DNA from: Candidatus Micrarchaeota archaeon
GTDB lineage: Archaea; Micrarchaeota; Micrarchaeia; Anstonellales; Bilamarchaeaceae
Direction: 5' to 3'
Assembly (NCBI GenBank): GCA_964588555.1
Contig: CAZPPT010000004.1
Span: forward strand, 6,476-70,475
DNA length: 64,000 bases
A program made the translations under genes and the position numbers. The notes under the pieces were generated by a model that made no database searches, was not told the DNA's origin, and worked only from the letters and a program-made list of their open reading frames with translations. Of this stretch, positions 1 through 64,000 are shown in pieces; positions within the stretch are counted from its first letter, which is position 1; each line of letters begins with the position of its first letter.

Positions 1-645
1 GATTTTCTTGCCATACACCGTACTTCAGGCGACCTGAAGCGCTTCCTTGAGGCATTCAGCAAGCAATTTGGCTCGTATCTCCAGGAGAAGGCGATCCACA
101 AGATAATTACGAGCTGCAAGTTGAACCAGAAAGTCCTCTGGCCGGGGCCGACCGTAAAGAAATCGTTTTATCACGGCGAGCCGTCTGATGAAGTGCTAAG
201 CCCAATCGATTACAAGCTCATCCTTGCACTTTCACGGAATGCCCGCCTCAAGCTTATTGAGCTTGCCCGCATTACGGGCGTCGACCCACGGGTGCTAAGT
301 TACCACATTAAGAAACTTGAGCAAAAGAAGATTATTGTCGGGTACTCAACAAGCCTTAATTTTGAACTGTTCCACCTTGAATTCATCCAGATTGACATCA
401 GCCTTAAGCACCACGGCCTCATCCCCCGGATCATCAGCTTTTTTGACCAGACGTATGCCTGCCTTTTTGCATATGAGCTTATTGGCCTGTATGACCTAAG
501 CGTTGAGATATATGTCGAAAGCGACGAGCAGCTCCGCAAGATCCTTGCGCTTTTCAAGGAAACGTTTCTTGAGCATTACATATCATATAACGTTTCGCGC
601 ATCTACGATGAGCAGCTTTCAAACTGGTCGCCGTTTGAAGGTTAG
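1..645 (+). CDS. Lrp/AsnC-family regulator, 5'-truncated at window edge (second half of a tandem-Lrp protein)
   Basis: Frame 1 is open from nt 1, so the listed start at 121 is internal. wHTH segment IDYKLILALSRNARLKLIELARITGVDPRVLSYHIKKLEQKKII plus a RAM-like C-terminus. Collinear with the second half of the paralog at 5112..6080. Confidence 0.7.
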   Translation, partial: DFLAIHRTSGDLKRFLEAFSKQFGSYLQEKAIHKIITSCKLNQKVLWPGPTVKKSFYHGEPSDEVLSPIDYKLILALSRNARLKLIELARITGVDPRVLSYHIKKLEQKKIIVGYSTSLNFELFHLEFIQIDISLKHHGLIPRIISFFDQTYACLFAYELIGLYDLSVEIYVESDEQLRKILALFKETFLEHYISYNVSRIYDEQLSNWSPFEG

Positions 646-1745
646 ATGCAAAGATCCAAAAATTCATCTTTTATCTCCGTAACTTCAAGCGACATGCACT
701 TGGCCGTAGTTCCAAGAAGTTCCGCAATGCTTGGCTTCGTGCGCTCCTGATCCCCGCTGATGAGTTCCTTGATGTAGGTGCCTGCTTCTGCAAACACCCG
801 TATTGTTGCATGGTTCTTGTCGTGCTTTAGGACTGCGACCTTCTTTACCCTTCTTTTTCGGATCAAATCAGCACGGCGGTGCGCTACCCGTTCAGGCGTC
901 CGTTGCTCAATAAGCGCGCCGGAAAGCGATTCAATTTTTTTAATGTCCTCGCCAGTAACTTCGTGGCCGAGTTCAATTGTTGCCTCGTACTCCTTGTCAA
1001 AATGGGAATTCGCGACGAGCTCGACCGCGGATCGTCTTACGCGCTTTAATTCGCCGACTTCCACCGACCCGCCTGCGTTGATTTCATTTTTTACTGCCTC
1101 GAGATTCATGCGCGTATTGTTTGGATTTATAATTTCGAGCACGAATGGCCTGCCTGCAGTATTGGTCGCATCGACGTCTTCCCGTCCGCTTGCATGCAAT
1201 GAGTAGTTTGCCGCCGCCGCCTCTTTCTTGAGCGGTTCCCCGATAAGCTCCTCAACGGACACATAATGCTTGCCCTTTTGTTCGCATTTTTTGCATCCCC
1301 TGCCATGGCAACGCATACAAATCCAGCGGGATTGGGAAATATTTGCCTTTTGCTTCTTGTACCTTCCAAATACGAAGAGGTTCTCGCGGTAGGTTTTCGT
1401 CCTTCCTTTTTTGAGCTCAAAAATGATCCTGATCTCGCCGTCACCTGCATCGTATCTCAGGCCGGTCTGGCGGGCCATTTCCTCAATGATTTTTTTGTTA
1501 ATGATATTCTTTATGCTCTGTACGAAAAGCACTTCCCGGTCCCATAACTCCTCCTCGCGCACAAGCCATTCGTCAGGGAGGCGGGTTGAAATGCAGAACG
1601 TGCTGCAATGCTCGTTTATCACCTTTTCCGCAGCGTCCTTTATGAGCGCATCAAGCTGGTCAAGGGTGTTCGCGCAGATAAAACAGTCGCCAGGGGGATA
1701 CCTATTCTTGTTTGCCGCATTGCAGAATGCACATAAGGTGGTCAT
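642..1745 (-). CDS. pus10: tRNA pseudouridine(54/55) synthase Pus10
   Basis: 367 aa. N-terminal Cys pairs (CAFC...CFIC) and CMRCHGRGCKKC zinc clusters. Catalytic-type GREDVDATNTAGRPF and C-terminal RTPERVAHRRADLIRKR are typical of archaeal Pus10. Confidence 0.8.
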   Translation of the reverse strand: MTTLCAFCNAANKNRYPPGDCFICANTLDQLDALIKDAAEKVINEHCSTFCISTRLPDEWLVREEELWDREVLFVQSIKNIINKKIIEEMARQTGLRYDAGDGEIRIIFELKKGRTKTYRENLFVFGRYKKQKANISQSRWICMRCHGRGCKKCEQKGKHYVSVEELIGEPLKKEAAAANYSLHASGREDVDATNTAGRPFVLEIINPNNTRMNLEAVKNEINAGGSVEVGELKRVRRSAVELVANSHFDKEYEATIELGHEVTGEDIKKIESLSGALIEQRTPERVAHRRADLIRKRRVKKVAVLKHDKNHATIRVFAEAGTYIKELISGDQERTKPSIAELLGTTAKCMSLEVTEIKDEFLDLCI

Positions 1746-1749
1746 TTGA

Positions 1750-1878
1750 TCACTTGGAAAGGCCGGTTATCTTCCGTAGCCTGTCAAGGAAAGATTCCTT
1801 TAGTTTTTTTCGTATGGTATACCTTCTTTCTGTCGGATAATTCCGTACTATCGTAAACGTATATCGTGTAGTATCCAT
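1750..1878 (-). CDS. possible 42-aa basic micro-ORF, translationally coupled
   Basis: ATG overlaps the upstream TAA by 1 nt (TAATG). Sequence MDTTRYTFTIVRNYPTERRYTIRKKLKESFLDRLRKITGLSK, with the stop 4 nt before the pus10 ATG. Below the ORF-track size cut-off and no recognisable family. Confidence 0.25.
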   Translation of the reverse strand: MDTTRYTFTIVRNYPTERRYTIRKKLKESFLDRLRKITGLSK

Positions 1879-2579
1879 TAGTCACTCCTCTTTTTAATAT
1901 ATCCCTCGCGTACGAGCATGTTGAGCCCTTCTTCGGCACGTGCAATTGGCAGGCGGTACGCCTCGCAGAATTCGGTCAGTTCAAGGGAGCCTTCGTGAAG
2001 CTTTATCCACTTGTAGAGCTCTTCTTTAAGCGCCTCGTCGCTCATCTTTTCAAGGCTGCGCACACGCCCCTCAAGCTCGTCGCGCCTCCGTTCGCATTCA
2101 AGCAAAAGGCGTGCGTTTTCCTCGCTTGAGCGGACCAGCTCTGAATATTTCTTTGACATGTCCGCATATTTTGCCCCGAGCTCCTCCTTTTGCGCCGCAA
2201 GGTCAAACGCATCCTTGTCCACCACCTGCCCAAGCTCCGTAATGAATGTGTTTACCTGTTTAAAGAGGCTGCTTACCCGTATGTCATAATCATCCTCTGC
2301 AAGGAGCGCGGTGTTGATGAAAATAGGAAAGAGCCGTAGGAGACGTTTTCGTTTGCTTTCATTGTGCCTGAGCGCGTAGCTGAACTCTATCGTTTTTTCG
2401 CCGAACGTAACCCGGTAGTCAAGGTTTGCCTTGCCGCTTAGCTCTTCACCGGCAATTTTTTCCGCAACTATGTCAGGCCCGTTTTCCTTGACATGGGTAA
2501 ACCCAAGGTCCTTAAGCGTCTGCATGACCCGCGTCCCCTTCTTCCTGCGCTTTGCCTCAACCGTGATTTTTTCATCCAT
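1878..2579 (-). CDS. coiled-coil protein with C-terminal winged-helix-like domain
   Basis: Start placed at the Met (MDEKITVEAK) 4 nt after the upstream stop; the track start at 2606 would overlap. Long heptad-like middle (KEELGAKYADMSKKYSELVRSSEENARLLLECERRRDELEGRVRSLEK) and a C-terminal LTEFCEAYRLPIARAEEGLNMLVREGYIKK. No family recognised. Confidence 0.6.
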   Translation of the reverse strand: MDEKITVEAKRRKKGTRVMQTLKDLGFTHVKENGPDIVAEKIAGEELSGKANLDYRVTFGEKTIEFSYALRHNESKRKRLLRLFPIFINTALLAEDDYDIRVSSLFKQVNTFITELGQVVDKDAFDLAAQKEELGAKYADMSKKYSELVRSSEENARLLLECERRRDELEGRVRSLEKMSDEALKEELYKWIKLHEGSLELTEFCEAYRLPIARAEEGLNMLVREGYIKKRSD

Positions 2580-2583
2580 ATGA

Positions 2584-4020
2584 TCACTTATCATCCAAAA
2601 CGACATTGACCACTCCCTTGGCGGCCTTTCGCATCTTTACAAGCGAGAATATCTTGATGAGGTTCTTTTCATCAATCCCAAGCTGGCGGAGAAATGACAG
2701 GATCGACGATTTTGAATACCCGAATTTTTCAAGAAGCGCAACAAGGTGTTCCGCCTCGACAAACCCGTCGTTCTTCTCAAACTCGGCGCGGACAATCGTC
2801 GACTGGCCCTCATTAAGCCCAAGCTCGTACAGCATACGCAGGAATTGTTCCCGCTCTACCTCCAACTCCATGCTACCACCTTTTATATGAAAGAGGAACA
2901 ACGGTTCCTCGCCATCAATCTTATTCATAAGGAATGTCGCGGCCCGCGCCTGGCGCTCCGCAAAGATCATGTTTACTGCCGCATCCCCGACACCAAAGCG
3001 TGATATTTCGTTATCTATAAATCCGCCATACCCTATCGAGTTCCGTACGTATTCCCTAAATTCGCTTAGCACAAGGCGCAGCACGAACAGCGTGCCGATG
3101 TTGCTGAATATCGTCTTATGCATGTCTGTCGGGTTTTGTGTTGCAATAATAAGGGCAAAGTTGTATTTCCGCCCCTCCCGAACGATCGTGATGACGTCGC
3201 TCCGCTCGTCATTTGCTATTTTCCATGCCTCGTCAAGCACGACAAAAAGGCGGATATTCTGTTCATTCTTGATGCCTTCGCCGCGCATGATCTCCTTTAT
3301 GTATTGCAGTATGGTAAGGCCGGCAAGGCTCCTGATCTCTTCTGTCGGCAGTTCGTGAAGGTCTATACAGACAAGTCCGCCTTCTGTTAGCTTTTGTATG
3401 TTAAGGGTGCTTTTGCCTGCAAAAAAATCGCTCCCTTCGACGGTGAACCGCCGCAATAGGCGCGCCGCCCGCTTTCGTTTGCGGTCTTCAAGGAGGCCCA
3501 CCACGTCCTTAAGGGTCGGGCTCTCTTCCTTTTCATATATGTCTTCAAGCGCCTCCTCAATCTCATCCCGCTCATTTGGGTAGCCCTTAAGGTCAAGTAA
3601 CAGGTCAAGTGCCGAAATAATCTGCTTTATCCGGTCGCGCTTCTTCTGGCCGCCAAGGTCAAGGAGGTTAAGTTTCTCATCCCCTAGGCTGATGACCGTG
3701 CCGCCTGCCTGTTTTACCCACTTGTTGTACTCGCCAACCCAGTCAAGGATGATCGCATTGGTATTCCAGATCATGCTTGCGCGGGTAAGGAAACTTTTTA
3801 CTAAATAACTTTTGCCGCTTCCGGTTATACCAACTACTGCGATATGCGGATTAATGAGCTTTTTAGGATCCCAGAACACGGGCGTTGCGAGGTACCGCGT
3901 CTTTCCAAGATATATGCCCTCAGTAGGCCCTGAAAGAAGAAGGTCTTTTCTTGGTTCAGGGGGGTGTACGAGAATCATCCGTTTTGCAAGGTCCTTTGAC
4001 AACATGTACGATAAATGCAT
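2584..4020 (-). CDS. HerA/VirB4-like (DUF87-type) P-loop ATPase
   Basis: Walker A AVVGITGSGKSY, Walker B LFVVLDEAWK, then ALIIATQNP. The layout is typical of HerA/FtsK/VirB4-class ATPases, plus a ~100-aa helical C-terminal extension. Confidence 0.8.
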   Translation of the reverse strand: MHLSYMLSKDLAKRMILVHPPEPRKDLLLSGPTEGIYLGKTRYLATPVFWDPKKLINPHIAVVGITGSGKSYLVKSFLTRASMIWNTNAIILDWVGEYNKWVKQAGGTVISLGDEKLNLLDLGGQKKRDRIKQIISALDLLLDLKGYPNERDEIEEALEDIYEKEESPTLKDVVGLLEDRKRKRAARLLRRFTVEGSDFFAGKSTLNIQKLTEGGLVCIDLHELPTEEIRSLAGLTILQYIKEIMRGEGIKNEQNIRLFVVLDEAWKIANDERSDVITIVREGRKYNFALIIATQNPTDMHKTIFSNIGTLFVLRLVLSEFREYVRNSIGYGGFIDNEISRFGVGDAAVNMIFAERQARAATFLMNKIDGEEPLFLFHIKGGSMELEVEREQFLRMLYELGLNEGQSTIVRAEFEKNDGFVEAEHLVALLEKFGYSKSSILSFLRQLGIDEKNLIKIFSLVKMRKAAKGVVNVVLDDK

Positions 4021-4073
4021 ATGCCCCTACTTGGTTGCTCATTTCGGGTTTAAAAATATAGGCTATTGTTGCC

Positions 4074-5105
4074 TCATACTGCTTGGACAATGCCCATATG
4101 CCTTTCCTGCCCTACGCCATACTTGCCATAAAAGTTAAGGACTATATCGACAAATTCAGCAGGGTGCGTTGCATACGCCGAGTGGCCCGCGTCAGGCACG
4201 ATCGTAACTGTTGCATGGGGGTTTGTTTCCCTCAGGTACTTCCTAATTGTTTCCGGCCTCGTAATTGCATCATGCTCGCCGCCTATGTATAGCAGCGGGC
4301 ATTCAAACAAGGGGATATCCTCTACCCGCCTATCTTTTCGCATTGAAATGTATGCCTCGGCAGTTACGCTAAGCGACGTCTCCTGAAAGTACCGTGCAAG
4401 TGCCGCAAGGGATCGAGGCGTAAACCCTGCCCTTTTAAGCCGTTCGCGCGGGATGCGGCCTATCCTTCTTTTAATGAGGCTGCTTATTGCTTCACCTTGC
4501 TTTAACTCGTCAAGGTATGCCGGCGCATGGCAGCTTAGCCGTGCGGCAATGCCGACCAGTACTGCTAAAAGCCGGTCTTCTGCGAACGTGCATGAAAGAT
4601 GCGGGTCAATAAGGGGCGTCGATGCAAGCACGGCGCTTTTGACCAGCGTTGGTTCCTGCCGATATATATGCCGAAACGTATGCCCGCCCATTGATTGGCA
4701 GATAAAATGCGCCTGCTTGATTCCAAGATGGTCCATTGCCATGCGCACAAGCTCTGCATTTGCCCGCAGGTAATCATGCTGTTTGGCGCGCCCCATACGC
4801 GTCATTCCCTGGCCAAGATTCTCAAATGCATAAATATCCATATATCCAGAAAGCCTTCCAGCAACCGGGTTCCATACGTCGGGCGGCACCATGAGGCCTG
4901 AAAGGGCAACTACTGGCTCACGCCCTTGCCCTGCGCTTCTTGTAATACACCGTACGCGAGTCCCGCTGCCAAGCTCATATGTCTTGTCATGGGATTCAGT
5001 CCGCCTTTTTCGGACTCCGTGGATAGTTAATGCGTGCATGGTAAATTTGTTATATGTTTTATATATAAATGCTCGTATCAAAATTGCAACCTCGTGCACG
5101 GACAC
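4074..5105 (-). CDS. alpha/beta-fold hydrolase
   Basis: Nucleophile elbow CQSMGGH (GxSxG), GGEHD and PDAGH motifs in the usual order. The start may be the internal Met at 5039 (MHALTIHG). Confidence 0.75.
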   Translation of the reverse strand: MSVHEVAILIRAFIYKTYNKFTMHALTIHGVRKRRTESHDKTYELGSGTRVRCITRSAGQGREPVVALSGLMVPPDVWNPVAGRLSGYMDIYAFENLGQGMTRMGRAKQHDYLRANAELVRMAMDHLGIKQAHFICQSMGGHTFRHIYRQEPTLVKSAVLASTPLIDPHLSCTFAEDRLLAVLVGIAARLSCHAPAYLDELKQGEAISSLIKRRIGRIPRERLKRAGFTPRSLAALARYFQETSLSVTAEAYISMRKDRRVEDIPLFECPLLYIGGEHDAITRPETIRKYLRETNPHATVTIVPDAGHSAYATHPAEFVDIVLNFYGKYGVGQERHMGIVQAV

Positions 5106-5111
5106 CGCGCC

Positions 5112-6080
5112 CTAAAATTGGGGCAGGTAGTTCACCTTGTAGTTTTTGATGAGCGTGTAGTACTCATAGCGCTTTATGCCGTTTGGAAATTTCCTTTCAA
5201 ACTCATCCATGATTTCTATGAACTGGCTGAAGCTTTCTACCTCGAGATCGAATTCAAAGTCAGATGTGACGAGCGTTTTTTCAGTATAGATGACGTTTGG
5301 ATGCGCAAGAATCGTATTCATGATCTCTTTTTTTTGCTTCGTATCTGCAAACCAGAGATCGACCTTGTAATAGAGGTAGCCAAGCTTCTTGTAATTAAGT
5401 ATTGTTCGAAAGCCGACGATGACGCGCTTTTTTATCAACCGCTTTAGCCGTGCACGTGCGGTGACAACTGATGTGTTTGTTTTATGCGCAAGATCGACAA
5501 GCGAGGTGCGCGCGTTCTTTGAAAGAAGGTTTAGGATTTTGAAATCGAGCCTGTCAAGCGCCTCCGGTTTTCCTTCGTGGAGAACCTTAAAACCCGTTTT
5601 TTCAACGTCCTTTTCGTTTCTCGTAAGGTACCCACGCGTAAATTCCGTATACTCTGTCTTTACTGCAAGGTGGCACTTCAAAAAATGGACTCCAAAATTT
5701 TCAGTAAACTCCTCCCAGAAATTCTGGTACTCCCAAACTGTTTTTACCCAGATGCTGAAACTGAAGTCGTAGTGGCCGGTAATGCGGTAAAATATCCAGA
5801 TATTTTTGTGGTTTTTGAGATACTCGATGAGCGCTTCCTTTTGCTGATGCGGCATGTCTGTAACGCGTACATAAAAGCGAAACGAGATAAACCCGAGCTT
5901 TGTGTAATCAATGACGGTATAAAATCCCTCAATAATCCAGTTCTCAATTAATTTTTCCATCCGATATTTTACCGTATCCTTGTTTGAACGGGTTTTCTTT
6001 GCAATTGCTCCGTAACCCTGTCGCGAATCACAGTCAAGCTCGTGAAGAATTTTCCTGTCAAGATGGTCTAATTCTATCAT
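5112..6080 (-). CDS. tandem (duplicated) Lrp/AsnC-family regulator
   Basis: Two HTH plus RAM units in one 322-aa chain: LDRKILHELDCDSRQGYGAIAKKTRSNKDTVKYRMEKL and LDFKILNLLSKNARTSLVDLAHKTNTSVVTARARLKRL. Confidence 0.8.
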   Translation of the reverse strand: MIELDHLDRKILHELDCDSRQGYGAIAKKTRSNKDTVKYRMEKLIENWIIEGFYTVIDYTKLGFISFRFYVRVTDMPHQQKEALIEYLKNHKNIWIFYRITGHYDFSFSIWVKTVWEYQNFWEEFTENFGVHFLKCHLAVKTEYTEFTRGYLTRNEKDVEKTGFKVLHEGKPEALDRLDFKILNLLSKNARTSLVDLAHKTNTSVVTARARLKRLIKKRVIVGFRTILNYKKLGYLYYKVDLWFADTKQKKEIMNTILAHPNVIYTEKTLVTSDFEFDLEVESFSQFIEIMDEFERKFPNGIKRYEYYTLIKNYKVNYLPQF

Positions 6081-6204
6081 ATTTAGATTTATTTAATTAA
6101 ATTAATAAAAATCTTTCTATTTTGATAAAAATTTGTCCTTATAATTATATTAATGTATTAATTACATATAGTTCCATTCAAATAAACAAAAAAGGTGATA
6201 CGTC
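6081..6204. promoter_or_regulatory. AT-rich divergent promoter/operator region
   Basis: 124 nt, almost entirely A/T (ttaattaaattaataaaaat..., ttataattatattaatgtattaattacatata), between the tandem-Lrp gene (-) and the ORFan operon (+). GGTGAT Shine-Dalgarno motif 5 nt before the 6205 ATG. Confidence 0.35.
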
Positions 6205-6783
6205 ATGAAAATACTACGATTGTCGCATGGATATCAACAGAGAACCATGGGGGAACGGCACACAAGGCCATTGTCGCGCGATAGCCTTCGCTTGTTTGGT
6301 GCACATCAACTTACAGAAGAACACATCGAGCCGGGAAGGCTTCTTGCACCTGCAAAAACAGTAATGGAAATAAGCCGTGACGCCATCCTTGTACGGCTTG
6401 TTGGCAATACGGTCGCGTTTGCGTATCCTGATTCGACGGTGACCCGTGTCCTATTCCATGACCGTTATGAAGGAAGCCACCTGCTTATTGAAGAAGGCGG
6501 CAAGCAGTCCCTTCGGAAAGGTCGGAAACACCGCCTTGGCAAAGTGGAGCTTGCATCTTTAAATGACGGTGCGGAAGTATTTTTTGGCTTTATCCTTGCA
6601 AGTGGTTTTTTCGTCAGTGAGACACGCGGTGCGTCCCCCTTGGTTGGAGGGGAAAACTACTGTTTTTCTTTTGAAATTGAGGCAACGCCAAATGGCACGA
6701 AAGAAGAACGGTTCCCGGCGGACTCGGTGCGCGTTGAGGTCTTTTCAACGCTTCCGCCGGTCTTGATCCTTGAGGCAAAATAA
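6205..6783 (+). CDS. hypothetical protein (ORFan operon gene 1)
   Basis: 192-aa ORF with a GGTGAT RBS and no motif I recognise. Confidence 0.6.
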   Translation: MKILRLSHGYQQRTMGERHTRPLSRDSLRLFGAHQLTEEHIEPGRLLAPAKTVMEISRDAILVRLVGNTVAFAYPDSTVTRVLFHDRYEGSHLLIEEGGKQSLRKGRKHRLGKVELASLNDGAEVFFGFILASGFFVSETRGASPLVGGENYCFSFEIEATPNGTKEERFPADSVRVEVFSTLPPVLILEAK

Positions 6784-6798
6784 AGATAAGGTGTGCAT

Positions 6799-7407
6799 AT
6801 GAATAGCGTTTTACGATTTCATATTTTTACTGCAATGAGGCATGTAAGGAAAAATGAGCTTAAAAAAGCAATTCCCTATTTTGTGGCTATTGACCGTCTT
6901 GCCACAACGCCTGAGGAACGATTATTATTAACGGGGTGCATGGGCATTTCCTATTTTAGGGCAAGAAATGCACGTGTCGCAAAAAATCTTTTTTCTGAAA
7001 TTCTTTATTCTACAAATCCGCTGGGCAAGCGCGTTGCCCGAAGGTATATGGAAAAATTGTCCGATCTTGAGTTTGATCCACTTACTTTAATGAAAAAGAA
7101 TGAAGACGGGCTTGCATTTCGGTCATTTCGGCCAAGTGAAGATTTTAGGCACTACCTATACGTGCTTCTTGAAAATACTGTGTGCCCCACTACTGGAAAA
7201 CGTGGTATGCCCCAATCAGATTTGGCACGGGAACTCGGCTTAAGTAAGACCCATCTTTCAGACATGTTGCGAAAACGTGGCCTTAAGAATATTCTTGCAC
7301 GGAATCTTGCCAGAATAGTTGAGGTATTGCACGAGCATGGCATTTCAAAAGAACAAACTGATCGTCTTATTGAATTGGCCACAGAGTGTGCAGGGAAGGA
7401 GGCGTAA
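6799..7407 (+). CDS. helical-repeat protein with C-terminal XRE-type HTH (ORFan operon gene 2)
   Basis: ATG at 6799 follows AAGGTG. C-terminal MPQSDLARELGLSKTHLSDMLRKRG matches the XRE HTH pattern. Confidence 0.65.
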   Translation: MNSVLRFHIFTAMRHVRKNELKKAIPYFVAIDRLATTPEERLLLTGCMGISYFRARNARVAKNLFSEILYSTNPLGKRVARRYMEKLSDLEFDPLTLMKKNEDGLAFRSFRPSEDFRHYLYVLLENTVCPTTGKRGMPQSDLARELGLSKTHLSDMLRKRGLKNILARNLARIVEVLHEHGISKEQTDRLIELATECAGKEA

Positions 7408-7431
7408 TATCTTAGATGGATAGGTGAACTT

Positions 7432-7548
7432 ATGTCGCTTGAACTATTACGAAGAATCAAGAAAATACAACATTCTATTCATAAAACCCAGTTTTTTTGG
7501 TTATGTTATGAGAGCTCCGATGCTCTAAAAAAGGTGAAATTATGGTAA
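7432..7548 (+). CDS. possible 38-codon upstream ORF, duplicated gene-4 start
   Basis: MSLELLRRIKKIQHSIHKTQFFWLCYESSDALKKVKLW. Its RBS region and first 8 codons repeat the start of the 8553 gene. It overlaps the 7542 ATG. Confidence 0.25.
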   Translation: MSLELLRRIKKIQHSIHKTQFFWLCYESSDALKKVKLW

Positions 7549-8543
7549 ACTGCAATGTAAAAAAACCGAAAATCTACTCGTTTAGGTTTTCAAAGAGAGG
7601 GGAACGATTTACCGGAGGCGTGCTCCTTCATGATGACTACAGGGCATCCGGACGTCTTATACATCGAAAAGCCTTAGGCGCTTCCGACATTTTTGAAGCA
7701 CAATCACGCCTCGCTTCTTTTAATGAGTCGCACGGTACAAACGTTCGGCTTATTTCCCCTCGGACAGCTTATTTTGCGCGTCAAACTGAGTTGGCATCCT
7801 TTAGTTTTTTTACTAATATGGGAGTAGTTCATAGGGACGGCCGCAAACCACTTGGTACAGAAGTCCGTTTTTTATATAATTCGCATGGAGATTCTTATCC
7901 TGACAAATGCGAGTATCGTTTTTTAATTCCTCCGCAATATCGGGATGCATCCACCCTTGTTTTCGACTTTGATGCATGCCGTATTAAAAATCAAAACGAT
8001 GTTTTCGTGTTGGAGGCACCTCCAGAAAATCTACATCGTATAGATGGTTTTATCGAATTTGTGACAAGCCCGCCCAAAGTCCGTAGAGAGTCTCGCCTTG
8101 TCCGCGATGCGAAAACAATGCTCCTGCGATTTTCGCAATCCCCCTCTACGGTTTCTGTTTGCGAGCCGCCCCCGCATCGGATCGAATTGGAGGAGGATTT
8201 TCTTTTCAATATGCGTGGATTAAGCCAAACGGGTACGTTTATTGGTGCGCTACTGTGCGATTCTTCATTCGAAAGTGGTCTCATTAGTTACCGCCTCCTA
8301 CCTTTTCATTCTTCTATAGAAACACTCCTCGTAGTTGAAGTTCCAGAACCAGGTCTCGCGTTGTTTCATGACATAATGTATGAAGATATGGTTGGTTTTC
8401 TGCATTCTCAGCTGGATCTTCTGGGCCGGGGGTTTGATAAATTTACTAATTTTATGGGAGATCCAGTAGATCCACGTGTCAAGGCTGCGCTAGGGGTGGT
8501 CTCATCAATTTTACCGCCCGTAGCAACTCCAGATGATAAATGA
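7542..8543 (+). CDS. hypothetical protein (ORFan operon gene 3)
   Basis: 333-aa ORF with AAGGTGA 7 nt upstream and no recognisable domain. Confidence 0.6.
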   Translation: MVNCNVKKPKIYSFRFSKRGERFTGGVLLHDDYRASGRLIHRKALGASDIFEAQSRLASFNESHGTNVRLISPRTAYFARQTELASFSFFTNMGVVHRDGRKPLGTEVRFLYNSHGDSYPDKCEYRFLIPPQYRDASTLVFDFDACRIKNQNDVFVLEAPPENLHRIDGFIEFVTSPPKVRRESRLVRDAKTMLLRFSQSPSTVSVCEPPPHRIELEEDFLFNMRGLSQTGTFIGALLCDSSFESGLISYRLLPFHSSIETLLVVEVPEPGLALFHDIMYEDMVGFLHSQLDLLGRGFDKFTNFMGDPVDPRVKAALGVVSSILPPVATPDDK

Positions 8544-8552
8544 TGTGAACCT

Positions 8553-9527
8553 ATGTCATTAGAATTATTAAGAAGGCTCCACAAGGGCCCACACGCTGAA
8601 CAATTTAAACAGCGAAGCGCGCGTGCGGCATTTGAAAAATTTGCAAAAGGAAGTGACGACCCAATTATCGGATTTGAAAAATGGGTACGTGAAATCGAGC
8701 TTATTGGTCCGGGTGCCGATCAATTGCGCAGAGCAGTGCTTGAAATGCCGCGCCTTGCAGGGTTTGCGGACATATGTTCTAAGCCGGAGCAGGTCTTTGT
8801 AGTTGACCGGTATGAGAAAGCAATCGATGGCGAATACGCAATTGGCGCACGACTGACCGGCCGTAAGTATGGAGGCATCTACCTTCATGAGGGGGAGCGC
8901 CGTGATGCGCTGAAACGCATAAACACTGTTGCAGGGTTTGACATCTACAGGCGAATTGATGAGCGCGATCCTCACGAACCTGCGCTCTATAGGTACTTAA
9001 AAATTGGTGATGCGCTTATCCGCGTGCCGCATGACCAGGACGGGAAAGCGGAAACGCTTGTCCATGAGCTACGGGATTTGTTTTTTGACGAAACGCTTCT
9101 TGACGAACGGGTACAATTGGTTCTTGAACTGATCCGCTCGATTCGAAAAGGGGTTGTTGACAGCGACGGGGACAAAAAAATGGGCCTGGTCATTGCCGAA
9201 CCGGTTGCGCAAAAGCTTGGGGTAATCCATAGGCCGGCTGGCGACCACTATGACGGGCTCCTTGAAGTGCGGCAGCTAACGGTAACGACGCGCGTATCAT
9301 GCAAAGCCACTAAGGAGTGGCCGACGGATGAGCGCCTTGTCGGGGATACGTGGAGTGTTGTTTATGACAAAGAGATAGAGCACAACCCGCCGCATAACGC
9401 GATACTTGTTATTACAGATCAACGCGTAGGCCATACTCCGTATTTTGACGCCTACTTTAGCGAAGGCCTCTATTCATCCTGTTTCTTTAATGAGCGAAAA
9501 TTTGCAACTGAAATGCTTTGGATTTGA
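8553..9527 (+). CDS. hypothetical protein (ORFan operon gene 4)
   Basis: 324-aa ORF, 9 nt after gene 3, no recognisable domain. Confidence 0.6.
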   Translation: MSLELLRRLHKGPHAEQFKQRSARAAFEKFAKGSDDPIIGFEKWVREIELIGPGADQLRRAVLEMPRLAGFADICSKPEQVFVVDRYEKAIDGEYAIGARLTGRKYGGIYLHEGERRDALKRINTVAGFDIYRRIDERDPHEPALYRYLKIGDALIRVPHDQDGKAETLVHELRDLFFDETLLDERVQLVLELIRSIRKGVVDSDGDKKMGLVIAEPVAQKLGVIHRPAGDHYDGLLEVRQLTVTTRVSCKATKEWPTDERLVGDTWSVVYDKEIEHNPPHNAILVITDQRVGHTPYFDAYFSEGLYSSCFFNERKFATEMLWI

Positions 9528-9618
9528 GATTTGCGAGCGTTAATAAATAGTGTTGAAATAATGATTGTGATCCATCATATTTATAAGATTTGTCTTACAA
9601 ATAAGATCTGGTGATACT

Positions 9619-9864
9619 ATGAACGAAACGCTTGAGATTGGAAGAGTAAGCGCGCGTGGGCAAATCGCAATACCAATCGAAATACGAAAAGAGATGGGGC
9701 TCGATGAAGGTTCAAAGGTTCTTTTCTTTCTTGAGGATGACACACTTCTTATTAAGAAGGTAAGTAGCCAAACATGGGAACAAATCACTGCTCCGCTTAA
9801 GGCTGCAAAAAAGAAAATACGGGAGGGTGAAGTGGATGATTTGGTGCACCGGATGAGAAAATGA
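9619..9864 (+). CDS. vapB: AbrB/SpoVT-family antitoxin (VapB-like)
   Basis: SARGQIAIPIEIRKEMGLDEGSKVLF is a swapped-hairpin AbrB-type motif. The stop overlaps the ATG of the PIN gene (ATGA). Confidence 0.8.
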   Translation: MNETLEIGRVSARGQIAIPIEIRKEMGLDEGSKVLFFLEDDTLLIKKVSSQTWEQITAPLKAAKKKIREGEVDDLVHRMRK

Positions 9865-10286
9865 TGAAAGTTGTATTAGATACCAACGTTCTCGTTGCAG
9901 CGACGTTTTGGAAAGGCGAAGCAGATGACATTATTCAGTTAATTCAAGAAAGGAAGGTACTCGCTTTTTTGTCAAAAGAAATACTTGGTGAGTATCATAA
10001 AGTTATACGGAGCGATGAGATCATTGAAAAAATTGAAGAAAAGCATTTAACTGTAAAATTGACTGCGATCAAGATCGTGCACCTTTTCGAATTCGTTGAG
10101 CCTAAAAGAAAAATTAATTTTATTATCGATGATCCAGACGACAATAAAATAATAGAATGTGCAGTTGAGGCACAGAGCGACTTTATTATTACTTACGATC
10201 GTAGACATCTACTGAAGCATAATAAATTCGAAGAAATAAAGATTATTTCCCCAGCTGAATTTCTAAGAATTTATAGTCAAAGATGA
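9861..10286 (+). CDS. vapC: PIN-domain toxin (VapC-like)
   Basis: VVLDTNVLVAA at the N-terminus, DDNKIIECAVEA and ITYDRRHLL acidic positions typical of PIN. Confidence 0.8.
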   Translation: MMKVVLDTNVLVAATFWKGEADDIIQLIQERKVLAFLSKEILGEYHKVIRSDEIIEKIEEKHLTVKLTAIKIVHLFEFVEPKRKINFIIDDPDDNKIIECAVEAQSDFIITYDRRHLLKHNKFEEIKIISPAEFLRIYSQR

Positions 10287-10296
10287 GGTGTACGTC

Positions 10297-10803
10297 ATGA
10301 ATGAAACAATCCATATTATCCTGACAGGCGGAACAATCGACTCAGTATTTGACCCTGTAAAAGACGGCGTTGTCATCGGGAAGGAGACAGTAGTTGAGGA
10401 TTACCTAAAGAAGCTGCGGCTCCATAACTCCCTTGAAGTGACGCTTGCATTCCTTAAGGATTCGCGCGAGATCCGCCACGCTGACAGGAAAAAGCTTCTT
10501 GAACTCGTCCAAAAATCGCCACACAAAAAGATCCTTATCACGCACGGCACGTACACGATGCCTGACTCTGCCCAGTACCTTAAGGAAAACATTGCAAAAA
10601 CGAGCAAGACAATCGTCTTTACCGGCTCAATGGTCCCCTTAACTGGTTTTCAGTTTTCAGATGCGGCATTTAACTTAGGCTATGCAATCGGACAACTTCA
10701 GTCATTAAAACCAGGTGTGTATGTGTGCATGAACGGCAAGGCATTTGATCCGGATAGGGTGGACAAGAACACGGTCCAGGGGAGATTTGAAGAGATCGGT
10801 TAG
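10297..10803 (+). CDS. asparaginase N-terminal-domain-like protein
   Basis: IILTGGTIDS (the TGGTI threonine motif) and ITHGTYTM. Only ~168 aa, so a single domain. ATG at 10297 follows GAGGTG. Confidence 0.6.
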   Translation: MNETIHIILTGGTIDSVFDPVKDGVVIGKETVVEDYLKKLRLHNSLEVTLAFLKDSREIRHADRKKLLELVQKSPHKKILITHGTYTMPDSAQYLKENIAKTSKTIVFTGSMVPLTGFQFSDAAFNLGYAIGQLQSLKPGVYVCMNGKAFDPDRVDKNTVQGRFEEIG

Positions 10804-10815
10804 GCGGCGCAAAAC

Positions 10816-11607
10816 ATGCTTGAACTTATCCTCCTTAAATTTTTTGTCGCAGTTGGCGCAGTCCTTGGTTTATCCCTTATCTCAGAACGCATGAGCCCCG
10901 CCACAGCAGGATTTTTGGCCGGTCTTCCAACGGGAACTGCAATTTCTCTTTTCTTTTTTGGACTTGAACACGGGACTGATTTTGCAGCACAAAGTGCAGT
11001 GCATAATCTTTCAGGAATGGTTGCGCTACAGGTCTTCATTTTCTTATATTATGTCGTTTCCGTTCGAATTAAAATTACAAATATTTTTACGATCGCACTC
11101 GTTACTATTATTTCAGTTATCGGATACGCGCTTTCTGTCTATGTAATCAACGCCCTCCATCTTGATCTTTTTGGCTCGGTTCTTGCGCTTATTATTTCGA
11201 TTCCGTTTTTTATCTATTTATTCCGACGGATCGAACCCGCCCGCATCAATGGTGCAGTCACGCTTTCATTTCCCGTACTCGGCATTCGGTCGGTCATTGC
11301 CTCATCTATCATTGTCACCGTTATCTCGATTGCCGGCTCAGTTGGTCCGGCATGGGCGGGCCTTTTCTCCGCATTTCCAACAACGTTGTTTCCCCTTATA
11401 CTCATAACACACCTTACCTACGGAATAAAACCAACCCATGCACTTATCAAACGAGTTCCCGAAGGATTAGGTGGGATGCTTATCTATGGGCTAGGCGTTT
11501 TCTTTACGTACCCGTCGCTTGGGATTTACATAGGTACGATTGCCTCATACGCGCTCGTATTTTTTTATGTCCTGTCGTATCGGATGTTTGCGTTTCGTTC
11601 TCGGTAG
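10816..11607 (+). CDS. polytopic membrane protein
   Basis: 263 aa, about 8 hydrophobic segments, no family recognised. Confidence 0.6.
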   Translation: MLELILLKFFVAVGAVLGLSLISERMSPATAGFLAGLPTGTAISLFFFGLEHGTDFAAQSAVHNLSGMVALQVFIFLYYVVSVRIKITNIFTIALVTIISVIGYALSVYVINALHLDLFGSVLALIISIPFFIYLFRRIEPARINGAVTLSFPVLGIRSVIASSIIVTVISIAGSVGPAWAGLFSAFPTTLFPLILITHLTYGIKPTHALIKRVPEGLGGMLIYGLGVFFTYPSLGIYIGTIASYALVFFYVLSYRMFAFRSR

Positions 11608-11611
11608 CTAT

Positions 11612-12403
11612 TTACAGCCTGAGCATCTCATCCCTTAACTCATCATATGTGGCAGGGAAAAACAGGTCCCATTCAAAGCAGCGGAGCATATCCTTATCTA
11701 TTAGCTCGACAACCTCGCTTCCAAGCGAACTCGAAAGGATCGTCCGCACCTCCTTTGCCTGACGCCTTACCTTTGCAACGGCCTCCTCCTTCGTGAGGCC
11801 AAAGGCGGTTGTGCTGCAAAATGCGATGATCTCAACAGGGCGCTCCCCATGCGTTATCCGGTCGAGTAACCTGTTCCACATCGCAATCTCACGGTCAAGG
11901 CGTACGACTTCTTCTGAACTTTCCTGCATGTACTTTGCCTTTTTTGATTCGGCAGCGCTCCGCTTTGTTTTTATTTCGTCAATGTGCTTCGACAAGTCAA
12001 CAGCGGCAATCAAGAGCGATATCTTTACGATGTACTTAAGCGAGCTGATCGCCTTTTCAAATGACTCAAAAAGAAGCCGCTTTTGTTCGTGCTCCTTATC
12101 CATGCTCGATTCATAGAACTTGATCTCAAGGAACTTCGCGGCATAATACCCGTTCTCCGCCTTCTTGATGATAAAGTCGCGCGTTGGCGCCACCTCGTGG
12201 CCGTTTCGTACCTCTACGATATTTGTCGCACGCGTGATCACCGGGATAATGAGATACCCATAATTCCAGAATATGACGCTTACCATAAATGAAATCGCTG
12301 CAAGCGCGATAAGGATCGTATTTGAAAGCGCAAGGCCTGCAAGTATTGCGATGATCCCCCCGACCAGGGGTATAAACGTAACTGCGCGGTTTAGGTATGC
12401 CAT
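11612..12403 (-). CDS. membrane-anchored coiled-coil protein
   Basis: Two N-terminal TM segments, then a charged helical region (IDEIKTKRSAAESKKAKYMQESSEEVVRLDREIAMWNRLL). Confidence 0.55.
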   Translation of the reverse strand: MAYLNRAVTFIPLVGGIIAILAGLALSNTILIALAAISFMVSVIFWNYGYLIIPVITRATNIVEVRNGHEVAPTRDFIIKKAENGYYAAKFLEIKFYESSMDKEHEQKRLLFESFEKAISSLKYIVKISLLIAAVDLSKHIDEIKTKRSAAESKKAKYMQESSEEVVRLDREIAMWNRLLDRITHGERPVEIIAFCSTTAFGLTKEEAVAKVRRQAKEVRTILSSSLGSEVVELIDKDMLRCFEWDLFFPATYDELRDEMLRL

Positions 12404-12412
12404 CGTTTCACC

Positions 12413-13477
12413 TTATACAAGACTGAAAAGTCCCAGTTCCCCTCCAAGGATATTTCCAAGTTCCTTAATAAATATCACACTTAGGAATAGTGAAAAAATC
12501 GGCGCAACGAGCAGGTAGAAGTATAATGCCGAAAGCGCCGCGCTGTTTGCCTGCACTGCGACCGTAAGGTCGCTTGTGAGGTCGACGGCCGTTAGGTTTA
12601 TCGACTGGTTGAGCGTACTGTTTGTCTGGTTTGTAGCATTGCTTATTCTTCCTGAGAGAAGGTCGATACGCTGCGCAATTGCGTTGTTGTCATTAAGGTC
12701 AACAATCGGCACAAGCCCGTACGCCGTGTTGTTCGTGATATTTTGCATGATGCCATATGCCTGGTTTGTTTCTTCGTATGGGTTATCAAATATCATGATA
12801 AATGAGGGGTATATGAGGTAGAGTCCGATCGCAAGTGCCAAGAGAAAGCCGCCGAACCTGCGCGTTGCAAAGAACATCCTGAACAAAAGGCCGACGCTGA
12901 AAAGAAGCGCAAGGGCACTCACGCTGATAAAGTCAATAAATTGTAAGTTAATGTTTATGAGCATGGTAAGAAACTGCATGTTTGCCCCCTGGGCTGAAAG
13001 TATGTCCGAAACCGACGCAAGGTTCTCAAGCGGCCGTATCGAAAAATAGCCAAAATCAAGGCTTAGTGTCTGGTAATACCCAAGTATCTGAAGAACCCCC
13101 ACCGTTTCTTGGAAAAGGCCGCCAAGCGTAGGTACCAATGACGTCCGTATGCCGCACCCAAGCTCATCAATCGGAACTCCCGTACTACATGCCTTTGCCG
13201 TGCTTTTGCCCACTTCAGTAATCGTTGCAATAAGTACTGCCGCACTTCCAAAAAGCGCTGCATTGATGAGCGCCTGGGTGAGTTCTTCGATCCCAAATCG
13301 CTCGATCTTTTTATACCCAAGCCCCCTTCCAAGGCCGATAAGGATGCCTGCAAGGATGATTGACGCCGTTACGATAAGGATGGGTATTTGAGATTCAAGT
13401 AAAGTAGCCATACGCTCATATACATCGGGCGATAAAAGTTTATAAAGATTCGCGGTCGTATCGCATTCACAGACCAT
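12413..13477 (-). CDS. polytopic membrane protein with sequon-rich loop
   Basis: 354 aa, about 7 TM segments. One loop, NATNQTNSTLNQSINLT, is dense in N-x-S/T sequons. The overall look is VirB6/TrbL-like, but that is only an impression. Confidence 0.55.
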   Translation of the reverse strand: MVCECDTTANLYKLLSPDVYERMATLLESQIPILIVTASIILAGILIGLGRGLGYKKIERFGIEELTQALINAALFGSAAVLIATITEVGKSTAKACSTGVPIDELGCGIRTSLVPTLGGLFQETVGVLQILGYYQTLSLDFGYFSIRPLENLASVSDILSAQGANMQFLTMLININLQFIDFISVSALALLFSVGLLFRMFFATRRFGGFLLALAIGLYLIYPSFIMIFDNPYEETNQAYGIMQNITNNTAYGLVPIVDLNDNNAIAQRIDLLSGRISNATNQTNSTLNQSINLTAVDLTSDLTVAVQANSAALSALYFYLLVAPIFSLFLSVIFIKELGNILGGELGLFSLV

Positions 13478-13506
13478 TTATAAACTTTTTTTGACATATT
13501 TACTCC

Positions 13507-14349
13507 ATGACTTATCTACTAAAAAATAAACCAGCCAGGCCGAATGGCGGACGAATGCACGATCGTTTGCTTGATGCGCGGCCGACTGACCCACAACACA
13601 ACCGTACCTTTCTTGAGGCGGAATTCCGTAAGCGACCTGTCTTTGGCGACCCCTCCGAGGTTATCGAATCCCTTGCATTGGCGCACAGGATGTCCCCGCG
13701 CGTATTTCGCTTAACCATGGCCCCCCTTTCTCTTGAGGAAGTGCTTGATGCGGTCATAGCCGAAAAAATTACTGCTGCACTAAGTAGTTCAAAAACTATT
13801 ACTGCAGCAGCGAGGCAATTGGGGATTAGCCAACCAGTTTTTTCAAGGCATATGAAGCGTCTGCATATTAAGAAAGATCCATCAGTTATACAAAAATCTA
13901 AAAAACCTACTAAGGAGCAACGCCGCGCCAGGCGGGAGCAGTGCCGCACCCTTCGAAAAAAGAATTTAGATATACTTGAAGCCTCATTTGCCGAGCCGGT
14001 CTCAAAAGTGAATCAAGCAGCCATTGAGGCGTATGTGCGTTTGCGTAACCCATTTAGGGACCGAATTAACCTTGATCGCCTGGCAGCCCATTTTACGGTG
14101 CAGAAAAAGGCACTGGGTGCCCATCTTGAAAAAGAGGGCATCAATCTAAGGCAAATTCTTGATGGATACATTAAAGAGCTTATCCTATGTGCCATTGAGA
14201 CCTCTGAGACGGTCTCTGAGGCTGCGCGTGCATTGGGAATTCAGACTTCAATGTTTTACGCCCATACGTCGCGCCTTGGTATTAAGCCAGCTGAGCATCT
14301 GGGAAAACGTTTAGGCGAGGCGTTTGAAGCCCCGTATTTGAAGAAATAG
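13507..14349 (+). CDS. protein with two Fis-type HTH motifs
   Basis: ITAAARQLGISQPVFSRHMKRLHIK and VSEAARALGIQTSMFYAHTSRLGIK both fit the NtrC/Fis C-terminal HTH pattern. Basic linker between them. Confidence 0.55.
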   Translation: MTYLLKNKPARPNGGRMHDRLLDARPTDPQHNRTFLEAEFRKRPVFGDPSEVIESLALAHRMSPRVFRLTMAPLSLEEVLDAVIAEKITAALSSSKTITAAARQLGISQPVFSRHMKRLHIKKDPSVIQKSKKPTKEQRRARREQCRTLRKKNLDILEASFAEPVSKVNQAAIEAYVRLRNPFRDRINLDRLAAHFTVQKKALGAHLEKEGINLRQILDGYIKELILCAIETSETVSEAARALGIQTSMFYAHTSRLGIKPAEHLGKRLGEAFEAPYLKK

Positions 14350-14377
14350 AAAAAAGCGCCTCCGCCGGGAATGTCAG

Positions 14378-14475
14378 TTTCGCCCTTGCGCTTTTAGGAA
14401 AAGCGCCCAAAACTGGGATTTCAAGGGCGAGCCCCAAAAACAAATTTGACCTGTGCAAATCCTTTTGGTTTTGGG
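14378..14475 (-). repeat. conserved intron module, copy 1 (tRNA-Asp T-loop intron)
   Basis: Plus strand reads tttcgccc ... gggcgagccccaaaaac-loop-ggttttggg. See the finding on the shared module. Confidence 0.6.
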
Positions 14476-14554
14476 ATAATGCGTAGACCTTTGCCATTTG
14501 GTTTTCTAATTCAAAGGGCTTCGCCTTCGAACCCGGGTCGCGAGAGCTCCGTTA

Positions 14555-14631
14555 TTTCGCCCTTTTTAACGCTTCTATATTTCTTGCGTCAAAAAGGTCG
14601 AGCCCCAAAACATGGAAAACCAGTTTTTGGG
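14555..14631 (-). repeat. conserved intron module, copy 2 (tRNA-Asp anticodon intron)
   Basis: Plus strand reads tttcgccc ... ggtcgagccccaaaac-atggaaaacca-gtttttggg. Confidence 0.55.
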
Positions 14632-14749
14632 CTGCCTTTTTTCTAAAAAGGCAGAATGACAGTCTCGTATGCTAACCAATGTGCATTAATCTAAGTAGGA
14701 TTAATACTACACTACAGAGGCTAAAGAGATATATCATGTGTAAAAGAGT

Positions 14750-15922
14750 TTAAATGCCTTGCTTTTTTTCTTGCCTCTGTTTTTCCCGTGCTATGGCGTC
14801 TTGCGCTTGCTTTCTTATGGCGGAGTCGTCAGTTTTTTCAGCTATAAACATAAATAAGGCGATACTGTCGTGCGGCAGCTCACTTACATGTTCGCATAAG
14901 AAGCTTAATGCACGTTTATTTCCTCTTCTCGCAAGCCAGAAAAGAGCGTGCCATTCTTGATTAGTTTCCAATCGTTTACTATTTTTAGTAAAATAATCTT
15001 CAAGCGCCCTTTGCGCTTCAGGCGCCGCGCAATCCCACACATGCGGATAGACATACCCTTCGGTGCGATCCCATAGCTTAAATAATTTCCCCGTCGCATA
15101 CAATCGAACCGCCGTTCTTGTTTCATTTCTTAGTATGTCCCCCATTGCGCCGTAGGTTACATCCCGGCTCCCCGTCATAAACATGCGAACTATCGTGTCT
15201 ACTGCGTATCTGCCAGTATCGTCGTAATGCGACTGCCGTGCCGTGCGTGCAAGTGCGTATATTCTGTTGCCGTAGCTAAGCGCTTGCCCTGCAATTGCAT
15301 CAATCGCCGCCCTTCGTGTTTTTGCATGCGGATGAATCGCCCCACTCCTTGGCAATATCCATCGCGTACTCGTTTTGGCAAGTTCTTCGATGTGTTTTCC
15401 AAGTTCAATGCATACGCTTTCAGGAAAAACGGAGGCCGCCGAATCAATGGGCCACCAGCGTTTCTTTTCTATAAGCAGCTCTATAAGTGGTGTGTAATGA
15501 GGCGGATCAAGTTTAAGTGCGGCTATGCCAAGTATGTACGATGCAAGCTCAACAGAGTTTTCTTCGCGTGCAATGCGGCATACCTCCATAGGCGTCCCGT
15601 AGATGCTTTGCCAGGTATACTGCGTTCCATTAACAGCGATTGTAATCGGGTCCCCACGTATTTGTACCCCCGTTGGTACAAAATCCCGTATTGAAAAACC
15701 TTCACTATGGATATCCCCCCATGTTGCAATCCGTGCAAGTCTTCGTATTGCGTCTTCGCGCGCGTCCGGGCGTAGTCCTGCAATAAGTACGAGGTTTGGC
15801 GTGCCCAACGCGGCTACTTCGGCTCGTAGTGTGTCAGTTTGCACCTGCCCTATGTGCCTCATTACCTGGTTTAGTGGCTTGGCCCATGGTGAAACATTCG
15901 ACCTTAATTGTGTCCTTTGCAT
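14750..15922 (-). CDS. hypothetical alpha-helical protein
   Basis: Long ORF. The track start at 16066 lies 2 nt from the divergent mrp ATG, so I placed the start at the internal Met MQRTQLRS (15922). The start is uncertain. No family recognised. Confidence 0.5.
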   Translation of the reverse strand: MQRTQLRSNVSPWAKPLNQVMRHIGQVQTDTLRAEVAALGTPNLVLIAGLRPDAREDAIRRLARIATWGDIHSEGFSIRDFVPTGVQIRGDPITIAVNGTQYTWQSIYGTPMEVCRIAREENSVELASYILGIAALKLDPPHYTPLIELLIEKKRWWPIDSAASVFPESVCIELGKHIEELAKTSTRWILPRSGAIHPHAKTRRAAIDAIAGQALSYGNRIYALARTARQSHYDDTGRYAVDTIVRMFMTGSRDVTYGAMGDILRNETRTAVRLYATGKLFKLWDRTEGYVYPHVWDCAAPEAQRALEDYFTKNSKRLETNQEWHALFWLARRGNKRALSFLCEHVSELPHDSIALFMFIAEKTDDSAIRKQAQDAIAREKQRQEKKQGI

Positions 15923-16068
15923 AACTGGTATGGGTAGGAAAAGCATTAAGAATATGTTTCTGCGTAATACTATCGATAACGATGAATGTACCGTCCCAGA
16001 CACAGCTTCGGCGATGACGACAAGAGTAGCTACTGAGTTATCGAAACTTTTTATGGAGCACATCATGC

Positions 16069-16836
16069 ATGGTCACGACAGAAGAATTCCGCTCCCAGTT
16101 TGCTAAAGGGGTCAAGCAGCAGTGGGTAATTAGTGAGAATATAAAAAACATCAAAACCCGTATCGCAGTCTGGAGCGCGAAAGGCGGAGTGGGAAAAACG
16201 ACATTTGCAGTTAATCTTGCATATGCACTAGCAGAAAAAACAAACACAGGTCTACTTGATGCAGATATTGATTGTCCCAATGTATTTGCTGCCCTTAACA
16301 TCACTGAGCGCCATATTGCAAGCGGAGGTAAAATTCTTCCAGTCAGAAGGGGAAACCTTGAACTGGTGAGTATGGGCGGCATCACTTCGGATACCATCTT
16401 GTGGCGCGGCCCGCTTGTTTCACAAGCGCTTTCCCAATTTCTATCAGGGGTTGCATGGAATGTAGAAACGCTTGTTGTTGACCTTTCACCGGGTTCAAGC
16501 GACGTACCCATCACTATTACAGAACTTCTCAAGCCAACTGGTTTTATCATCATTACAACAAGCGACGAAATGGCGCTTTTGGATGCGCGTAAAAGTATCC
16601 AGTTCGCAAAGAAACTCCGCTTTCCCATTATCGGCATTGTTGAGAACATGTCGGGGGATGTTTTTGGAAGCGGTGGCGGGGAACAATTGGCAGAAGAATT
16701 CAATATCCCGTTTTTAGGATCGTTACCGCTTGATAAGAAAATACGGGAGCATATGCAAAATAATGTGCCACTGCACAAGACGGAGTTTAAGGAGGTGTTT
16801 GAAAAAACGGTGGAAAGAATTAGGGTAGAAAAATAA
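16069..16836 (+). CDS. Mrp/ApbC/NBP35-family Fe-S cluster carrier ATPase
   Basis: Deviant Walker A WSAKGGVGKTT, DADIDCPN and DLSPGSSD motifs, 255 aa. Confidence 0.85.
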   Translation: MVTTEEFRSQFAKGVKQQWVISENIKNIKTRIAVWSAKGGVGKTTFAVNLAYALAEKTNTGLLDADIDCPNVFAALNITERHIASGGKILPVRRGNLELVSMGGITSDTILWRGPLVSQALSQFLSGVAWNVETLVVDLSPGSSDVPITITELLKPTGFIIITTSDEMALLDARKSIQFAKKLRFPIIGIVENMSGDVFGSGGGEQLAEEFNIPFLGSLPLDKKIREHMQNNVPLHKTEFKEVFEKTVERIRVEK

Positions 16837-17191
16837 CTCCTTCTATATTTTCAAATTGTGGATCTCCTGTAAGAAATGGTACGCGTAATGCACGTGCGGT
16901 TACATACCCCATACAATCGGCATATGAAAGTTTTTTGCTTTTATGTTGTAATCGAAACTCAGCTGCTTCTATGAGAAGGTTATTATTAACCGATATTTCA
17001 AATTCTTCAAATGTTTTGTACTGCTTTTGTGCTTCCTCTTTTCTAATTCCTATTCTTCGTAGATTATAGTAGAGTTCGATAAGATTAAACTGGGTAGTCA
17101 AGTATCTAAATCCTCTTTTGTACTGTTCATATGCAGTATTTCCATTTATAATTTGGAAAATAGCGTATGTATCTAAAAAAATTGCACTCAT
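16820..17191 (-). CDS. vapC: PIN-domain toxin (VapC-like)
   Basis: MSAIFLDTYAI..., SYADCMGYVTA and FLTGDPQF. The start overlaps the antitoxin stop (TGATG). Paralog of 29030..29407. Confidence 0.8.
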   Translation of the reverse strand: MSAIFLDTYAIFQIINGNTAYEQYKRGFRYLTTQFNLIELYYNLRRIGIRKEEAQKQYKTFEEFEISVNNNLLIEAAEFRLQHKSKKLSYADCMGYVTARALRVPFLTGDPQFENIEGVIFLP

Positions 17192-17403
17192 CAATCCCAG
17201 CTCTCCCTGCACATTTCCTTAAACTTGCGTGCTGAAACGCCCGTTTTAAGAGAGCCAAATATATGGCCTAGGTCAGCATGTTTTTCAACTGAAATATGTA
17301 TTTTGTCCCCTTCCTTTATGCCTTCTTTTTCTGCAATTTCCTTAGGTATTATCACTGCCAGGGAAGAACCCCATTTTTTTGTTATACTTTCAATCTCATG
17401 CAT
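17191..17403 (-). CDS. vapB: AbrB/MazE-type antitoxin (VapB-like)
   Basis: KKWGSSLAVIIPKEIAEKEGIKEGDKIHI. Paralog of 28821..29030. Confidence 0.8.
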   Translation of the reverse strand: MHEIESITKKWGSSLAVIIPKEIAEKEGIKEGDKIHISVEKHADLGHIFGSLKTGVSARKFKEMCRESWD

Positions 17404-17509
17404 AATATCACTAAATAATATTATTTTAAGTAATATTTATAAACACATATAAAGACACAGTCACGATTTGTTTTTAAATGTTATTATTTATATAATAATA
17501 TGTGATTAA

Positions 17510-18355
17510 ATGCCAAAACGTCCATTCAAAGGTCACATGGAGCCAAACAGACCCCCTCCAGGTTCCGTTAAGGTTTTTACCCCTGCTGAAATTGCGGCTA
17601 AATACGGGCCGGCAGTAGAACTGGAAATGGTCCCATGCACTGGGAAAACTGTTACGATTACCCTTCCGGGAGGACAACGCACATTCAAGGATGAAGAATT
17701 GGATGTGCTTTTGAAAGAACATAAAGATGAACTTCCTCCTGCCATGCGTAACCCACTTGCGTCTTTTCGTAAAATAATTTCGCAAGGTAGGGAATTGACC
17801 CCTAAACAACTGAATTACCTAACTACTATTGTAAAAAGAGTACTTTATGGAACCGATAAGGAACAGGAAAGAAAATTCCAACAAACGCGAGCTTTCTGCA
17901 ACGCATTCCTTAGGCTTAAAGGAAACCCCAATTTAACCGAAGAATCTGAAACGGTATTTGGGCGAGGTGTTCGTACGCGTGTCACAGAAGAAGTTGCGGC
18001 AATTCTCCGTGAGTACCCCATTGACGGACATACTGCCGAATCTATCGTTAGGGACGCAATAAAAAATTTTATTGACTATCATCTTATCGACCTTTATGAC
18101 CGCGGTTTCCAACTAAAGGATTTTTTAAAATATGAACTCAGTTGTAGTGGCTATGTTGCTTCACAAGCTCGCGTGTTGGGGTCCCTCCCCTCTTTCCTAC
18201 GGGAAAATCTTGAAGCTGCCATGCGGGATGGAAGTTTGGCTTTAGATGCACTGGACAGTGCGGTTAGTAGATGTACGAATCTTCAATCCATTCCTAAATT
18301 GAGCATTGATGCCCTCCGAGGGGGTAGCCCCGGGAGCGGTCGGGGCGGAGTCTAA
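17510..18355 (+). CDS. hypothetical protein
   Basis: 281-aa ORF downstream of an AT-rich divergent region. Gly-rich tail GGSPGSGRGGV. No family recognised. Confidence 0.5.
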   Translation: MPKRPFKGHMEPNRPPPGSVKVFTPAEIAAKYGPAVELEMVPCTGKTVTITLPGGQRTFKDEELDVLLKEHKDELPPAMRNPLASFRKIISQGRELTPKQLNYLTTIVKRVLYGTDKEQERKFQQTRAFCNAFLRLKGNPNLTEESETVFGRGVRTRVTEEVAAILREYPIDGHTAESIVRDAIKNFIDYHLIDLYDRGFQLKDFLKYELSCSGYVASQARVLGSLPSFLRENLEAAMRDGSLALDALDSAVSRCTNLQSIPKLSIDALRGGSPGSGRGGV

Positions 18356-20085
18356 ATGACCTTGCTTGGCGACCAGTTCTTTTCAACTGCCTGCATGAGC
18401 GTGTTAAAGTCGCTGTAATATATCTTCATGATTGCCCCGACATCCTCGATCTGGTTAAGCCTGTTTTTGAGCATCCATCCGAGTACTTTTTTCTTCGTAT
18501 TTTGATCCTCTGCCACTTCCTTTTCCGTCATGCCGGTGTGTATGTTCATCTGCTCGATGTATCGCCGTGGCGACTTTACGAGCTGGAACGTGTCGTCCCG
18601 GGCACGCCATGAATAAATACGGTTTAGTTCCGGGCCCGAGGCGCCTGGCACAACCTCACTAATCTCAAGCGTCCGCCGCAGGTTTTTTCGTCGGTCGCGG
18701 TACTGGATCATAATAAGGTGGATGTCCTCCGTTTCGCTTGGCGGGATTTCAATTGGCGGCTCGATAAGCCGCTTTAACGTCTGTGCGCTCGTATCTGCGT
18801 GCATGGTTGCATACACGGAGTGGCCCGTGTGCATTGCCTCAAACAAAACTTCCGCCTCCTTCTTTCGCCTGATCTCGCCCATGATGATCCGGTCGGGCCG
18901 CATACGAAGCGCATTTACGACAAGGTCAAGCATGGTTACCTCACCGAGCCCTTCAGGGTTTGGCGCACGGGTTACTAACGGCACCCAGTTCCACTGGTAG
19001 CTTGGAAGCGCAAGCTCACGTGTGTCCTCGATGCTCACCACTCGTTGGAATGGCTGCACCAATGATACGACTGCGTTAAGGGCGCTCGTCTTGCCTGAAG
19101 CAGTTCCACCTGCCACCAGTATGTTCATCTCATAATGCACTGCCTGCCAAAGGAGTGCAGCCATATCGATTGAAAGCACCGTATTCTTCTCATTCAAATA
19201 GCTCACGATACTCCAGGGGTTGCGTGCAAACAACCGCAGCGTAATGCTGTGTCCATGCGTAGATATCGGAAAGAGCGTTGCATTGACACGGTCACCAGTA
19301 AGCAGGTGCGCATCAAGGATCGGGTTAAGGAGGCTGATCTGTTTTCCGATCTTTCGCGCAATCTGTGATGCATAATTTTCCACTTCCTGCTCGTCCTTAA
19401 GGACGATGTTTGTCTTCATCCAGCCGTATCTGCGGTGATATATGGCTAACGGATTATGCGACGAGTTAAGCACGATCTCTTCAAGCTGGTCATCCGCAAT
19501 GAGCGTCTCCATCTCGCCTAGGCCGTACATGTCGCGGTACAATATGCCGCACAGTACATCCAGGTTCTTTTTTTCCGGCGCAAGGTCGCGCATAAGTACC
19601 GACGCAATGATCGAGTGGCGCGTCTCAAATGTCTTGTCTATGTCTTCCTTTGAGATCTCAACAATACCAATCGGCGTTAATTTTGATATTTCCTCCTTTA
19701 TTGCCTCATAATAGCATTTGGTCGCATATGAAACACGCGGCATGTCGATATGGTAGGTGGGCCGTTTCTCATCTTCAGATATGAGGATCCGGGCAGTTCC
19801 GGTTGCATGTCCCCTCAAGCCGGATATCTCGTACTCGTCAACCACTTCGCCCGCAGGCCTTGTTGTTTCATACTCTGCCTTTGCGTCGATCAGCCGTACC
19901 GTTGGCTTTGCGACGACATTGATCGGATAGGTGAGCTTCACCACCCCCTGCTTGTCAAGTATCTGTGCGATCTTTTCAATCGATTGGACCGGAAGCCCTA
20001 TTGCTTTTGCGATTTCGTCAAGGGAGGCGGATTTCTTGTCCTTCAGAAGCTTAATCATGTCGTCTATTTTTGTCCGTATCATCAC
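18352..20085 (-). CDS. type II/IV secretion-family ATPase (archaeal PilB/ArlI-like)
   Basis: Walker A VAGGTASGKTSALNA, Walker B-like RPDRIIMGEIR, GHSVYATMHA His-box. N-terminal wHTH-like region. Confidence 0.85.
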   Translation of the reverse strand: MMIRTKIDDMIKLLKDKKSASLDEIAKAIGLPVQSIEKIAQILDKQGVVKLTYPINVVAKPTVRLIDAKAEYETTRPAGEVVDEYEISGLRGHATGTARILISEDEKRPTYHIDMPRVSYATKCYYEAIKEEISKLTPIGIVEISKEDIDKTFETRHSIIASVLMRDLAPEKKNLDVLCGILYRDMYGLGEMETLIADDQLEEIVLNSSHNPLAIYHRRYGWMKTNIVLKDEQEVENYASQIARKIGKQISLLNPILDAHLLTGDRVNATLFPISTHGHSITLRLFARNPWSIVSYLNEKNTVLSIDMAALLWQAVHYEMNILVAGGTASGKTSALNAVVSLVQPFQRVVSIEDTRELALPSYQWNWVPLVTRAPNPEGLGEVTMLDLVVNALRMRPDRIIMGEIRRKKEAEVLFEAMHTGHSVYATMHADTSAQTLKRLIEPPIEIPPSETEDIHLIMIQYRDRRKNLRRTLEISEVVPGASGPELNRIYSWRARDDTFQLVKSPRRYIEQMNIHTGMTEKEVAEDQNTKKKVLGWMLKNRLNQIEDVGAIMKIYYSDFNTLMQAVEKNWSPSKVI

Positions 20086-20301
20086 TCGTAATGGGTGAAT
20101 TAGATTAAAATGCTTTTTGCATTGCTATTTCATTACTTCTGTTGGTTGTTATGCTACAAGTGATAATTCTATTCCTTTACAAAATGGCGTTATTTTGAAA
20201 TGCGTCAGCCAATCATACACGGGCCCAAAATTCCGCCATATCTTTATAAACCTTCTTGACAATAAATAGTATGTTATCTCCCTTATTATATTGGTGCATT
20301 T

Positions 20302-20934
20302 ATGGACGAGGCTTCTGAAAAAGCAAGAAAAACAGGTACTACTACCGTAGGTTTGGTCTGCAAGGACGGCGTCGTGCTTGCAAGCGACCGCCGTGCGACG
20401 ATGGGTTACCTGATTGCAAGCAAGGATATTGACAAGATTTATGCAATTGACGAGCATATCGCAATGACGATTGCAGGCGGCGTAGGGGACGCACAGATGC
20501 TTGTCCGCTGGATGCAGTCAGAAGCAAAGTTATATCGCCTTCGCTATGAACGGCCAATGCCGGTTCAGGCTGCCGCCACGTTACTTGCAAACATCCTCGC
20601 ACAGTCAAAGTATTTCCCCTTTTGGGTGCAGATACTTGTAGGCGGCCTTGATGAACAGGCGCGGCTCTTCAGTGTTGACATGCTAGGGGGTATTACGGAA
20701 GAAAAGGTAACTTCTACCGGAAGCGGTTCACCGATTGCATATGGTGTGCTTGAGGAACTGTATGAAGAAGACAGGTTTGTCCAGGAAAACCTTCCGATCG
20801 CCGCCAAGGCAGTTTCCGCAGCAATGCGCCGCGACGCGGCAAGCGGGGAGCGCGTAGATCTTGTCCTTATTAACAAGGATGGATTTAGGCGCTTGTCAAA
20901 GGACGACATAAAGACATTGCTTATTAAGAACTAA
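20302..20934 (+). CDS. psmB: proteasome subunit beta
   Basis: Short propeptide, then TTTVGLVCKDGVVLASDRRATMG with the catalytic Thr. 210 aa. Confidence 0.9.
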   Translation: MDEASEKARKTGTTTVGLVCKDGVVLASDRRATMGYLIASKDIDKIYAIDEHIAMTIAGGVGDAQMLVRWMQSEAKLYRLRYERPMPVQAAATLLANILAQSKYFPFWVQILVGGLDEQARLFSVDMLGGITEEKVTSTGSGSPIAYGVLEELYEEDRFVQENLPIAAKAVSAAMRRDAASGERVDLVLINKDGFRRLSKDDIKTLLIKN

Positions 20935-20995
20935 CAAACGCTCATTTTTCTCTTTTTATTTTTACATAAATTTATGATATAAGGGGTGTTATTTT

Positions 20996-22891
20996 TTGCA
21001 CTTTAAGGAAATAGAAAAAATAGTTATCGACATAATGCCAAAGGAATGCGAAGTGACCAAGGTAGAGGCAGAAGGGCTCGCCACGGTCGTTTACCTTAAG
21101 AACATCAAGGCATTCTATGAGCACGGCGACATCATCAGGCGACTTGCAGGCATGCTTAAGAAAAAGGTAAGCGTGCGCCTTGATTCAAGCATGCTTTTGG
21201 ATCCTGAAAAGACAAAGCAGATCATCGAGCAGCTTGTTCCAAAAGATGCTGAAATAAAAAGCATCATGTTCGTGCCTGATTTTGCCGAGGTGCACATCGA
21301 GGCGCTTAAGCCGGGGCTCGTTATTGGGAAAGGGGGCGTCATACTCAAGGAACTTATGCTCCAGACTGGCTGGGCGCCAGTTGCAAAACGCGCATCAACC
21401 ATGCCAAGCGTTACTCTTGACGGCATCCGAAAAGGGCTTGTACAAAACGCGGCAGAGCGTAAAAAATTCCTCATCAATATCGGCAAGAAAATCTGCCAGC
21501 CCACAAGCCCAAGCGATTGGGTCCGCCTTGTCTGCCTTGGCGGTTTTCGTGAGGTCGGTAGAAGCTGCATCCTTTTACAGACGCCGCACAGTAAGGTGCT
21601 TCTTGACGTAGGGATCAATGCTGCGACCGGCGACCCAAGCAGGGCCTATCCGTACCTTGGCATGCTTGGCTTTCCGATAGAACAGCTTGATGCAGTAGTC
21701 ATTAGCCATGGGCACATTGACCACATGGGTTTTGTGCCATTTTTATACAAGATGGGGTACGACGGCCCGGTTTATTGTACGAGCCCGACACGGGATATCA
21801 TGGTGCTTTTGCAGCAGGATTACATAAACCTTGCAAAGCGCACATTCGGTGTTGAGCCGCCGTATGAAAAGAAACACATCCAGAAGGAGTTAAGCAATGT
21901 CGTGACCGTTGATTATGGCGAGGTCGTGGACATCACGCCTGAAATGAAGATGACGTTCTACAATGCAGGACACATTCTTGGAAGCGCCATTGTGCACCTT
22001 CACGTCGGCGAAGGCGGCCATAACCTCGTGTATACGGGAGACCTTAAATACGGCTATACGAAGCTCTTTGAGCCTGCGCACACGCAGTTCCCGCGCGTTG
22101 AGACCATCCTTATTGAGAGTACGTACGGCGGGAAGAACGATATCGGCCACAACCGCATTGATTCGGAAAACAAGCTTATGTCCATGATAAAGGCGACCAT
22201 CGACCGCCGCGGTAAGGTGCTCCTTCCCGTATTTGCGGTCGGGCGTGCGCAGGAACTGCTTTTGGTTCTTGAAGAATACTCCCGGCGCAACCCGGACTTC
22301 AACGTCCCCATTTATATTGACGGCATGGTGCTTGAGGCAAGCGCAATACATACTGCCTATCCTGAATACATGCGCGAACAGCTCCAGCGCCGCATATTAA
22401 GCGACAATTCGCCCTTCGAGTCACCGCTTATTAAGGTGGCAAAAGGGACTGATAAGGAAACGATCGTAAACGGCGAACCGGCGGTCATCCTTGCGCCAAG
22501 CGGCATGCTTAACGGCGGACCAAGTTATGAATACATGCAGATGCTTGCAGACGATGCGAAAAACTCCCTCGTATTTGTCGGGTATCAAAGCGCACTGTCA
22601 CTGGGGAACAAGCTCCAGCGCGGACAAAAGGAACTCATGATCACCGGCGACGACGGCCGCGCAAAGACGCTTAATGTCAATATGCAGATCCACACGGCAT
22701 CCGGATTTTCAGGCCACGCGACGCGTGACCAGCTTATGGCATACCTCCGTAACGTCCGTCCGACCCCTGAGCGCATATTGACGCTTCACGGGGACTGGGG
22801 AAAAACCGAGGAACTTGCGCATTCGGCAGCGGCAATGCTCCGCAAGGAAGGCCGTGCGCTTAACGACTTGGAATCGATCCGGTTAAAGTGA
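20996..22891 (+). CDS. archaeal CPSF1-type beta-CASP ribonuclease (KH domains plus metallo-beta-lactamase)
   Basis: N-terminal KH-like GLVIGKGG, HxHxDH motif ISHGHIDHMG, beta-CASP region, 631 aa. This is the architecture of aCPSF1/FttA. Confidence 0.9.
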   Translation: MHFKEIEKIVIDIMPKECEVTKVEAEGLATVVYLKNIKAFYEHGDIIRRLAGMLKKKVSVRLDSSMLLDPEKTKQIIEQLVPKDAEIKSIMFVPDFAEVHIEALKPGLVIGKGGVILKELMLQTGWAPVAKRASTMPSVTLDGIRKGLVQNAAERKKFLINIGKKICQPTSPSDWVRLVCLGGFREVGRSCILLQTPHSKVLLDVGINAATGDPSRAYPYLGMLGFPIEQLDAVVISHGHIDHMGFVPFLYKMGYDGPVYCTSPTRDIMVLLQQDYINLAKRTFGVEPPYEKKHIQKELSNVVTVDYGEVVDITPEMKMTFYNAGHILGSAIVHLHVGEGGHNLVYTGDLKYGYTKLFEPAHTQFPRVETILIESTYGGKNDIGHNRIDSENKLMSMIKATIDRRGKVLLPVFAVGRAQELLLVLEEYSRRNPDFNVPIYIDGMVLEASAIHTAYPEYMREQLQRRILSDNSPFESPLIKVAKGTDKETIVNGEPAVILAPSGMLNGGPSYEYMQMLADDAKNSLVFVGYQSALSLGNKLQRGQKELMITGDDGRAKTLNVNMQIHTASGFSGHATRDQLMAYLRNVRPTPERILTLHGDWGKTEELAHSAAAMLRKEGRALNDLESIRLK

Positions 22892-22895
22892 TCTC

Positions 22896-23612
22896 ATGTT
22901 TGGCACACCGCCTTCTGATGATTATTTTGATGAAACTGCGCGGGAAGGTCAAATTGCCCGTGTCAGGGAATTAAGCGCGCTGGCAGATTTACTTGAAGCA
23001 CTTCACGGTGAAGACGATTCACTTTGGCGCATTGCATTTGATGGCCTAAGGAAACGAAAGTCCCCCTGTGTCTTGGATGCATTTGTTCAGTTACTTAGCA
23101 CATGAGGCATTTGACGAGCTTGTGAAATCAGGGGTGGCATCAATTCCCTGTCTTACCCAAGCGCTTGAATCCCCACGCTATTTTGTACGTTCTCTGTGTG
23201 GGCACTTGGTGAGATAAGACACTATGATGAAGAAGCAGTAGCACGTTTGGTAAAACTACTTACTGATGAACGGTACATTCCAGTTGAGGCAACATGGGCG
23301 CTTGGTGAAATTGGGGCGCTTGAAGGTGCAAATCACCTTATTCCTCTCGCAATTCGTGGGCCCGACAAGCCAAATCTACGGGAAACTGCGGAGTTTGCAC
23401 TTGCGAAAATTATTGGAAAATGTGATGCGGGCGAGAAACTTGATAGGATAAGGGACGATATACGAAGCATCGCAGTTGAAGGTAAAAACGAACGGATGCG
23501 GATTGACCGATTATTTAGGTGCATCGCAGAGAGAAGAAATGTGCTTGGCGGTCATGGCTCAAAATTTCAAAAATCAGCAATTATGATTAGGCCGCATCGG
23601 CATAGGATATGA
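22896..23612 (+). pseudogene. HEAT (PBS-lyase type) repeat protein broken by two compensating frameshifts
   Basis: Repeat-like sequence continues through three frames: ...DAFVQLLST (to 23105), EAFDELVKSGVASIPCLTQALESPRYFVRS (23104..~23195, +1 frame), VWALGEIRHYDEEAVARLVKLL... (from 23196). Confidence 0.5.
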
Positions 23613-23629
23613 TCGTACGCCTTCAAAAC

Positions 23630-24721
23630 TCAATAGCTAAATTTCGCACTTCCCTTAAGCACAAAAAATAGTGCCGCAGCCTGCGGCAATTCTCTTTTCT
23701 CATCTTTTTTGAACGGCCCAAATGTCGTATCCATGAACTCTAGTTCCGGTACATCTTCAATGAACGTGGCCACCATGCTATTCTTACTTGGAATGACTGC
23801 GTCGCGTAATGGGTCAAATTCATTAATGTCTTTTACGACCTTTGCAACAAGCCCGGTCTCCCCATGAATGCTGTTTGGCACGCGGATGAGCTTACTCAAG
23901 TCCTGCGTTACCCCCGCATCCGTATTTACCGACTTTAATGCAAGGTCGCCTGCAATTTCCTTTAATTTGTCCCTGTATTCACGCAGGATGCTCCAATTGC
24001 CCTTTTCAATGCCGGCAAGCGCAGTGGTACGTTCCTCCTCCTTTTTGAACTTTCTTGATATCGCATTTGGGTTCTCATGCAGTTTTTTTACGATTGCACG
24101 GGCAAACCTGCCGCGATATCCAGCCTCAGTTGGTTTTGGGCCTAAGAGACGCAGCGCCTTAAATCCCGGGATCTCCTCTTCCCTGAAGAAATGGTCAATT
24201 GCAAGCCCCGTTGCCCGCACGTAATCGACAATTTCCTTGCGTTCGTCGGAGCCAAGTGAAAGGAAATCCTTGTCCCGGACATGGAGGTGGTAGCCGCGGT
24301 TTCCTGAAAATACGTATAGCACTTCGCGTATGCCAAAATCGTTCTTGAGAAAATCCTCGGCAAGCCGTAGTGCGTCTTCCTTTACTTCATCAAGCTTCTT
24401 ATATACGCCGTATTTTTCATCTGCATGGAGGTCAAGGTCAAAGACTATATCTGCCCCTTGCCATACCTTTTTTTGTATCGGCGTGGCCGCAGGAAAACCG
24501 TAGTATGCAGTTGAATGCGAGACAAAGAGGGGCGTGTTTAAAAGGAGGTATTTCCTGAACACTTCAGCGCTTTCGAACGCAAGGTGGCGCGCGTCAATTT
24601 TTTTAATTAACCCGACACCGAACTCCCTCCGATCGATTTCCTGGAAATTGAACTGTGCGGTTTCGTAGTATGCGCGAAATATCTCAAGCGCCTTCTTTTT
24701 GCTTTCGTCTAATGCGATCAT
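23630..24721 (-). CDS. priS: DNA primase small (catalytic) subunit PriS
   Basis: Start at MIALDESKK, which overlaps the priL stop (ATGA). DIVFDLDLH acidic motif and SGNRGYHLHV. Confidence 0.85.
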   Translation of the reverse strand: MIALDESKKKALEIFRAYYETAQFNFQEIDRREFGVGLIKKIDARHLAFESAEVFRKYLLLNTPLFVSHSTAYYGFPAATPIQKKVWQGADIVFDLDLHADEKYGVYKKLDEVKEDALRLAEDFLKNDFGIREVLYVFSGNRGYHLHVRDKDFLSLGSDERKEIVDYVRATGLAIDHFFREEEIPGFKALRLLGPKPTEAGYRGRFARAIVKKLHENPNAISRKFKKEEERTTALAGIEKGNWSILREYRDKLKEIAGDLALKSVNTDAGVTQDLSKLIRVPNSIHGETGLVAKVVKDINEFDPLRDAVIPSKNSMVATFIEDVPELEFMDTTFGPFKKDEKRELPQAAALFFVLKGSAKFSY

Positions 24722-25683
24722 CGTTTCCCCGTCTTCCCTATCCGTTCCTTCACATCCTTTGGAAGCGAGCCCCAGTTGAGCGGGCTTCCGATCCTGCATT
24801 CGGCACAGCACAGCCCCCACGTCATCACGGTTGCACATGCGGGGACTGCATATTCCTTTTTCTTTGCATGCTCAAGCTGGTACCGTGTGATTTTTTCATT
24901 ATAATCCGGGAGGTTCGAATAAATTGCCACGATGTCCTCAAGTGGCACGCGGTTCTTAAGAAGGTATACTGCCAGGTACCAGCGTGCCTGGTGCGGAAGG
25001 TTCTCGTGCTTTTTTATTGATTCCATAAGTTTTTCGATACATGGCGGCAGGTCGCCTTGGGTAAATGCGACGGGCGCTTCTTTTGGTTCAATCTTCAGGA
25101 GCAGTTCCTTTAGTTTTTCCGCCGCGCCCTTGACCTTTTCAGGCGGGTCCTTTACAAGCGGGATCCTTTCCATGTGCTTTCGTATCGCCTCTTCGATAAG
25201 GCGTATTTTTTCCCGTGGCTTGATGACCACGTAGCCGTTTTCTATCTCGCGGTTGATGATCTTATAATCAACTGAGCGCGGCGAACATGCAAGGTACGTG
25301 TAAATCGGGATCCTTATTACGTTGTTCTCCGTCTGCGTTACTATCCCAAATTCGTTTCCGAGCGCATCGACCGTATCCTTTTCTTCGCCTTCAAGGTATG
25401 CGGATGCGCGCTTTGATTCGGCAACGGCATACTTGTTGGTAAGGTAACGGTTTTTCGCATAGCCTAAAATCATCCTGGATGCGGCATAGCTTGCGATTTC
25501 CTCAAGCTTTTCATTTTCATGAAGTGCGATGCCTTTTTGGAGCTTCCCCTCCTCAAGGGCAGTAGTTATCCTGCTTAGCGACCGTTCGATGATTGAGTCG
25601 CTGACCTGGATCCCGCTTTGCTCAAGTACTGTTTTAGCAGCCCTGCTAAAGGGATATTTGACACAAAAGGTAAGGTCTGCCAT
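24718..25683 (-). CDS. priL: DNA primase large subunit PriL
   Basis: 321 aa. The C-terminal region has four Cys (PPCIEKL...VPACATVMTWGLCCAEC), consistent with the PriL Fe-S domain. Directly upstream of priS. Confidence 0.8.
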   Translation of the reverse strand: MADLTFCVKYPFSRAAKTVLEQSGIQVSDSIIERSLSRITTALEEGKLQKGIALHENEKLEEIASYAASRMILGYAKNRYLTNKYAVAESKRASAYLEGEEKDTVDALGNEFGIVTQTENNVIRIPIYTYLACSPRSVDYKIINREIENGYVVIKPREKIRLIEEAIRKHMERIPLVKDPPEKVKGAAEKLKELLLKIEPKEAPVAFTQGDLPPCIEKLMESIKKHENLPHQARWYLAVYLLKNRVPLEDIVAIYSNLPDYNEKITRYQLEHAKKKEYAVPACATVMTWGLCCAECRIGSPLNWGSLPKDVKERIGKTGKR

Positions 25684-25737
25684 ACTGCCATTTTAATGGC
25701 AAGCAAATAAGACCATTGCGCTTGCCCACTTCGCATA

Positions 25738-26229
25738 TTATTTCGCAGGCGAAAACAGGTGATCTACCCATGCCTTGTTTTTCTCTAGTGCCGCATGATG
25801 CAGTGCATACCGCAGCTCCTCAAACCATTCAGTGCCGGGTCTGCACCGTACTCCCACGTAGACGAGTTCGTCAGGCTCATCTACCCGTTGCCCCGTGATT
25901 ATTTGTGCATCAACTTTATCCTTTCTGATATAAGATACCTTCATGCGCGTCTCAAGAATTAGTTTTGGGAATACGCTGAGTGCAGGGTTTGATTCCAATA
26001 ACGCTATTGCTTGTTCGTAATCCCTTGGCAGGAATAACCCTGTTTTTGTTCCGACTGGAAATGGTATGTGGGGGTCGTCAGCGTCTTGCCTGCAAAGATA
26101 TTCCCTTCCATCCAGTATCTCAATTGTCCTGAACGGGGGACCTCTTCGGCCCGCATTGTGCGCAAGGTAACTTCCGACCATGCCCCTAAATTCCTGTTCC
26201 CGAAAGCAAGCGGTCCTCTTGCCTGGCAT
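25738..26229 (-). CDS. hypothetical protein
   Basis: 163-aa ORF between uppS and priL on the same strand. Confidence 0.5.
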   Translation of the reverse strand: MPGKRTACFREQEFRGMVGSYLAHNAGRRGPPFRTIEILDGREYLCRQDADDPHIPFPVGTKTGLFLPRDYEQAIALLESNPALSVFPKLILETRMKVSYIRKDKVDAQIITGQRVDEPDELVYVGVRCRPGTEWFEELRYALHHAALEKNKAWVDHLFSPAK

Positions 26230-26258
26230 GTACTTTATTTAGCCGTACCTTCTTTATA

Positions 26259-27080
26259 TTATTTCCCATACCGTCTTTTTCGCTGCGAATAATCCTTAAG
26301 CGCGTCCTCAAAGTCCTCCTTTGAAAAATCCGGCCACAGTTTTTTTGAGAAGTATAATTCGCTATAACATGACTGCCAGGGAAATAAGCCGCTTAAGCGC
26401 TGTTCCCCCGAAGTCCGGATAATGAGGTCCGGGTCTGGCATATCCTTTGTATAGAGGGACTCGCTCAACTTTCCCTCATCAATTTCCTTAACCCCGCTTC
26501 TTAGTAATCTGTTTACTGCATCGACAATCTCTTCCCGGCCCCCATATCCGAGCAAGAGGTTTAGCTGGTATTTCCTTTTTGCGCTGTTTGTTAATTCCTC
26601 AACTTTTCTTATCATTTCCTGTATCTCTTTTGGAAATATGTCAAAACGGCCAAGAAATCGCACTCGCAAGTTATTCTTATTGCTGTCGTCACTGTTTATC
26701 ACGTCCTGGAGGTTCTTTTTGAATAGTTCAAAAAGCCCGCCAACCTCCGCCTTATCGCGTTTGATATTGTCGGTACTGAATCCCCACATGGAGAGCATGG
26801 AAATATTGTATTCCTTGCACCACTTAAGCACATCGCCAATGTGCCTGATGCCTGTTGCATACCCTTCCGTTTTGTCAACGCCCCTTTGTTCTGCCCATCG
26901 CCGGTTTACAGTGTCCTGTTTTCAGTCAGTTACGAAACTGGAACAAGCTTGTCGCTTTGCGACAAGATGCCCATTGTCCGATCATTCGGACAATTGGGAC
27001 TCGAGACTGGAAACTGACTTTCCGTCCGGGATGATGGCAATGTGCGTTGGCAATTTCTCAACCTTTTCGATTTCAACCAC
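26259..27080 (-). CDS. uppS: cis-prenyltransferase (UPP/dolichyl-type diphosphate synthase), interrupted by a 114-nt insert; coding = 27021..27080 + 26259..26906
   Basis: Exon 1 is (GTG)VEIEKVEKLPTHIAIIPDG. Exon 2 is NRRWAEQRGVDKTEGYATGIRHIGDVLKWCKEYNISMLSMWGFSTDN...IIRTSGEQRLSGLFPWQSCYSELYF. Joining them restores DGNRRW. The track lists only 26259..26831. Confidence 0.75.
26907..27020 (-). other. candidate BHB-type intron inside uppS
   Basis: 114 nt with an in-frame TGA. AAA bulges flank an ACGG/CTGT helix, next to an exon-exon helix CATCCCGG/CCGG(C)GATG. Two perfect internal hairpins. Confidence 0.55.
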
Positions 27081-27102
27081 CAAAACTACTTATAAAAGGA
27101 GC

Positions 27103-28143
27103 CTAATAAATAACTTCCTCAAGACGCTTTTTCTTCTGCGCAAGCTTAAGCTCATATGCAATCCGCCTGCCAACGCCCATCGGTTCCTTGTAATAATAAA
27201 GCGAATATGCCGACCCATTCGGGTGCACGTTTGTCCCGGCGACAATGCGCGCAGATATCTCAAATGCATAGATGTCCAGGTCGTCATTGATGATCGTCTC
27301 GACGCTGAACGGGCCAAACATGCCGCCAAAGAGTTCAAAGCTCGCCTCACTTACCTTCCTGCCTATTTCCATGTATTGGCTTAGGAGGCTTTCACGGAGC
27401 ACAAGCGACTCGTTGCCCATGACTGTAAAGCTTAAGTTCGGCTTGATTCCCGCGCTTACCCCCCGTGCGATTTCATCAGCGCTGCTCTCAACGCGCCGGT
27501 CAACACCAAGGATCTCAAGGCGGCCTTGTTTTGTCCGGTACCCGTGTTCGATCACGGGCGACATGAAATAATGCGGATATGCACGCACGCCAACGATAAA
27601 TTCCTGTATCATGCATTCCTTGTTGCCGACCCGCTCTTCAAAATCCTCCTGCGACTTGACGATCAAATAGCCATGCCCGCCCTTTGCCCCTGGAAATTTT
27701 ACTATTGCCGGGCCGTCTATCTCACTTGGATTTAGTATTCGCGGAGTCCTGATCTTTGCGCGATGAAGCCACTCGAACATCTTTTTCCGCGAGCGCTCCC
27801 AGGCAACGCTTGCCCGCCTTCCGTAGATGGGGACTTCCAACTCATCAAATTTTGGCCCCGTATATTCGACAAAGCTTCCGTGCGGGATGATTATTGCCTC
27901 CTCCTCCACAAGCTCGCTTTCCGGGATGCTCTTGTAATCCTCAACCACAAGGTATTCATCAGGCTGTGCAAGCGGGAAACTTTCATACAATTCCTTCTTA
28001 TCTTCCCGTACAATGCCGATCGTCTTTATCCCTTCCTGCCGTGCACCGTAGAAAATCTGCAATGAGGAGTGCGAACAGATCGTCGCGATCTTGAAATTTT
28101 TATATGATTTTAGAATTTGGTCTATCTTCTCTTTAGTTACCAT
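27103..28143 (-). CDS. purP: 5-formaminoimidazole-4-carboxamide ribonucleotide synthetase PurP
   Basis: IATICSHSSLQIFYGARQEGIKTIGI N-terminal region and an ATP-grasp C-terminal half, 346 aa. Archaeal PurP pattern. Confidence 0.8.
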   Translation of the reverse strand: MVTKEKIDQILKSYKNFKIATICSHSSLQIFYGARQEGIKTIGIVREDKKELYESFPLAQPDEYLVVEDYKSIPESELVEEEAIIIPHGSFVEYTGPKFDELEVPIYGRRASVAWERSRKKMFEWLHRAKIRTPRILNPSEIDGPAIVKFPGAKGGHGYLIVKSQEDFEERVGNKECMIQEFIVGVRAYPHYFMSPVIEHGYRTKQGRLEILGVDRRVESSADEIARGVSAGIKPNLSFTVMGNESLVLRESLLSQYMEIGRKVSEASFELFGGMFGPFSVETIINDDLDIYAFEISARIVAGTNVHPNGSAYSLYYYKEPMGVGRRIAYELKLAQKKKRLEEVIY

Positions 28144-28185
28144 ATCAATGTATGGACTTTTATGTTTTTATAGATTTGCTTTTAT

Positions 28186-28647
28186 ATGTGCCGCATGGCT
28201 GAAAAAACCGCATTCATTAAAATCACTGTTGCACTACATGCTATTGCGGCACTTCTTAATCTTGGTTTATCCATAATTACCTTTATCTTAATTAATTCGA
28301 TAAACGAAACTCCTTTTCTTACATATGGCTCTAGCTTTTGGGGAGTAGATGCAGATGACGTGATTATTGCAGAAAGTATGAAAACGTTTGCATTTATGGC
28401 AATTGGAACCAGTACCTTATTCGTTTCTGCCTATCTACTAGCGGGCTATTTTCTTTGGAAATTAAACAACAAGGCGCGCTATGCCGCTTTGGCACTCGCA
28501 ATTTTTGGGTTAGGGTTTGGCATTCTTGATTTGTTTTCAGGAAGTATCTATGGAATAGTTGTGCTCCTGTGGAATGGGTTTGTTGTTTATACATTGTTTA
28601 TTGATCAGAAAACAAAGCCACTCTTCCCTTCAAAAAATACAAACTAA
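28186..28647 (+). CDS. small membrane protein
   Basis: 153 aa, four hydrophobic segments. Confidence 0.5.
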   Translation: MCRMAEKTAFIKITVALHAIAALLNLGLSIITFILINSINETPFLTYGSSFWGVDADDVIIAESMKTFAFMAIGTSTLFVSAYLLAGYFLWKLNNKARYAALALAIFGLGFGILDLFSGSIYGIVVLLWNGFVVYTLFIDQKTKPLFPSKNTN

Positions 28648-28820
28648 TTGGGTATCAGACGCTGTTGACTCGCTCATCGAAGCAAAGCTTCTCGCTGGTT
28701 GTTCATGTCATCATCTAAATAAATAACGCAGAATATGTTTATAATTACGCTGCCGACTTTTTGCTATATTTGCAATAGTATTATAAATATAACTATAAGT
28801 ATAATTATACTGGTGATATA

Positions 28821-29030
28821 ATGGAAGTACGTACACGCGTTAGGCGATGGGGTAATTCATTTGGAGTTACTATCCCAAAAGATGTAGCAGAAGGCATGCA
28901 TATTCATGAGGATGAAGAGGTAATCATAGAAGTTAAGAAAACATTCTCAATCAAGGATGCATTCGGTTCCCTTAAGCCAAAACGGTCAGTTGAAGAGATA
29001 ATGAAAGAAGTAGATAAAGGGTGGGACTGA
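28821..29030 (+). CDS. vapB: AbrB/MazE-type antitoxin (VapB-like)
   Basis: RRWGNSFGVTIPKDVAEGMHIHEDEEVIIEV. GGTGAT RBS. Confidence 0.8.
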   Translation: MEVRTRVRRWGNSFGVTIPKDVAEGMHIHEDEEVIIEVKKTFSIKDAFGSLKPKRSVEEIMKEVDKGWD

Positions 29031-29407
29031 TGTATTACCTAGACACCTATGCGATTTTAGAGTATATATTTGGAAATCAAAAGTTTAAACAGTATGTAGA
29101 CGATGCGAATTTTTGTCTCAGCAGATTTAATCTAATGGAGATGTACTATGCGCTTCTTAGAGATTTTAATGAGGAAACTGCTGAAAAGTACTTTGAATCT
29201 TTTGCAATTGCAGAGGTCGAAATCTCTGAAAGAACGCTAAAAAACGCAATGAAAAGGCGATTGGAACTGCATGGAAAAAAATTGGATATTTCGTATGTTG
29301 ACGCAATCGGTTATCAATATGCTTTAGATAATAAATTAAAATTTGTGACTGGTGATAGAGAATTCAAGAATCTTGATTCTGAAAATATAATTTATTTGGG
29401 AAAATAG
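29030..29407 (+). CDS. vapC: PIN-domain toxin (VapC-like)
   Basis: MYYLDTYAILEY..., SYVDAIGYQYA and FVTGDREF. Shares the TGATG junction with its antitoxin. Confidence 0.8.
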   Translation: MYYLDTYAILEYIFGNQKFKQYVDDANFCLSRFNLMEMYYALLRDFNEETAEKYFESFAIAEVEISERTLKNAMKRRLELHGKKLDISYVDAIGYQYALDNKLKFVTGDREFKNLDSENIIYLGK

Positions 29408-29408
29408 T

Positions 29409-30476
29409 TCAGCTAATTATTTTCCTTACCGCCTCAAGACACGCATCCAACTCTTCTTTTGTTACATGCCCCATGTTTGAAATGCGTAATCCCGTATCCT
29501 TGTACGCGCCGCGCGAGCCGACAATTTTTATTTTATATTCTTTTGCGAGTTTATCCCTGATTATTTTTGCTTTTTCCGCAGAGTCTGCATAAAAGCCAGT
29601 CACCGTATTGCTTTCAAATCCTTTTTCCGCAATAAGGCTAAACCCGAGTTCAGTGACGCGCTTTCGTACGTATTCGCTTAGTTCCATGTGCCGCTTTACT
29701 GCGCCGCTTAGGCCGCCTTTTTTATCAAGCATGTCAAATGCCTTCTGCAATGCCCAAAAAAGGGTAATTGCAGGCGTATTTGGTGTCTGCCGGTCTTTCA
29801 GGTAGCGCTTCTGGTGCCTCCGAAGGTCAAGGTAATAGCTCGGTATCCTGTCGCGTTTCGAATAACGCTCAACTGCCTCATTGCTTAACCCAATAAGCGC
29901 CATGCCCGGCGGTGCGGCAATGCCCTTCTGGCTCCCGGTCACAAAGCCGTCCACTTCGTATTCCTTAAAATTAAAATGGGTCCCTGGCCATGCGGATATG
30001 CCATCGATAATGACGAGCATCCCTTTTTTCTTTGCATATGCGCAGATCTCTTTGATATGATTGCGCACGCCGTAACTCGTTTCGTTGTATACCATGCCAA
30101 GTATGTGCGCCCCGCTTTCGTCAATATGTTTCTTTGCACGTTCCAGGTTCCATCCCTGTCCGTCCGGAAGCGTGTGCTCAATAACATTCGTATATACCTT
30201 TGCAGTCTCAACAAATTTTTGTCCAAATTCGCCATTTGGAAAACAGACCATTTTTTCGTTTGGCATAGAGAGGTTTGCCATCAAGCATTCCAAACCAAGT
30301 GCGCCGCTTCCCGTAATCACGTATGCTTCCTCACTTTGATAGTATGCGCGTAATCGTTCGACTAAATCAGTATAGAGTGCCGTAAACTCGCTTGAGCGGT
30401 GCGTAATCATTTCCTGCGCTTGCGCATTGCTGATTTCAGGTAAAACTTTTACCGGACCGGGGGCTAAGAGGATCAT
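29409..30476 (-). CDS. class V aminotransferase (serine-glyoxylate / phosphoserine aminotransferase-like)
   Basis: PLP-lysine motif GSQKGIAAPPG, 355 aa, class V layout. Confidence 0.8.
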   Translation of the reverse strand: MILLAPGPVKVLPEISNAQAQEMITHRSSEFTALYTDLVERLRAYYQSEEAYVITGSGALGLECLMANLSMPNEKMVCFPNGEFGQKFVETAKVYTNVIEHTLPDGQGWNLERAKKHIDESGAHILGMVYNETSYGVRNHIKEICAYAKKKGMLVIIDGISAWPGTHFNFKEYEVDGFVTGSQKGIAAPPGMALIGLSNEAVERYSKRDRIPSYYLDLRRHQKRYLKDRQTPNTPAITLFWALQKAFDMLDKKGGLSGAVKRHMELSEYVRKRVTELGFSLIAEKGFESNTVTGFYADSAEKAKIIRDKLAKEYKIKIVGSRGAYKDTGLRISNMGHVTKEELDACLEAVRKIIS

Positions 30477-30515
30477 AATGTAGATATTAGTAAAGAGGGA
30501 TTAAAAAGAGTGGGT

Positions 30516-31307
30516 TTAACCCCTCGTTAATTCGAACTCTTTTTTCCCCTCGACAATGAGTGTCTGGATCGTGCCTGCGGGCAGCGCATTAAGAATTGCG
30601 TATGCACCGTCAAGAGCCTCGTCAAAGGGCGGCTGACCAAACGATGTACTCGTCCCGCTTATTTCAAGCATTCCGTTGTGATGCCTCAAAAGGCCCCCTC
30701 CGTTTGCAAGATGCCCTTCAGCGTATTGCCTTACGAAAAGATAATCCAGGATTTCGTGCGTATCGATCCCCTTGTTCTCTTGCACCCATGCAAGATAATG
30801 CACGTTTGAAATGCCCTCCGGTGTAAGGAGTACATATTTTGCATATGTCGTTTCGGCGGGTATTGTCGGAAGCGACACCCATTTGTTATGCGGTTTTCTC
30901 CACACACCTTCTATTTGTGCCTCGAGCCTCATGGTGAGTACTACCCTGCAAATCGGCGATTCCCGTATTTTACGCCCTGCAGCGCCTTCGCCATTCGCAG
31001 TGAGTTCTCTTGAATTTGCAATCGCCCTGATTACGCCTATGCTTAGCTCCATGATTTCCTTAAGACGCACTCGTTGTGAGGATTCGGTGATATTATTTCT
31101 AAGCATCCCTTCGGTTGCATGTTCGCGGTCCATTACAAATGCGGTGTTGGGAAGGTGGACTATTGGTTTTCTGAGCAGGGGATCAAAATGGGCGTCAACA
31201 AAAAATATCTCTTTCGTTTTTTCTAGGCGGACCGTTGTCCTAAATGTTCCGCCATTATTTGACAGAATCGGCCGCGCAAGTCTTTTGAATTGCAGTGTGC
31301 TTGCCAT
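30516..31307 (-). CDS. hypothetical protein
   Basis: 263-aa ORF, co-directional with and between the ParB-like gene and the aminotransferase. Confidence 0.5.
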   Translation of the reverse strand: MASTLQFKRLARPILSNNGGTFRTTVRLEKTKEIFFVDAHFDPLLRKPIVHLPNTAFVMDREHATEGMLRNNITESSQRVRLKEIMELSIGVIRAIANSRELTANGEGAAGRKIRESPICRVVLTMRLEAQIEGVWRKPHNKWVSLPTIPAETTYAKYVLLTPEGISNVHYLAWVQENKGIDTHEILDYLFVRQYAEGHLANGGGLLRHHNGMLEISGTSTSFGQPPFDEALDGAYAILNALPAGTIQTLIVEGKKEFELTRG

Positions 31308-31338
31308 ATAGTATATTGTACAGAAGTCTTTTTATTGA

Positions 31339-32148
31339 TTAATAAATTACAATAACTGGCTCAACATACCTTCGTACGTTTCCGTTGTACACGCGGTTTT
31401 CAAGCATTTGGCGTAAATAGCGATGCGCTGCCTGCTTATCCTCATGAAGCCAGCCAAGGCGCATATTAAGCCTGATAATCCGGTTTGGGATGAGGTGGCG
31501 CGTTGATTTTGGCGGAAAGGGCGTATGTTGTTCTGCCGCCTTTATGATTTCCTCTTTTGAAAACGGCCGCCTGAATAGCACCGTATATCCCTTCTCCAGG
31601 TATTCGTCCGCCTGGTCGTCGGCAATATAACGTACTTCGGTGTCATTTTTCATGCTGCCGAGGATGGAGTTCTGTACCTCAATAAGCTCAGTCATCTTAT
31701 AATTGCCTGGTGCAATGAATGAGGCATTTTTACCCCCCTTGTTTTTTGATACTGCCATGGCTGCGGCCTTTGAGCCAAACAGCGCCGCCTTGCCGGCCCC
31801 GAAGTCGACCGTTTCAACCTTTACTTCTTTTGGCACCACTTCTTGGAGCGGCTTATTAATTGCAAGATACCATGTACCGACCTCTATTTTTGGGTCATCG
31901 TAGTCGACGACCTGGCACGTTGCCTGCGGGCATTCGATTATCTGGAGTACGTTAAGCCGGTGGTTGCCGTCAAGCACCACCTTGTGCTTTTTATCAACAA
32001 TGATGGGGTCAACAAGCTGCCCGATGTTAAGCATGGCCTCCTTGAGGCGCTTGACGTTCGGCGGCACGGTCTGTTCGTGGGGTAAGAGATCCTTTACTGC
32101 AAGGATGTCAAGCTTGCCTAGTATGTCTTCTAAGAGTGTGGTTCCCAT
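31339..32148 (-). CDS. ParB/sulfiredoxin-fold domain protein
   Basis: LLPHEQT...VDPIIVDKKHKVVLDGNHRLNVL matches the ParB-N/Srx nucleotide-binding pattern. Confidence 0.6.
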   Translation of the reverse strand: MGTTLLEDILGKLDILAVKDLLPHEQTVPPNVKRLKEAMLNIGQLVDPIIVDKKHKVVLDGNHRLNVLQIIECPQATCQVVDYDDPKIEVGTWYLAINKPLQEVVPKEVKVETVDFGAGKAALFGSKAAAMAVSKNKGGKNASFIAPGNYKMTELIEVQNSILGSMKNDTEVRYIADDQADEYLEKGYTVLFRRPFSKEEIIKAAEQHTPFPPKSTRHLIPNRIIRLNMRLGWLHEDKQAAHRYLRQMLENRVYNGNVRRYVEPVIVIY

Positions 32149-32278
32149 AGGATCAATAGATATGAAAACATCTCATAGTGTTTAAATAGATATCGGGCTT
32201 TGGCTTCGTGAAAGAAGAAACAATTTCCTGGCATATGTTTTTATTCCGTAACAACAATATTCCCTTATTTGTGGTCCC

Positions 32279-32779
32279 ATGGCGCTCCAAACATTTACCA
32301 ACGCATGCAGCCTTGTTTTTAAGAATAAAAAGAACCTAGCCCTCAGCCTGTTTCTTTCAGCAGTTTTCTTTTTTTTCTACGTTTCAGTACCCGTACTTAC
32401 GGTGCCAGGCAACAGCTACTCCTTTTTTATCTCAGCAACTCCCCCTCTCGAGCTTGCCTTTATTCTTGTCCTTTCATTGCTTATTGGGATTCTCTTTAGC
32501 ATGCACTTCTACGCGTGGAAGCACGGACATCAAAATAACAAGAACGCCGCACTTGGCATAAGCGGGTTTTTTGCAGGCATATTTGCAAGCATATTCTCCA
32601 CAGCCACCTGTATCAGCTGTGTCTCCGTGCTCTTTTCGTTTCTTGGTTTTGGCGGGATTCTTTTCCTAGCAGAGCATAAGAGCGAGATCACGGCGCTTAG
32701 TTCGGTCTTCGTCATTTCAGCTCTTTTTTTCACCTCCAAAAAAATTACGGGTGAATGCAAAAGCTGCAAGGTTCGGTGA
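32279..32779 (+). CDS. membrane protein with two CxxC motifs
   Basis: Four to five TM segments. CISC lies within a TM segment and CKSC at the C-terminus. Confidence 0.55.
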   Translation: MALQTFTNACSLVFKNKKNLALSLFLSAVFFFFYVSVPVLTVPGNSYSFFISATPPLELAFILVLSLLIGILFSMHFYAWKHGHQNNKNAALGISGFFAGIFASIFSTATCISCVSVLFSFLGFGGILFLAEHKSEITALSSVFVISALFFTSKKITGECKSCKVR

Positions 32780-32783
32780 GGAA

Positions 32784-33281
32784 ATGGGACTGAGATACGC
32801 CTTCATTTCTGTCATTCTTTTGTTAGGATGCGTTGCTGAAAGCAGTAGCCTCGCTGACAACACTTCCGTGCGGTATCAATCGCCAGATGTATCATCCAAT
32901 GAGGCAGTTAGCGTAATTGAGCCTGCTGCGGCCGAACTGACCCTAAACAATTCGCGTGTCAACAATTCAGAAATCAAAAATTCCTCACTTGTTCAGGTTT
33001 ATTTCTATTATTCGCCGATCTGCCCGTTTTCACATGCAATTGCCCCGTATGTTGACCTGGTGGCAACAAAATATGCAAACAGCACAGAATGGCACCGATT
33101 CAATGTGCTTGACTCGCTTGACATTCTTGAATATAACGCAATGGCAGCACAGTTCAACCTTACTGAAGGAAACGGCCGCGTTGTACCTATTATCGTTATT
33201 GGGAATACGAGCCTAAGCGGCATGTTTGAAATAAACCGGAGCCTTGAGAGCCTTATCATCAACATGTCCCAGGCGATATGA
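32784..33281 (+). CDS. thioredoxin-fold lipoprotein-like protein (CPFS motif)
   Basis: ATG after GGTGAGG. Signal and lipobox-like ILLLGC. YFYYSPICPFSHA (CxxS) and VPIIVIG are typical of a Trx/Grx fold. Confidence 0.6.
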   Translation: MGLRYAFISVILLLGCVAESSSLADNTSVRYQSPDVSSNEAVSVIEPAAAELTLNNSRVNNSEIKNSSLVQVYFYYSPICPFSHAIAPYVDLVATKYANSTEWHRFNVLDSLDILEYNAMAAQFNLTEGNGRVVPIIVIGNTSLSGMFEINRSLESLIINMSQAI

Positions 33282-33991
33282 TGGAGCGCAATCCTTACCG
33301 CTTTGCCGAGCTTGATATTCTTCGCGGCATTGCTATTAGTATGGTCGTCATTTTCCATTTGTTCTTTGACCTTGACTACCTTGGCATCATTGAAAACGGG
33401 ATGTACGAAGGGGCATGGCTTATTTTTCAGCGCACTGCCGCAACACTCTTTGTGCTTGCCGCAGGCATTTCAATTGTTTTAAGCGAGTCACGGAACCGCG
33501 AAGGCTATCTCCATCATGCAAGGCGCGCTTTGTTTTTAGGGATAATTGCGCTTGTTATTACGGTCGCCACGTGGATTTATCCGCACGACGGTTTTATCAT
33601 ATTTGGGATACTCCATTTTCTTGCGCTCTCAATCCTTATCGCACCCCTCTTTTTTAGGTTTAGGGCATGGAACGCGCTTATTGCACTTTTTGTTATTGCA
33701 GCCGGTTTTTCCCTTTGGCAAGTCGATAGCCCGTATCTTGTGTGGCTTGGGCTTACGTATCCTGGGTTTTATACCTTGGACTATTTCCCGCTTTTACCGT
33801 GGTTTGGGGTATTTTTGGTTGGGGTGTCAATCGCGTATGGATTATATTCAAATAATACACGCCGTTTCGATTTAAAAATTAATGAAAAAAATACGCTTGT
33901 ACGATTTCTGTCTTATTTAGGAAGGAATACGCTTTTGATCTATCTGGTTCATCAGCCGGTTATCATAGCAATTCTCCTTTTAATTCGATAA
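33278..33991 (+). CDS. DUF1624/acyltransferase-3-like membrane protein
   Basis: RFAELDILRGIAISMVVIFH N-terminal signature, about 7 TM segments. Confidence 0.65.
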   Translation: MMERNPYRFAELDILRGIAISMVVIFHLFFDLDYLGIIENGMYEGAWLIFQRTAATLFVLAAGISIVLSESRNREGYLHHARRALFLGIIALVITVATWIYPHDGFIIFGILHFLALSILIAPLFFRFRAWNALIALFVIAAGFSLWQVDSPYLVWLGLTYPGFYTLDYFPLLPWFGVFLVGVSIAYGLYSNNTRRFDLKINEKNTLVRFLSYLGRNTLLIYLVHQPVIIAILLLIR

Positions 33992-34041
33992 ACCCTCAGT
34001 TTTAATATATTGCTATATAATATTTATATAGGCGATTATAT

Positions 34042-34284
34042 ATGAGTTATACTACAATTCAAATCACTTCCGAAACTAAACATAAGCTTGCACAATTAAA
34101 AAGTGACGGGCGGGAGACATACGATGAACTTATAAACGCGCTTATTGAACTTATTCCTTCAAAAGATGATGAAGGCACGTATACAAACGAATTTAGGGCC
34201 TCTCTTTTAAGAGGTCTTTTGGACATTCGCCGGGGTCGTACCTATTCCGACGAAGAAGTACGAAAAAAATTGGGGATCGAGTGA
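34042..34284 (+). CDS. antitoxin (RelB/ParD-like partner of RelE)
   Basis: 80 aa, overlaps the downstream RelE-type gene by 4 nt. Confidence 0.65.
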   Translation: MSYTTIQITSETKHKLAQLKSDGRETYDELINALIELIPSKDDEGTYTNEFRASLLRGLLDIRRGRTYSDEEVRKKLGIE

Positions 34285-34532
34285 CCTTTGCGATTACTTA
34301 TTCTGAAGAAGCATTATATCAGCTTAAGAAGTTAGATAATCAAACTGCCAAGCGTATTCTTGACAAGGTAAAGGAGGCGGCAACAAAACCTCGTCATTTT
34401 TTTGAACGTCTCAGGGGAAGGGAGGCGTATAAGCTTCGGGTTGGTGATTATCGACTAATTGCATTTCTGTTTTTTACCGAAGAACGAATTTTTGTTTCAT
34501 CCATTGGGCACCGTAAAATTTATGAAAAATGA
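34281..34532 (+). CDS. relE: RelE/ParE-family toxin
   Basis: YKLRVGDYRLIAFLFFTEERIFVSSIGHRKIY matches the RelE/StbE core pattern. Confidence 0.8.
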   Translation: MTFAITYSEEALYQLKKLDNQTAKRILDKVKEAATKPRHFFERLRGREAYKLRVGDYRLIAFLFFTEERIFVSSIGHRKIYEK

Positions 34533-34575
34533 TTTTCATTACTTCTTTTTAACCTAACGCCCCATAAGCTACCTT

Positions 34576-35451
34576 ATGAAAATTATCGTAGCAGACACCA
34601 TGGAGGAAGAGGTTATTACTGAACTTAAGAACCTTGGTACGGTCGTGTACAAGCCGGCAAACCTGCCAAGCGAACTGTCAAATGCGCATGTCCTGATAGT
34701 GCGGAGTGCAACAAAGGTCACCCGCGAGCTTATTGCCAATGCACGCGAGCTAAAAATTGTCGCACGTGCAGGCGTCGGCCTGGATAATGTGGATACAAAG
34801 GCGTGCGAAGAACGCGGGATTAAGGTGGTCAATACCCCTGGCGCAAGCAGTAACGCGGTTGCAGAGCTCGTAATCGGACTTCTTTTTTCGCTTCACCGCA
34901 ACATCTATAAGGCACATCTTCTTATGAAGAATAAAATATGGGAAAAATCAAAACTTATTGGAAGTGAAATAGCCGGCAAAAAGTTAGGCATCATTGGTTT
35001 TGGCCGCATTGGTTCATTAGTTGCACAAAAAGCAAAGGCGCTTGGCATGAACGTTGTCGCCTACGACCCAACGCCACGCCCTGACGCTGCCGTGCAATTT
35101 GTAGACCTTGACACACTTTTACGCGAATCCGACATCCTTACAATCCATGTCGCACTCACACCCGAAACGCGCAATTTTATAAATCGGGATTCGATCGGCA
35201 AGATGAAGAAAACAGCGTATCTTGTCAATACTTCACGCGGTGAAGTGGTTGACGAGGACGCATTATATGGGGCATGTAAAGACGGCAAAATCGCAGGCGC
35301 TGCGCTTGATGTTTACAAGAAAGAACCGTATGACGGCAAGCTCCTTGAACTTGAAAACGTCTGCTTTACGCCACATCTTGGCGCAAGCACGAAGGAGGCG
35401 CAGGTGCGTATCGGAACTGAACTTGTTGAGAAGCTAAAAACGCTCCTATAA
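34576..35451 (+). CDS. D-isomer-specific 2-hydroxyacid dehydrogenase (SerA-like, no ACT domain)
   Basis: NAD fold GIIGFGRIGSLVA. Catalytic-region motifs NTSRG...D and TPHLGAST. Confidence 0.8.
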   Translation: MKIIVADTMEEEVITELKNLGTVVYKPANLPSELSNAHVLIVRSATKVTRELIANARELKIVARAGVGLDNVDTKACEERGIKVVNTPGASSNAVAELVIGLLFSLHRNIYKAHLLMKNKIWEKSKLIGSEIAGKKLGIIGFGRIGSLVAQKAKALGMNVVAYDPTPRPDAAVQFVDLDTLLRESDILTIHVALTPETRNFINRDSIGKMKKTAYLVNTSRGEVVDEDALYGACKDGKIAGAALDVYKKEPYDGKLLELENVCFTPHLGASTKEAQVRIGTELVEKLKTLL

Positions 35452-36657
35452 GCTTGCGACTTTTTCCCTTTTTCTTGCTTCTGCAATTTCACTATACCGC
35501 CGTACAAGTATCTCCCAGGTTGTCATGTCAAGAACCTTGTTTGCCTTGCGGTATTTCTCATCGCTTCGCACGCCTGCAGCAAAATACGATAGTGCCTCAT
35601 CCTGCCGGCCTTCAAGGTTGTTCCGCTGGGATCGGCTTAATTGCCCTGCCTCAGGCGAATTGAGCAAGAACCCTGAAAGCATGGTAACTGCCGTACTTAT
35701 TTTTCCAATCCGATAGTCCACGTCCGATTCACTTGGCCGCGTATCCTTTTGCGGTTCCTTTGGCCTAAATGCGGCTGCGATACGCTCGAAAAACGAGGGG
35801 GGTCGTTCCTCCTTGAGTTGCGGCAATAACTGCCCAATTGATTCCATCCCGATCCCCTGCATGATCCGCTCCGCCTCACGGAATATATCCAGCATTCCTT
35901 GCTCAGTGGTTTTTGGATCAGTTCGCCCTGCGATTATCTTTTCCTCAAGCCGGACAAGTCGGAGTGCGCCCTCGGCCATCTCCTGCTCATGTTTATTTCT
36001 TGAAAATACGAGCGGAGGTTGGGGCACTTCCTCTTCGTTTCTTGCCATCTGTTTTCTTTTGTCATATGACTCTACCAGTTGCCAGAGCCGCTTGCTTGCT
36101 TTCTCATACCCAATTTGGCTGGCGACAAATTGCGCTTCAGCAATGATATTTTTTTCTTCAGGGTTTGATAAGGAAAGGCCATACGCCCGCCGTGCCTCAG
36201 CTTCGATTGCCTGTGCCGGGTCTTCCTTTGCAAGCCGCTTAAATGAGGGTCGGTTTGTTGTAAATTCATCTGTTACTGGTGGGGCAGCCTTCTTCCTTTT
36301 ACTGGTGCCCCGTTCGTCCATAAGGTACCTGCTTGCGGCAGCATATCCCTTTGTTTTTGCAATCCCCTGCGCAGCCATTACGAGTTCGTGTTTTGGACCA
36401 AGGCCATAGACGTGTTTTGCCTCAAACCGAATCGCGGCTGTGGGATCCTTTTCCTTTAATCGTGAGAACGCAAGCTCCTTTATTGCCAATTTTATGCCTG
36501 CCTCGCTTCCTTTCCTCACAGCACTACTTATGAGGTTTGTGCGTTCGGATGCGGTTAGTTGGAGATCCTTATATGCCCCACCAAGCAACCGCTTTAATTC
36601 CTGCTGTGCAAAATTTGTAAGTGCCTCATCCTCGCCTGTTTTCATTGCCTGCGCCAT
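35446..36657 (-). CDS. hypothetical protein with internal repeat
   Basis: Start at MAQAMKTG, next to the upstream stop. Repeated unit KDPTAAIRFEAKHVYGL... / EDPAQAIEAEARRAYGL.... Confidence 0.5.
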   Translation of the reverse strand: MAQAMKTGEDEALTNFAQQELKRLLGGAYKDLQLTASERTNLISSAVRKGSEAGIKLAIKELAFSRLKEKDPTAAIRFEAKHVYGLGPKHELVMAAQGIAKTKGYAAASRYLMDERGTSKRKKAAPPVTDEFTTNRPSFKRLAKEDPAQAIEAEARRAYGLSLSNPEEKNIIAEAQFVASQIGYEKASKRLWQLVESYDKRKQMARNEEEVPQPPLVFSRNKHEQEMAEGALRLVRLEEKIIAGRTDPKTTEQGMLDIFREAERIMQGIGMESIGQLLPQLKEERPPSFFERIAAAFRPKEPQKDTRPSESDVDYRIGKISTAVTMLSGFLLNSPEAGQLSRSQRNNLEGRQDEALSYFAAGVRSDEKYRKANKVLDMTTWEILVRRYSEIAEARKREKVASL

Positions 36658-36658
36658 A

Positions 36659-37429
36659 CTAAACCCTCCTTTTTGCGCCGTCGCGCACCGCATGTACCAT
36701 TTCCTTTATTTTTGCAACCGCATTGCTTTCTTCAAATGCGGTTCCGACCTGGATTGCGGCTGCACCTGCCTTTGCGACGCCTTTTGCCTCCTCAGCAGTC
36801 CGGATGCCCCCTGCGACAATGTATGGGATGTCAATCATCTTTGCAACTGTTGCAACCATCTCAAGCGGGACGTGCCCTTCCTTTGGGTTGCTTCCCGTGT
36901 CCGTGATCACAAAGCGCATCCCTAAATATTGCGCAGCAAGCGCAAGGGACGCCGCAAGCTTTGGCTTGTCCCGTGGCATTGCATTTACCTCCCCGACATG
37001 GCCGACCGTTCCGCCCGGTTCGACGACAATGTAGCCGACAGGAAGCGGCTCTATCCCATATTGCCTTACGATCGGTGCGGCAAGCATCTGGGCGCCGGTG
37101 ATCCAGTAGGGGTTTTGTGAGTTAAGTAATGACATAAAATAGACTGCATCGGCATATTTGGTCACGGTGCCGATGTTTCCGGGGAAAAGGACTACCGGCA
37201 CGTTTACGTTTTCTTTGATCTTGCGCGTCAGGCCGTCAAGCATCTCGCCCTGCACGCCCGTGCTTCCGCCGATAAGGACAAGGTCGCTTCCCGCATCAGA
37301 GGCGTTCTTGGCAGTTTTTATCGCGTCTTCGGCACTTTTGTAATCAAGCGGGTCGATAAGCGCAAAAAGGAGGCAGCCTTTTTTCTCTATTTCGTTATTT
37401 ATGTATTTCTCTATCTTGCCGGTTTTCAT
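36659..37429 (-). CDS. geranylgeranylglyceryl phosphate synthase
   Basis: PcrB/GGGPS pattern: LFALIDP, LVLIGGSTG, VLFPGN, IVAGGIRT. 256 aa. Confidence 0.85.
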   Translation of the reverse strand: MKTGKIEKYINNEIEKKGCLLFALIDPLDYKSAEDAIKTAKNASDAGSDLVLIGGSTGVQGEMLDGLTRKIKENVNVPVVLFPGNIGTVTKYADAVYFMSLLNSQNPYWITGAQMLAAPIVRQYGIEPLPVGYIVVEPGGTVGHVGEVNAMPRDKPKLAASLALAAQYLGMRFVITDTGSNPKEGHVPLEMVATVAKMIDIPYIVAGGIRTAEEAKGVAKAGAAAIQVGTAFEESNAVAKIKEMVHAVRDGAKRRV

Positions 37430-37549
37430 AGAAAACTATCGCTCGCATTGTTTTAAAATGTGATGAATCTTCTGCCACACAACGGGTAAATAGAGTGGGA
37501 CATACATTTATTTAAAAATACTGTGGGATATGTATATATTGGTGGGATC

Positions 37550-37780
37550 ATGTATCATATTAGCTTAGATAAAAAAGGACGTATCGTTATTCCATCTGCA
37601 ATTAGGGAAAAATACGGGCTTGAAGAAGTAGAACTACGCGAGGAAAACGGAAAGATTGTACTCGAACCTATACAGCATATTGATGACCCTATCGCGTATC
37701 TTGCTTCATTTTCAATTAAAACAAAAAAATCACCAAAGGAGCTTAAAAAAGAAGCACAAGAATTAATGGGGCGCATGTAA
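37550..37780 (+). CDS. vapB: AbrB/SpoVT-type antitoxin (VapB-like)
   Basis: ATG after GGTGGG. LDKKGRIVIPSAIREKYGL. Confidence 0.75.
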   Translation: MYHISLDKKGRIVIPSAIREKYGLEEVELREENGKIVLEPIQHIDDPIAYLASFSIKTKKSPKELKKEAQELMGRM

Positions 37781-38172
37781 TGTATTATGTTGATACTGAT
37801 TTTTTCCTTGCCCTTGTGAAGGAAACTGATTGGATGAAGGAGAAAGCAATTAATTTTTCCAGAACTAATTCTCTCTTTAAAGAGAAACAGGTTGTAACAT
37901 CTTCCTTTGCCCTACTGGAAACATGGTTTATCCTTGAAAGAAACAAGGCATTTAAGCGCGAAGTTTTTCATGCTATTCGTCAAATTGTCTCTGGCATCTA
38001 TGAATTAAGTACTGACCATCTTGAATATGCGGCATATCTAAAAGAGGCGCATAATTTGAATATTGGAGATGCGATTCATGCATCATTTGCTCTGCAAGAA
38101 GATGGAATAATTAGCAGTGATGATTCATTTGATTATGTTGCTGGATTAAAGCGTATAGATTTTCTCAAATAA
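37780..38172 (+). CDS. vapC: PIN-domain toxin (VapC-like)
   Basis: MYYVDTDFFLAL, GDAIHASFA and ISSDDSFD acidic positions. Overlaps the antitoxin stop. Confidence 0.75.
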   Translation: MYYVDTDFFLALVKETDWMKEKAINFSRTNSLFKEKQVVTSSFALLETWFILERNKAFKREVFHAIRQIVSGIYELSTDHLEYAAYLKEAHNLNIGDAIHASFALQEDGIISSDDSFDYVAGLKRIDFLK

Positions 38173-39033
38173 TTATTTCTTCTGCACAACCTCGCCCGCA
38201 ACAACAAACACGCCAACTGCAACTGTATCCACTGCCGCAGTATCAATATGCGCGCCAAATGCATGCGGCTCACCGAATTTAGCGGCCTCAAAGCCATGCG
38301 TGTGTACCTTCCGTTCAAATCCATTGATGTCCTCACCAAGCAGCGTTTGATATAAGAAGAGTGCTTTTTTGTCCTTCATTTCAAAATGATTGAGCACTGT
38401 TTGTGGTGATGAGCGCATAAAGATATATCCCCTCATTTCGCTAAACGAGCCGCTCATGACACCGGTAATCGTTTTCTTTTTGTCCCCTACTAGTCCCGCA
38501 ACCTTTTCCATGCCCTCGACTACCGAATCAGCATTGTCAAATACGACAACAAAAACACGGTCTTTTGTACCATTAATCTGCTTTCGTGCAGTAAGGACGC
38601 ATAACGGATATACGTTGATCGCCTCGACCATCATGGCCGTGTGCCTGCCGCCGTCAATATGGATCCGCATCGGCGAACCGCCCGGCAAATATATCAACTC
38701 ACCTGCGTTTTTACCGTTGTTAAATGTAAATCCACCAAGGCCGCCCACGATTTCAAAATCATCAGCCTTAATCTTTTTTACTTCCTTGTCAATGTCGTAT
38801 ATCTCGCTTAACTGGACCGGGGAGGGCTTCTCGATCCGTTCGTTGAACTTTTCAGATGTACCATACACAAATACCTTGTCCTCGCATCCCATCTTCAATA
38901 ATTCAGTGCAGTATTTGAGCTGCCAGTTGAGGAGCGTCCGGTGTTCATCACCTAGGCGGGCATGCCGTAATACGTCAATCTCCTTCTTAAGGAGCTCCTT
39001 ATCCTTTGGGTTTGCTAAATCAAACAGTTTCAT
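38173..39033 (-). CDS. conserved-looking hypothetical protein
   Basis: 286-aa ORF with globular composition. I cannot assign a family. Confidence 0.55.
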   Translation of the reverse strand: MKLFDLANPKDKELLKKEIDVLRHARLGDEHRTLLNWQLKYCTELLKMGCEDKVFVYGTSEKFNERIEKPSPVQLSEIYDIDKEVKKIKADDFEIVGGLGGFTFNNGKNAGELIYLPGGSPMRIHIDGGRHTAMMVEAINVYPLCVLTARKQINGTKDRVFVVVFDNADSVVEGMEKVAGLVGDKKKTITGVMSGSFSEMRGYIFMRSSPQTVLNHFEMKDKKALFLYQTLLGEDINGFERKVHTHGFEAAKFGEPHAFGAHIDTAAVDTVAVGVFVVAGEVVQKK

Positions 39034-39095
39034 AGTTTCAACTCATAATTTGCAGCTATTAGACAGCGAATTCATAAATCCTTTTCGCTTTGCCC

Positions 39096-39956
39096 TTATA
39101 ATTTGAGTTCTTCTACCAGTTCCTTAATTCCCTCTTCAATACTCCGCGGCTTGAATTTCAGGATTTTCTGCGCTTTTGAGTAGTCAAACTTTCGGTCGCT
39201 TGCCAGGAACGATATGTACTCTTTTGGAAAGAGGCCGAGCATCCCGGCAATCCGTGCAACACCAACTGGCACGTGAAGCGTCGGCGGCTTTACCCCAAGA
39301 TTGCGAGCTGCGATTTCATATATCTTTTTCTGCTCAAGCGCCTCGCCTGAAACGACATATATGCCAGGGGGTGCCTTGAGCGCTCCCTTTACCGCCAGCG
39401 CGACATCGTCTGCGCTTACAAATGCAAGCCGGTTATTTCCGTCTCCAAGGATCGGCAGTTGCCTTCGTTTAACAAGCTTAAGCATCTTTGCAAAAATGGG
39501 GATGGATGGTGCATACACCGCAGCAATACGTAAGCTGATTGAGTCAGGGTGCGTAAGTACGATGTCTTCCCCCTCAAGCTTACTTATTGCGTATGCAGTA
39601 TCCGGTTTCACTGGCGTTTCTTCATCCACTGCCTCAAGCATGTGTTGTTTTCCATATACTGCAATTGATCCCGCATATATAATCCGAGCGTTTTGTGGTG
39701 TCGCGTTTACGACCCGTCTCGTTAATTCGACATTTATTTCCTTAAGCGCTTGTTCGTTTTCAAAATCAAGCGACCCGGCAAAATGGAGCACAACATCTGC
39801 ATCCCCTAAGATCTTACGAAGCGATTCCTCGCTAAAGTCAGTAACAATCTCGTTTTTGAAACCCGTTTTCTTTCTAACAAGCGGAATTACGTCTTTAATC
39901 TCCTTTCGTATTGCAGTGCCGATGACGCCTGTCGCACCGGTGAGATATATGTCCAT
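39096..39956 (-). CDS. NAD-dependent epimerase/dehydratase (extended SDR)
   Basis: N-terminal YLTGATGVIGTAI Rossmann motif and YAISK (YxxxK). Confidence 0.8.
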   Translation of the reverse strand: MDIYLTGATGVIGTAIRKEIKDVIPLVRKKTGFKNEIVTDFSEESLRKILGDADVVLHFAGSLDFENEQALKEINVELTRRVVNATPQNARIIYAGSIAVYGKQHMLEAVDEETPVKPDTAYAISKLEGEDIVLTHPDSISLRIAAVYAPSIPIFAKMLKLVKRRQLPILGDGNNRLAFVSADDVALAVKGALKAPPGIYVVSGEALEQKKIYEIAARNLGVKPPTLHVPVGVARIAGMLGLFPKEYISFLASDRKFDYSKAQKILKFKPRSIEEGIKELVEELKL

Positions 39957-39996
39957 AAATTAATGAGAAACTTCAGTATTATAAATGGGCGTTGTT

Positions 39997-40875
39997 CTAC
40001 AGAATTCCCTTTACAATTAAGGGAAACGCAATCGTCGCATCGCAATCTACCGTAACGTAGCGTGATTTTTCCCCTATTTTCCCCCACGAAATCGCTTCCT
40101 GCGTACGCGCCCCGCTCAGGCTTCCGTCCCAGGGGCTTGCGGTTGTGACATATACGGCATAGTCCAGTCCGCCGCGCAATATATTGACTCCGATGGCATG
40201 ATGTTTCGATATGCCGCCGCCAAGTATGATGCCGCCTGTTTTATTTGCATTAAGCACAATGTCTGCAAGTTCCTTCATGTCCTTGGTAACATCAATGCCA
40301 AAATCCTTATTTTTCTGCTTGAAAAAATATGTTTGCAGGCCGATAGCGCTGTCGGTAATTCCGGGGCAGAAAACAGGGATGTCGTTTTGCGAACACCAAT
40401 ATAAAAATGATCGTTCGTCATTAAGCGATACGCCGATCTCTTTAGCTATTTCACTTGGCGAAACGATCTTATTTTTTTTATATACGTGTTCGAAAATTGG
40501 CGTTATCCGTTTCTCAAGCTCCTCATAGCACTCGTTTGGAACAAGTATGTTCCCAATCCTATTCATTCCTTTTTTATGCAGCGCAACATCATCCATATAG
40601 AAATCGCCGATCTGGTAATTTTTATACGCCCGGATCAAATCATGGTCGATGCTTCCGCCTGCGGTAATGATTACATCGACAAATTTGCGTTTGCATAATT
40701 CTGCAAATAACCCGCGCAGGCCGCTTGCAACCATGTTTGAGGTAAACGAAAGGAAAACAACTGCATTTTCTTCCTTCATGAGCTTGATTGTTTCAATTGC
40801 ATGTGCAAGCTGCGTTGCCTGAAAACCTGTTGCAATAAAATCCGCGTCGCCAGCCGATAGATCCTTAATGTCCAT
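39997..40875 (-). CDS. dys: deoxyhypusine synthase
   Basis: GFQATQLAHAIETI, FLSFTSNMVASGLR, VDVIITAGGSIDHDL and ILGGGISKHH are characteristic DHS blocks. Confidence 0.85.
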   Translation of the reverse strand: MDIKDLSAGDADFIATGFQATQLAHAIETIKLMKEENAVVFLSFTSNMVASGLRGLFAELCKRKFVDVIITAGGSIDHDLIRAYKNYQIGDFYMDDVALHKKGMNRIGNILVPNECYEELEKRITPIFEHVYKKNKIVSPSEIAKEIGVSLNDERSFLYWCSQNDIPVFCPGITDSAIGLQTYFFKQKNKDFGIDVTKDMKELADIVLNANKTGGIILGGGISKHHAIGVNILRGGLDYAVYVTTASPWDGSLSGARTQEAISWGKIGEKSRYVTVDCDATIAFPLIVKGIL

Positions 40876-40896
40876 GGTATCATCTTTCTAACATAT

Positions 40897-41394
40897 TTAT
40901 TGTTGCAACTTACCTGATGGGCTACTGGTGTGTCTTTCAAGTGCCTGGTCGGCCATTTTTTCTACCTCATCCAACCGTTTAATTATCCGCCTAACCTCAT
41001 CTGAAAGTAATGCAGTTAATCGTATTAATTCCTTGTGGATCGATGAGGCAACCTTCATTGCAAACGCGCCTGCGGTGAAAAACGCGACTGCAACCCCAAT
41101 AAACAGGTTTTGGTTGCGCTCCAGTATAATGGCGATCATGCCCGCAATACATCCAAGTTCCGCACAGGTGTATGCCATGTTGTTGTATCGGTCAAGCGGC
41201 TTCTCAATACGTTGCCTCATGCCTTCCCGCACTTCGTCCCGTTGCAGCAGTAATTCAGCGGTCCTTTCAATCGGGTTATGGGTTCTCTCTGCATTTTGTA
41301 CAAGGAGTCGTATCTCCTCCTCAAGCAGCTTTGCGTCCCTGAACACTTTTTGCGTTCTTTTGGATCCGGCTGTCCGTACCGTAATATGCTGCAT
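40897..41394 (-). CDS. hypothetical membrane protein
   Basis: Track ORF trimmed to Met MQHITVRT because the longer N-terminus runs through tRNA-Pro. Two TM segments flanked by helical charged regions. Confidence 0.5.
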   Translation of the reverse strand: MQHITVRTAGSKRTQKVFRDAKLLEEEIRLLVQNAERTHNPIERTAELLLQRDEVREGMRQRIEKPLDRYNNMAYTCAELGCIAGMIAIILERNQNLFIGVAVAFFTAGAFAMKVASSIHKELIRLTALLSDEVRRIIKRLDEVEKMADQALERHTSSPSGKLQQ

Positions 41395-41451
41395 ATTAAT
41401 TCTATAATACATATAATTTTTAACACTATTTATCACAATTAGATGAAAAAA

Positions 41452-41524
41452 TGGGGTTGCCCAGATTTGAACTGGGATCACCGGCGCCCAAGGCCGACAG
41501 TCTGCCAGGTTAGCCCACAACCCC
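41452..41524 (-). tRNA. tRNA-Pro (UGG), intron-less
   Basis: GGGGTTG TG GGCT AACCTGGCA GACT G TCGGC CTTGGGC GCCGG TGAT CCCAG TTCAAAT CTGGG CAACCCC A. Perfect acceptor and T stems, G37, A73, oligo-T after. The D stem is weak. Confidence 0.85.
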
Positions 41525-41580
41525 AAAATAAGTATGAAATTAATGTAAAAGAGAATTTAAAAATAAATATCAAATGCCCT

Positions 41581-41781
41581 TTAGGTTTTCCTGCACTTTT
41601 TGTCTTTGGGCCCGCCATCAGGTTGCGGCTTGCCCGCCCGAACTGCCCTTTTCGCTGCGAACGGTTCACTTTTTGAAGACCGGCATACCAACGGTTCTTC
41701 CTGAGCCCGCCTCCTGGCCCGATCCACCCGTAACTGCTCGACGATTTGCCGTGTTATCCGTTCAAGTCTTTCGTGGCTCAT
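41581..41781 (-). CDS. possible small basic protein
   Basis: 66 aa, MSHERLERITRQIVEQLRVDRARRRAQEE..., GGAG 8 nt upstream. Lies between two tRNA genes. No homology recognisable. Confidence 0.3.
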   Translation of the reverse strand: MSHERLERITRQIVEQLRVDRARRRAQEEPLVCRSSKSEPFAAKRAVRAGKPQPDGGPKDKKCRKT

Positions 41782-41802
41782 ATGCTTATCTCCTTAGATA
41801 AT

Positions 41803-41926
41803 AGCCCCCGGAGGGAATATCAGTTTCCTGTTTCCGGTCTTTAGTTTGACTGCTAGAAACAAGACACGTTTGAACCCCCGGCCTATCGCTTACGAAGCGA
41901 TCGCTCTACCGCTGAGCTACAGAGGC
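41803..41926 (-). tRNA. tRNA-Thr (CGU) with 52-nt T-loop intron
   Basis: GCCTCTG TA GCTC AGCGGTA GAGC G ATCGC TTCGTAA GCGAT AGGCC GGGGG TTCAAA|[52 nt, 41817..41868]|T CCCTC CGGGGGC T. The intron folds as GTGTCTTGTTTCT/GGAAACAGGAAAC. Confidence 0.8.
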
Positions 41927-41968
41927 TTAGGTACATATTCGTGTATCGAAAAAAATAAGAATAAACCG

Positions 41969-43159
41969 TTACTTATTTACGTCAGCATAGTTGACGACTT
42001 GGTTTCTGCCATGGTCTTTTGCATATTGAAGCGCCTTATTTGCAAGTTCCTTGACTTGCGTTCCAAGGTTGTTCCCTTCAGCGCTTATTGATACGCTGTC
42101 AACTATCCCTGCACTTACGGTGACGGAAAATGCATCATGGTCGTTATACATTATTTGATGGCTTTCAACCTTTGCCCTGAGCCGGTCTGCGATAACGGTA
42201 GCCTGCCCTGCATCTACGCCAAATAGTATAAGGATGAACTCTTCACCCCCCCAGCGGTACAACTTATCAGGATAGGATATCGACGTCGTTACCGCTTCAT
42301 CCCATCCTTGTCCTTCTGGCGGCCTGAGGCTGTTTGGTGGCGGAGGCGGGTCACTGAGGCGCCTTCCCGGCCGATTGGATTCACGTGAAACGCTTTTTCG
42401 TGCATTTGCGGATATCACGTGTGCAACCTCTGAAAGGGCATAATCTGCTATGAAATAACCGTGTTTCGTATTGACTTTTTTAAAATGGTCTATGTCAAAT
42501 ATGACTACGGAGAATGGGGCCTTTGTCCGCACGAGGTCCTTAAGGTCTGCCTCAAATTCTCTTTTTCCAGGCAAGCTCGTGGCATAATCAAAATTGTTCC
42601 GCATATAAAATACGACTGATGACGCGATTGCCGCTCCGACGGACATCGACCGCTTCGGAATACGCGTAATCGAGTCCCTGAGGCTAAGGTCCGTACCTTC
42701 CAGTGCAAGCAGGCCAATAATCTTTGCATTTGGCTTGTTCGACTCTGTTAAGGCTATGAGTATGTGGTCTTTTCCATCAGATGCATGCATCCGTATTTTT
42801 CGTGCAGCAGTATCAAACGGTGTCAAGTTAAATGCATATTGGCTTGTCCCATGGATAAATAACGGGCTTCTGTGCCTTATTGAATGGAGTGCCAAGTCAT
42901 GCTCAAATCTATTCTCAGGTCTGTCAGACGGGTATGTAGTATATGGATACAGCCTATCGTTTTCATACGTATATACTGATACGGAAGTTGCGCCTGCAAA
43001 CATTTCTTTAGCGAGTGCCAGTAATTCCGAGAATGTATGGACATCATTTACAAGCCTGCTGAATTCCCGATGGGCGGCGAGTTCCGGGTTTCCCAGTAGC
43101 CTATTCAAGAACTGTTTTCGTGGCATGACTGGCAGTGGCCCTACAGTTAGTCGTTTCAT
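41969..43159 (-). CDS. GGDEF-domain protein (diguanylate cyclase-like) with N-terminal sensor-like domain
   Basis: VVIFDIDHFKKVNTKHG, RWGGEEFILIL, VTVSAGI and KALQYAKDHGRNQVV occur in GGDEF order. A ~40-aa Pro-rich insert sits before the GGEEF loop. Confidence 0.8.
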   Translation of the reverse strand: MKRLTVGPLPVMPRKQFLNRLLGNPELAAHREFSRLVNDVHTFSELLALAKEMFAGATSVSVYTYENDRLYPYTTYPSDRPENRFEHDLALHSIRHRSPLFIHGTSQYAFNLTPFDTAARKIRMHASDGKDHILIALTESNKPNAKIIGLLALEGTDLSLRDSITRIPKRSMSVGAAIASSVVFYMRNNFDYATSLPGKREFEADLKDLVRTKAPFSVVIFDIDHFKKVNTKHGYFIADYALSEVAHVISANARKSVSRESNRPGRRLSDPPPPPNSLRPPEGQGWDEAVTTSISYPDKLYRWGGEEFILILFGVDAGQATVIADRLRAKVESHQIMYNDHDAFSVTVSAGIVDSVSISAEGNNLGTQVKELANKALQYAKDHGRNQVVNYADVNK

Positions 43160-43218
43160 ACAATTATTGTACCTAAAACTCTATTTAAATGTTTCTATTT
43201 ATGGAAAAAGAAGAAAAA

Positions 43219-43594
43219 CGCTGAGGACAGGATCTGTTCCTTTCGCCCTTTTTAGATTCATACGCCCTTCCTGTGTAAAAAAGGGCGAGCCCCAAAAACA
43301 GAAGAATCTGTTATTGGTGATCTAAACGGACGAAGTTCAACCGAAAATCTACGGTACACCACCGCAGGGTTTTTGGGATGAAGCGTAGACCTTTTGCCAT
43401 AAGAATGGCACAAGTCAAAAGGGCTCCGCATTGAACCTGTAATCCACGAGGGATCGGTTTACTCGTAACCTGGTTCGAGATTCGCCCCTTGGCCTAACCC
43501 TTCTAAGGGGGTGAGGCCTTAGGGGGCTCCAAGAGACACCTAAGTGCCCCCTAGGCTTCAAGACCGACGCACTACCAGGTTATGCGACCTCAGC
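43219..43594 (-). tRNA. tRNA-Ser (UGA) with two large introns
   Basis: GCTGAGG TC GCAT AACCTGGTA GTGC G TCGGT CTTGAA|[97 nt, 43460..43556]|A ACCGA TCCCTCGTGGATT ACAGG TTCAA(T)|[~197 nt, ~43233..43430]|(A)T CCTGT CCTCAGC G. All four stems are perfect or have one G-U. Long variable arm, G73, oligo-T after. Confidence 0.8.
43241..43377 (-). repeat. conserved intron module, copy 3 (tRNA-Ser T-loop intron)
   Basis: Plus strand reads tttcgccc ... gggcgagccccaaaaac-(69 nt)-gtttttggg. Confidence 0.6.
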
Positions 43595-43619
43595 ATCAAA
43601 CTTTTAGGAAAAGTTTGAT
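43595..43619. repeat. perfect 11-bp inverted repeat abutting the tRNA-Ser 5' end
   Basis: atcaaactttt-agg-aaaagtttgat. It begins at the nucleotide next to tRNA position 1. Confidence 0.6.
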
Positions 43620-43728
43620 CAAAACGTTCTGTTCATTTATTAACTGGGATAACCCAGTCTAACTAAACAAAGAGCTACATATATATACAACCGTCAGCTT
43701 TAATTTCTTTGCCTTTATAGCTCTATTT

Positions 43729-44379
43729 ATGATTATCCTCAATTTAAAGACATATCCGCGCACACTGGAGAAATCTCTCTCTTTTGTTGAGGTTGCGCAT
43801 GAGGTGACAGAAGATACAGATGTGCGCATTATCGTCTGTCCGCCTGCAATTTTTTTGAAGGAAGCGCGCGAACTATTTGAAGGGATTTTTGCTCAGCATA
43901 CTGATGTAAATGACCCTGGTGCTCATACTGGTGAGATTCCGGCCGAAGCGCTTAAATCCATTAAAATACGTGGCTCGCTTCTCAATCATTCTGAACGGAA
44001 ACTCGAGTTATCAGTTGTTAAAAAAACGATCGAGCGCCTTGCAGCACATGGGTTAGAAAGCGTTGCGTGTGCGGCAACTCCGGAAGAGGTGAGTACCATT
44101 GCCTCGTATGATCCAACTGCTATTGCAGTTGAACCACCTGAATTAATCGGAAGCGGCATAAGCGTTTCAAAGGCAAGGCCTGAAATCGTTACTGAAAGCG
44201 TTGCGCGGATTGCCCGAGTCAATACAAAAATAATTCCCCTCTGCGGCGCAGGGGTAAGCAACAAGGATGACGTAAAAAAGGCACTCGAATTGGGAAGTAA
44301 GGGCGTGCTTTTGGCAAGTGCGTTTGTGAATGCAAAAGACCCCAAAAAATTCCTTGAGGAACTGGTGAGCGTATTCTAG
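43729..44379 (+). CDS. tpiA: triosephosphate isomerase (short archaeal type)
   Basis: 216 aa. ILNLKTY, LLNHSERK (catalytic His) and AVEPPELIGSG (catalytic Glu). Confidence 0.85.
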   Translation: MIILNLKTYPRTLEKSLSFVEVAHEVTEDTDVRIIVCPPAIFLKEARELFEGIFAQHTDVNDPGAHTGEIPAEALKSIKIRGSLLNHSERKLELSVVKKTIERLAAHGLESVACAATPEEVSTIASYDPTAIAVEPPELIGSGISVSKARPEIVTESVARIARVNTKIIPLCGAGVSNKDDVKKALELGSKGVLLASAFVNAKDPKKFLEELVSVF

Positions 44380-44501
44380 AAATACTTTATTTTTTCCTTG
44401 CACTTCTTTCCGGCGCTCTTGTAAAATTAGTTGATGATATTGAGGATAAACGAAACGGCAAATCAATTGTCAAATGGCCGCTTGCAGTTGCGTATGGCGC
44501 A

Positions 44502-44861
44502 TTGATCGGCTACCTCATTTCACAGGCGTCTTTTTCAGTTATTTTCCTTGCCGCCCTCCTCGCACAGGTTATTGTCGGAAAGGTTGATAAAATCAGCCAT
44601 ATGCTCGGGTTTGGAATTGCCATTATCTCATCATTTTTACTTGGCCTTCCGCCAATTGAGTATGCGCCACTTGCAATTTTTGTTATCGCCGGGGCGCTTG
44701 ACGAGCTTACGCTTCTTGGTTTTTGGAAATTTTTTACTGAATATCGTTTGTTCCTAAAGATTGCGGCACTCGCCTTTGCCGTTATTGGTAGATTTGATTA
44801 CTTTATTGCGATTGTGCTGTTTGACGGCGGTTATTTGGTTGCAGAACTGCTTTCGAGTTAG
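44502..44861 (+). CDS. small membrane protein (start uncertain)
   Basis: The TTG start is from the track. The same frame is open and hydrophobic back to 44358 but has no ATG/GTG/TTG. Confidence 0.45.
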   Translation: MIGYLISQASFSVIFLAALLAQVIVGKVDKISHMLGFGIAIISSFLLGLPPIEYAPLAIFVIAGALDELTLLGFWKFFTEYRLFLKIAALAFAVIGRFDYFIAIVLFDGGYLVAELLSS

Positions 44862-44881
44862 GGCAAATTTTACACCATCTC

Positions 44882-46123
44882 TCATTCATACCGTAGCGCA
44901 TCCACCGGCGAAAGATCCGCCGCACGCCGTGCAGGAATAAACCCTGAAATGAGCCCAACTACTGATGAAAACACAATCCCAAATAAAAGTATCTCTAGTT
45001 TTATTGCAGCAGGTGCGCCGAAGAACTGCGCAAGGAGCGCTATCGCACTTCCGACAAGCACCCCGCCGATCCCGCCAGCCATGCCAAGGAATACGCTTTC
45101 ATATATGAATATTTTGAGTATGTCGTCGCGTGTTGCGCCCACTGCCTTGAGCACGCCGATCTCGCGCGTGCGTTCAATGACGCTCGTAAACATGCTGTTC
45201 GCAATGCCAACACCGCCGACAAGAAGCGAAATGCCCGCAAGGGCGCCTAAAAATACGGTAAGAAGACCAAGGATGGACCCGACGCGCTCTTGGATGACCT
45301 TTGGATTTATGACGCTGAAGTCCTTGTCATCCGTTCGCACCTTGTGCGATGCGGCAATCTCAGTTGTGATGGCGTCGGTAACCTCGTCTATGTCAGAGCC
45401 TTCCTTTAACGTAAGTGCGATCGCCCCGATTTCGTTTTCTGCCAAGGAATCGCTGAATAGGTCCTGTGCATCCTCAAACAGTACATATATGCCCGTGTCC
45501 GTCTGAGACGTAGGGCCAAAACCGCCGCCTGATTTTTTGAGTATCCCGATAACCCTGAATTTTTTGTCATTGATCGTAAGGAAGCTGTTTACTCCTACCT
45601 TGTGGTTGTCAAAGAAATCCTCGGCAACGCTTGCGCCGATTACTGCAACTTTTTGGTCACCAGAAGACAGGAACCGCCCTTCCTCTATTTCAATCGCGGT
45701 CGTCTCTTCAAATACCCCCGGTTCAATGCCGCTCACCTGCGCGCTGATATCCTTGTCCTTAAACCCAATGCTCGCCCTGCCGATGAGGAGGCGTGCTATG
45801 ACGTCTATTTCTGCGATTCGTTCAAGCCGGTCTGCATCTTTTTGGAAGAGTTTGCCTGAGGTTGCAAGCGAACCGGGTCCCCCGCTGAACACTGCCGAAG
45901 ATGAGGCAGAATCCGAAAGCGGCGTAACAAAGACGGTGTTTGAGCCAAGGCTTCCAAGCTGTTCAGACACCTGCTCGTTAAACCCTTCGCCTATTGCAAG
46001 AAGCGATACGACTGCCGCAATGCCGATTACGATCCCAAGGATTGTAAGCCAGGAACGCATCTTGCGTTGATGGAGGCTTTTTGCCGCATACTGTACGGTC
46101 TCGATGAATTTCATTTCGGTCAC
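44882..46123 (-). CDS. ABC transporter permease, MacB/FtsX family
   Basis: N-terminal TM, large periplasm-like loop, C-terminal FtsX-type 3-TM bundle (REIGVLKAVGATRDDIL). Confidence 0.85.
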   Translation of the reverse strand: MTEMKFIETVQYAAKSLHQRKMRSWLTILGIVIGIAAVVSLLAIGEGFNEQVSEQLGSLGSNTVFVTPLSDSASSSAVFSGGPGSLATSGKLFQKDADRLERIAEIDVIARLLIGRASIGFKDKDISAQVSGIEPGVFEETTAIEIEEGRFLSSGDQKVAVIGASVAEDFFDNHKVGVNSFLTINDKKFRVIGILKKSGGGFGPTSQTDTGIYVLFEDAQDLFSDSLAENEIGAIALTLKEGSDIDEVTDAITTEIAASHKVRTDDKDFSVINPKVIQERVGSILGLLTVFLGALAGISLLVGGVGIANSMFTSVIERTREIGVLKAVGATRDDILKIFIYESVFLGMAGGIGGVLVGSAIALLAQFFGAPAAIKLEILLFGIVFSSVVGLISGFIPARRAADLSPVDALRYE

Positions 46124-47586
46124 TGCCTTTGTGCCTGTTTCTTGCTTTTACGGTACCACCAGTACCCGACGAGGGCAATTGCAAGAACTGCGATTATGGG
46201 AATTATTCCAAGGCCCCCCTGACCTTCCCCCTGACGTATGCTGATTGTGTTTGCTATTGTTTTTTCCACCATTGTGCCGGACTGGTCCTTGTATTTTACC
46301 AGCACGGGAATCGCATAGGTACCTGGCTCGACATTTCGTATCTTCACCTTATATTGTACTGTGCTAAAATCATCGCTTTCAAGGCCGCCGATGTATTGTG
46401 CCGGCTGCGCATTCAGTATTTCGAAGACATCTGCGTCCGTAAGGGCAACCTCGACATTTTCAATCTTGTATGAGCCGGTGTTCGACACAAGAACCGAAAG
46501 CGTGTGCTCCGCACCGATCGCAAGCGGCGCCGGTTTTGCTTCAAGGAATATCGCCACGTCCGCATCGGAGCTTACGACAATCGGTATGCTTGTCTTTTCC
46601 TCCTTTTCGACGTCATTTTCAATCCACGTAAGGGTCACATTTATGTTCCGTACTCCTGGCTGGGCCTCGATAAAAACCGGGATCGAAACAACGCGCTCCT
46701 CGTTTGCGCCAAGCACGCCCACCTTGATCTCGTTTGCCTCCTTTGTCTGTACTCGTTCATCCTCAAACGTGATCCGGAAATCCTCAAGCGACTTGCCCGT
46801 ATTCTCCATTCTTAATTCGAGGATGCTGTCCTTTGAGGTAGTAACCGCACTTGCCTGCGTAAACACGACATCCGCGTTTTCCTTTTTTACGGTCACTGCA
46901 ATTTTTTTCTCCTCTGTTATGGTATCGCCATTCTCGTCTTGGTAGCTAATGCTTAGGATGAGCGCTACTACGCCTGATGGTGCATTTGTTGAATCAATCC
47001 CAAGCTCAACAGTCTTGCTTTCGCTTACGTCGCCAACAAACACTTGATCCTGGCCAATAAGTGCAAAATCATCGGTGTTGTTTATTTTTATGGTCATTTT
47101 CCGTGCCCTGCCGCCCTTATTGGTAATTGTCATGTGAAGCGTATCCGTGCCGGTAAATGTTTGTGTATCAAATGAGACTGTGATTATCGCTGCATTCGTC
47201 ACCTTTATTGGCACTGTAAGTACCTGCTTACTTCCATCACGCTGCTGGATTGAAAAAGAAGGAGAAACAATCCCCCCCGATGCATTCTCGGTTATTCTGA
47301 TCGGTATAACTGCGAGTGCTGTTGAACCTCCTTCGATGGTTCCGATTTGGATTGGGCTTTCAACAAGGAATTGAACGCCTTGTGCGGTCGAATGGTAGAT
47401 TGAAACATCCTCAACAGACTTGGTAATGGTCGTGATTCCAGTTGGCTGCACATTCTTAAGTGTGATTATGATCGAGCCTGTCTGCCCTGGAATCATTTTT
47501 TCCGGCGAAACCTCGTAGGATTCGACAGATAACGGGGCATAGAAGAGCCCAATAAGTACCAGAAATGCTACTAGTATCTTTTTCAT
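46120..47586 (-). CDS. secreted beta-rich repeat protein (COG1361/CARDB-like) with C-terminal TM anchor
   Basis: Signal peptide, repeated ~100-aa beta-type segments, C-terminal IIPIIAVLAIALVGYWWY followed by a basic tail. Sits inside the ABC operon. Confidence 0.65.
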   Translation of the reverse strand: MKKILVAFLVLIGLFYAPLSVESYEVSPEKMIPGQTGSIIITLKNVQPTGITTITKSVEDVSIYHSTAQGVQFLVESPIQIGTIEGGSTALAVIPIRITENASGGIVSPSFSIQQRDGSKQVLTVPIKVTNAAIITVSFDTQTFTGTDTLHMTITNKGGRARKMTIKINNTDDFALIGQDQVFVGDVSESKTVELGIDSTNAPSGVVALILSISYQDENGDTITEEKKIAVTVKKENADVVFTQASAVTTSKDSILELRMENTGKSLEDFRITFEDERVQTKEANEIKVGVLGANEERVVSIPVFIEAQPGVRNINVTLTWIENDVEKEEKTSIPIVVSSDADVAIFLEAKPAPLAIGAEHTLSVLVSNTGSYKIENVEVALTDADVFEILNAQPAQYIGGLESDDFSTVQYKVKIRNVEPGTYAIPVLVKYKDQSGTMVEKTIANTISIRQGEGQGGLGIIPIIAVLAIALVGYWWYRKSKKQAQRQ

Positions 47587-48263
47587 GTTTCCACCTCAAT
47601 AATTTTTCCATCCTTAATATGAATCGTCCTGTCGGTCATCTGTGCAATGTCCGTGTCATGCGTGATGATGATGACTGTTTTTCCCTGCGCGTGGAGCTCC
47701 TCGAATATCTCAAGCACCGCCTCACCTGTTTTTGAGTCCAGGTTGCCCGTAGGCTCGTCTGCGAGGAGTATGTCGGGGTTGTTTACGAGGGAACGCGCGA
47801 TCGCGACCCGCTGGCGCTGCCCGCCGCTTAGCTGGTTTGGGTAGTGCATGGTACGTTCTTTCATGCCGATCCGTTCCAATATGTCATATGCGCTACGTTC
47901 CGCCCGTTCCTTATCCGTTTCATAGAGGAGCGCAGGAAGCGCCACATTTTCCAGTACGGTAAGGGTGGGTATAAGGTTGAATGTCTGGAATATAAACCCA
48001 ATCTTTTTTCCGCGCACGTACGCGCGCTTTTTTTCATCAAGCTTGTTCGTTTCTATTCCGCCAATAAACACCTTGCCCCGGGTCGGTTCGTCGAGAAGCC
48101 CCAGGATGTGGAGCATGGTCGACTTGCCGCTGCCGCTTGGGCCAAGTATGCTTGCAAATGCGTTGTCCCCTATTTCCATGTTCACGTCATTAAGTGCGTA
48201 CAGCTCCTCACCAGTCGTATGGTATATCTTTGAGACGTGCTCAAGCTTAATAATCGGTTTCAT
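47583..48263 (-). CDS. ABC transporter ATP-binding protein (MacB/LolD type)
   Basis: GPSGSGKST, LSGGQRQRVAIARSL, LLADEPTGNLD. Confidence 0.9.
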   Translation of the reverse strand: MKPIIKLEHVSKIYHTTGEELYALNDVNMEIGDNAFASILGPSGSGKSTMLHILGLLDEPTRGKVFIGGIETNKLDEKKRAYVRGKKIGFIFQTFNLIPTLTVLENVALPALLYETDKERAERSAYDILERIGMKERTMHYPNQLSGGQRQRVAIARSLVNNPDILLADEPTGNLDSKTGEAVLEIFEELHAQGKTVIIITHDTDIAQMTDRTIHIKDGKIIEVET

Positions 48264-48586
48264 GAGATCATCTCTTTTAGGAATTCACGTACGACTCCAC
48301 GGAACATCTTTTTCCCTTCACCAAGCCTTTTTTTCCCCTTTGCGGTCAGTGCATACACCTTGCGTATGCGTTTCCCCTGTTTTTTCTCCTTTTGGGTGAT
48401 GAGGCGCTCCTGATGCAGCGAATTGAGGATCGGGTAGCACCTGCTTGGGCTTACGCCACGCATTCCTTCTTTTTGTAGCAGTTTCATCAACTCATAGCCG
48501 TGCAATTCCTTTTTATCGATGAGCCAAAGCATAAATAGGTTCATTTTTTGTACTATGTGGGTAGGTACACAATGACTCATTTTCAT
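48260..48586 (-). CDS. PadR-family transcription regulator
   Basis: LHGYELMKLLQKEGMRGVSPSRCYPILNSLHQERLI matches the PadR wHTH pattern. First gene of the ABC operon. Confidence 0.8.
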   Translation of the reverse strand: MKMSHCVPTHIVQKMNLFMLWLIDKKELHGYELMKLLQKEGMRGVSPSRCYPILNSLHQERLITQKEKKQGKRIRKVYALTAKGKKRLGEGKKMFRGVVREFLKEMIS

Positions 48587-48738
48587 GATATATCTATTTT
48601 TGTATATATTTAAAAATAGATTCCTTATTTGGCTTTTTGCCGCCCCAATCTAAATTTAGGCTTACCTATGCATTTAACCTTAAACGGAGCTTATGGCTAC
48701 CAGAAAGCTTTTTATTGCTGTTAAGTTTAGTTTTGCAT

Positions 48739-49656
48739 ATGGGAGATGTTGATAAATACCTTAGGCGAATCTTAGCAACATATCCTTCAGTTAAATGGAG
48801 GAATGCGGAATTAATAACTGATAACGGATTAGATTACGCGGTTGTGATTTTGGATAGAAAAAAAGTTTTTAGGTTTCCAAGAAAAGAAGGGTCTCCGTCA
48901 ACAAGTCTCTCTACCGAAATGAAGTTATTAGATAAACTCAAACCCCTCGTCAATATAGAAGTTCCAAATTACATATACAAAAACTACTCTTTTGGTGGAT
49001 ATAATTTAATTCATGGAGAAGAATTGGATACGGCAAACCTGCCAAAAGAATTAAAAAGTAAAAGAACCAGCAGTAAAGTTGCAAAATTTCTCACTGCATT
49101 ACATAATTTCGATATTAACAAAGCAAAACGAATGGGCGTAAAAAGTTCGGAAGATTATGGCGATATAGCAAAAGATTACAGAAAAAAACTAAATTTTATA
49201 TCTAAGAAACTATCAAAAAAAGAGATAGGATTCATTAAAACTGCACTGAATGAATTAGAAAGCTTTGAATATAATGAAAGATGTTTGATTCATGGCGATC
49301 TTTGCGGAGGGCATATTTTAATAAGAAAAAACAAGATTAGCGGAGTTATAGATTTTGGGGATGCGGAAATCGGAGATCCCAGTATGGATTTTGCTATTTT
49401 TTGGGATTTTGGGAAAGATTTCATGAAGAATTTATACAATCGATACAAGGGTCCAAAAGATGAAGGGTTATTAAGAAGGGCGGAGTTGAATAATCTCCGA
49501 TTACATATCTCCAATATTTATTGGGGGATTAAAATAAAGAAGGAAAACTGGTTTTATCCATCTTTAAAAATATTGAAAAAAATAATTAAAAGAGGATTTC
49601 ACACCCACATGGTCGGATATGTCAAGTCTTCTTATAAACTGCAAAGAATGTGGTAG
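48739..49656 (+). CDS. aminoglycoside-phosphotransferase-family kinase
   Basis: Start at MGDVDKYL. Brenner/catalytic motif LIHGDLCGGHILI and VIDFGDAEIGDPSMDFA. Confidence 0.8.
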   Translation: MGDVDKYLRRILATYPSVKWRNAELITDNGLDYAVVILDRKKVFRFPRKEGSPSTSLSTEMKLLDKLKPLVNIEVPNYIYKNYSFGGYNLIHGEELDTANLPKELKSKRTSSKVAKFLTALHNFDINKAKRMGVKSSEDYGDIAKDYRKKLNFISKKLSKKEIGFIKTALNELESFEYNERCLIHGDLCGGHILIRKNKISGVIDFGDAEIGDPSMDFAIFWDFGKDFMKNLYNRYKGPKDEGLLRRAELNNLRLHISNIYWGIKIKKENWFYPSLKILKKIIKRGFHTHMVGYVKSSYKLQRMW

Positions 49657-49671
49657 GGTCCTCTCAGTAGC

Positions 49672-50358
49672 TTACCCTAGCGTCTTTTCGAGAGCACGTA
49701 CTGCAAGCAGTCGCGTCGTGTCAATAAATGGAAGTGGCGAGTTTTTCTCATCAATGATGATCGGAATTTCCGTGCATCCAAGAATTATTGCATTACACCC
49801 TCGTGCCTTAAGCGCATTAATAATCGTAATTATTTCGTTCGTCCCGTTTTTGGTAATTTTATCTTGGATAATTTCTTCAAAAATAACTCGATTAACGATT
49901 TCTCGCTCACCTGCTCGAGGAACAACGTATTTTATTCTGCGAGATTCAAGTGCAATTTTGTATAACCCATGCTCCATTGTAAGCCTTGTTCCAAGTACGC
50001 CGACTGTTTTGTATCCTCTTTTCTTGCACTCATCAGCAGTAATCTCGACAATACTTAGAACCGGAATCGGAGATCTCCTTTTAACTTCATCAAAACAGTA
50101 ATGCATCGTATTTGCTGGTATGATTGCAAACTCTGCACCGCTTTTTGCAAGCGTTTCAACGGAATCCACAAGTATGTCCGCAATGGTTTTCCAGTCCCCT
50201 TTGTTCTGTGCTTCAAAAATATGGTGAAACGAGGGGTTATTGAGCGTGATTTCCGGATGCACGTTTTGGCCAAGAATTCTCGATGCTTCTGATACGATCG
50301 TCCGGTAACAAAGCGATGCCCCTTCTGCGGTCACTGCGGCGACGCCGATGTGTTTCAC
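49672..50358 (-). CDS. Asp/Glu-racemase-family protein (first catalytic Cys replaced)
   Basis: Family layout with IIPANTMH where racemases have xCNTxH. The second motif ILGCTEIP is intact. Confidence 0.7.
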   Translation of the reverse strand: MKHIGVAAVTAEGASLCYRTIVSEASRILGQNVHPEITLNNPSFHHIFEAQNKGDWKTIADILVDSVETLAKSGAEFAIIPANTMHYCFDEVKRRSPIPVLSIVEITADECKKRGYKTVGVLGTRLTMEHGLYKIALESRRIKYVVPRAGEREIVNRVIFEEIIQDKITKNGTNEIITIINALKARGCNAIILGCTEIPIIIDEKNSPLPFIDTTRLLAVRALEKTLG

Positions 50359-51246
50359 TTAGACTCCCCGTTCAGCAAGTTTTGTCCCAAGCGTGCCGAT
50401 TTCAAGCCCTACCATCGGTTCTCCTAGTCCAACGCTTGCCAAAGCAATCTTTTTTGCATCAGTGAAGTGTGCAACTGCATCCACTATTGCCCGTGCGCGT
50501 TTCTCCGGGTCAGCGCTCTTGAATATGCCAGAACCGACAAACACGCCGTCAACCCCCAGTTGCATGCAAAGTGCCGCATCTGCAGGTGTTGCAATGCCGC
50601 CTGCTGCAAAATTGACAACAGGTAAACGAGCGAGTTCGGCGGTTTTTTTAATTAAATCGATCGGGACTCGATATTCAACAGCGAGCGATTCGAGTTTTTT
50701 TACCTCTTTTTTATCAAGCGCCATCTTTATCTCTTCAATTCCCCTATTAATGGCTCGAATATGTCTGACCGCCTCAACAATGTTCCCAGTGCCCGCCTCA
50801 CCCTTACTTCGGATCATTGCCGCGCCCTCGTTAATCCTCCGTAATGCCTCACCAATGTTTCGCGCACCGCATACAAAGGGGACGGTAAATTTACTTTTAT
50901 CGACATGAAACTCATCATCAGCAGGGGTAAGTACCTCGCTCTCATCAATAAAATCAACCTCGAGCGCCTCAAGCACCTGCGCCTCAACAAAATGGCCGAT
51001 CCTGCATTTTGCCATCACAGGGATGGTGACTGCTTCCTGTATTTCTTTAATCTTAACGGGGTCAGCCATGCGTGCAACACCGCCCGCTGCGCGAATGTCT
51101 GCCGGTACGCGCTCAAGTGCCATGACTGCAACTGCACCTGCCTTTTCTGCTATGCGCGCTTGCTCCTTGTTTGTGACGTCCATAATGACGCCGCCTTTGA
51201 GCATCTGAGCCAAACCCGTTTTAACAGTACGTGTTCCTTTTTCCAT
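50359..51246 (-). CDS. pdxS: pyridoxal 5'-phosphate synthase subunit PdxS
   Basis: [38 protein letters not shown] is a near-invariant PdxS block. 295 aa. Confidence 0.9.
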
Positions 51247-51342
51247 AAAAATCGACCTGTAAAACTAATGGGGGGATGGGTTTTTAGGAATTGGCTTTAA
51301 TCGTTTCTTTTCATTGCTACTTTCTTGCAATGTGATAAAATG

Positions 51343-52383
51343 CTAAAACCAGTCATCTAGTTTGCTCTGTCCGCCCTTTTCCCGGTAATATGTCACCATG
51401 CGGCCCACGGTGCTTGCCACCCGTTCGGCACTAAAATCGTGTTCGTGTACAAGGATCCGCTCGATCTTTTCAGACGAGACCCGCCCCCATGAAAAGTTTT
51501 CAGTGACTTCGGCATACGGCGGGTTCGTAAAGAATTCGAGCACCTCGCCTATGTTTTCTTCAAACTCGTAATTATATTTTGTTTTCACGTACTCCTGCAC
51601 CCCCGCAAGCGTCTTATGTTCCTTTACGACCTTAAGCGCGGTCTTTGGTCCGACCTTGGGAACCCCGATGTTAAAGTCCGTGCCAATAAGTATGCCCATT
51701 ATGATAAGCTGTTCCTGGCTTACGCCCAATGCGGTTCGTGTTTCCTCGGCAACGATTTCCTCAGGTTCAATGAGCACAAACTTATCCTGCCGTGCGACGC
51801 GCCTTCTTCCGGTAATTGAGATGTTGCGCACAAGGCGCGGCGAACCAAACAATATGGAATCGTAATCCTGCGACGCTGCGGCATATGCGACGCCCCGGCG
51901 CACCATGACGCTTGCCTGCGCCTCACCTTCGCTTGGTGCCTGGACATAGGGAATATCCATCGCAACAAGAAGTTCCTTGCATTCCTCTATCATTTCCCCG
52001 GTGAGCCGGGAGGTGGCCTGTGCGTGCCTTCGCGCATCCTCAAAGCGCTCCTCCTCGAGCGCCTTGCGCCATTTTTCCTCAGCCTCGAACTTTGTCCGTG
52101 CCCGCGCTTCGCGCGTTCTTTTTTTGAACGCAGGTGCAACCCCGTCGAAAACAAACACCGGCCTGATGCCGTTTTCAATAAGGCGCGCAGTACGGTAAAA
52201 TAAGCCTGATAAATGCGCAGTAATCCTGCCCTTAAAATCCATAAGGGGCGTTCCGTCCTCCTGGCGGATGCTTGCAAGAAACTGGTATATGGTATTGAAT
52301 GCGTCGATTGCAATGACCTTTCCAGAAAGCGTGTCAAGTGAAATGGTGCGCTTCACTGCCAGGTCGCCAAGGTCAACGCCCAT
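51343..52383 (-). CDS. fen: flap endonuclease 1
   Basis: Start at MGVDLGDL, 2 nt after the upstream stop. AIDAFNTIYQFL, VFVFDG and SQDYDSILFG blocks. Confidence 0.9.
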   Translation of the reverse strand: MGVDLGDLAVKRTISLDTLSGKVIAIDAFNTIYQFLASIRQEDGTPLMDFKGRITAHLSGLFYRTARLIENGIRPVFVFDGVAPAFKKRTREARARTKFEAEEKWRKALEEERFEDARRHAQATSRLTGEMIEECKELLVAMDIPYVQAPSEGEAQASVMVRRGVAYAAASQDYDSILFGSPRLVRNISITGRRRVARQDKFVLIEPEEIVAEETRTALGVSQEQLIIMGILIGTDFNIGVPKVGPKTALKVVKEHKTLAGVQEYVKTKYNYEFEENIGEVLEFFTNPPYAEVTENFSWGRVSSEKIERILVHEHDFSAERVASTVGRMVTYYREKGGQSKLDDWF

Positions 52384-52387
52384 GTGC

Positions 52388-52849
52388 TCACTTTTTCTTC
52401 TGTACGATAAAATCAGAAAGGGTGATGTCGCGCTTGCTCCCAATTTTTTCCTGCGGTGTCGGCCCGCCGATGTCCGCGACTTTTTCAATCAGTTTTATCC
52501 CGAGCTCCTTTTCAAGCTTCTTTGCGCTTGCAAGCGTTAATTTCATTTGCCCGCGTTCGACGCCTTCAAGGTAGCTTGCACGTTCGCTCACCCGTTCAGC
52601 GACCACTGTAACAGGGAGGCCCAATTTTTCCCGCGCGCTTCGTATTTTTTTTGCATAATCCTCGACAATCTCTTCTTCTTGGAGCGGCGTGCTTATTGTT
52701 TGCCGTGCGATTGGTTGGGGCGTGTCATTTTGTAATTGGTACAATATCTTGCCGTGCCCTGCACAGTTTCTGCACGTGGTCATCTTTGCCCCTTCTATCG
52801 ATACGACATAGCCTGCATTTTCCCTGCCGCAAATATCACATGAAGCCAT
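52388..52849 (-). CDS. archaeal MBF1-type HTH protein (Zn-ribbon plus XRE HTH)
   Basis: CDICG...CRNC zinc ribbon, then an IRSAREKLGLPVTVVAERVSERASYLEGVERG HTH. Confidence 0.8.
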   Translation of the reverse strand: MASCDICGRENAGYVVSIEGAKMTTCRNCAGHGKILYQLQNDTPQPIARQTISTPLQEEEIVEDYAKKIRSAREKLGLPVTVVAERVSERASYLEGVERGQMKLTLASAKKLEKELGIKLIEKVADIGGPTPQEKIGSKRDITLSDFIVQKKK

Positions 52850-52886
52850 AATACTACTTTGAAGATACGTATTTTTGACGCTTTCG

Positions 52887-54050
52887 TTACTGTAGAAGCG
52901 CGATTATTCGGTCAGTTGCATTTTCGATTACCTGGAGCTGCGTAAGGTGCCGTGTTTTATTTAACAGGTCTGTTATTGCCTGCCTGAGGTCATCCTCGCT
53001 TGCTGCGCGCGCCATGACGTTTGCCTGCGAAAACTCGTCAAAGAATCGGTATTTCGGATCCATGCCCGGAAGGTACATGCAAACCTGCCTTCCTGCAATG
53101 CGCGCCGTAATAAGGGGCGTGTTCCATGTTCCGACTACAAGATCCGCTGCAAAGAGCAGTTCCTCAAGCGAATACGCATTTGCCGCATCAGTTCTATCCA
53201 TTCCCGGATTATGAATGACTTTGCTGATGTCCGGCGTTTCGATTGCGAACGCCTCAGCTGCATCTTGGTGGCGAACCGGGTGGGGGCGAACAACAACATT
53301 GAATTTAGCTTTCCCCTGTTTCGCCAGTTCATTCACGACACTCAAAAATGACTGGAGCACGCTTTTCTCGGTAAACCCAAGGTCTGGAAATGGAGCCATT
53401 GAGTCGCTTATAAATACGATAAGTTTGCCCTTTGGGAAAAATGATTCAAATACCGGCTTTTTAAGGAGCGTTTCCCTTGTCTTTTTACCCATTGCATCAA
53501 ATTGCGCCCTTACCTCTGCAAAATAGGGGCTTCCGGTAACTTCAATCTGTGCAAGCCTTCCGATGCCGCCGCGTACGAGTTCGCCTTTTGCAATGTCGTC
53601 CATCACTGCGATGACCTGCGGCACGCGGTAATTTGGCCCGCCTTTTCCCTGTCGTATCTTTGGCCCCACATTTGCCCGCACCTCAAGGTCGACAAACCGC
53701 TCAATATAATTCCCCCAGGAGTCGAGCACTGCGATCGTGGGTATGTTTTGGTTTTTTCCAGCAGCCCAGAACCTCTGTTCAAGCGTCATCCGACCCGTTT
53801 GTTCCTGTAACGGGTTGGCGCTCGTCAATATAGATGTTGGCATAAAGCGTCTAATCGTTGAGCGTAGGTCTTCATGGAGCGGCAGCCTTTGAAATTCCTT
53901 ATCCGGTTCAATGCCCGAAGCGCGGAACCCGGCGCTTCCTGCCTTGTAAGATACCGCCTGTACTTGAACGCCTTTACTGCGTAATTGTTTGATTACCGGT
54001 GCAAGTGCCTGGGCGCCACCGCCCAATGACGCTACGGCGAGGATCTTCAT
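52887..54050 (-). CDS. GT-B-fold-like protein (glycosyltransferase/epimerase-like)
   Basis: Start at MKILAVASLGGG. Two Rossmann-like halves. The assignment is tentative. Confidence 0.4.
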   Translation of the reverse strand: MKILAVASLGGGAQALAPVIKQLRSKGVQVQAVSYKAGSAGFRASGIEPDKEFQRLPLHEDLRSTIRRFMPTSILTSANPLQEQTGRMTLEQRFWAAGKNQNIPTIAVLDSWGNYIERFVDLEVRANVGPKIRQGKGGPNYRVPQVIAVMDDIAKGELVRGGIGRLAQIEVTGSPYFAEVRAQFDAMGKKTRETLLKKPVFESFFPKGKLIVFISDSMAPFPDLGFTEKSVLQSFLSVVNELAKQGKAKFNVVVRPHPVRHQDAAEAFAIETPDISKVIHNPGMDRTDAANAYSLEELLFAADLVVGTWNTPLITARIAGRQVCMYLPGMDPKYRFFDEFSQANVMARAASEDDLRQAITDLLNKTRHLTQLQVIENATDRIIALLQ

Positions 54051-54233
54051 GCATATAGTATGTCTCATTCATTTTATAAGGTGTTAGATAATGGTTATTG
54101 TAATCGCATGATGCAGTCCTTTGTACAAACCAACAAAATACTGCCAATTGTGTGACGCCTCTTTAAAAATATTCTCCTGTTACAATATATCCAGAAGCAA
54201 GTAAATAACGTGGGGTGAATGAAATGACAAAAG

Positions 54234-54521
54234 GTGGATTACTTTTGGACAAGCGCGGGTGGTATGAAATCCGGTAATGGATCAGTCGTAGTGGGTAAGT
54301 CCAAAGAACTAGAAGTAGCTAATTCTCAGGTTGATAAGAAATTTAAGCCGGCTTCCTATGGCCGTGTTGGGCGTCCAAATTCTCTAAGCGAGGAAAAGCT
54401 TGTTGAACTGCTTGAGGTGTATTATTCAAAACCGTACAGCCTTCGCCAGCTTGCAGACATGTTTGGCGTGTCACGGATGACGGTATGGCGGGCAGTGCAG
54501 ATGGCAGCGCTTTTGATGTGA
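54234..54521 (+). CDS. small HTH protein
   Basis: YSLRQLADMFGVSRMTVWRAV is a resolvase/sigma-70 region 4-like HTH. The start is uncertain. Confidence 0.45.
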   Translation: MDYFWTSAGGMKSGNGSVVVGKSKELEVANSQVDKKFKPASYGRVGRPNSLSEEKLVELLEVYYSKPYSLRQLADMFGVSRMTVWRAVQMAALLM

Positions 54522-54602
54522 TGCTAGGGATATTGGGGCCGCCCTGTACGCCGTTAAAAGAAGTGGCTTCGGTATACTACTTCGGCGCCTGCTGAAAAAC
54601 GA

Positions 54603-55370
54603 CTATCCCGGTAATGGCGATATTTTTTGTGCCATGCGTGCTATTGCCTCGCCGGTACTTCCTACGACCAGTGCCTTTAATTCCGCAACGCTTCTGCATC
54701 TTTGTGTTATTGCGCTTATCAATTCATCACTCACAATAGTGTGTCCGTTTGGTATGCCCCCTTCTTCTGAAAATATGCCGACCAGCTCCGGTATGTCATC
54801 AATTCGCTGCACTAAGGGGGGAACCGTACTGATGGGCAGCAACTCACCTAGCTTAAGTCTTTTAAGGGCAGATTCAGCTTCGGTTAACGTAATTGATGTT
54901 ATGCCAACAATCCGCACAGGTTCTATTCCTTTTAAATATTTCAAAATAATGCGGCGTTCTGTCCGTGTTAGCCGAGGGGCACCTCTGCCAAATTGTTGAT
55001 ATACACGCTGCCTTAAGTATGCCTTGATTATCTTTGCAGCCTCTAAAGGGACGCGCTCAATATTTTCTAAAAGTAGAACTCCGTTGCTTGCTTCATGGAA
55101 TCTTTGTGATAATTCATCATTTGTCATTTCTTTCTTTTCGCAATCAATGTGGACAAACGGCACTCCTTCAGGCAATCCCTCATAAAACAGACTGACGAGC
55201 ATTTTTTTGCCCGATCCGTGCGGCCCACGTAATACAAATGCGCGATTTTCTTCCGTCCCGCGTTCGATGTCCAGGATCACTTCCTTCATTTTTTTACTGT
55301 TAGCTACGATAATTCGGCCGTCTCTGAGTCGTCTTTGCATAAATCCACAATAATTTACTAAAAAAAACAA
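54603..55370 (-). CDS. NtrC-like (sigma-54-activator-type) AAA+ core without DNA-binding domain
   Basis: ANSKKMKEVILDIER...AFVLRGPHGSGKK (Walker A), GVLLLENIE (Walker B-like), RIVGITS and VPPLVQRIDDIPELV follow the order of enhancer-binding-protein cores. The start may be the Met at 55340. Confidence 0.6.
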   Translation of the reverse strand: MFFLVNYCGFMQRRLRDGRIIVANSKKMKEVILDIERGTEENRAFVLRGPHGSGKKMLVSLFYEGLPEGVPFVHIDCEKKEMTNDELSQRFHEASNGVLLLENIERVPLEAAKIIKAYLRQRVYQQFGRGAPRLTRTERRIILKYLKGIEPVRIVGITSITLTEAESALKRLKLGELLPISTVPPLVQRIDDIPELVGIFSEEGGIPNGHTIVSDELISAITQRCRSVAELKALVVGSTGEAIARMAQKISPLPG

Positions 55371-55373
55371 TTT

Positions 55374-58300
55374 TTAAACAGAAGAGGCATGAGTCGTTTC
55401 CGCCGGTTTCTCCCCATTCTCCTTATGCACAACAGCAAAGCTCGCAACCTTTTCCTGTTCGTTCAATTTGATGACCCGAACTCCTTGCGTGTTTCTGCCT
55501 ATTACTGAAATGTCGCTTACCGGCATCCGTATTGCCTGGCCCCCGGTAGTCATGAGGATAACCTCATCATCGTCGCTTACGCACCGTGTTGCGACAATGG
55601 CGCCATTTCTCCCTTCGGTTTTCATGTTGATGATGCCGCTTCCGCCCCGGCCTTGGATCCGGTATTCATCAATATGGGTTCGTTTCCCATACCCGTTTTC
55701 AGTGATCGTAAGCACGGTCTGCTTGTTGCAGATTGCAAGGCTCACCACATAATCAGTAGGGTCCATCCGTATCCCAATCACCCCTTGCCCAGTCCTGCCT
55801 ATTTCACGCGCATCCTCTTCGTGGAATCGGATCGATTGCCCGTTTCTGGTTGCAATGAGGATCGTCTCCTTGCCGTTTGTCTTGCGGACATCGACAAGTC
55901 CGTCCCCTTCCTTAAGCGTAATTGCAATGATGCCTGTCTTTCGGGGGTTATTGAAGTTTGCAAGGCTGGTCCGCTTGATGGTGCCGTTCTTGGTCATCAT
56001 GACAAGGTACTCGTCCTCGTTGAATGCCGCCACGCTGACCCATGAGCTGATTTTTTCATCCTTTAGCTCAAGAAGGTTTACGATTGTCTTGCCCGTCGCA
56101 TACCTGCCTGCTTCTGGCACGCGGTATGCCTTAAGCCAGAACGCGCGCCCCTTGTCGGTGAAAAAGAGGATGTAATTGTGGTTTTTGGTAACAATAAGGT
56201 CATTTACCACGTCTTCCTCCTTTGTCTCAGTGCCGATCACGCCCTTGCCGCCCCGGCGTTGCGAGCGGTATTCGTCGGTCCTGATCCGCTTGATATAACC
56301 GCGTTGCGTAATGACCACCACCACCTCGTCGTTTGGTATCAGTTCCTCAATGGTGATGTCTTCGCCACCTTCTGAAATGGCAGTTCGCCTGCCGTCCCCG
56401 TACCGCGCCTTAATTTCAGTAAGTTCTTCCTTTATGATCGCAAGTATCTTCAGTACGTCTGAAAGCACGTCCTTAAGCCAGGTAATCTGCTTTTGGAGTT
56501 CGCCGTGCTCGTCCTGGATCTTCTTTTGTTCAAGTGATATAAGCCGCTGGAGCTTCATGTCAAGGATTGCCTGCGCCTGTTTTTCACTAAGGGAGTACGA
56601 ATTCATGAGCCCTCCCTTGGCCTCTTCAACGTCCTTGCTTGCCTTAAGGAATGCAATAATCGGTTCTATCTGTTCAAGTGCCTTAAGGAGCCCCTCGAGT
56701 ATGTGCGCACGCTCCTCTGCGATACGAAGCTCGTATGTACAGCGCCTCTGCACAATCTCCTTTCTAAAATCTATGAACTGGCTTATGAGCTGGTGGAGCC
56801 CAAGTATTTTGGGTTCATTATTTACAAGTACGAGGTTGATAATCCCAAACGTGCTTTCAAGCGGCGTATGCGCATACATCTGGTTGAGCACTACCGCGGG
56901 CGTCGCGTCCCGTGAGAGGTCGATTACGACGTTGATCCCTTCGCGGTCGCTTCGGTCATGTACGCCCTTTATGCCGACAATTCGCTTGTCGCGTGCCGCA
57001 TTTGCGATCGCCTCGATGATGGAAGTTTTTGTTACCTGGTAGGGTATTTCACGGATTACAATTACGTGTTTTGTTTCGTCAATTTCGCATCTGCCCCGCA
57101 TCTTAATAATGCCCCGTCCCGTCTTGTATGCTGAGTAAATCCCTGCCTTTCCGACTATTTCGCCGCCGGTCGGGAAGTCCGGGCCAGTGACGATTTGAAG
57201 GAGCTGTTCTTCGTTTGCGCCGTCGATCACTGCGATTGCGCCGTCCACTATCTCAGTGAGATTATGGGGCGGGATATTTGTTGCCATGCCGACCGCTATG
57301 CCTGCGCTTCCGTTGATAAGCAGGTTTGGGACCTTGCTTGGGAGCACGGTCGGTTCCTTGAGCGTGCCGTCAAAGTTCGGGACAAAGTCAACGGTTTCCT
57401 TGTCAAGGTCATTAAGCATCTCTTCTGTGAGGTGTGCCATCCTCACTTCCGTATACCTCATTGCTGCCGGGCTATCTCCGTCTATCGAACCAAAATTTCC
57501 TTGACCATCTACAAGCATATAACGTAATGAAAACGATTGTGCCATTCTCGCAAGAGAGTCATACACAGCCTGATCGCCGTGTGGGTGGAACTTACCAAGG
57601 CAATTATGCGAAATCATCCCGTTAGCGATAAATTCGTGTGATTCTTCAACTTGTATGTCATATGTTTTTTCTGCTGGTCTGTTCTCTATTTTTTCAACTC
57701 TTAAGAAGTAAATTTCATTTTTAATGACCTGATTAACAAATGGTGCAAAAGCCGATTCTATTCTATTTAGTTTTTCTTGTATCCCCCACTCAACGAGCTG
57801 TGTTCTGCCAAGGTATTTTTCTTTTAAATCCTTAGCGTATCTAATTTTCGTCCCGTTTGAGTACTTTATCCCCATCCTGAATTTTTGGCCTGCCTTGTCG
57901 CTGTACCAGCCTGCTCCCACATGGTTCTTACTTAATTCCTCAAACAGTATGTTCCCGGCGTGCGGGATTTCATCAAACAAAGACGTTTTAATGATGTGGT
58001 TTGTAAAGTCACTTCGGCTATTTTTTCTTTCATCTGACAGCAATAGTTGTTGCAGCAATACCTGAGCAAATCTTCCTCCAATTTCCAAGCTATGGAACGG
58101 ATAATTGCCTTTAACAAGTTGCCCATTGACAGAACTCTTTTTTTCACTGTAATCAGTATACTTTTTACCAAAAATACCTAAATGTTGTAGTACTATTTGG
58201 AGTTGATCGATAAGTTTTTCTGATACGCTCCCATAATGGATGACATTCCTTTCCTTATGTATGCTGCCATCGCCATCGATAAGCCCGCTTATAAAAGAAA

Positions 58301-59207
58301 AGATAACTGATTTTGGCGATCTGAATATCTGCGGAGGTATTATTTTTGTAAACGCAACGGCATTTTGAAGGCTAAAAGCAGAAACTAAAAAATCATTTAT
58401 CTCGACCCTATTTACTCGTACTGTAAACATTCTATTAATAAGAATTTGACCCGATGCAGTCTCTATTTCATATTCTCTCTCTTCTATTGTCGGTTCGTAT
58501 TGAAATTCATTTTGCAATATCGCTGCAAGTCTTTGTGCCACTTCATACGAGTTGGTACTTACTGCACACCTAAACCCCTTTCCATGGTTATATCCTTTTT
58601 CTATCCAGCCGTCCGAAAGTAATTGGCCTAATAAGTAACCAATGTTCTGATTTAGGTGAATTTTCCTCCCGTATAATTCTCCCATGTACACTTCTTTTTC
58701 AATAACTGGATAAATTGCCCGGCTTACAATATAGTCCCCAACCGTGATATCTTTTGCCTCTTTCCATTCAAATTCAAGGTTTTTGTTTAGTATTTTCAAT
58801 TTCTGCGATTGCGTCACTGTATTCGACGTCCCATTTTTAAGTGTTATTTTAAGAAGTTCCCGCTCCGGCATTTCATATAACTCAGTAACCTTATTTTCCC
58901 CATTTTTAGTAAAAACGACATCACCACATTCTATTTCTTGTATTGGGATGAGCCCGCGTTTTGTTGCCACGAGCGTGTCTTTTACAAAGCATTCACCGAC
59001 GATACGGGCACTCTTTTTATACGCCTTATTATAATGGTTGCCGAGTTCCTTCATTGAGTATAAAATCCGTCGATGTACCGGCTTTAATCCGTCCCGAAGG
59101 TCTGGTATTGCGCGGCCCACAATGACGCTCATTGCATAATCCAAGTAGCTTTCCTTAAGGTCCTTTTCAATGGGCTGCTCAATAATCGTCTCAGTCATAA
59201 ACGCCAC
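55374..59207 (-). CDS. gyrA: DNA gyrase subunit A containing an intein
   Basis: Extein blocks [31 protein letters not shown] and C-terminal beta-pinwheel repeats. 1277 aa in total, about 814 aa without the intein. Confidence 0.9.
57603..58991 (-). mobile_element. GyrA intein (463 aa) with LAGLIDADG homing-endonuclease domain
   Basis: Inserted in ARIVGE|CFVKDTLV...[10 protein letters not shown]|[19 protein letters not shown] motifs [10 protein letters not shown] and [10 protein letters not shown]. Terminal HN with a +1 Cys. Confidence 0.85.
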
Positions 59208-59278
59208 TAATCCATATTAGAAAATAGTATAAAAACAATTGTGAAAAAGGCCTTTAAAGCGTATCGGATGTGCGATTA

Positions 59279-59632
59279 TCAGAGGTCTTCTGGTTTTGGA
59301 AATGAAGTCACGTTTGCAAGAAATGTCTTGACCCCGTCTTGCGCTTTTGCCGTTTCATACACATCCCTTATGAATCGGCCTATTTCTTCATTTGTTGGCG
59401 CATTACCTTCTTTTGAATATTTGGTGAATCCGCCTTTTTCGTCCCACGTCATCCGGTAGCCGTCATACTCAACCCCGATGCCATGCGGCATATTACTGCC
59501 GTTGTTTGTACTAAAAACATTTATCCAAGGGACATATCTCCTATCAAAGAGCACTCCCGCTTTTTCAAGCTGCGGTTTTCTTGGCCTTGTCGGATGAATT
59601 GGTGTGGCTAGCACTTGTGTTACGTGTGTCAT
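59279..59632 (-). CDS. hypothetical protein
   Basis: 117-aa ORF, no family recognised. Confidence 0.45.
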   Translation of the reverse strand: MTHVTQVLATPIHPTRPRKPQLEKAGVLFDRRYVPWINVFSTNNGSNMPHGIGVEYDGYRMTWDEKGGFTKYSKEGNAPTNEEIGRFIRDVYETAKAQDGVKTFLANVTSFPKPEDL

Positions 59633-59697
59633 ACTTGACCTTTTGATGCGGAATTTTTATATTTTTTTGGATTGTATCCCTAGTTACATGTGATGCT

Positions 59698-59934
59698 ATG
59701 AATATTTTGTACCTCTACGACCTCAAGGCAAAAAACAAGCGCGACTTTAACCGGGTTAAGCGCCGATTCTACTATCATTTGAAAAAGCTCGCGCTTAAGA
59801 AAAGTGATTTTCTTACAAAATCAGTCATCCTTGTTCCGCGGTCGCGCGAGAGAACGCTTGACTCATTTTTCAAACAGTTTTCAAAGGAAGTCGAGGTGTA
59901 CAAGGTACATTGTGAAAGCGTTGAGGAACTATGA
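59698..59934 (+). CDS. small ferredoxin-fold-like protein (Cas2/PaaX-C-like pattern, tentative)
   Basis: The pattern ILYLYDL...KRDFNRVKRRFYYHLKKL...LTKSVILV...EVEVYKV resembles the Cas2 beta-alpha-beta-beta-alpha-beta order. No CRISPR array or other cas genes nearby. Confidence 0.35.
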   Translation: MNILYLYDLKAKNKRDFNRVKRRFYYHLKKLALKKSDFLTKSVILVPRSRERTLDSFFKQFSKEVEVYKVHCESVEEL

Positions 59935-60681
59935 AGGCGCTTCATCCAGGAACCGTTCACCCGTCCTTTCTTCTATTCCCTGCCAAAAGCGTATGAGTGC
60001 ATCACGCTCCTTTCCACAGAGTTTTCGCGTAGGCGGTTGTGGGTTCATAAGGCATACCCTCTCATCGCCGTAGTCGCTTATTGCTCTTGTTTCATGGTGC
60101 TCGTTAAACCCAAGTAAATGAGCCGCCTCATGCTTTGCAATGCGGTATATAAGCGGTTTGTTTTCTTTTCTTTTTCCAGGTAACGACATTACCAGTATCC
60201 CCTTCGTGTATTCGCTGCTGCCCCAATTGTGTGGTTCTGTAAAATGCCGGCACGTAATAAAAACAACCCCATATTGTTCACTATCCGCGGCTCTTTTTGT
60301 AACAAGCAGGTCGCCAAGTGCATGGTAGTCAAGTCCGCCGTGCCCTGACGCCTCCATTGCCATGCGTGCCATCCCACTGTCATTTCCGTAATAGTGCGCA
60401 GCAGGATCTATTATGAATGTACGAAGCCCGATTTCCTCAAGCATTTCATTTATCCCGTTTACGGCCGCATACAAAACGCGTTCATCAACGTGCGGGCACT
60501 TAAAAACCCTGAGTTCCTTTCCATGGATCCATGCCCCGCCTTCGTATTCTTTTCCGCCCGCAGAGATCATGATTTTCCTTTTCCCTTCATCGAACCAGTG
60601 GCGTTGCCATTCTTCTTTTGAGCGCGGGAACCGTGCGCGTGTGCGGTCGTTTGGAGGTGCACTCCCAATGAGCTTGACCAT
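59929..60681 (-). CDS. zinc metalloprotease-like protein
   Basis: HEAAHLLGFNEHHE is an HExxH-type motif with downstream His/Glu, similar to archaemetzincin-type sites. Confidence 0.6.
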   Translation of the reverse strand: MVKLIGSAPPNDRTRARFPRSKEEWQRHWFDEGKRKIMISAGGKEYEGGAWIHGKELRVFKCPHVDERVLYAAVNGINEMLEEIGLRTFIIDPAAHYYGNDSGMARMAMEASGHGGLDYHALGDLLVTKRAADSEQYGVVFITCRHFTEPHNWGSSEYTKGILVMSLPGKRKENKPLIYRIAKHEAAHLLGFNEHHETRAISDYGDERVCLMNPQPPTRKLCGKERDALIRFWQGIEERTGERFLDEAPS

Positions 60682-60792
60682 ATTATCACTTAAATCTATA
60701 TTTAATAACTATTATAAATGGGACAGTTGTACATTTAAAACCTTCTTTACAATGTAATTACGACGATAAATTTTCGCATCATAGTTGATTAT

Positions 60793-63700
60793 ATGGCTGA
60801 CCAGAGTAGTGAATATACTGCAAAAGACATCCAGGTTCTTGAAGGATTGGAAGGCGTGCGTAAACGCCCGGCAATGTATATCGGTGACATCGGCAAAAGA
60901 GGGCTTCATCATTTAGTGTATGAAATTTCTGACAATTCGGTGGACGAGGCACTCGCCGGACACTGCAAGAATATCGAGATTACGCTTCATGCCGACGGCT
61001 CTGTTTTGGTAAAGGATGATGGGCGCGGGATCCCAATAGACATCCACCCTAAAACCGGCAAGAGCGCGCTTGAGGTTGTAAGCGGAAGCCTACACGCCGG
61101 CGGCAAGTTTGAAAAGAAGGCGTACAAGGTAAGCGGCGGTTTGCACGGCGTCGGTATGAGCGTGGTGAACGCATTAAGCCACTGGATGCACATTGAGGTG
61201 CACCGCGACGGCAAGATCCACACGCTTCACTACGACCATGGAAAAACACAGGAAGGCGTACGCGTTACCGGGGAGACTGCGTACCGCGGGACGATTGTCC
61301 GCTTTAAGCCCGACGCAACCATTTTCCAGACTGTCGAGTTTGATTTTGAGTACCTGAAAGAACGGTTTATGGAGCTTGCGTTCCTTAACAAGGGGCTGCG
61401 TATCACGTTGTCTGACGAGCGTACGCAAAAAAGCGAGGAATTTTACTATGAGGGTGGCATTGTCCAGTTTGTCGAATACCTCAACAAGGCACGGCCCCGT
61501 CTTCACCCGCCATTTTATATAAACAAGTCAATCGACTCACTTGAGATCGAATTTGCGCTCCAGTATACGGAAAGTTTCAACGACATGCTGTATTCATTTG
61601 TAAATGACATTAAGACCGTTGAGGGCGGCACCCACGTTATTGGGTTTAAGACCGCGCTTACGCGTGCAGTAAATGAGTATGCAAAGGGAAACAAGCTCGT
61701 AAAGGACGACCATAAGATTGTTGGTGATGATGCCCTCGAAGGCATAACTGCAGTCATCAGCATCAAGATCCCCGAGCCCCAGTTTGAGGGGCAGACCAAG
61801 ACAAAGCTTGGAAACAACGAGGTTAAGGGGGTTGTCGACAGCATCGTCTATGAGGCGCTTCAAACGTACCTTGAGGAAAACCCCGATTCTGCAAAGAAGA
61901 TCGCAGCAAAAATAGTCCAGAGTATGGAGGCACGCGAGGCTGCACAAAAGGCGCGCGACCTGATCAGGCGAAAGAACGTCTTTGAGTCAAGCATCCTGCC
62001 CGGAAAACTTGCTGACTGTGAGGAGGAAGACCCGACAAAGGCGGAGTTGTTTTTGGTGGAAGGGGACAGCGCCGGTGGATGTTTTTCGGGCGACACAAAA
62101 GTAGCGCTTGCTGACGGAAGAAATGTAACTTTTAAAGACCTCATAGAAGAAGATGCAATGGGAAAACGCAATTTTTGCTATACTATTAAGAAAGACGGAT
62201 CAATCGGTATAGAAGAAATCAAGCATCCTCGCATTACTAAAAGAAATGTTGAAGTTATTACAGTTATTTTGGATACTGGTGAAAAAATAGAATGCACTCC
62301 GGATCATTTGTTTATGCTTCGTGACGGCACCTATCGTAAGGCGCGAGATTTAAAACCATCGGATTCACTTATGCCATTGCAACGAAAGCTTTCTGAATTA
62401 GGCAATTCAATAACTATTGAAGGTTATGAAATGGTATACGATCATAAATCTCTTCGCTGGATTTTTACCCATCTTTTAGCAGATAACTGGAATATGGAAA
62501 ACGCAGTATATCCTGCATTGCCAAATGCACATCGTCATCACATCGACTTTAACAAGTTGAATAATAACCCAACGAACATAAGGCGATTAAGTCCCGAAGA
62601 ACATTTAGCATATCATCGCGGACTTCTTGAGAAAACACTTCACACTCCTGAAATTAAAGAAAAATGCAGGAAACTAAAACAGACAAAAGAATTTAGGGAA
62701 ATGATGAGTAAGAGAATGAAAGAGCCTTCAACAAGAAATATTCTTAGTAAAAATGCAAGGAAGCAGTGGGAAGATCAAGCATATAAGGAATACATGATAA
62801 AGAAATTCATTGATTTTTACTATGGCAATAAAGAATACCGTGAAAAATCTCTAAAAATTCTTGCTGAAAGTCAACGTACTTATTGGTCAAGCGAAGAAAA
62901 TGTTAAAAAACAATCTGAACGGATACAAAAATTCTTTAGCGAACACCCTGAGAGAAAACAAGTTTTATCAGTTGCCGCAAAAGAACAATGGCAGAACGAA
63001 CAGCTACTTCTTTGGAGAAGTGAAAGAACTAAAGAACAGTGGACCCCTGAATTTAGAAAAAAGCGAATGAAAGCTTACAATAAGGCGTACTATGACGCAA
63101 CAATACGAGCTTTACGAGACATCTACGATAAAACAAATATGATAGATATTGATGAATATAATCAGTTAAGGAAAAAAACTAAGAACAAAAATTTACTCCT
63201 TTTCGAGACATTTGCCAAACGATTTTTTGACAACGATACTGATAGTGCTAAACAGGCAGTTATGAATTATAATCACAAGGTCTTTGCTGTTATTAATTTA
63301 CATAAACAAATGGACGTATACGATATCGAAGTGCCTAATACACATAATTTTGCGCTTGCGAATGGCGTTTTTGTCCACAATAGTTCGAAGATGGCACGCG
63401 ACCGCCGATTCCAGGCAATACTCCCCCTCCGCGGCAAGATCCTCAATGTCGAAAAGGCCCCCATACACAAGACCCTCGCAAGCGAGGGCATAAAGAACGT
63501 CGTGCTTGCGATCGGTGCCGGATTCAAAGATGAATTTGACTTAAACAAGACGCGCTACCATAAAATTATCATCACGTGCGATGCTGATGTTGACGGTGCG
63601 CACATTAGGACTCTTTTACTTACGCTTTTTTACCGTTACTTCAAGCCCGTTGTCGAAAAGGGTTATATTTATGTTGCACAGCCCCCGCTGTATCGGGTCA

Positions 63701-63990
63701 AGAAAGGAAAGAACGAGCGCTACGTCTATAACGAAACTGAACTTGATGCAGCACTCAAAGAATTTGGCGAGGGGTGTGAAATCCAACGCTACAAGGGTTT
63801 GGGTGAAATGAACCCTGACCAATTGTGGCATACTACGATGGATCCCGCAACTCGTACGCTTAAGAAAGTGACTATCGAGGATGCGATGAAGGCTGATGAG
63901 CTGTTTAGCATTTTGATGGGCGAAGAAGTCGAGCCACGGCGTGAATTTATCGAAAGCTATGCAAAGGAAGTAAAGAATCTGGATATCTGA
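60793..63990 (+). CDS. gyrB: DNA gyrase subunit B containing an intein
   Basis: GHKL ATPase blocks VYEISDNSVDEA, DDGRGIP, GGLHGVG. Toprim LVEGDSAGG|...|S..RDRRFQAILPLRGKILNVEKA and CDADVDGAHI. About 631 aa without the intein. Confidence 0.9.
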   Translation: MADQSSEYTAKDIQVLEGLEGVRKRPAMYIGDIGKRGLHHLVYEISDNSVDEALAGHCKNIEITLHADGSVLVKDDGRGIPIDIHPKTGKSALEVVSGSLHAGGKFEKKAYKVSGGLHGVGMSVVNALSHWMHIEVHRDGKIHTLHYDHGKTQEGVRVTGETAYRGTIVRFKPDATIFQTVEFDFEYLKERFMELAFLNKGLRITLSDERTQKSEEFYYEGGIVQFVEYLNKARPRLHPPFYINKSIDSLEIEFALQYTESFNDMLYSFVNDIKTVEGGTHVIGFKTALTRAVNEYAKGNKLVKDDHKIVGDDALEGITAVISIKIPEPQFEGQTKTKLGNNEVKGVVDSIVYEALQTYLEENPDSAKKIAAKIVQSMEAREAAQKARDLIRRKNVFESSILPGKLADCEEEDPTKAELFLVEGDSAGGCFSGDTKVALADGRNVTFKDLIEEDAMGKRNFCYTIKKDGSIGIEEIKHPRITKRNVEVITVILDTGEKIECTPDHLFMLRDGTYRKARDLKPSDSLMPLQRKLSELGNSITIEGYEMVYDHKSLRWIFTHLLADNWNMENAVYPALPNAHRHHIDFNKLNNNPTNIRRLSPEEHLAYHRGLLEKTLHTPEIKEKCRKLKQTKEFREMMSKRMKEPSTRNILSKNARKQWEDQAYKEYMIKKFIDFYYGNKEYREKSLKILAESQRTYWSSEENVKKQSERIQKFFSEHPERKQVLSVAAKEQWQNEQLLLWRSERTKEQWTPEFRKKRMKAYNKAYYDATIRALRDIYDKTNMIDIDEYNQLRKKTKNKNLLLFETFAKRFFDNDTDSAKQAVMNYNHKVFAVINLHKQMDVYDIEVPNTHNFALANGVFVHNSSKMARDRRFQAILPLRGKILNVEKAPIHKTLASEGIKNVVLAIGAGFKDEFDLNKTRYHKIIITCDADVDGAHIRTLLLTLFYRYFKPVVEKGYIYVAQPPLYRVKKGKNERYVYNETELDAALKEFGEGCEIQRYKGLGEMNPDQLWHTTMDPATRTLKKVTIEDAMKADELFSILMGEEVEPRREFIESYAKEVKNLDI
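62080..63381 (+). mobile_element. GyrB intein (434 aa) with HNH-type endonuclease region
   Basis: GDSAGG|CFSGDTKVALADG...TPDH (block B)...HRHHIDFNKLNNNPTNIRRLSPEEHLAYH (HNH)...repeated KEQW-type helices...LANGVFVHN|S. Confidence 0.85.
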
Positions 63991-64000
63991 TTGTTGGTTG

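Follow-up and report, generated by a model that had tools for sequence, protein, structure and literature searches.

Two genes of a Micrarchaeota (DPANN) host, a tRNA-Thr(CGT) gene and uppS, which encodes a PF01255 cis-prenyl diphosphate synthase (cis-prenyltransferase), are each interrupted by an insert, and the question raised by this locus is whether the two inserts are introns of a single lineage occupying both a tRNA and an mRNA. A preliminary description of the window (the whole 64-kb stretch of DNA that was analysed) had proposed as much from end motifs common to both inserts, and all of the strings that it quoted are present on the minus strand where it placed them. Named homologues of UppS and of the deoxyhypusine synthase (DHS) belong to Micrarchaeota or Bilamarchaeum. 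We consider it probable that this host carries many endonuclease-spliced bulge-helix-bulge (BHB) introns, that the Thr and uppS inserts are two of these, and that they share a family of heptamer arms or a mobile hairpin module. The features concerned are collected in Table 1.

Table 1. Positions of the interrupted genes, introns and repeat arms in the window (^ marks a splice or insertion point, here and in the text)
Feature	Position	Strand	Basis
tRNA-Thr(CGT) gene, T-loop interrupted	41803..41926	-	Rfam tRNA match spans 41873-41926 only
tRNA-Thr BHB intron, 52 nt, T-loop position 59/60	41817..41868	-	sequence, RNAfold, spliced product a valid tRNA
Thr intron heptamer-repeat 3' arm ACCGGAAACAGGAAACTG, reads CCGGAAA CAGGAAA CTGATAT	41821..41838	-	motif matches, alignment A2
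uppS exon 1, MPTHIAIIPDG and first base of Asn codon	27020..27053	-	translation; relatives' starts
uppS BHB intron in coding sequence, 114 nt	26906..27019	-	sequence, RNAfold, translation
uppS exon 2, NRRWAEQRG...RRYGK, stop	26259..26905	-	translation, homologues
uppS BHB 5' half: outer strand CCGG 27029-27026, central ACGG 27025-27022, bulge AA^A 27021-27019	27019..27029	-	RNAfold, pair counts on six orthologous introns
uppS BHB 3' half: central CUGU 26911-26908, bulge AA^A 26907-26905, outer CCGG 26904-26901	26901..26911	-	RNAfold, pair counts
uppS intron heptamer-repeat 5' arm CAGTTTC CAGTCTC GAGTCCC	26996..27016	-	L094, L003 comparisons
uppS intron heptamer-repeat 3' arm ACTGAAAACAGGACACTG	26909..26926	-	15/18 identical to Thr 3' arm; exact consensus match; alignment A2
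tRNA-Asp(GTC) T-loop 59/60 intron, 155 nt; other family than Thr/uppS	14371..14525	-	z matrix, ARAGORN

BHB structure of the tRNA-Thr and uppS inserts

The tRNA-Thr gene as it stands is not called by ARAGORN, and removal in silico of minus-strand positions 41868..41817 (CGTGTCTTGTTTCTAG...GGAAACAGGAAACTGATAT) yields a valid tRNA-Thr(cgt) of 74 nt. In the RNAfold structure the T stem serves as the outer helix (GGGGG 41879-41875 with CCCTC 41815-41811), the central helix consists of one U.U and three base pairs (UUCA 41874-41871 with UGAU 41822-41819), the bulges read AA^C and AU^U, and the inner helix is formed by GU/AC followed by a 10-bp stem (UCUUGUUUCU/GGAAACAGGA), bearing out the earlier claim that the two ends of this insert pair with each other. 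The insert is a standard T-loop BHB intron at position 59/60, a documented intron site in Micrarchaeota tRNAs (PMC3239211). Synteny led to no orthologous tRNA-Thr locus; homologues are lacking for the 396-aa GGDEF-like protein next to the gene, and the tRNA cluster is not syntenic in relatives chosen by their deoxyhypusine synthase, from which the loci L094 and L095 discussed below came. Searching metagenomes for T-loop introns with the ending GAAACTGAYAT^TCC gave 11 matches, all apparently due to chance, and the matches L084 and L090, when examined, were not tRNAs.

In uppS, the probable start codon is the TTG at 27053-27051 (in-frame alternatives are TTG 27083 and GTG 27080), with an equivalent start codon in the relatives L098 (MPSHIAIIPDG) and L003 (VPSHIAIIPDG). 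The insert contains in-frame stop codons, the first being a TGA 12 codons in, and gene callers give only a C-terminal UppS fragment of 179-190 aa. Removal of the insert at the predicted junction (GGACGGAA^ACCGG) joins GAC GGA A^AC CGG to read ...IIPDGNRRWAEQRG..., restores the catalytic motif IIPDG^NRRWA in frame, and produces a full-length ORF of 225-236 aa with 73% identity to intact homologues. The insert had previously been delimited as 27020..26907 and is delimited as 27019..26906 by the BHB cleavage rule, the two being equivalent because of an A run.

The CCGG/CCGG outer helix agrees with the earlier statement that the uppS insert lies between two strands of a host helix, and the fold is again that of a BHB intron. 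Between its inner and central helices an unpaired A (26912) faces the 5' bulge, giving a 3x1 internal loop, and the tip of the intron, beyond the heptamer arms, bears three extra hairpins. In uppS, in Thr and in the tRNA-Trp gene of L094 alike, the exon-intron borders fall in a pair of 3-nt bulges that lie on opposite strands with a 4-bp helix between them; the BHBs are slightly relaxed because of the unpaired A in uppS, an A.G in the central helix of L098 and the U.U in Thr.

From this structure we infer a splicing route for the uppS pre-mRNA in which the end of exon 1 (CCGG ACGG AA) would find its pairing partners in the intron's 3' end (CUGU AA) together with the start of exon 2 (A CCGG), folding into a helix, a 3-nt bulge, a 4-bp helix, a 3-nt bulge and a helix. 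An archaeal splicing endonuclease, expected in this phylum to be of the broad-specificity epsilon2 type, would cleave both bulges, an RtcB-type ligase would then join the exons in frame, and an unspliced message would yield a peptide of only about 23 residues. A Pfam scan of all ORFs found no gene for a splicing endonuclease or ligase within the 64-kb window. Sequencing coverage of uppS comes from the DNA run only, the three small metatranscriptomes of the same study having zero coverage there. Scanning all ORFs of the window for truncated Pfam domains revealed no second split protein gene, and a de novo BHB scan combined with an ORF-joining test returned about 1800 candidates with no discrimination. 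The most promising of these, 10794-10919, would as an intron connect an asparaginase-like ORF with the one that follows; it was discarded, since the latter encodes an independent membrane protein.

The uppS intron across Micrarchaeota lineages

An intron at the identical, codon-exact uppS site is present in eight Micrarchaeota lineages that are scattered over the UppS tree and retain intact exons throughout, compared with at least ten lineages without it. Its length ranges from 17 to 114 nt (114 nt in the window, at least 49 in L002, 70 in L003, 42 in L006, 27 in L010, 35 in L012, 17 in L013 and 33 in L098). Minimum free energy folds give the same BHB frame in all six complete intron-bearing uppS genes analysed, and the 12 boundary pairs of alignment A1 are 100% paired across these six sequences (72 cells), whereas sliding the 3' partners leaves 25-41% paired. 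Compensatory double changes are seen at two pairs, one of them exon-exon: C-G is replaced by U-A in the central helix of L006, and G-C by U-A in the exon-exon helix of L010, where Pro CCG to CCT occurs together with Arg CGG to AGG. Furthermore, all 4 bp of the exon-exon helix are present in 6/6 intron-bearing uppS genes, as against 1/10 orthologues that have no intron.

These observations bear on whether uppS might instead be a pseudogene with a decaying insertion, or a gene that copes with its insert at the protein level, through ribosomal hopping or with the insert acting as an intein. Such readings would account for the in-frame stops and for the truncated protein of the gene callers; nevertheless we regard them as highly improbable, as the preservation in eight lineages of intact exons, an exact insertion point and a BHB with compensatory changes effectively refutes a pseudogene, an intein is excluded because stops occur in all read-through frames and the insert measures only 17-114 nt, and a ribosomal hop is opposed by the lack of a matched take-off/landing codon pair and of a stop directly after the take-off codon. 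The decaying insertion that the preliminary description had named as part of the contrary outcome is not seen in the relatives, and, judged from sequence, the uppS insert is a genuine BHB intron.

Most lineages that share the uppS intron position carry unrelated intron sequence. In the closest relative, L002 (82% UppS identity), the uppS intron is without heptamer arms, implying that the family signature is not simply inherited along with the uppS intron. The L002 intron hairpin also seems to resemble the Asp anticodon intron and a hairpin 5' of tRNA-Ser, but this was set aside as A/T-rich low complexity, coding DNA giving equally good matches. A LAGLIDADG ORF in L098, considered as lying inside the uppS intron, is located upstream and reads through exon 1 in another frame. 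We also rejected a C/D box sRNA of the tRNA-Trp type, as CUGA occurs with no box C partner in either the Thr or the uppS intron, and there were no Rfam matches.

Heptamer arms in tRNA and mRNA introns

Compared directly, the Thr and uppS introns are modestly alike and, as the alignment against shuffled sequence proposed earlier now indicates, above chance (p about 0.001-0.006 over shuffles and real windows). Their same-sense local alignment scores 23, against 13.8 +/- 2.3 in 2000 dinucleotide shuffles (p=0.0065), and a long-gap score gives p=0.0055 in the same sense and p=0.0005 antisense; of 9806 real 52-nt windows taken from the 64-kb window, scores this high were reached by 0.17% (local) and 0.12% (long-gap). 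An nhmmer search of the entire window with the Thr intron places its two best non-self matches within the uppS intron. By itself this pairwise similarity appears modest, at p about 0.002, and since both elements are hairpins their two ends, or arms, are not independent evidence. In an all-against-all matrix of 12 introns, in which unrelated pairs almost all have z<2.5 and rarely reach about 3.9, the Thr intron has z 4.3-4.9 to the window uppS intron and z 4.4 to that of L003, which was obtained independently. A 10-mer common to the uppS intron and positions 7055-7064 (AATTGTCCGA) was dismissed as chance, the latter being a coding region.

One explanation of this likeness, which we consider unlikely, is chance or convergence between two BHB introns: A-rich self-complementary hairpins whose last bases must pair with the exon, and in which, within this lineage, slippage-prone 7-nt repeats arose independently. 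It would fit the individual BLAST and nhmmer E-values of the Thr/uppS comparison against the whole window, none of which is significant, and the structural registers of the shared ends. The original alignment of ACTGATAT with ACTG-TAA brings together structurally different positions, as UGAU of Thr is a central-helix strand pairing with the T-loop and CUGU of uppS pairs with ACGG, so that the shared CUG stands in different registers. The arms, however, tell against convergence. Both introns have arms of tandem heptamers with the 3' arm ACNGNNAACNGNANACTG, and the 7-nt units, UUUCCWG in the 5' arm and CWGGAAA in the 3' arm, recur in the Thr intron, in the uppS introns of the window and of L003, and in the tRNA-Trp intron of L094. 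The Thr 3' arm matches GRAACWGGRAACWG with zero mismatches and the family consensus ACNGNNAACNGNANACTG exactly; the uppS 5' arm is identical at 18/19 positions to the L094 5' arm and at 19/23 to the reverse complement of the L003 3' arm. Gap-free alignment of the 3' arms (A2) contains 14 invariant columns in the whole and 12 invariant positions over its last 19 columns.

What is shared is therefore an 18-nt consensus, beyond a mere common period: it occurs in four BHB introns of three genomes, with five exact matches across 282 kb from Micrarchaeota, whereas 1.04 Mb of control DNA has none (10 matches versus 1 for the double heptamer), and identities of 15-18 out of 18-19 reach past the structurally forced bases. 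Family members always lie in host-sense orientation, and control introns of the same genome have z of about 0. Convergence retains some room in that the motif is absent from the uppS introns of L002, L006, L010, L012, L013 and L098, that L003 also contains an unrelated tandem heptamer (CGCATCC GGCATCC), a sign that 7-nt duplication is a general process, and that a heptamer array occupies an intergenic spacer of L006 (6905-6950), making the motif not exclusive to introns.

The fourth member interrupts a tRNA-Trp gene in L094, where an 83-nt BHB intron lies at position 30/31 (UGGC/GCCA, bulges UG^A and AA^G, inner helix AAC/GUU). It has z 7.1 to the window uppS intron (18/19 nt), 5.4 to Thr (16/18) and 6.4 to L003, with controls at z of about 0, although this match back to the window introns is partly circular because L094 was found with the motif derived from them. 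Orthologous tRNA-Trp genes of L095 and L096 are exactly without the 30/31 intron (GGCTG^GCTCC uninterrupted). An initial reading of L094 as a tRNA-Phe-like gene was abandoned; brute-force ARAGORN failed on it, and comparison with L095, whose own tRNA-Trp spliced in silico is a valid tRNA (ARAGORN), identified a tRNA-Trp with an extra 30/31 intron. Thus four similar introns (z 4.3-7.1, in the arms only and not over the whole intron) occupy non-orthologous sites, and presence/absence differences at orthologous sites occur in both tRNA-Trp and uppS. The proposal that the Thr and uppS introns have more in common than chance allows is upheld, and with the L003 uppS and L094 Trp introns they form one recognisable family; the sequence evidence supports a single intron family spanning tRNA and mRNA.

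The tRNA-Asp T-loop intron, which had been assigned to the same family on account of its ending, does possess that ending (GCGAAACTGACAT at 14383..14371), but its membership fails, with z of about 0-2 to Thr and uppS. The shared ending CUGAYAU^U is largely due to T-loop pairing, and the T-loop intron of L095 tRNA-Trp ends GCUGACUU^U. The Asp T-loop, Ser T-loop and Asp anticodon introns constitute a second, much clearer family (z 10-16; Asp T-loop versus Ser T-loop z 10-12), and the Asp and Ser genes spliced in silico are recognised by ARAGORN.

A rather doubtful alternative is that the heptamer hairpin is a small MITE-like DNA mobile or satellite element that lands anywhere but survives only where it can be spliced, and that has secondarily entered an older uppS intron without having founded it. 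The uppS position is indeed old and usually occupied by short unrelated sequence (17-42 nt), the two heptamer versions being the longest (70 and 114 nt), and both the intergenic array of L006 and the clean tRNA-Trp presence/absence difference would be expected of such an element. However, the L094 and uppS junctions show neither a target-site duplication nor, apart from the hairpin itself, terminal inverted repeats. The uppS, Thr and L094 elements are not flanked by direct repeats, and their ends complement the exon instead of duplicating it. In uppS and Thr a central-helix strand is supplied by the element's own end, and the orientation with respect to the host transcript is uniform, a constraint that a DNA transposon is under no need to obey.

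On the favoured reading, one lineage-specific intron family or mobile hairpin module would have established itself at separate BHB-competent positions, in tRNA genes as well as in uppS. How and in which direction it spread we can only infer, and the direction proposed in the preliminary description, from tRNA T-loops to an mRNA, is not sustained, given that the uppS position is common to eight divergent lineages with mostly unrelated sequence and that another member lies in an anticodon stem. Nor is a T-arm-like nature of the uppS site supported: any spliced hBHBh' site, the anticodon loop at 37/38 among them, takes the form of a 7-nt loop closed by a helix, the intron following the sixth loop position, and the uppS central helix ACGG is unlike the T-loop UUCA. 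It is possible, and we suggest it tentatively, that BHB introns are still mobile in this Micrarchaeota clade, the moving unit being a 7-nt-repeat hairpin able to enter any site that offers a 4-nt complement and a closing helix, the targets being the T-loops and anticodon stems of tRNAs as well as one essential mRNA or more. The period of 7 equals one BHB half-site (four helix nucleotides and a 3-nt bulge), and the unit CNGGAAA resembles the uppS 5' splice motif ACGGAAA. Because orientation is always host-sense, reverse splicing might drive the spread. Mobile hairpins of this kind, if real, would represent a natural case of coding genes invaded by protein-spliced introns.

Comparison with known splicing systems

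In eukaryotes, the HAC1/XBP1 mRNA intron lies between paired stem-loops, is cut by a protein endonuclease and is sealed by a tRNA ligase (RtcB in metazoa). As proposed here for uppS, production of the full protein depends on splicing; the endonuclease, IRE1, and the recognition motif differ from those of uppS. The eukaryotic system is regulated by stress. Archaeal rRNA and tRNA BHB introns with LAGLIDADG homing endonucleases have a demonstrated route of mobility, and they are BHB-bounded like the introns described here, which are without any ORF.

Ca. Micrarchaeum (ARMAN-2), of the same phylum as the window, has been shown to possess introns at position 59/60 and tRNAs with more than one intron (PMC3239211; PMC3488258; PMC12397907), and its epsilon2 endonuclease cuts both strict and relaxed BHBs in vitro (PMC3239211). 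These papers concern tRNA substrates only (PMC3239211 does not use the term mRNA, and in PMC12397907 mRNA introns appear in the reference list only), and the introns described here, unlike theirs, reach about 200 nt. Transposed tRNA introns of the Thermoproteales type, from a 2010 study as summarised in PMC4090602, are taken as gains by transposition to BHB-competent sites. As far as that summary goes, the same pattern is seen here in Thr 59/60, in Trp 30/31 and separately in the Asp and Ser introns. Unlike the Thermoproteales type as summarised, the present family includes an mRNA intron, its likeness resides in repeat-built arms and not in the whole intron, and it belongs to another lineage.

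[quoted passage not shown] This intron lies in a protein-coding ORF, is removed by the tRNA splicing endonuclease, and has a patchy distribution attributed to ancestral gain and lineage-specific losses (PMC2738675, Yokobori 2009). The uppS intron is similarly a patchily distributed BHB intron within an ORF that gene callers mis-predict; it is not the cbf5 intron of Desulfurococcales/Sulfolobales, although it belongs to the same mechanism class. It differs in the gene, in residing in DPANN/Micrarchaeota, where an epsilon2 endonuclease is expected versus alpha2beta2 in Crenarchaeota, and in its approximately 7-fold length range at one site. As gene callers truncate such genes and tRNA finders miss multi-intron tRNAs, systematic errors are to be expected in DPANN annotations and in metabolic inferences (e.g. 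'uppS missing'). No other protein-coding BHB intron is reported in the literature searched, and uppS would thus represent a second, well-supported case, in another gene and another archaeal superphylum, in which the interruption falls within the catalytic motif of a lipid-carrier synthase that is essential, and in which exon-exon covariation is seen. As far as we could find, the cbf5 intron has not been reported to be akin in sequence to any tRNA intron, and in uppS an mRNA intron is linked by sequence to tRNA introns, with gain/loss polymorphism documented for a member of the family, such that the spread of protein-spliced introns, and their possible colonisation of mRNAs, becomes a directly testable question.

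An intervening sequence in uppS

The reading frame of uppS, the gene for cis-prenyl diphosphate synthase, runs to ...HIAIIPDG, is interrupted upstream of the C-terminal ORF by 114 nt containing in-frame stops, and resumes at NRRWAEQRG.... RNAfold pairs CCGG of exon 1 with CCGG of exon 2, and ACGG of exon 1 with CUGU at the intron end, leaving an AAA bulge on each strand, the bulge-helix-bulge (BHB) arrangement cut by the archaeal splicing endonuclease. Placing the splice points by rule, after the second bulge base on both strands, rejoins the exons as GAC GGA A|AC CGG, the conserved catalytic motif DGNRRWA, and the spliced protein can be aligned along its entire length (100%) with uninterrupted UppS proteins of Micrarchaeota, with identities reaching 73%. 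The interval 26907..27020 in the preliminary description is equivalent to ours because of an A run. Immediately behind the purP stop, and ~40 nt before the probable uppS start (TTG 27053), is a TATA-like TTTATAA (27092-27098), which may serve uppS as a promoter of its own, with a very short leader.

Homologues assign the window to Candidatus Micrarchaeota. In most relatives uppS is uninterrupted, the contiguous DGNRRW being missing in only 4 of the 120 best protein clusters. We found an insert at exactly the same codon junction in eight lineages, the window and seven loci from other genomes, and analyzed the structures of six complete introns; the intron of L098, found later and not one of these six, was read by eye. 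All six form the same BHB frame in their minimum free energy folds, and in the boundary alignment all 12 pairs form in every sequence (72/72 cells), compared with 25-41% when partners are slid. Two boundary pairs show compensatory double changes: ACGG/CUGU becomes AUGG/CCAU in L006, while in L010 CCGG/CCGG becomes CCUG/CAGG through a synonymous Pro codon change in exon 1 and an accompanying change of the Arg codon in exon 2. Furthermore, 6/6 intron-bearing genes can form every pair of the 4-bp exon-exon helix, compared with only 1/10 intron-less orthologues (Fisher exact p ~0.001). The alternative of an unrelated, decaying insertion is argued against by the shared site, the complete pairing and the two compensatory changes, and the uppS insert is very probably a BHB intron that functions within an mRNA. 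In a neighbor-joining tree of UppS the intron-bearing lineages are scattered, as expected either if the intron is old and was lost several times or if this one site gained an intron more than once. Full-text literature searches on BHB introns in protein-coding genes, Micrarchaeota and DPANN returned cbf5 work only, with no report of a uppS BHB intron.

Several observations concern neighboring sequence in relatives. The Logan contig of L002, the window's closest relative, starts within a hairpin of its uppS intron (1-49), pointing to a repeated or palindromic element at which the assembly broke. In L098 (JAZDPO010000001, 2000-2930) a free-standing LAGLIDADG_3 ORF lies between purP and the intron-bearing uppS, and as called extends across uppS exon 1 in a different frame. 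At the equivalent place the P0001 contig has a 362-aa ORF lacking a Pfam match, and the window and L003 have none.

Introns and related features in the window and in comparison loci
Feature	Position	Strand	Length	Detail
cis-prenyltransferase C-terminal ORF	26259..26831	minus		PF01255 match
uppS intron, window	27019..26906	minus	114 nt	BHB cutting rule; 18-nt 3' arm ACTGAAAACAGGACACTG
uppS intron, L002			at least 49 nt	contig begins inside intron
uppS intron, L003			70 nt	18-nt 3' arm ACTGGGAACTGGAAACTG
uppS intron, L006			42 nt	
uppS intron, L010			27 nt	
uppS intron, L012			35 nt	
uppS intron, L013			17 nt	
uppS intron, L098			33 nt	
tRNA-Thr(CGT) gene	41926..41803	minus		T-loop interrupted after TTCAAA
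tRNA-Thr T-loop intron	41868..41817	minus	52 nt	sequence, RNAfold BHB and spliced tRNA; 18-nt 3' arm ACCGGAAACAGGAAACTG
tRNA-Asp(GTC) gene	14357-14721	minus		three introns; D-loop ~27 nt
tRNA-Asp anticodon intron (37/38)	14547-14656	minus	~110 nt	second family
tRNA-Asp T-loop intron (59/60)	14525..14371	minus	155 nt	second family
tRNA-Ser(TGA) gene	43219-43594	minus		two introns; anticodon ~97 nt
tRNA-Ser T-loop intron	43233-43430	minus	~198 nt	second family
tRNA-Trp(CCA) intron (30/31)	L094 118-200		83 nt	comparison with L095 and L096

A hairpin shared by tRNA and uppS introns

The unspliced tRNA-Thr gene is not called by ARAGORN and its Rfam match covers the 5' two thirds only; in-silico removal of the intron yields a normal 74-nt tRNA-Thr that ARAGORN recognizes. 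RNAfold gives an outer helix formed by the T stem (GGGGG/CCCUC), a central helix UUCA/UGAU of one U.U and three pairs, bulges AA|C and AU|U, and an inner helix GU/AC followed by a 10-bp stem. The borders thus obey the archaeal BHB rule, and the intron position is therefore 59/60. Introns at this position are documented in Ca. Micrarchaeum tRNAs, whose epsilon2 endonuclease cuts BHBs of the strict as well as the relaxed type in vitro (PMC3239211).

The resemblance between the ends of the Thr and uppS introns noted in the preliminary description was confirmed. Its two ends constitute one piece of evidence, because both introns are hairpins. Against dinucleotide shuffles the likeness is modest but above chance in sense (p = 0.0065 local, 0.0055 long-gap) and antisense (p = 0.0005, long-gap); 0.12-0.17% of real 52-nt stretches of the window score as high or higher, and with the Thr intron as nhmmer query the uppS intron is the best non-self match in the window. 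In a 12-intron matrix, unrelated pairs almost all lie below z 2.5, rarely reaching ~3.9, and Thr scores z 4.4 with the uppS intron of L003, which was obtained purely by gene orthology. Immediately before their 3' splice sites the three introns have an 18-nt 3' arm in common, in which Thr matches each uppS intron (15/18) as closely as the uppS introns match one another (14/18). This arm consists of tandem CWGGAAA heptamers and the 5' arm of their complements (CAGTTTC CAGTCTC GAGTCCC). The heptamer arms are absent from the uppS intron of L002.

The double heptamer has 10 matches in 275 kb of Micrarchaeota DNA versus 1 in 972 kb of other loci, and the 12-position consensus ACNGNNAACNGNANACTG has 5 in 282 kb versus 0 in 1.04 Mb. 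Among the matches beyond the first three introns are one in a tRNA intron of L013 and a hairpin in L094, which agrees with the 5' arm of the window's uppS intron at 18/19 positions and with the Thr 3' arm at 16/18. Its z values are 7.1 (window uppS), 5.4 (Thr) and 6.4 (L003), with controls near 0; since L094 was found with a window-derived motif, its match back to the window introns is partly circular. The hairpin belongs to a tRNA-Trp(CCA) intron with its own BHB (UGGC/GCCA, bulges UG|A and AA|G, inner helix AAC/GUU), and comparison with L095 and L096 reveals an orthologous gene that reads GGCTG|GCTCC at 30/31 and is a valid tRNA-Trp once two other introns are removed. The genes of L094 and L095 (3829-3990), which differ by this 83-nt intron, have in addition one intron each at 37/38 and in the T-loop. 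At its 3' end the L094 contig departs from the T stem and acceptor that would be expected, perhaps an artefact of the contig end. The sole family-motif match outside introns, at L006 6905-6950 in the spacer that follows the end of an SRP54-like gene, comprises ~8 tandem heptamers (GAAACTG GAAATTG TACACCG GCAACTG AACACTG ...), lacking a complementary arm and an obvious BHB.

Every family member lies in the sense orientation of its host transcript, and these sequence similarities point to a probable common family, or a common mobile hairpin module, of introns in tRNAs and an mRNA, with reservations owing to the partial circularity of the L094 match, the missing arms in L002 and the L006 spacer array. 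The proposal of a single family across tRNA and mRNA is thus strengthened by the added members and by gain/loss polymorphism. Its suggested direction, from tRNA T-loops to an mRNA, is not upheld: the uppS position is old and mostly occupied by short sequences that are unrelated, and one further member is located in an anticodon stem. Similarly, the 'T-arm-like' character of the uppS site is generic, since in any spliced BHB with flanking helices (hBHBh') a helix closes a loop of 7 nt and the intron follows the sixth loop position, the anticodon loop being an example, and the uppS central helix bears no resemblance to a T-loop.

A second intron family and other intervening sequences

The tRNA-Asp T-loop intron, previously grouped with Thr and uppS, belongs instead to a second, far clearer family with the Asp anticodon and Ser T-loop introns (z 6-16). 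Pairing with the T-loop largely dictates its ending, CUGACAU|U; the tRNA-Trp T-loop intron of L095 ends GCUGACUU|U. Members share the module TTTTGGGGCTCGNCCTT...AAGGGCGAAA (z 10-16) and long common blocks, GCCCTTTTGA..ATGGCAAAGGTCTACGC..ATCCCAAAA..TTTTGGGGCTCGCCCTT..AAGGGCGAAA, and thus represent one intron sequence at different positions and in different tRNAs of one genome. The tRNA-Asp gene was missed by ARAGORN and Rfam and becomes a normal tRNA-Asp after in-silico splicing; tRNA-Ser, in a 569-nt 'intergenic' gap, was likewise missed by both and recognized after splicing. A perfect hairpin (ATCAAACTTTT CCT AAAAGTTTGAT, tRNA strand) at 43598-43616 abuts the tRNA-Ser 5' end, raising the question of a role in leader processing or as a promoter element, and similar palindromes (TTTTTAGGAAAAA) recur at 14392, 14636, 3790 and 51281.

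Intervening sequences of various kinds are unusually abundant in this genome. gyrA and gyrB (55374-59207 and 60793-63990) each contain an intein (Intein_splicing), gyrA also with LAGLIDADG_3. The 64 kb also hold many small toxin-antitoxin-like pairs (9861-10286, 16820-17212, 28821-29407, 34042-34532 and 37523-38172), combining PIN domains with MazE-like partners and a ParE-like protein with DUF7557. A 171-aa ORF at 10288-10803 matches the N-terminal asparaginase domain only (profile positions 2-163 of 193); a split gene was rejected here, as an unrelated membrane-protein ORF begins 12 nt on.

Proposed splicing and possible routes to new sites

Our analyses document the structures, covariation and in-frame restoration of uppS, and by analogy with established archaeal tRNA and cbf5 splicing we infer the splicing event and its enzymes. 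The gene would be transcribed with its intron, the ends of both exons would form the BHB with the 3' end of the intron, the splicing endonuclease would cleave both bulges, and an RtcB-type ligase would join the exons, setting free a probably circular intron. Only the spliced mRNA would encode the enzyme, because the unspliced mRNA terminates 12 codons into the intron. No splicing endonuclease or ligase gene occurs among the genes of the 64-kb window. Introns may have reached new sites by DNA-level transposition, as proposed for Thermoproteales (PMC4090602), by reverse splicing followed by reverse transcription, or by insertion of a hairpin module into older introns.

These findings bear on archaeal RNA biology and on the annotation of DPANN genomes. 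The scatter of the uppS intron matches the distribution reported for the crenarchaeal cbf5 intron (PMC2738675), and the Thermoproteales 'intron transposition' cases likewise involve the same intron sequence at different sites, as in the window's second family.
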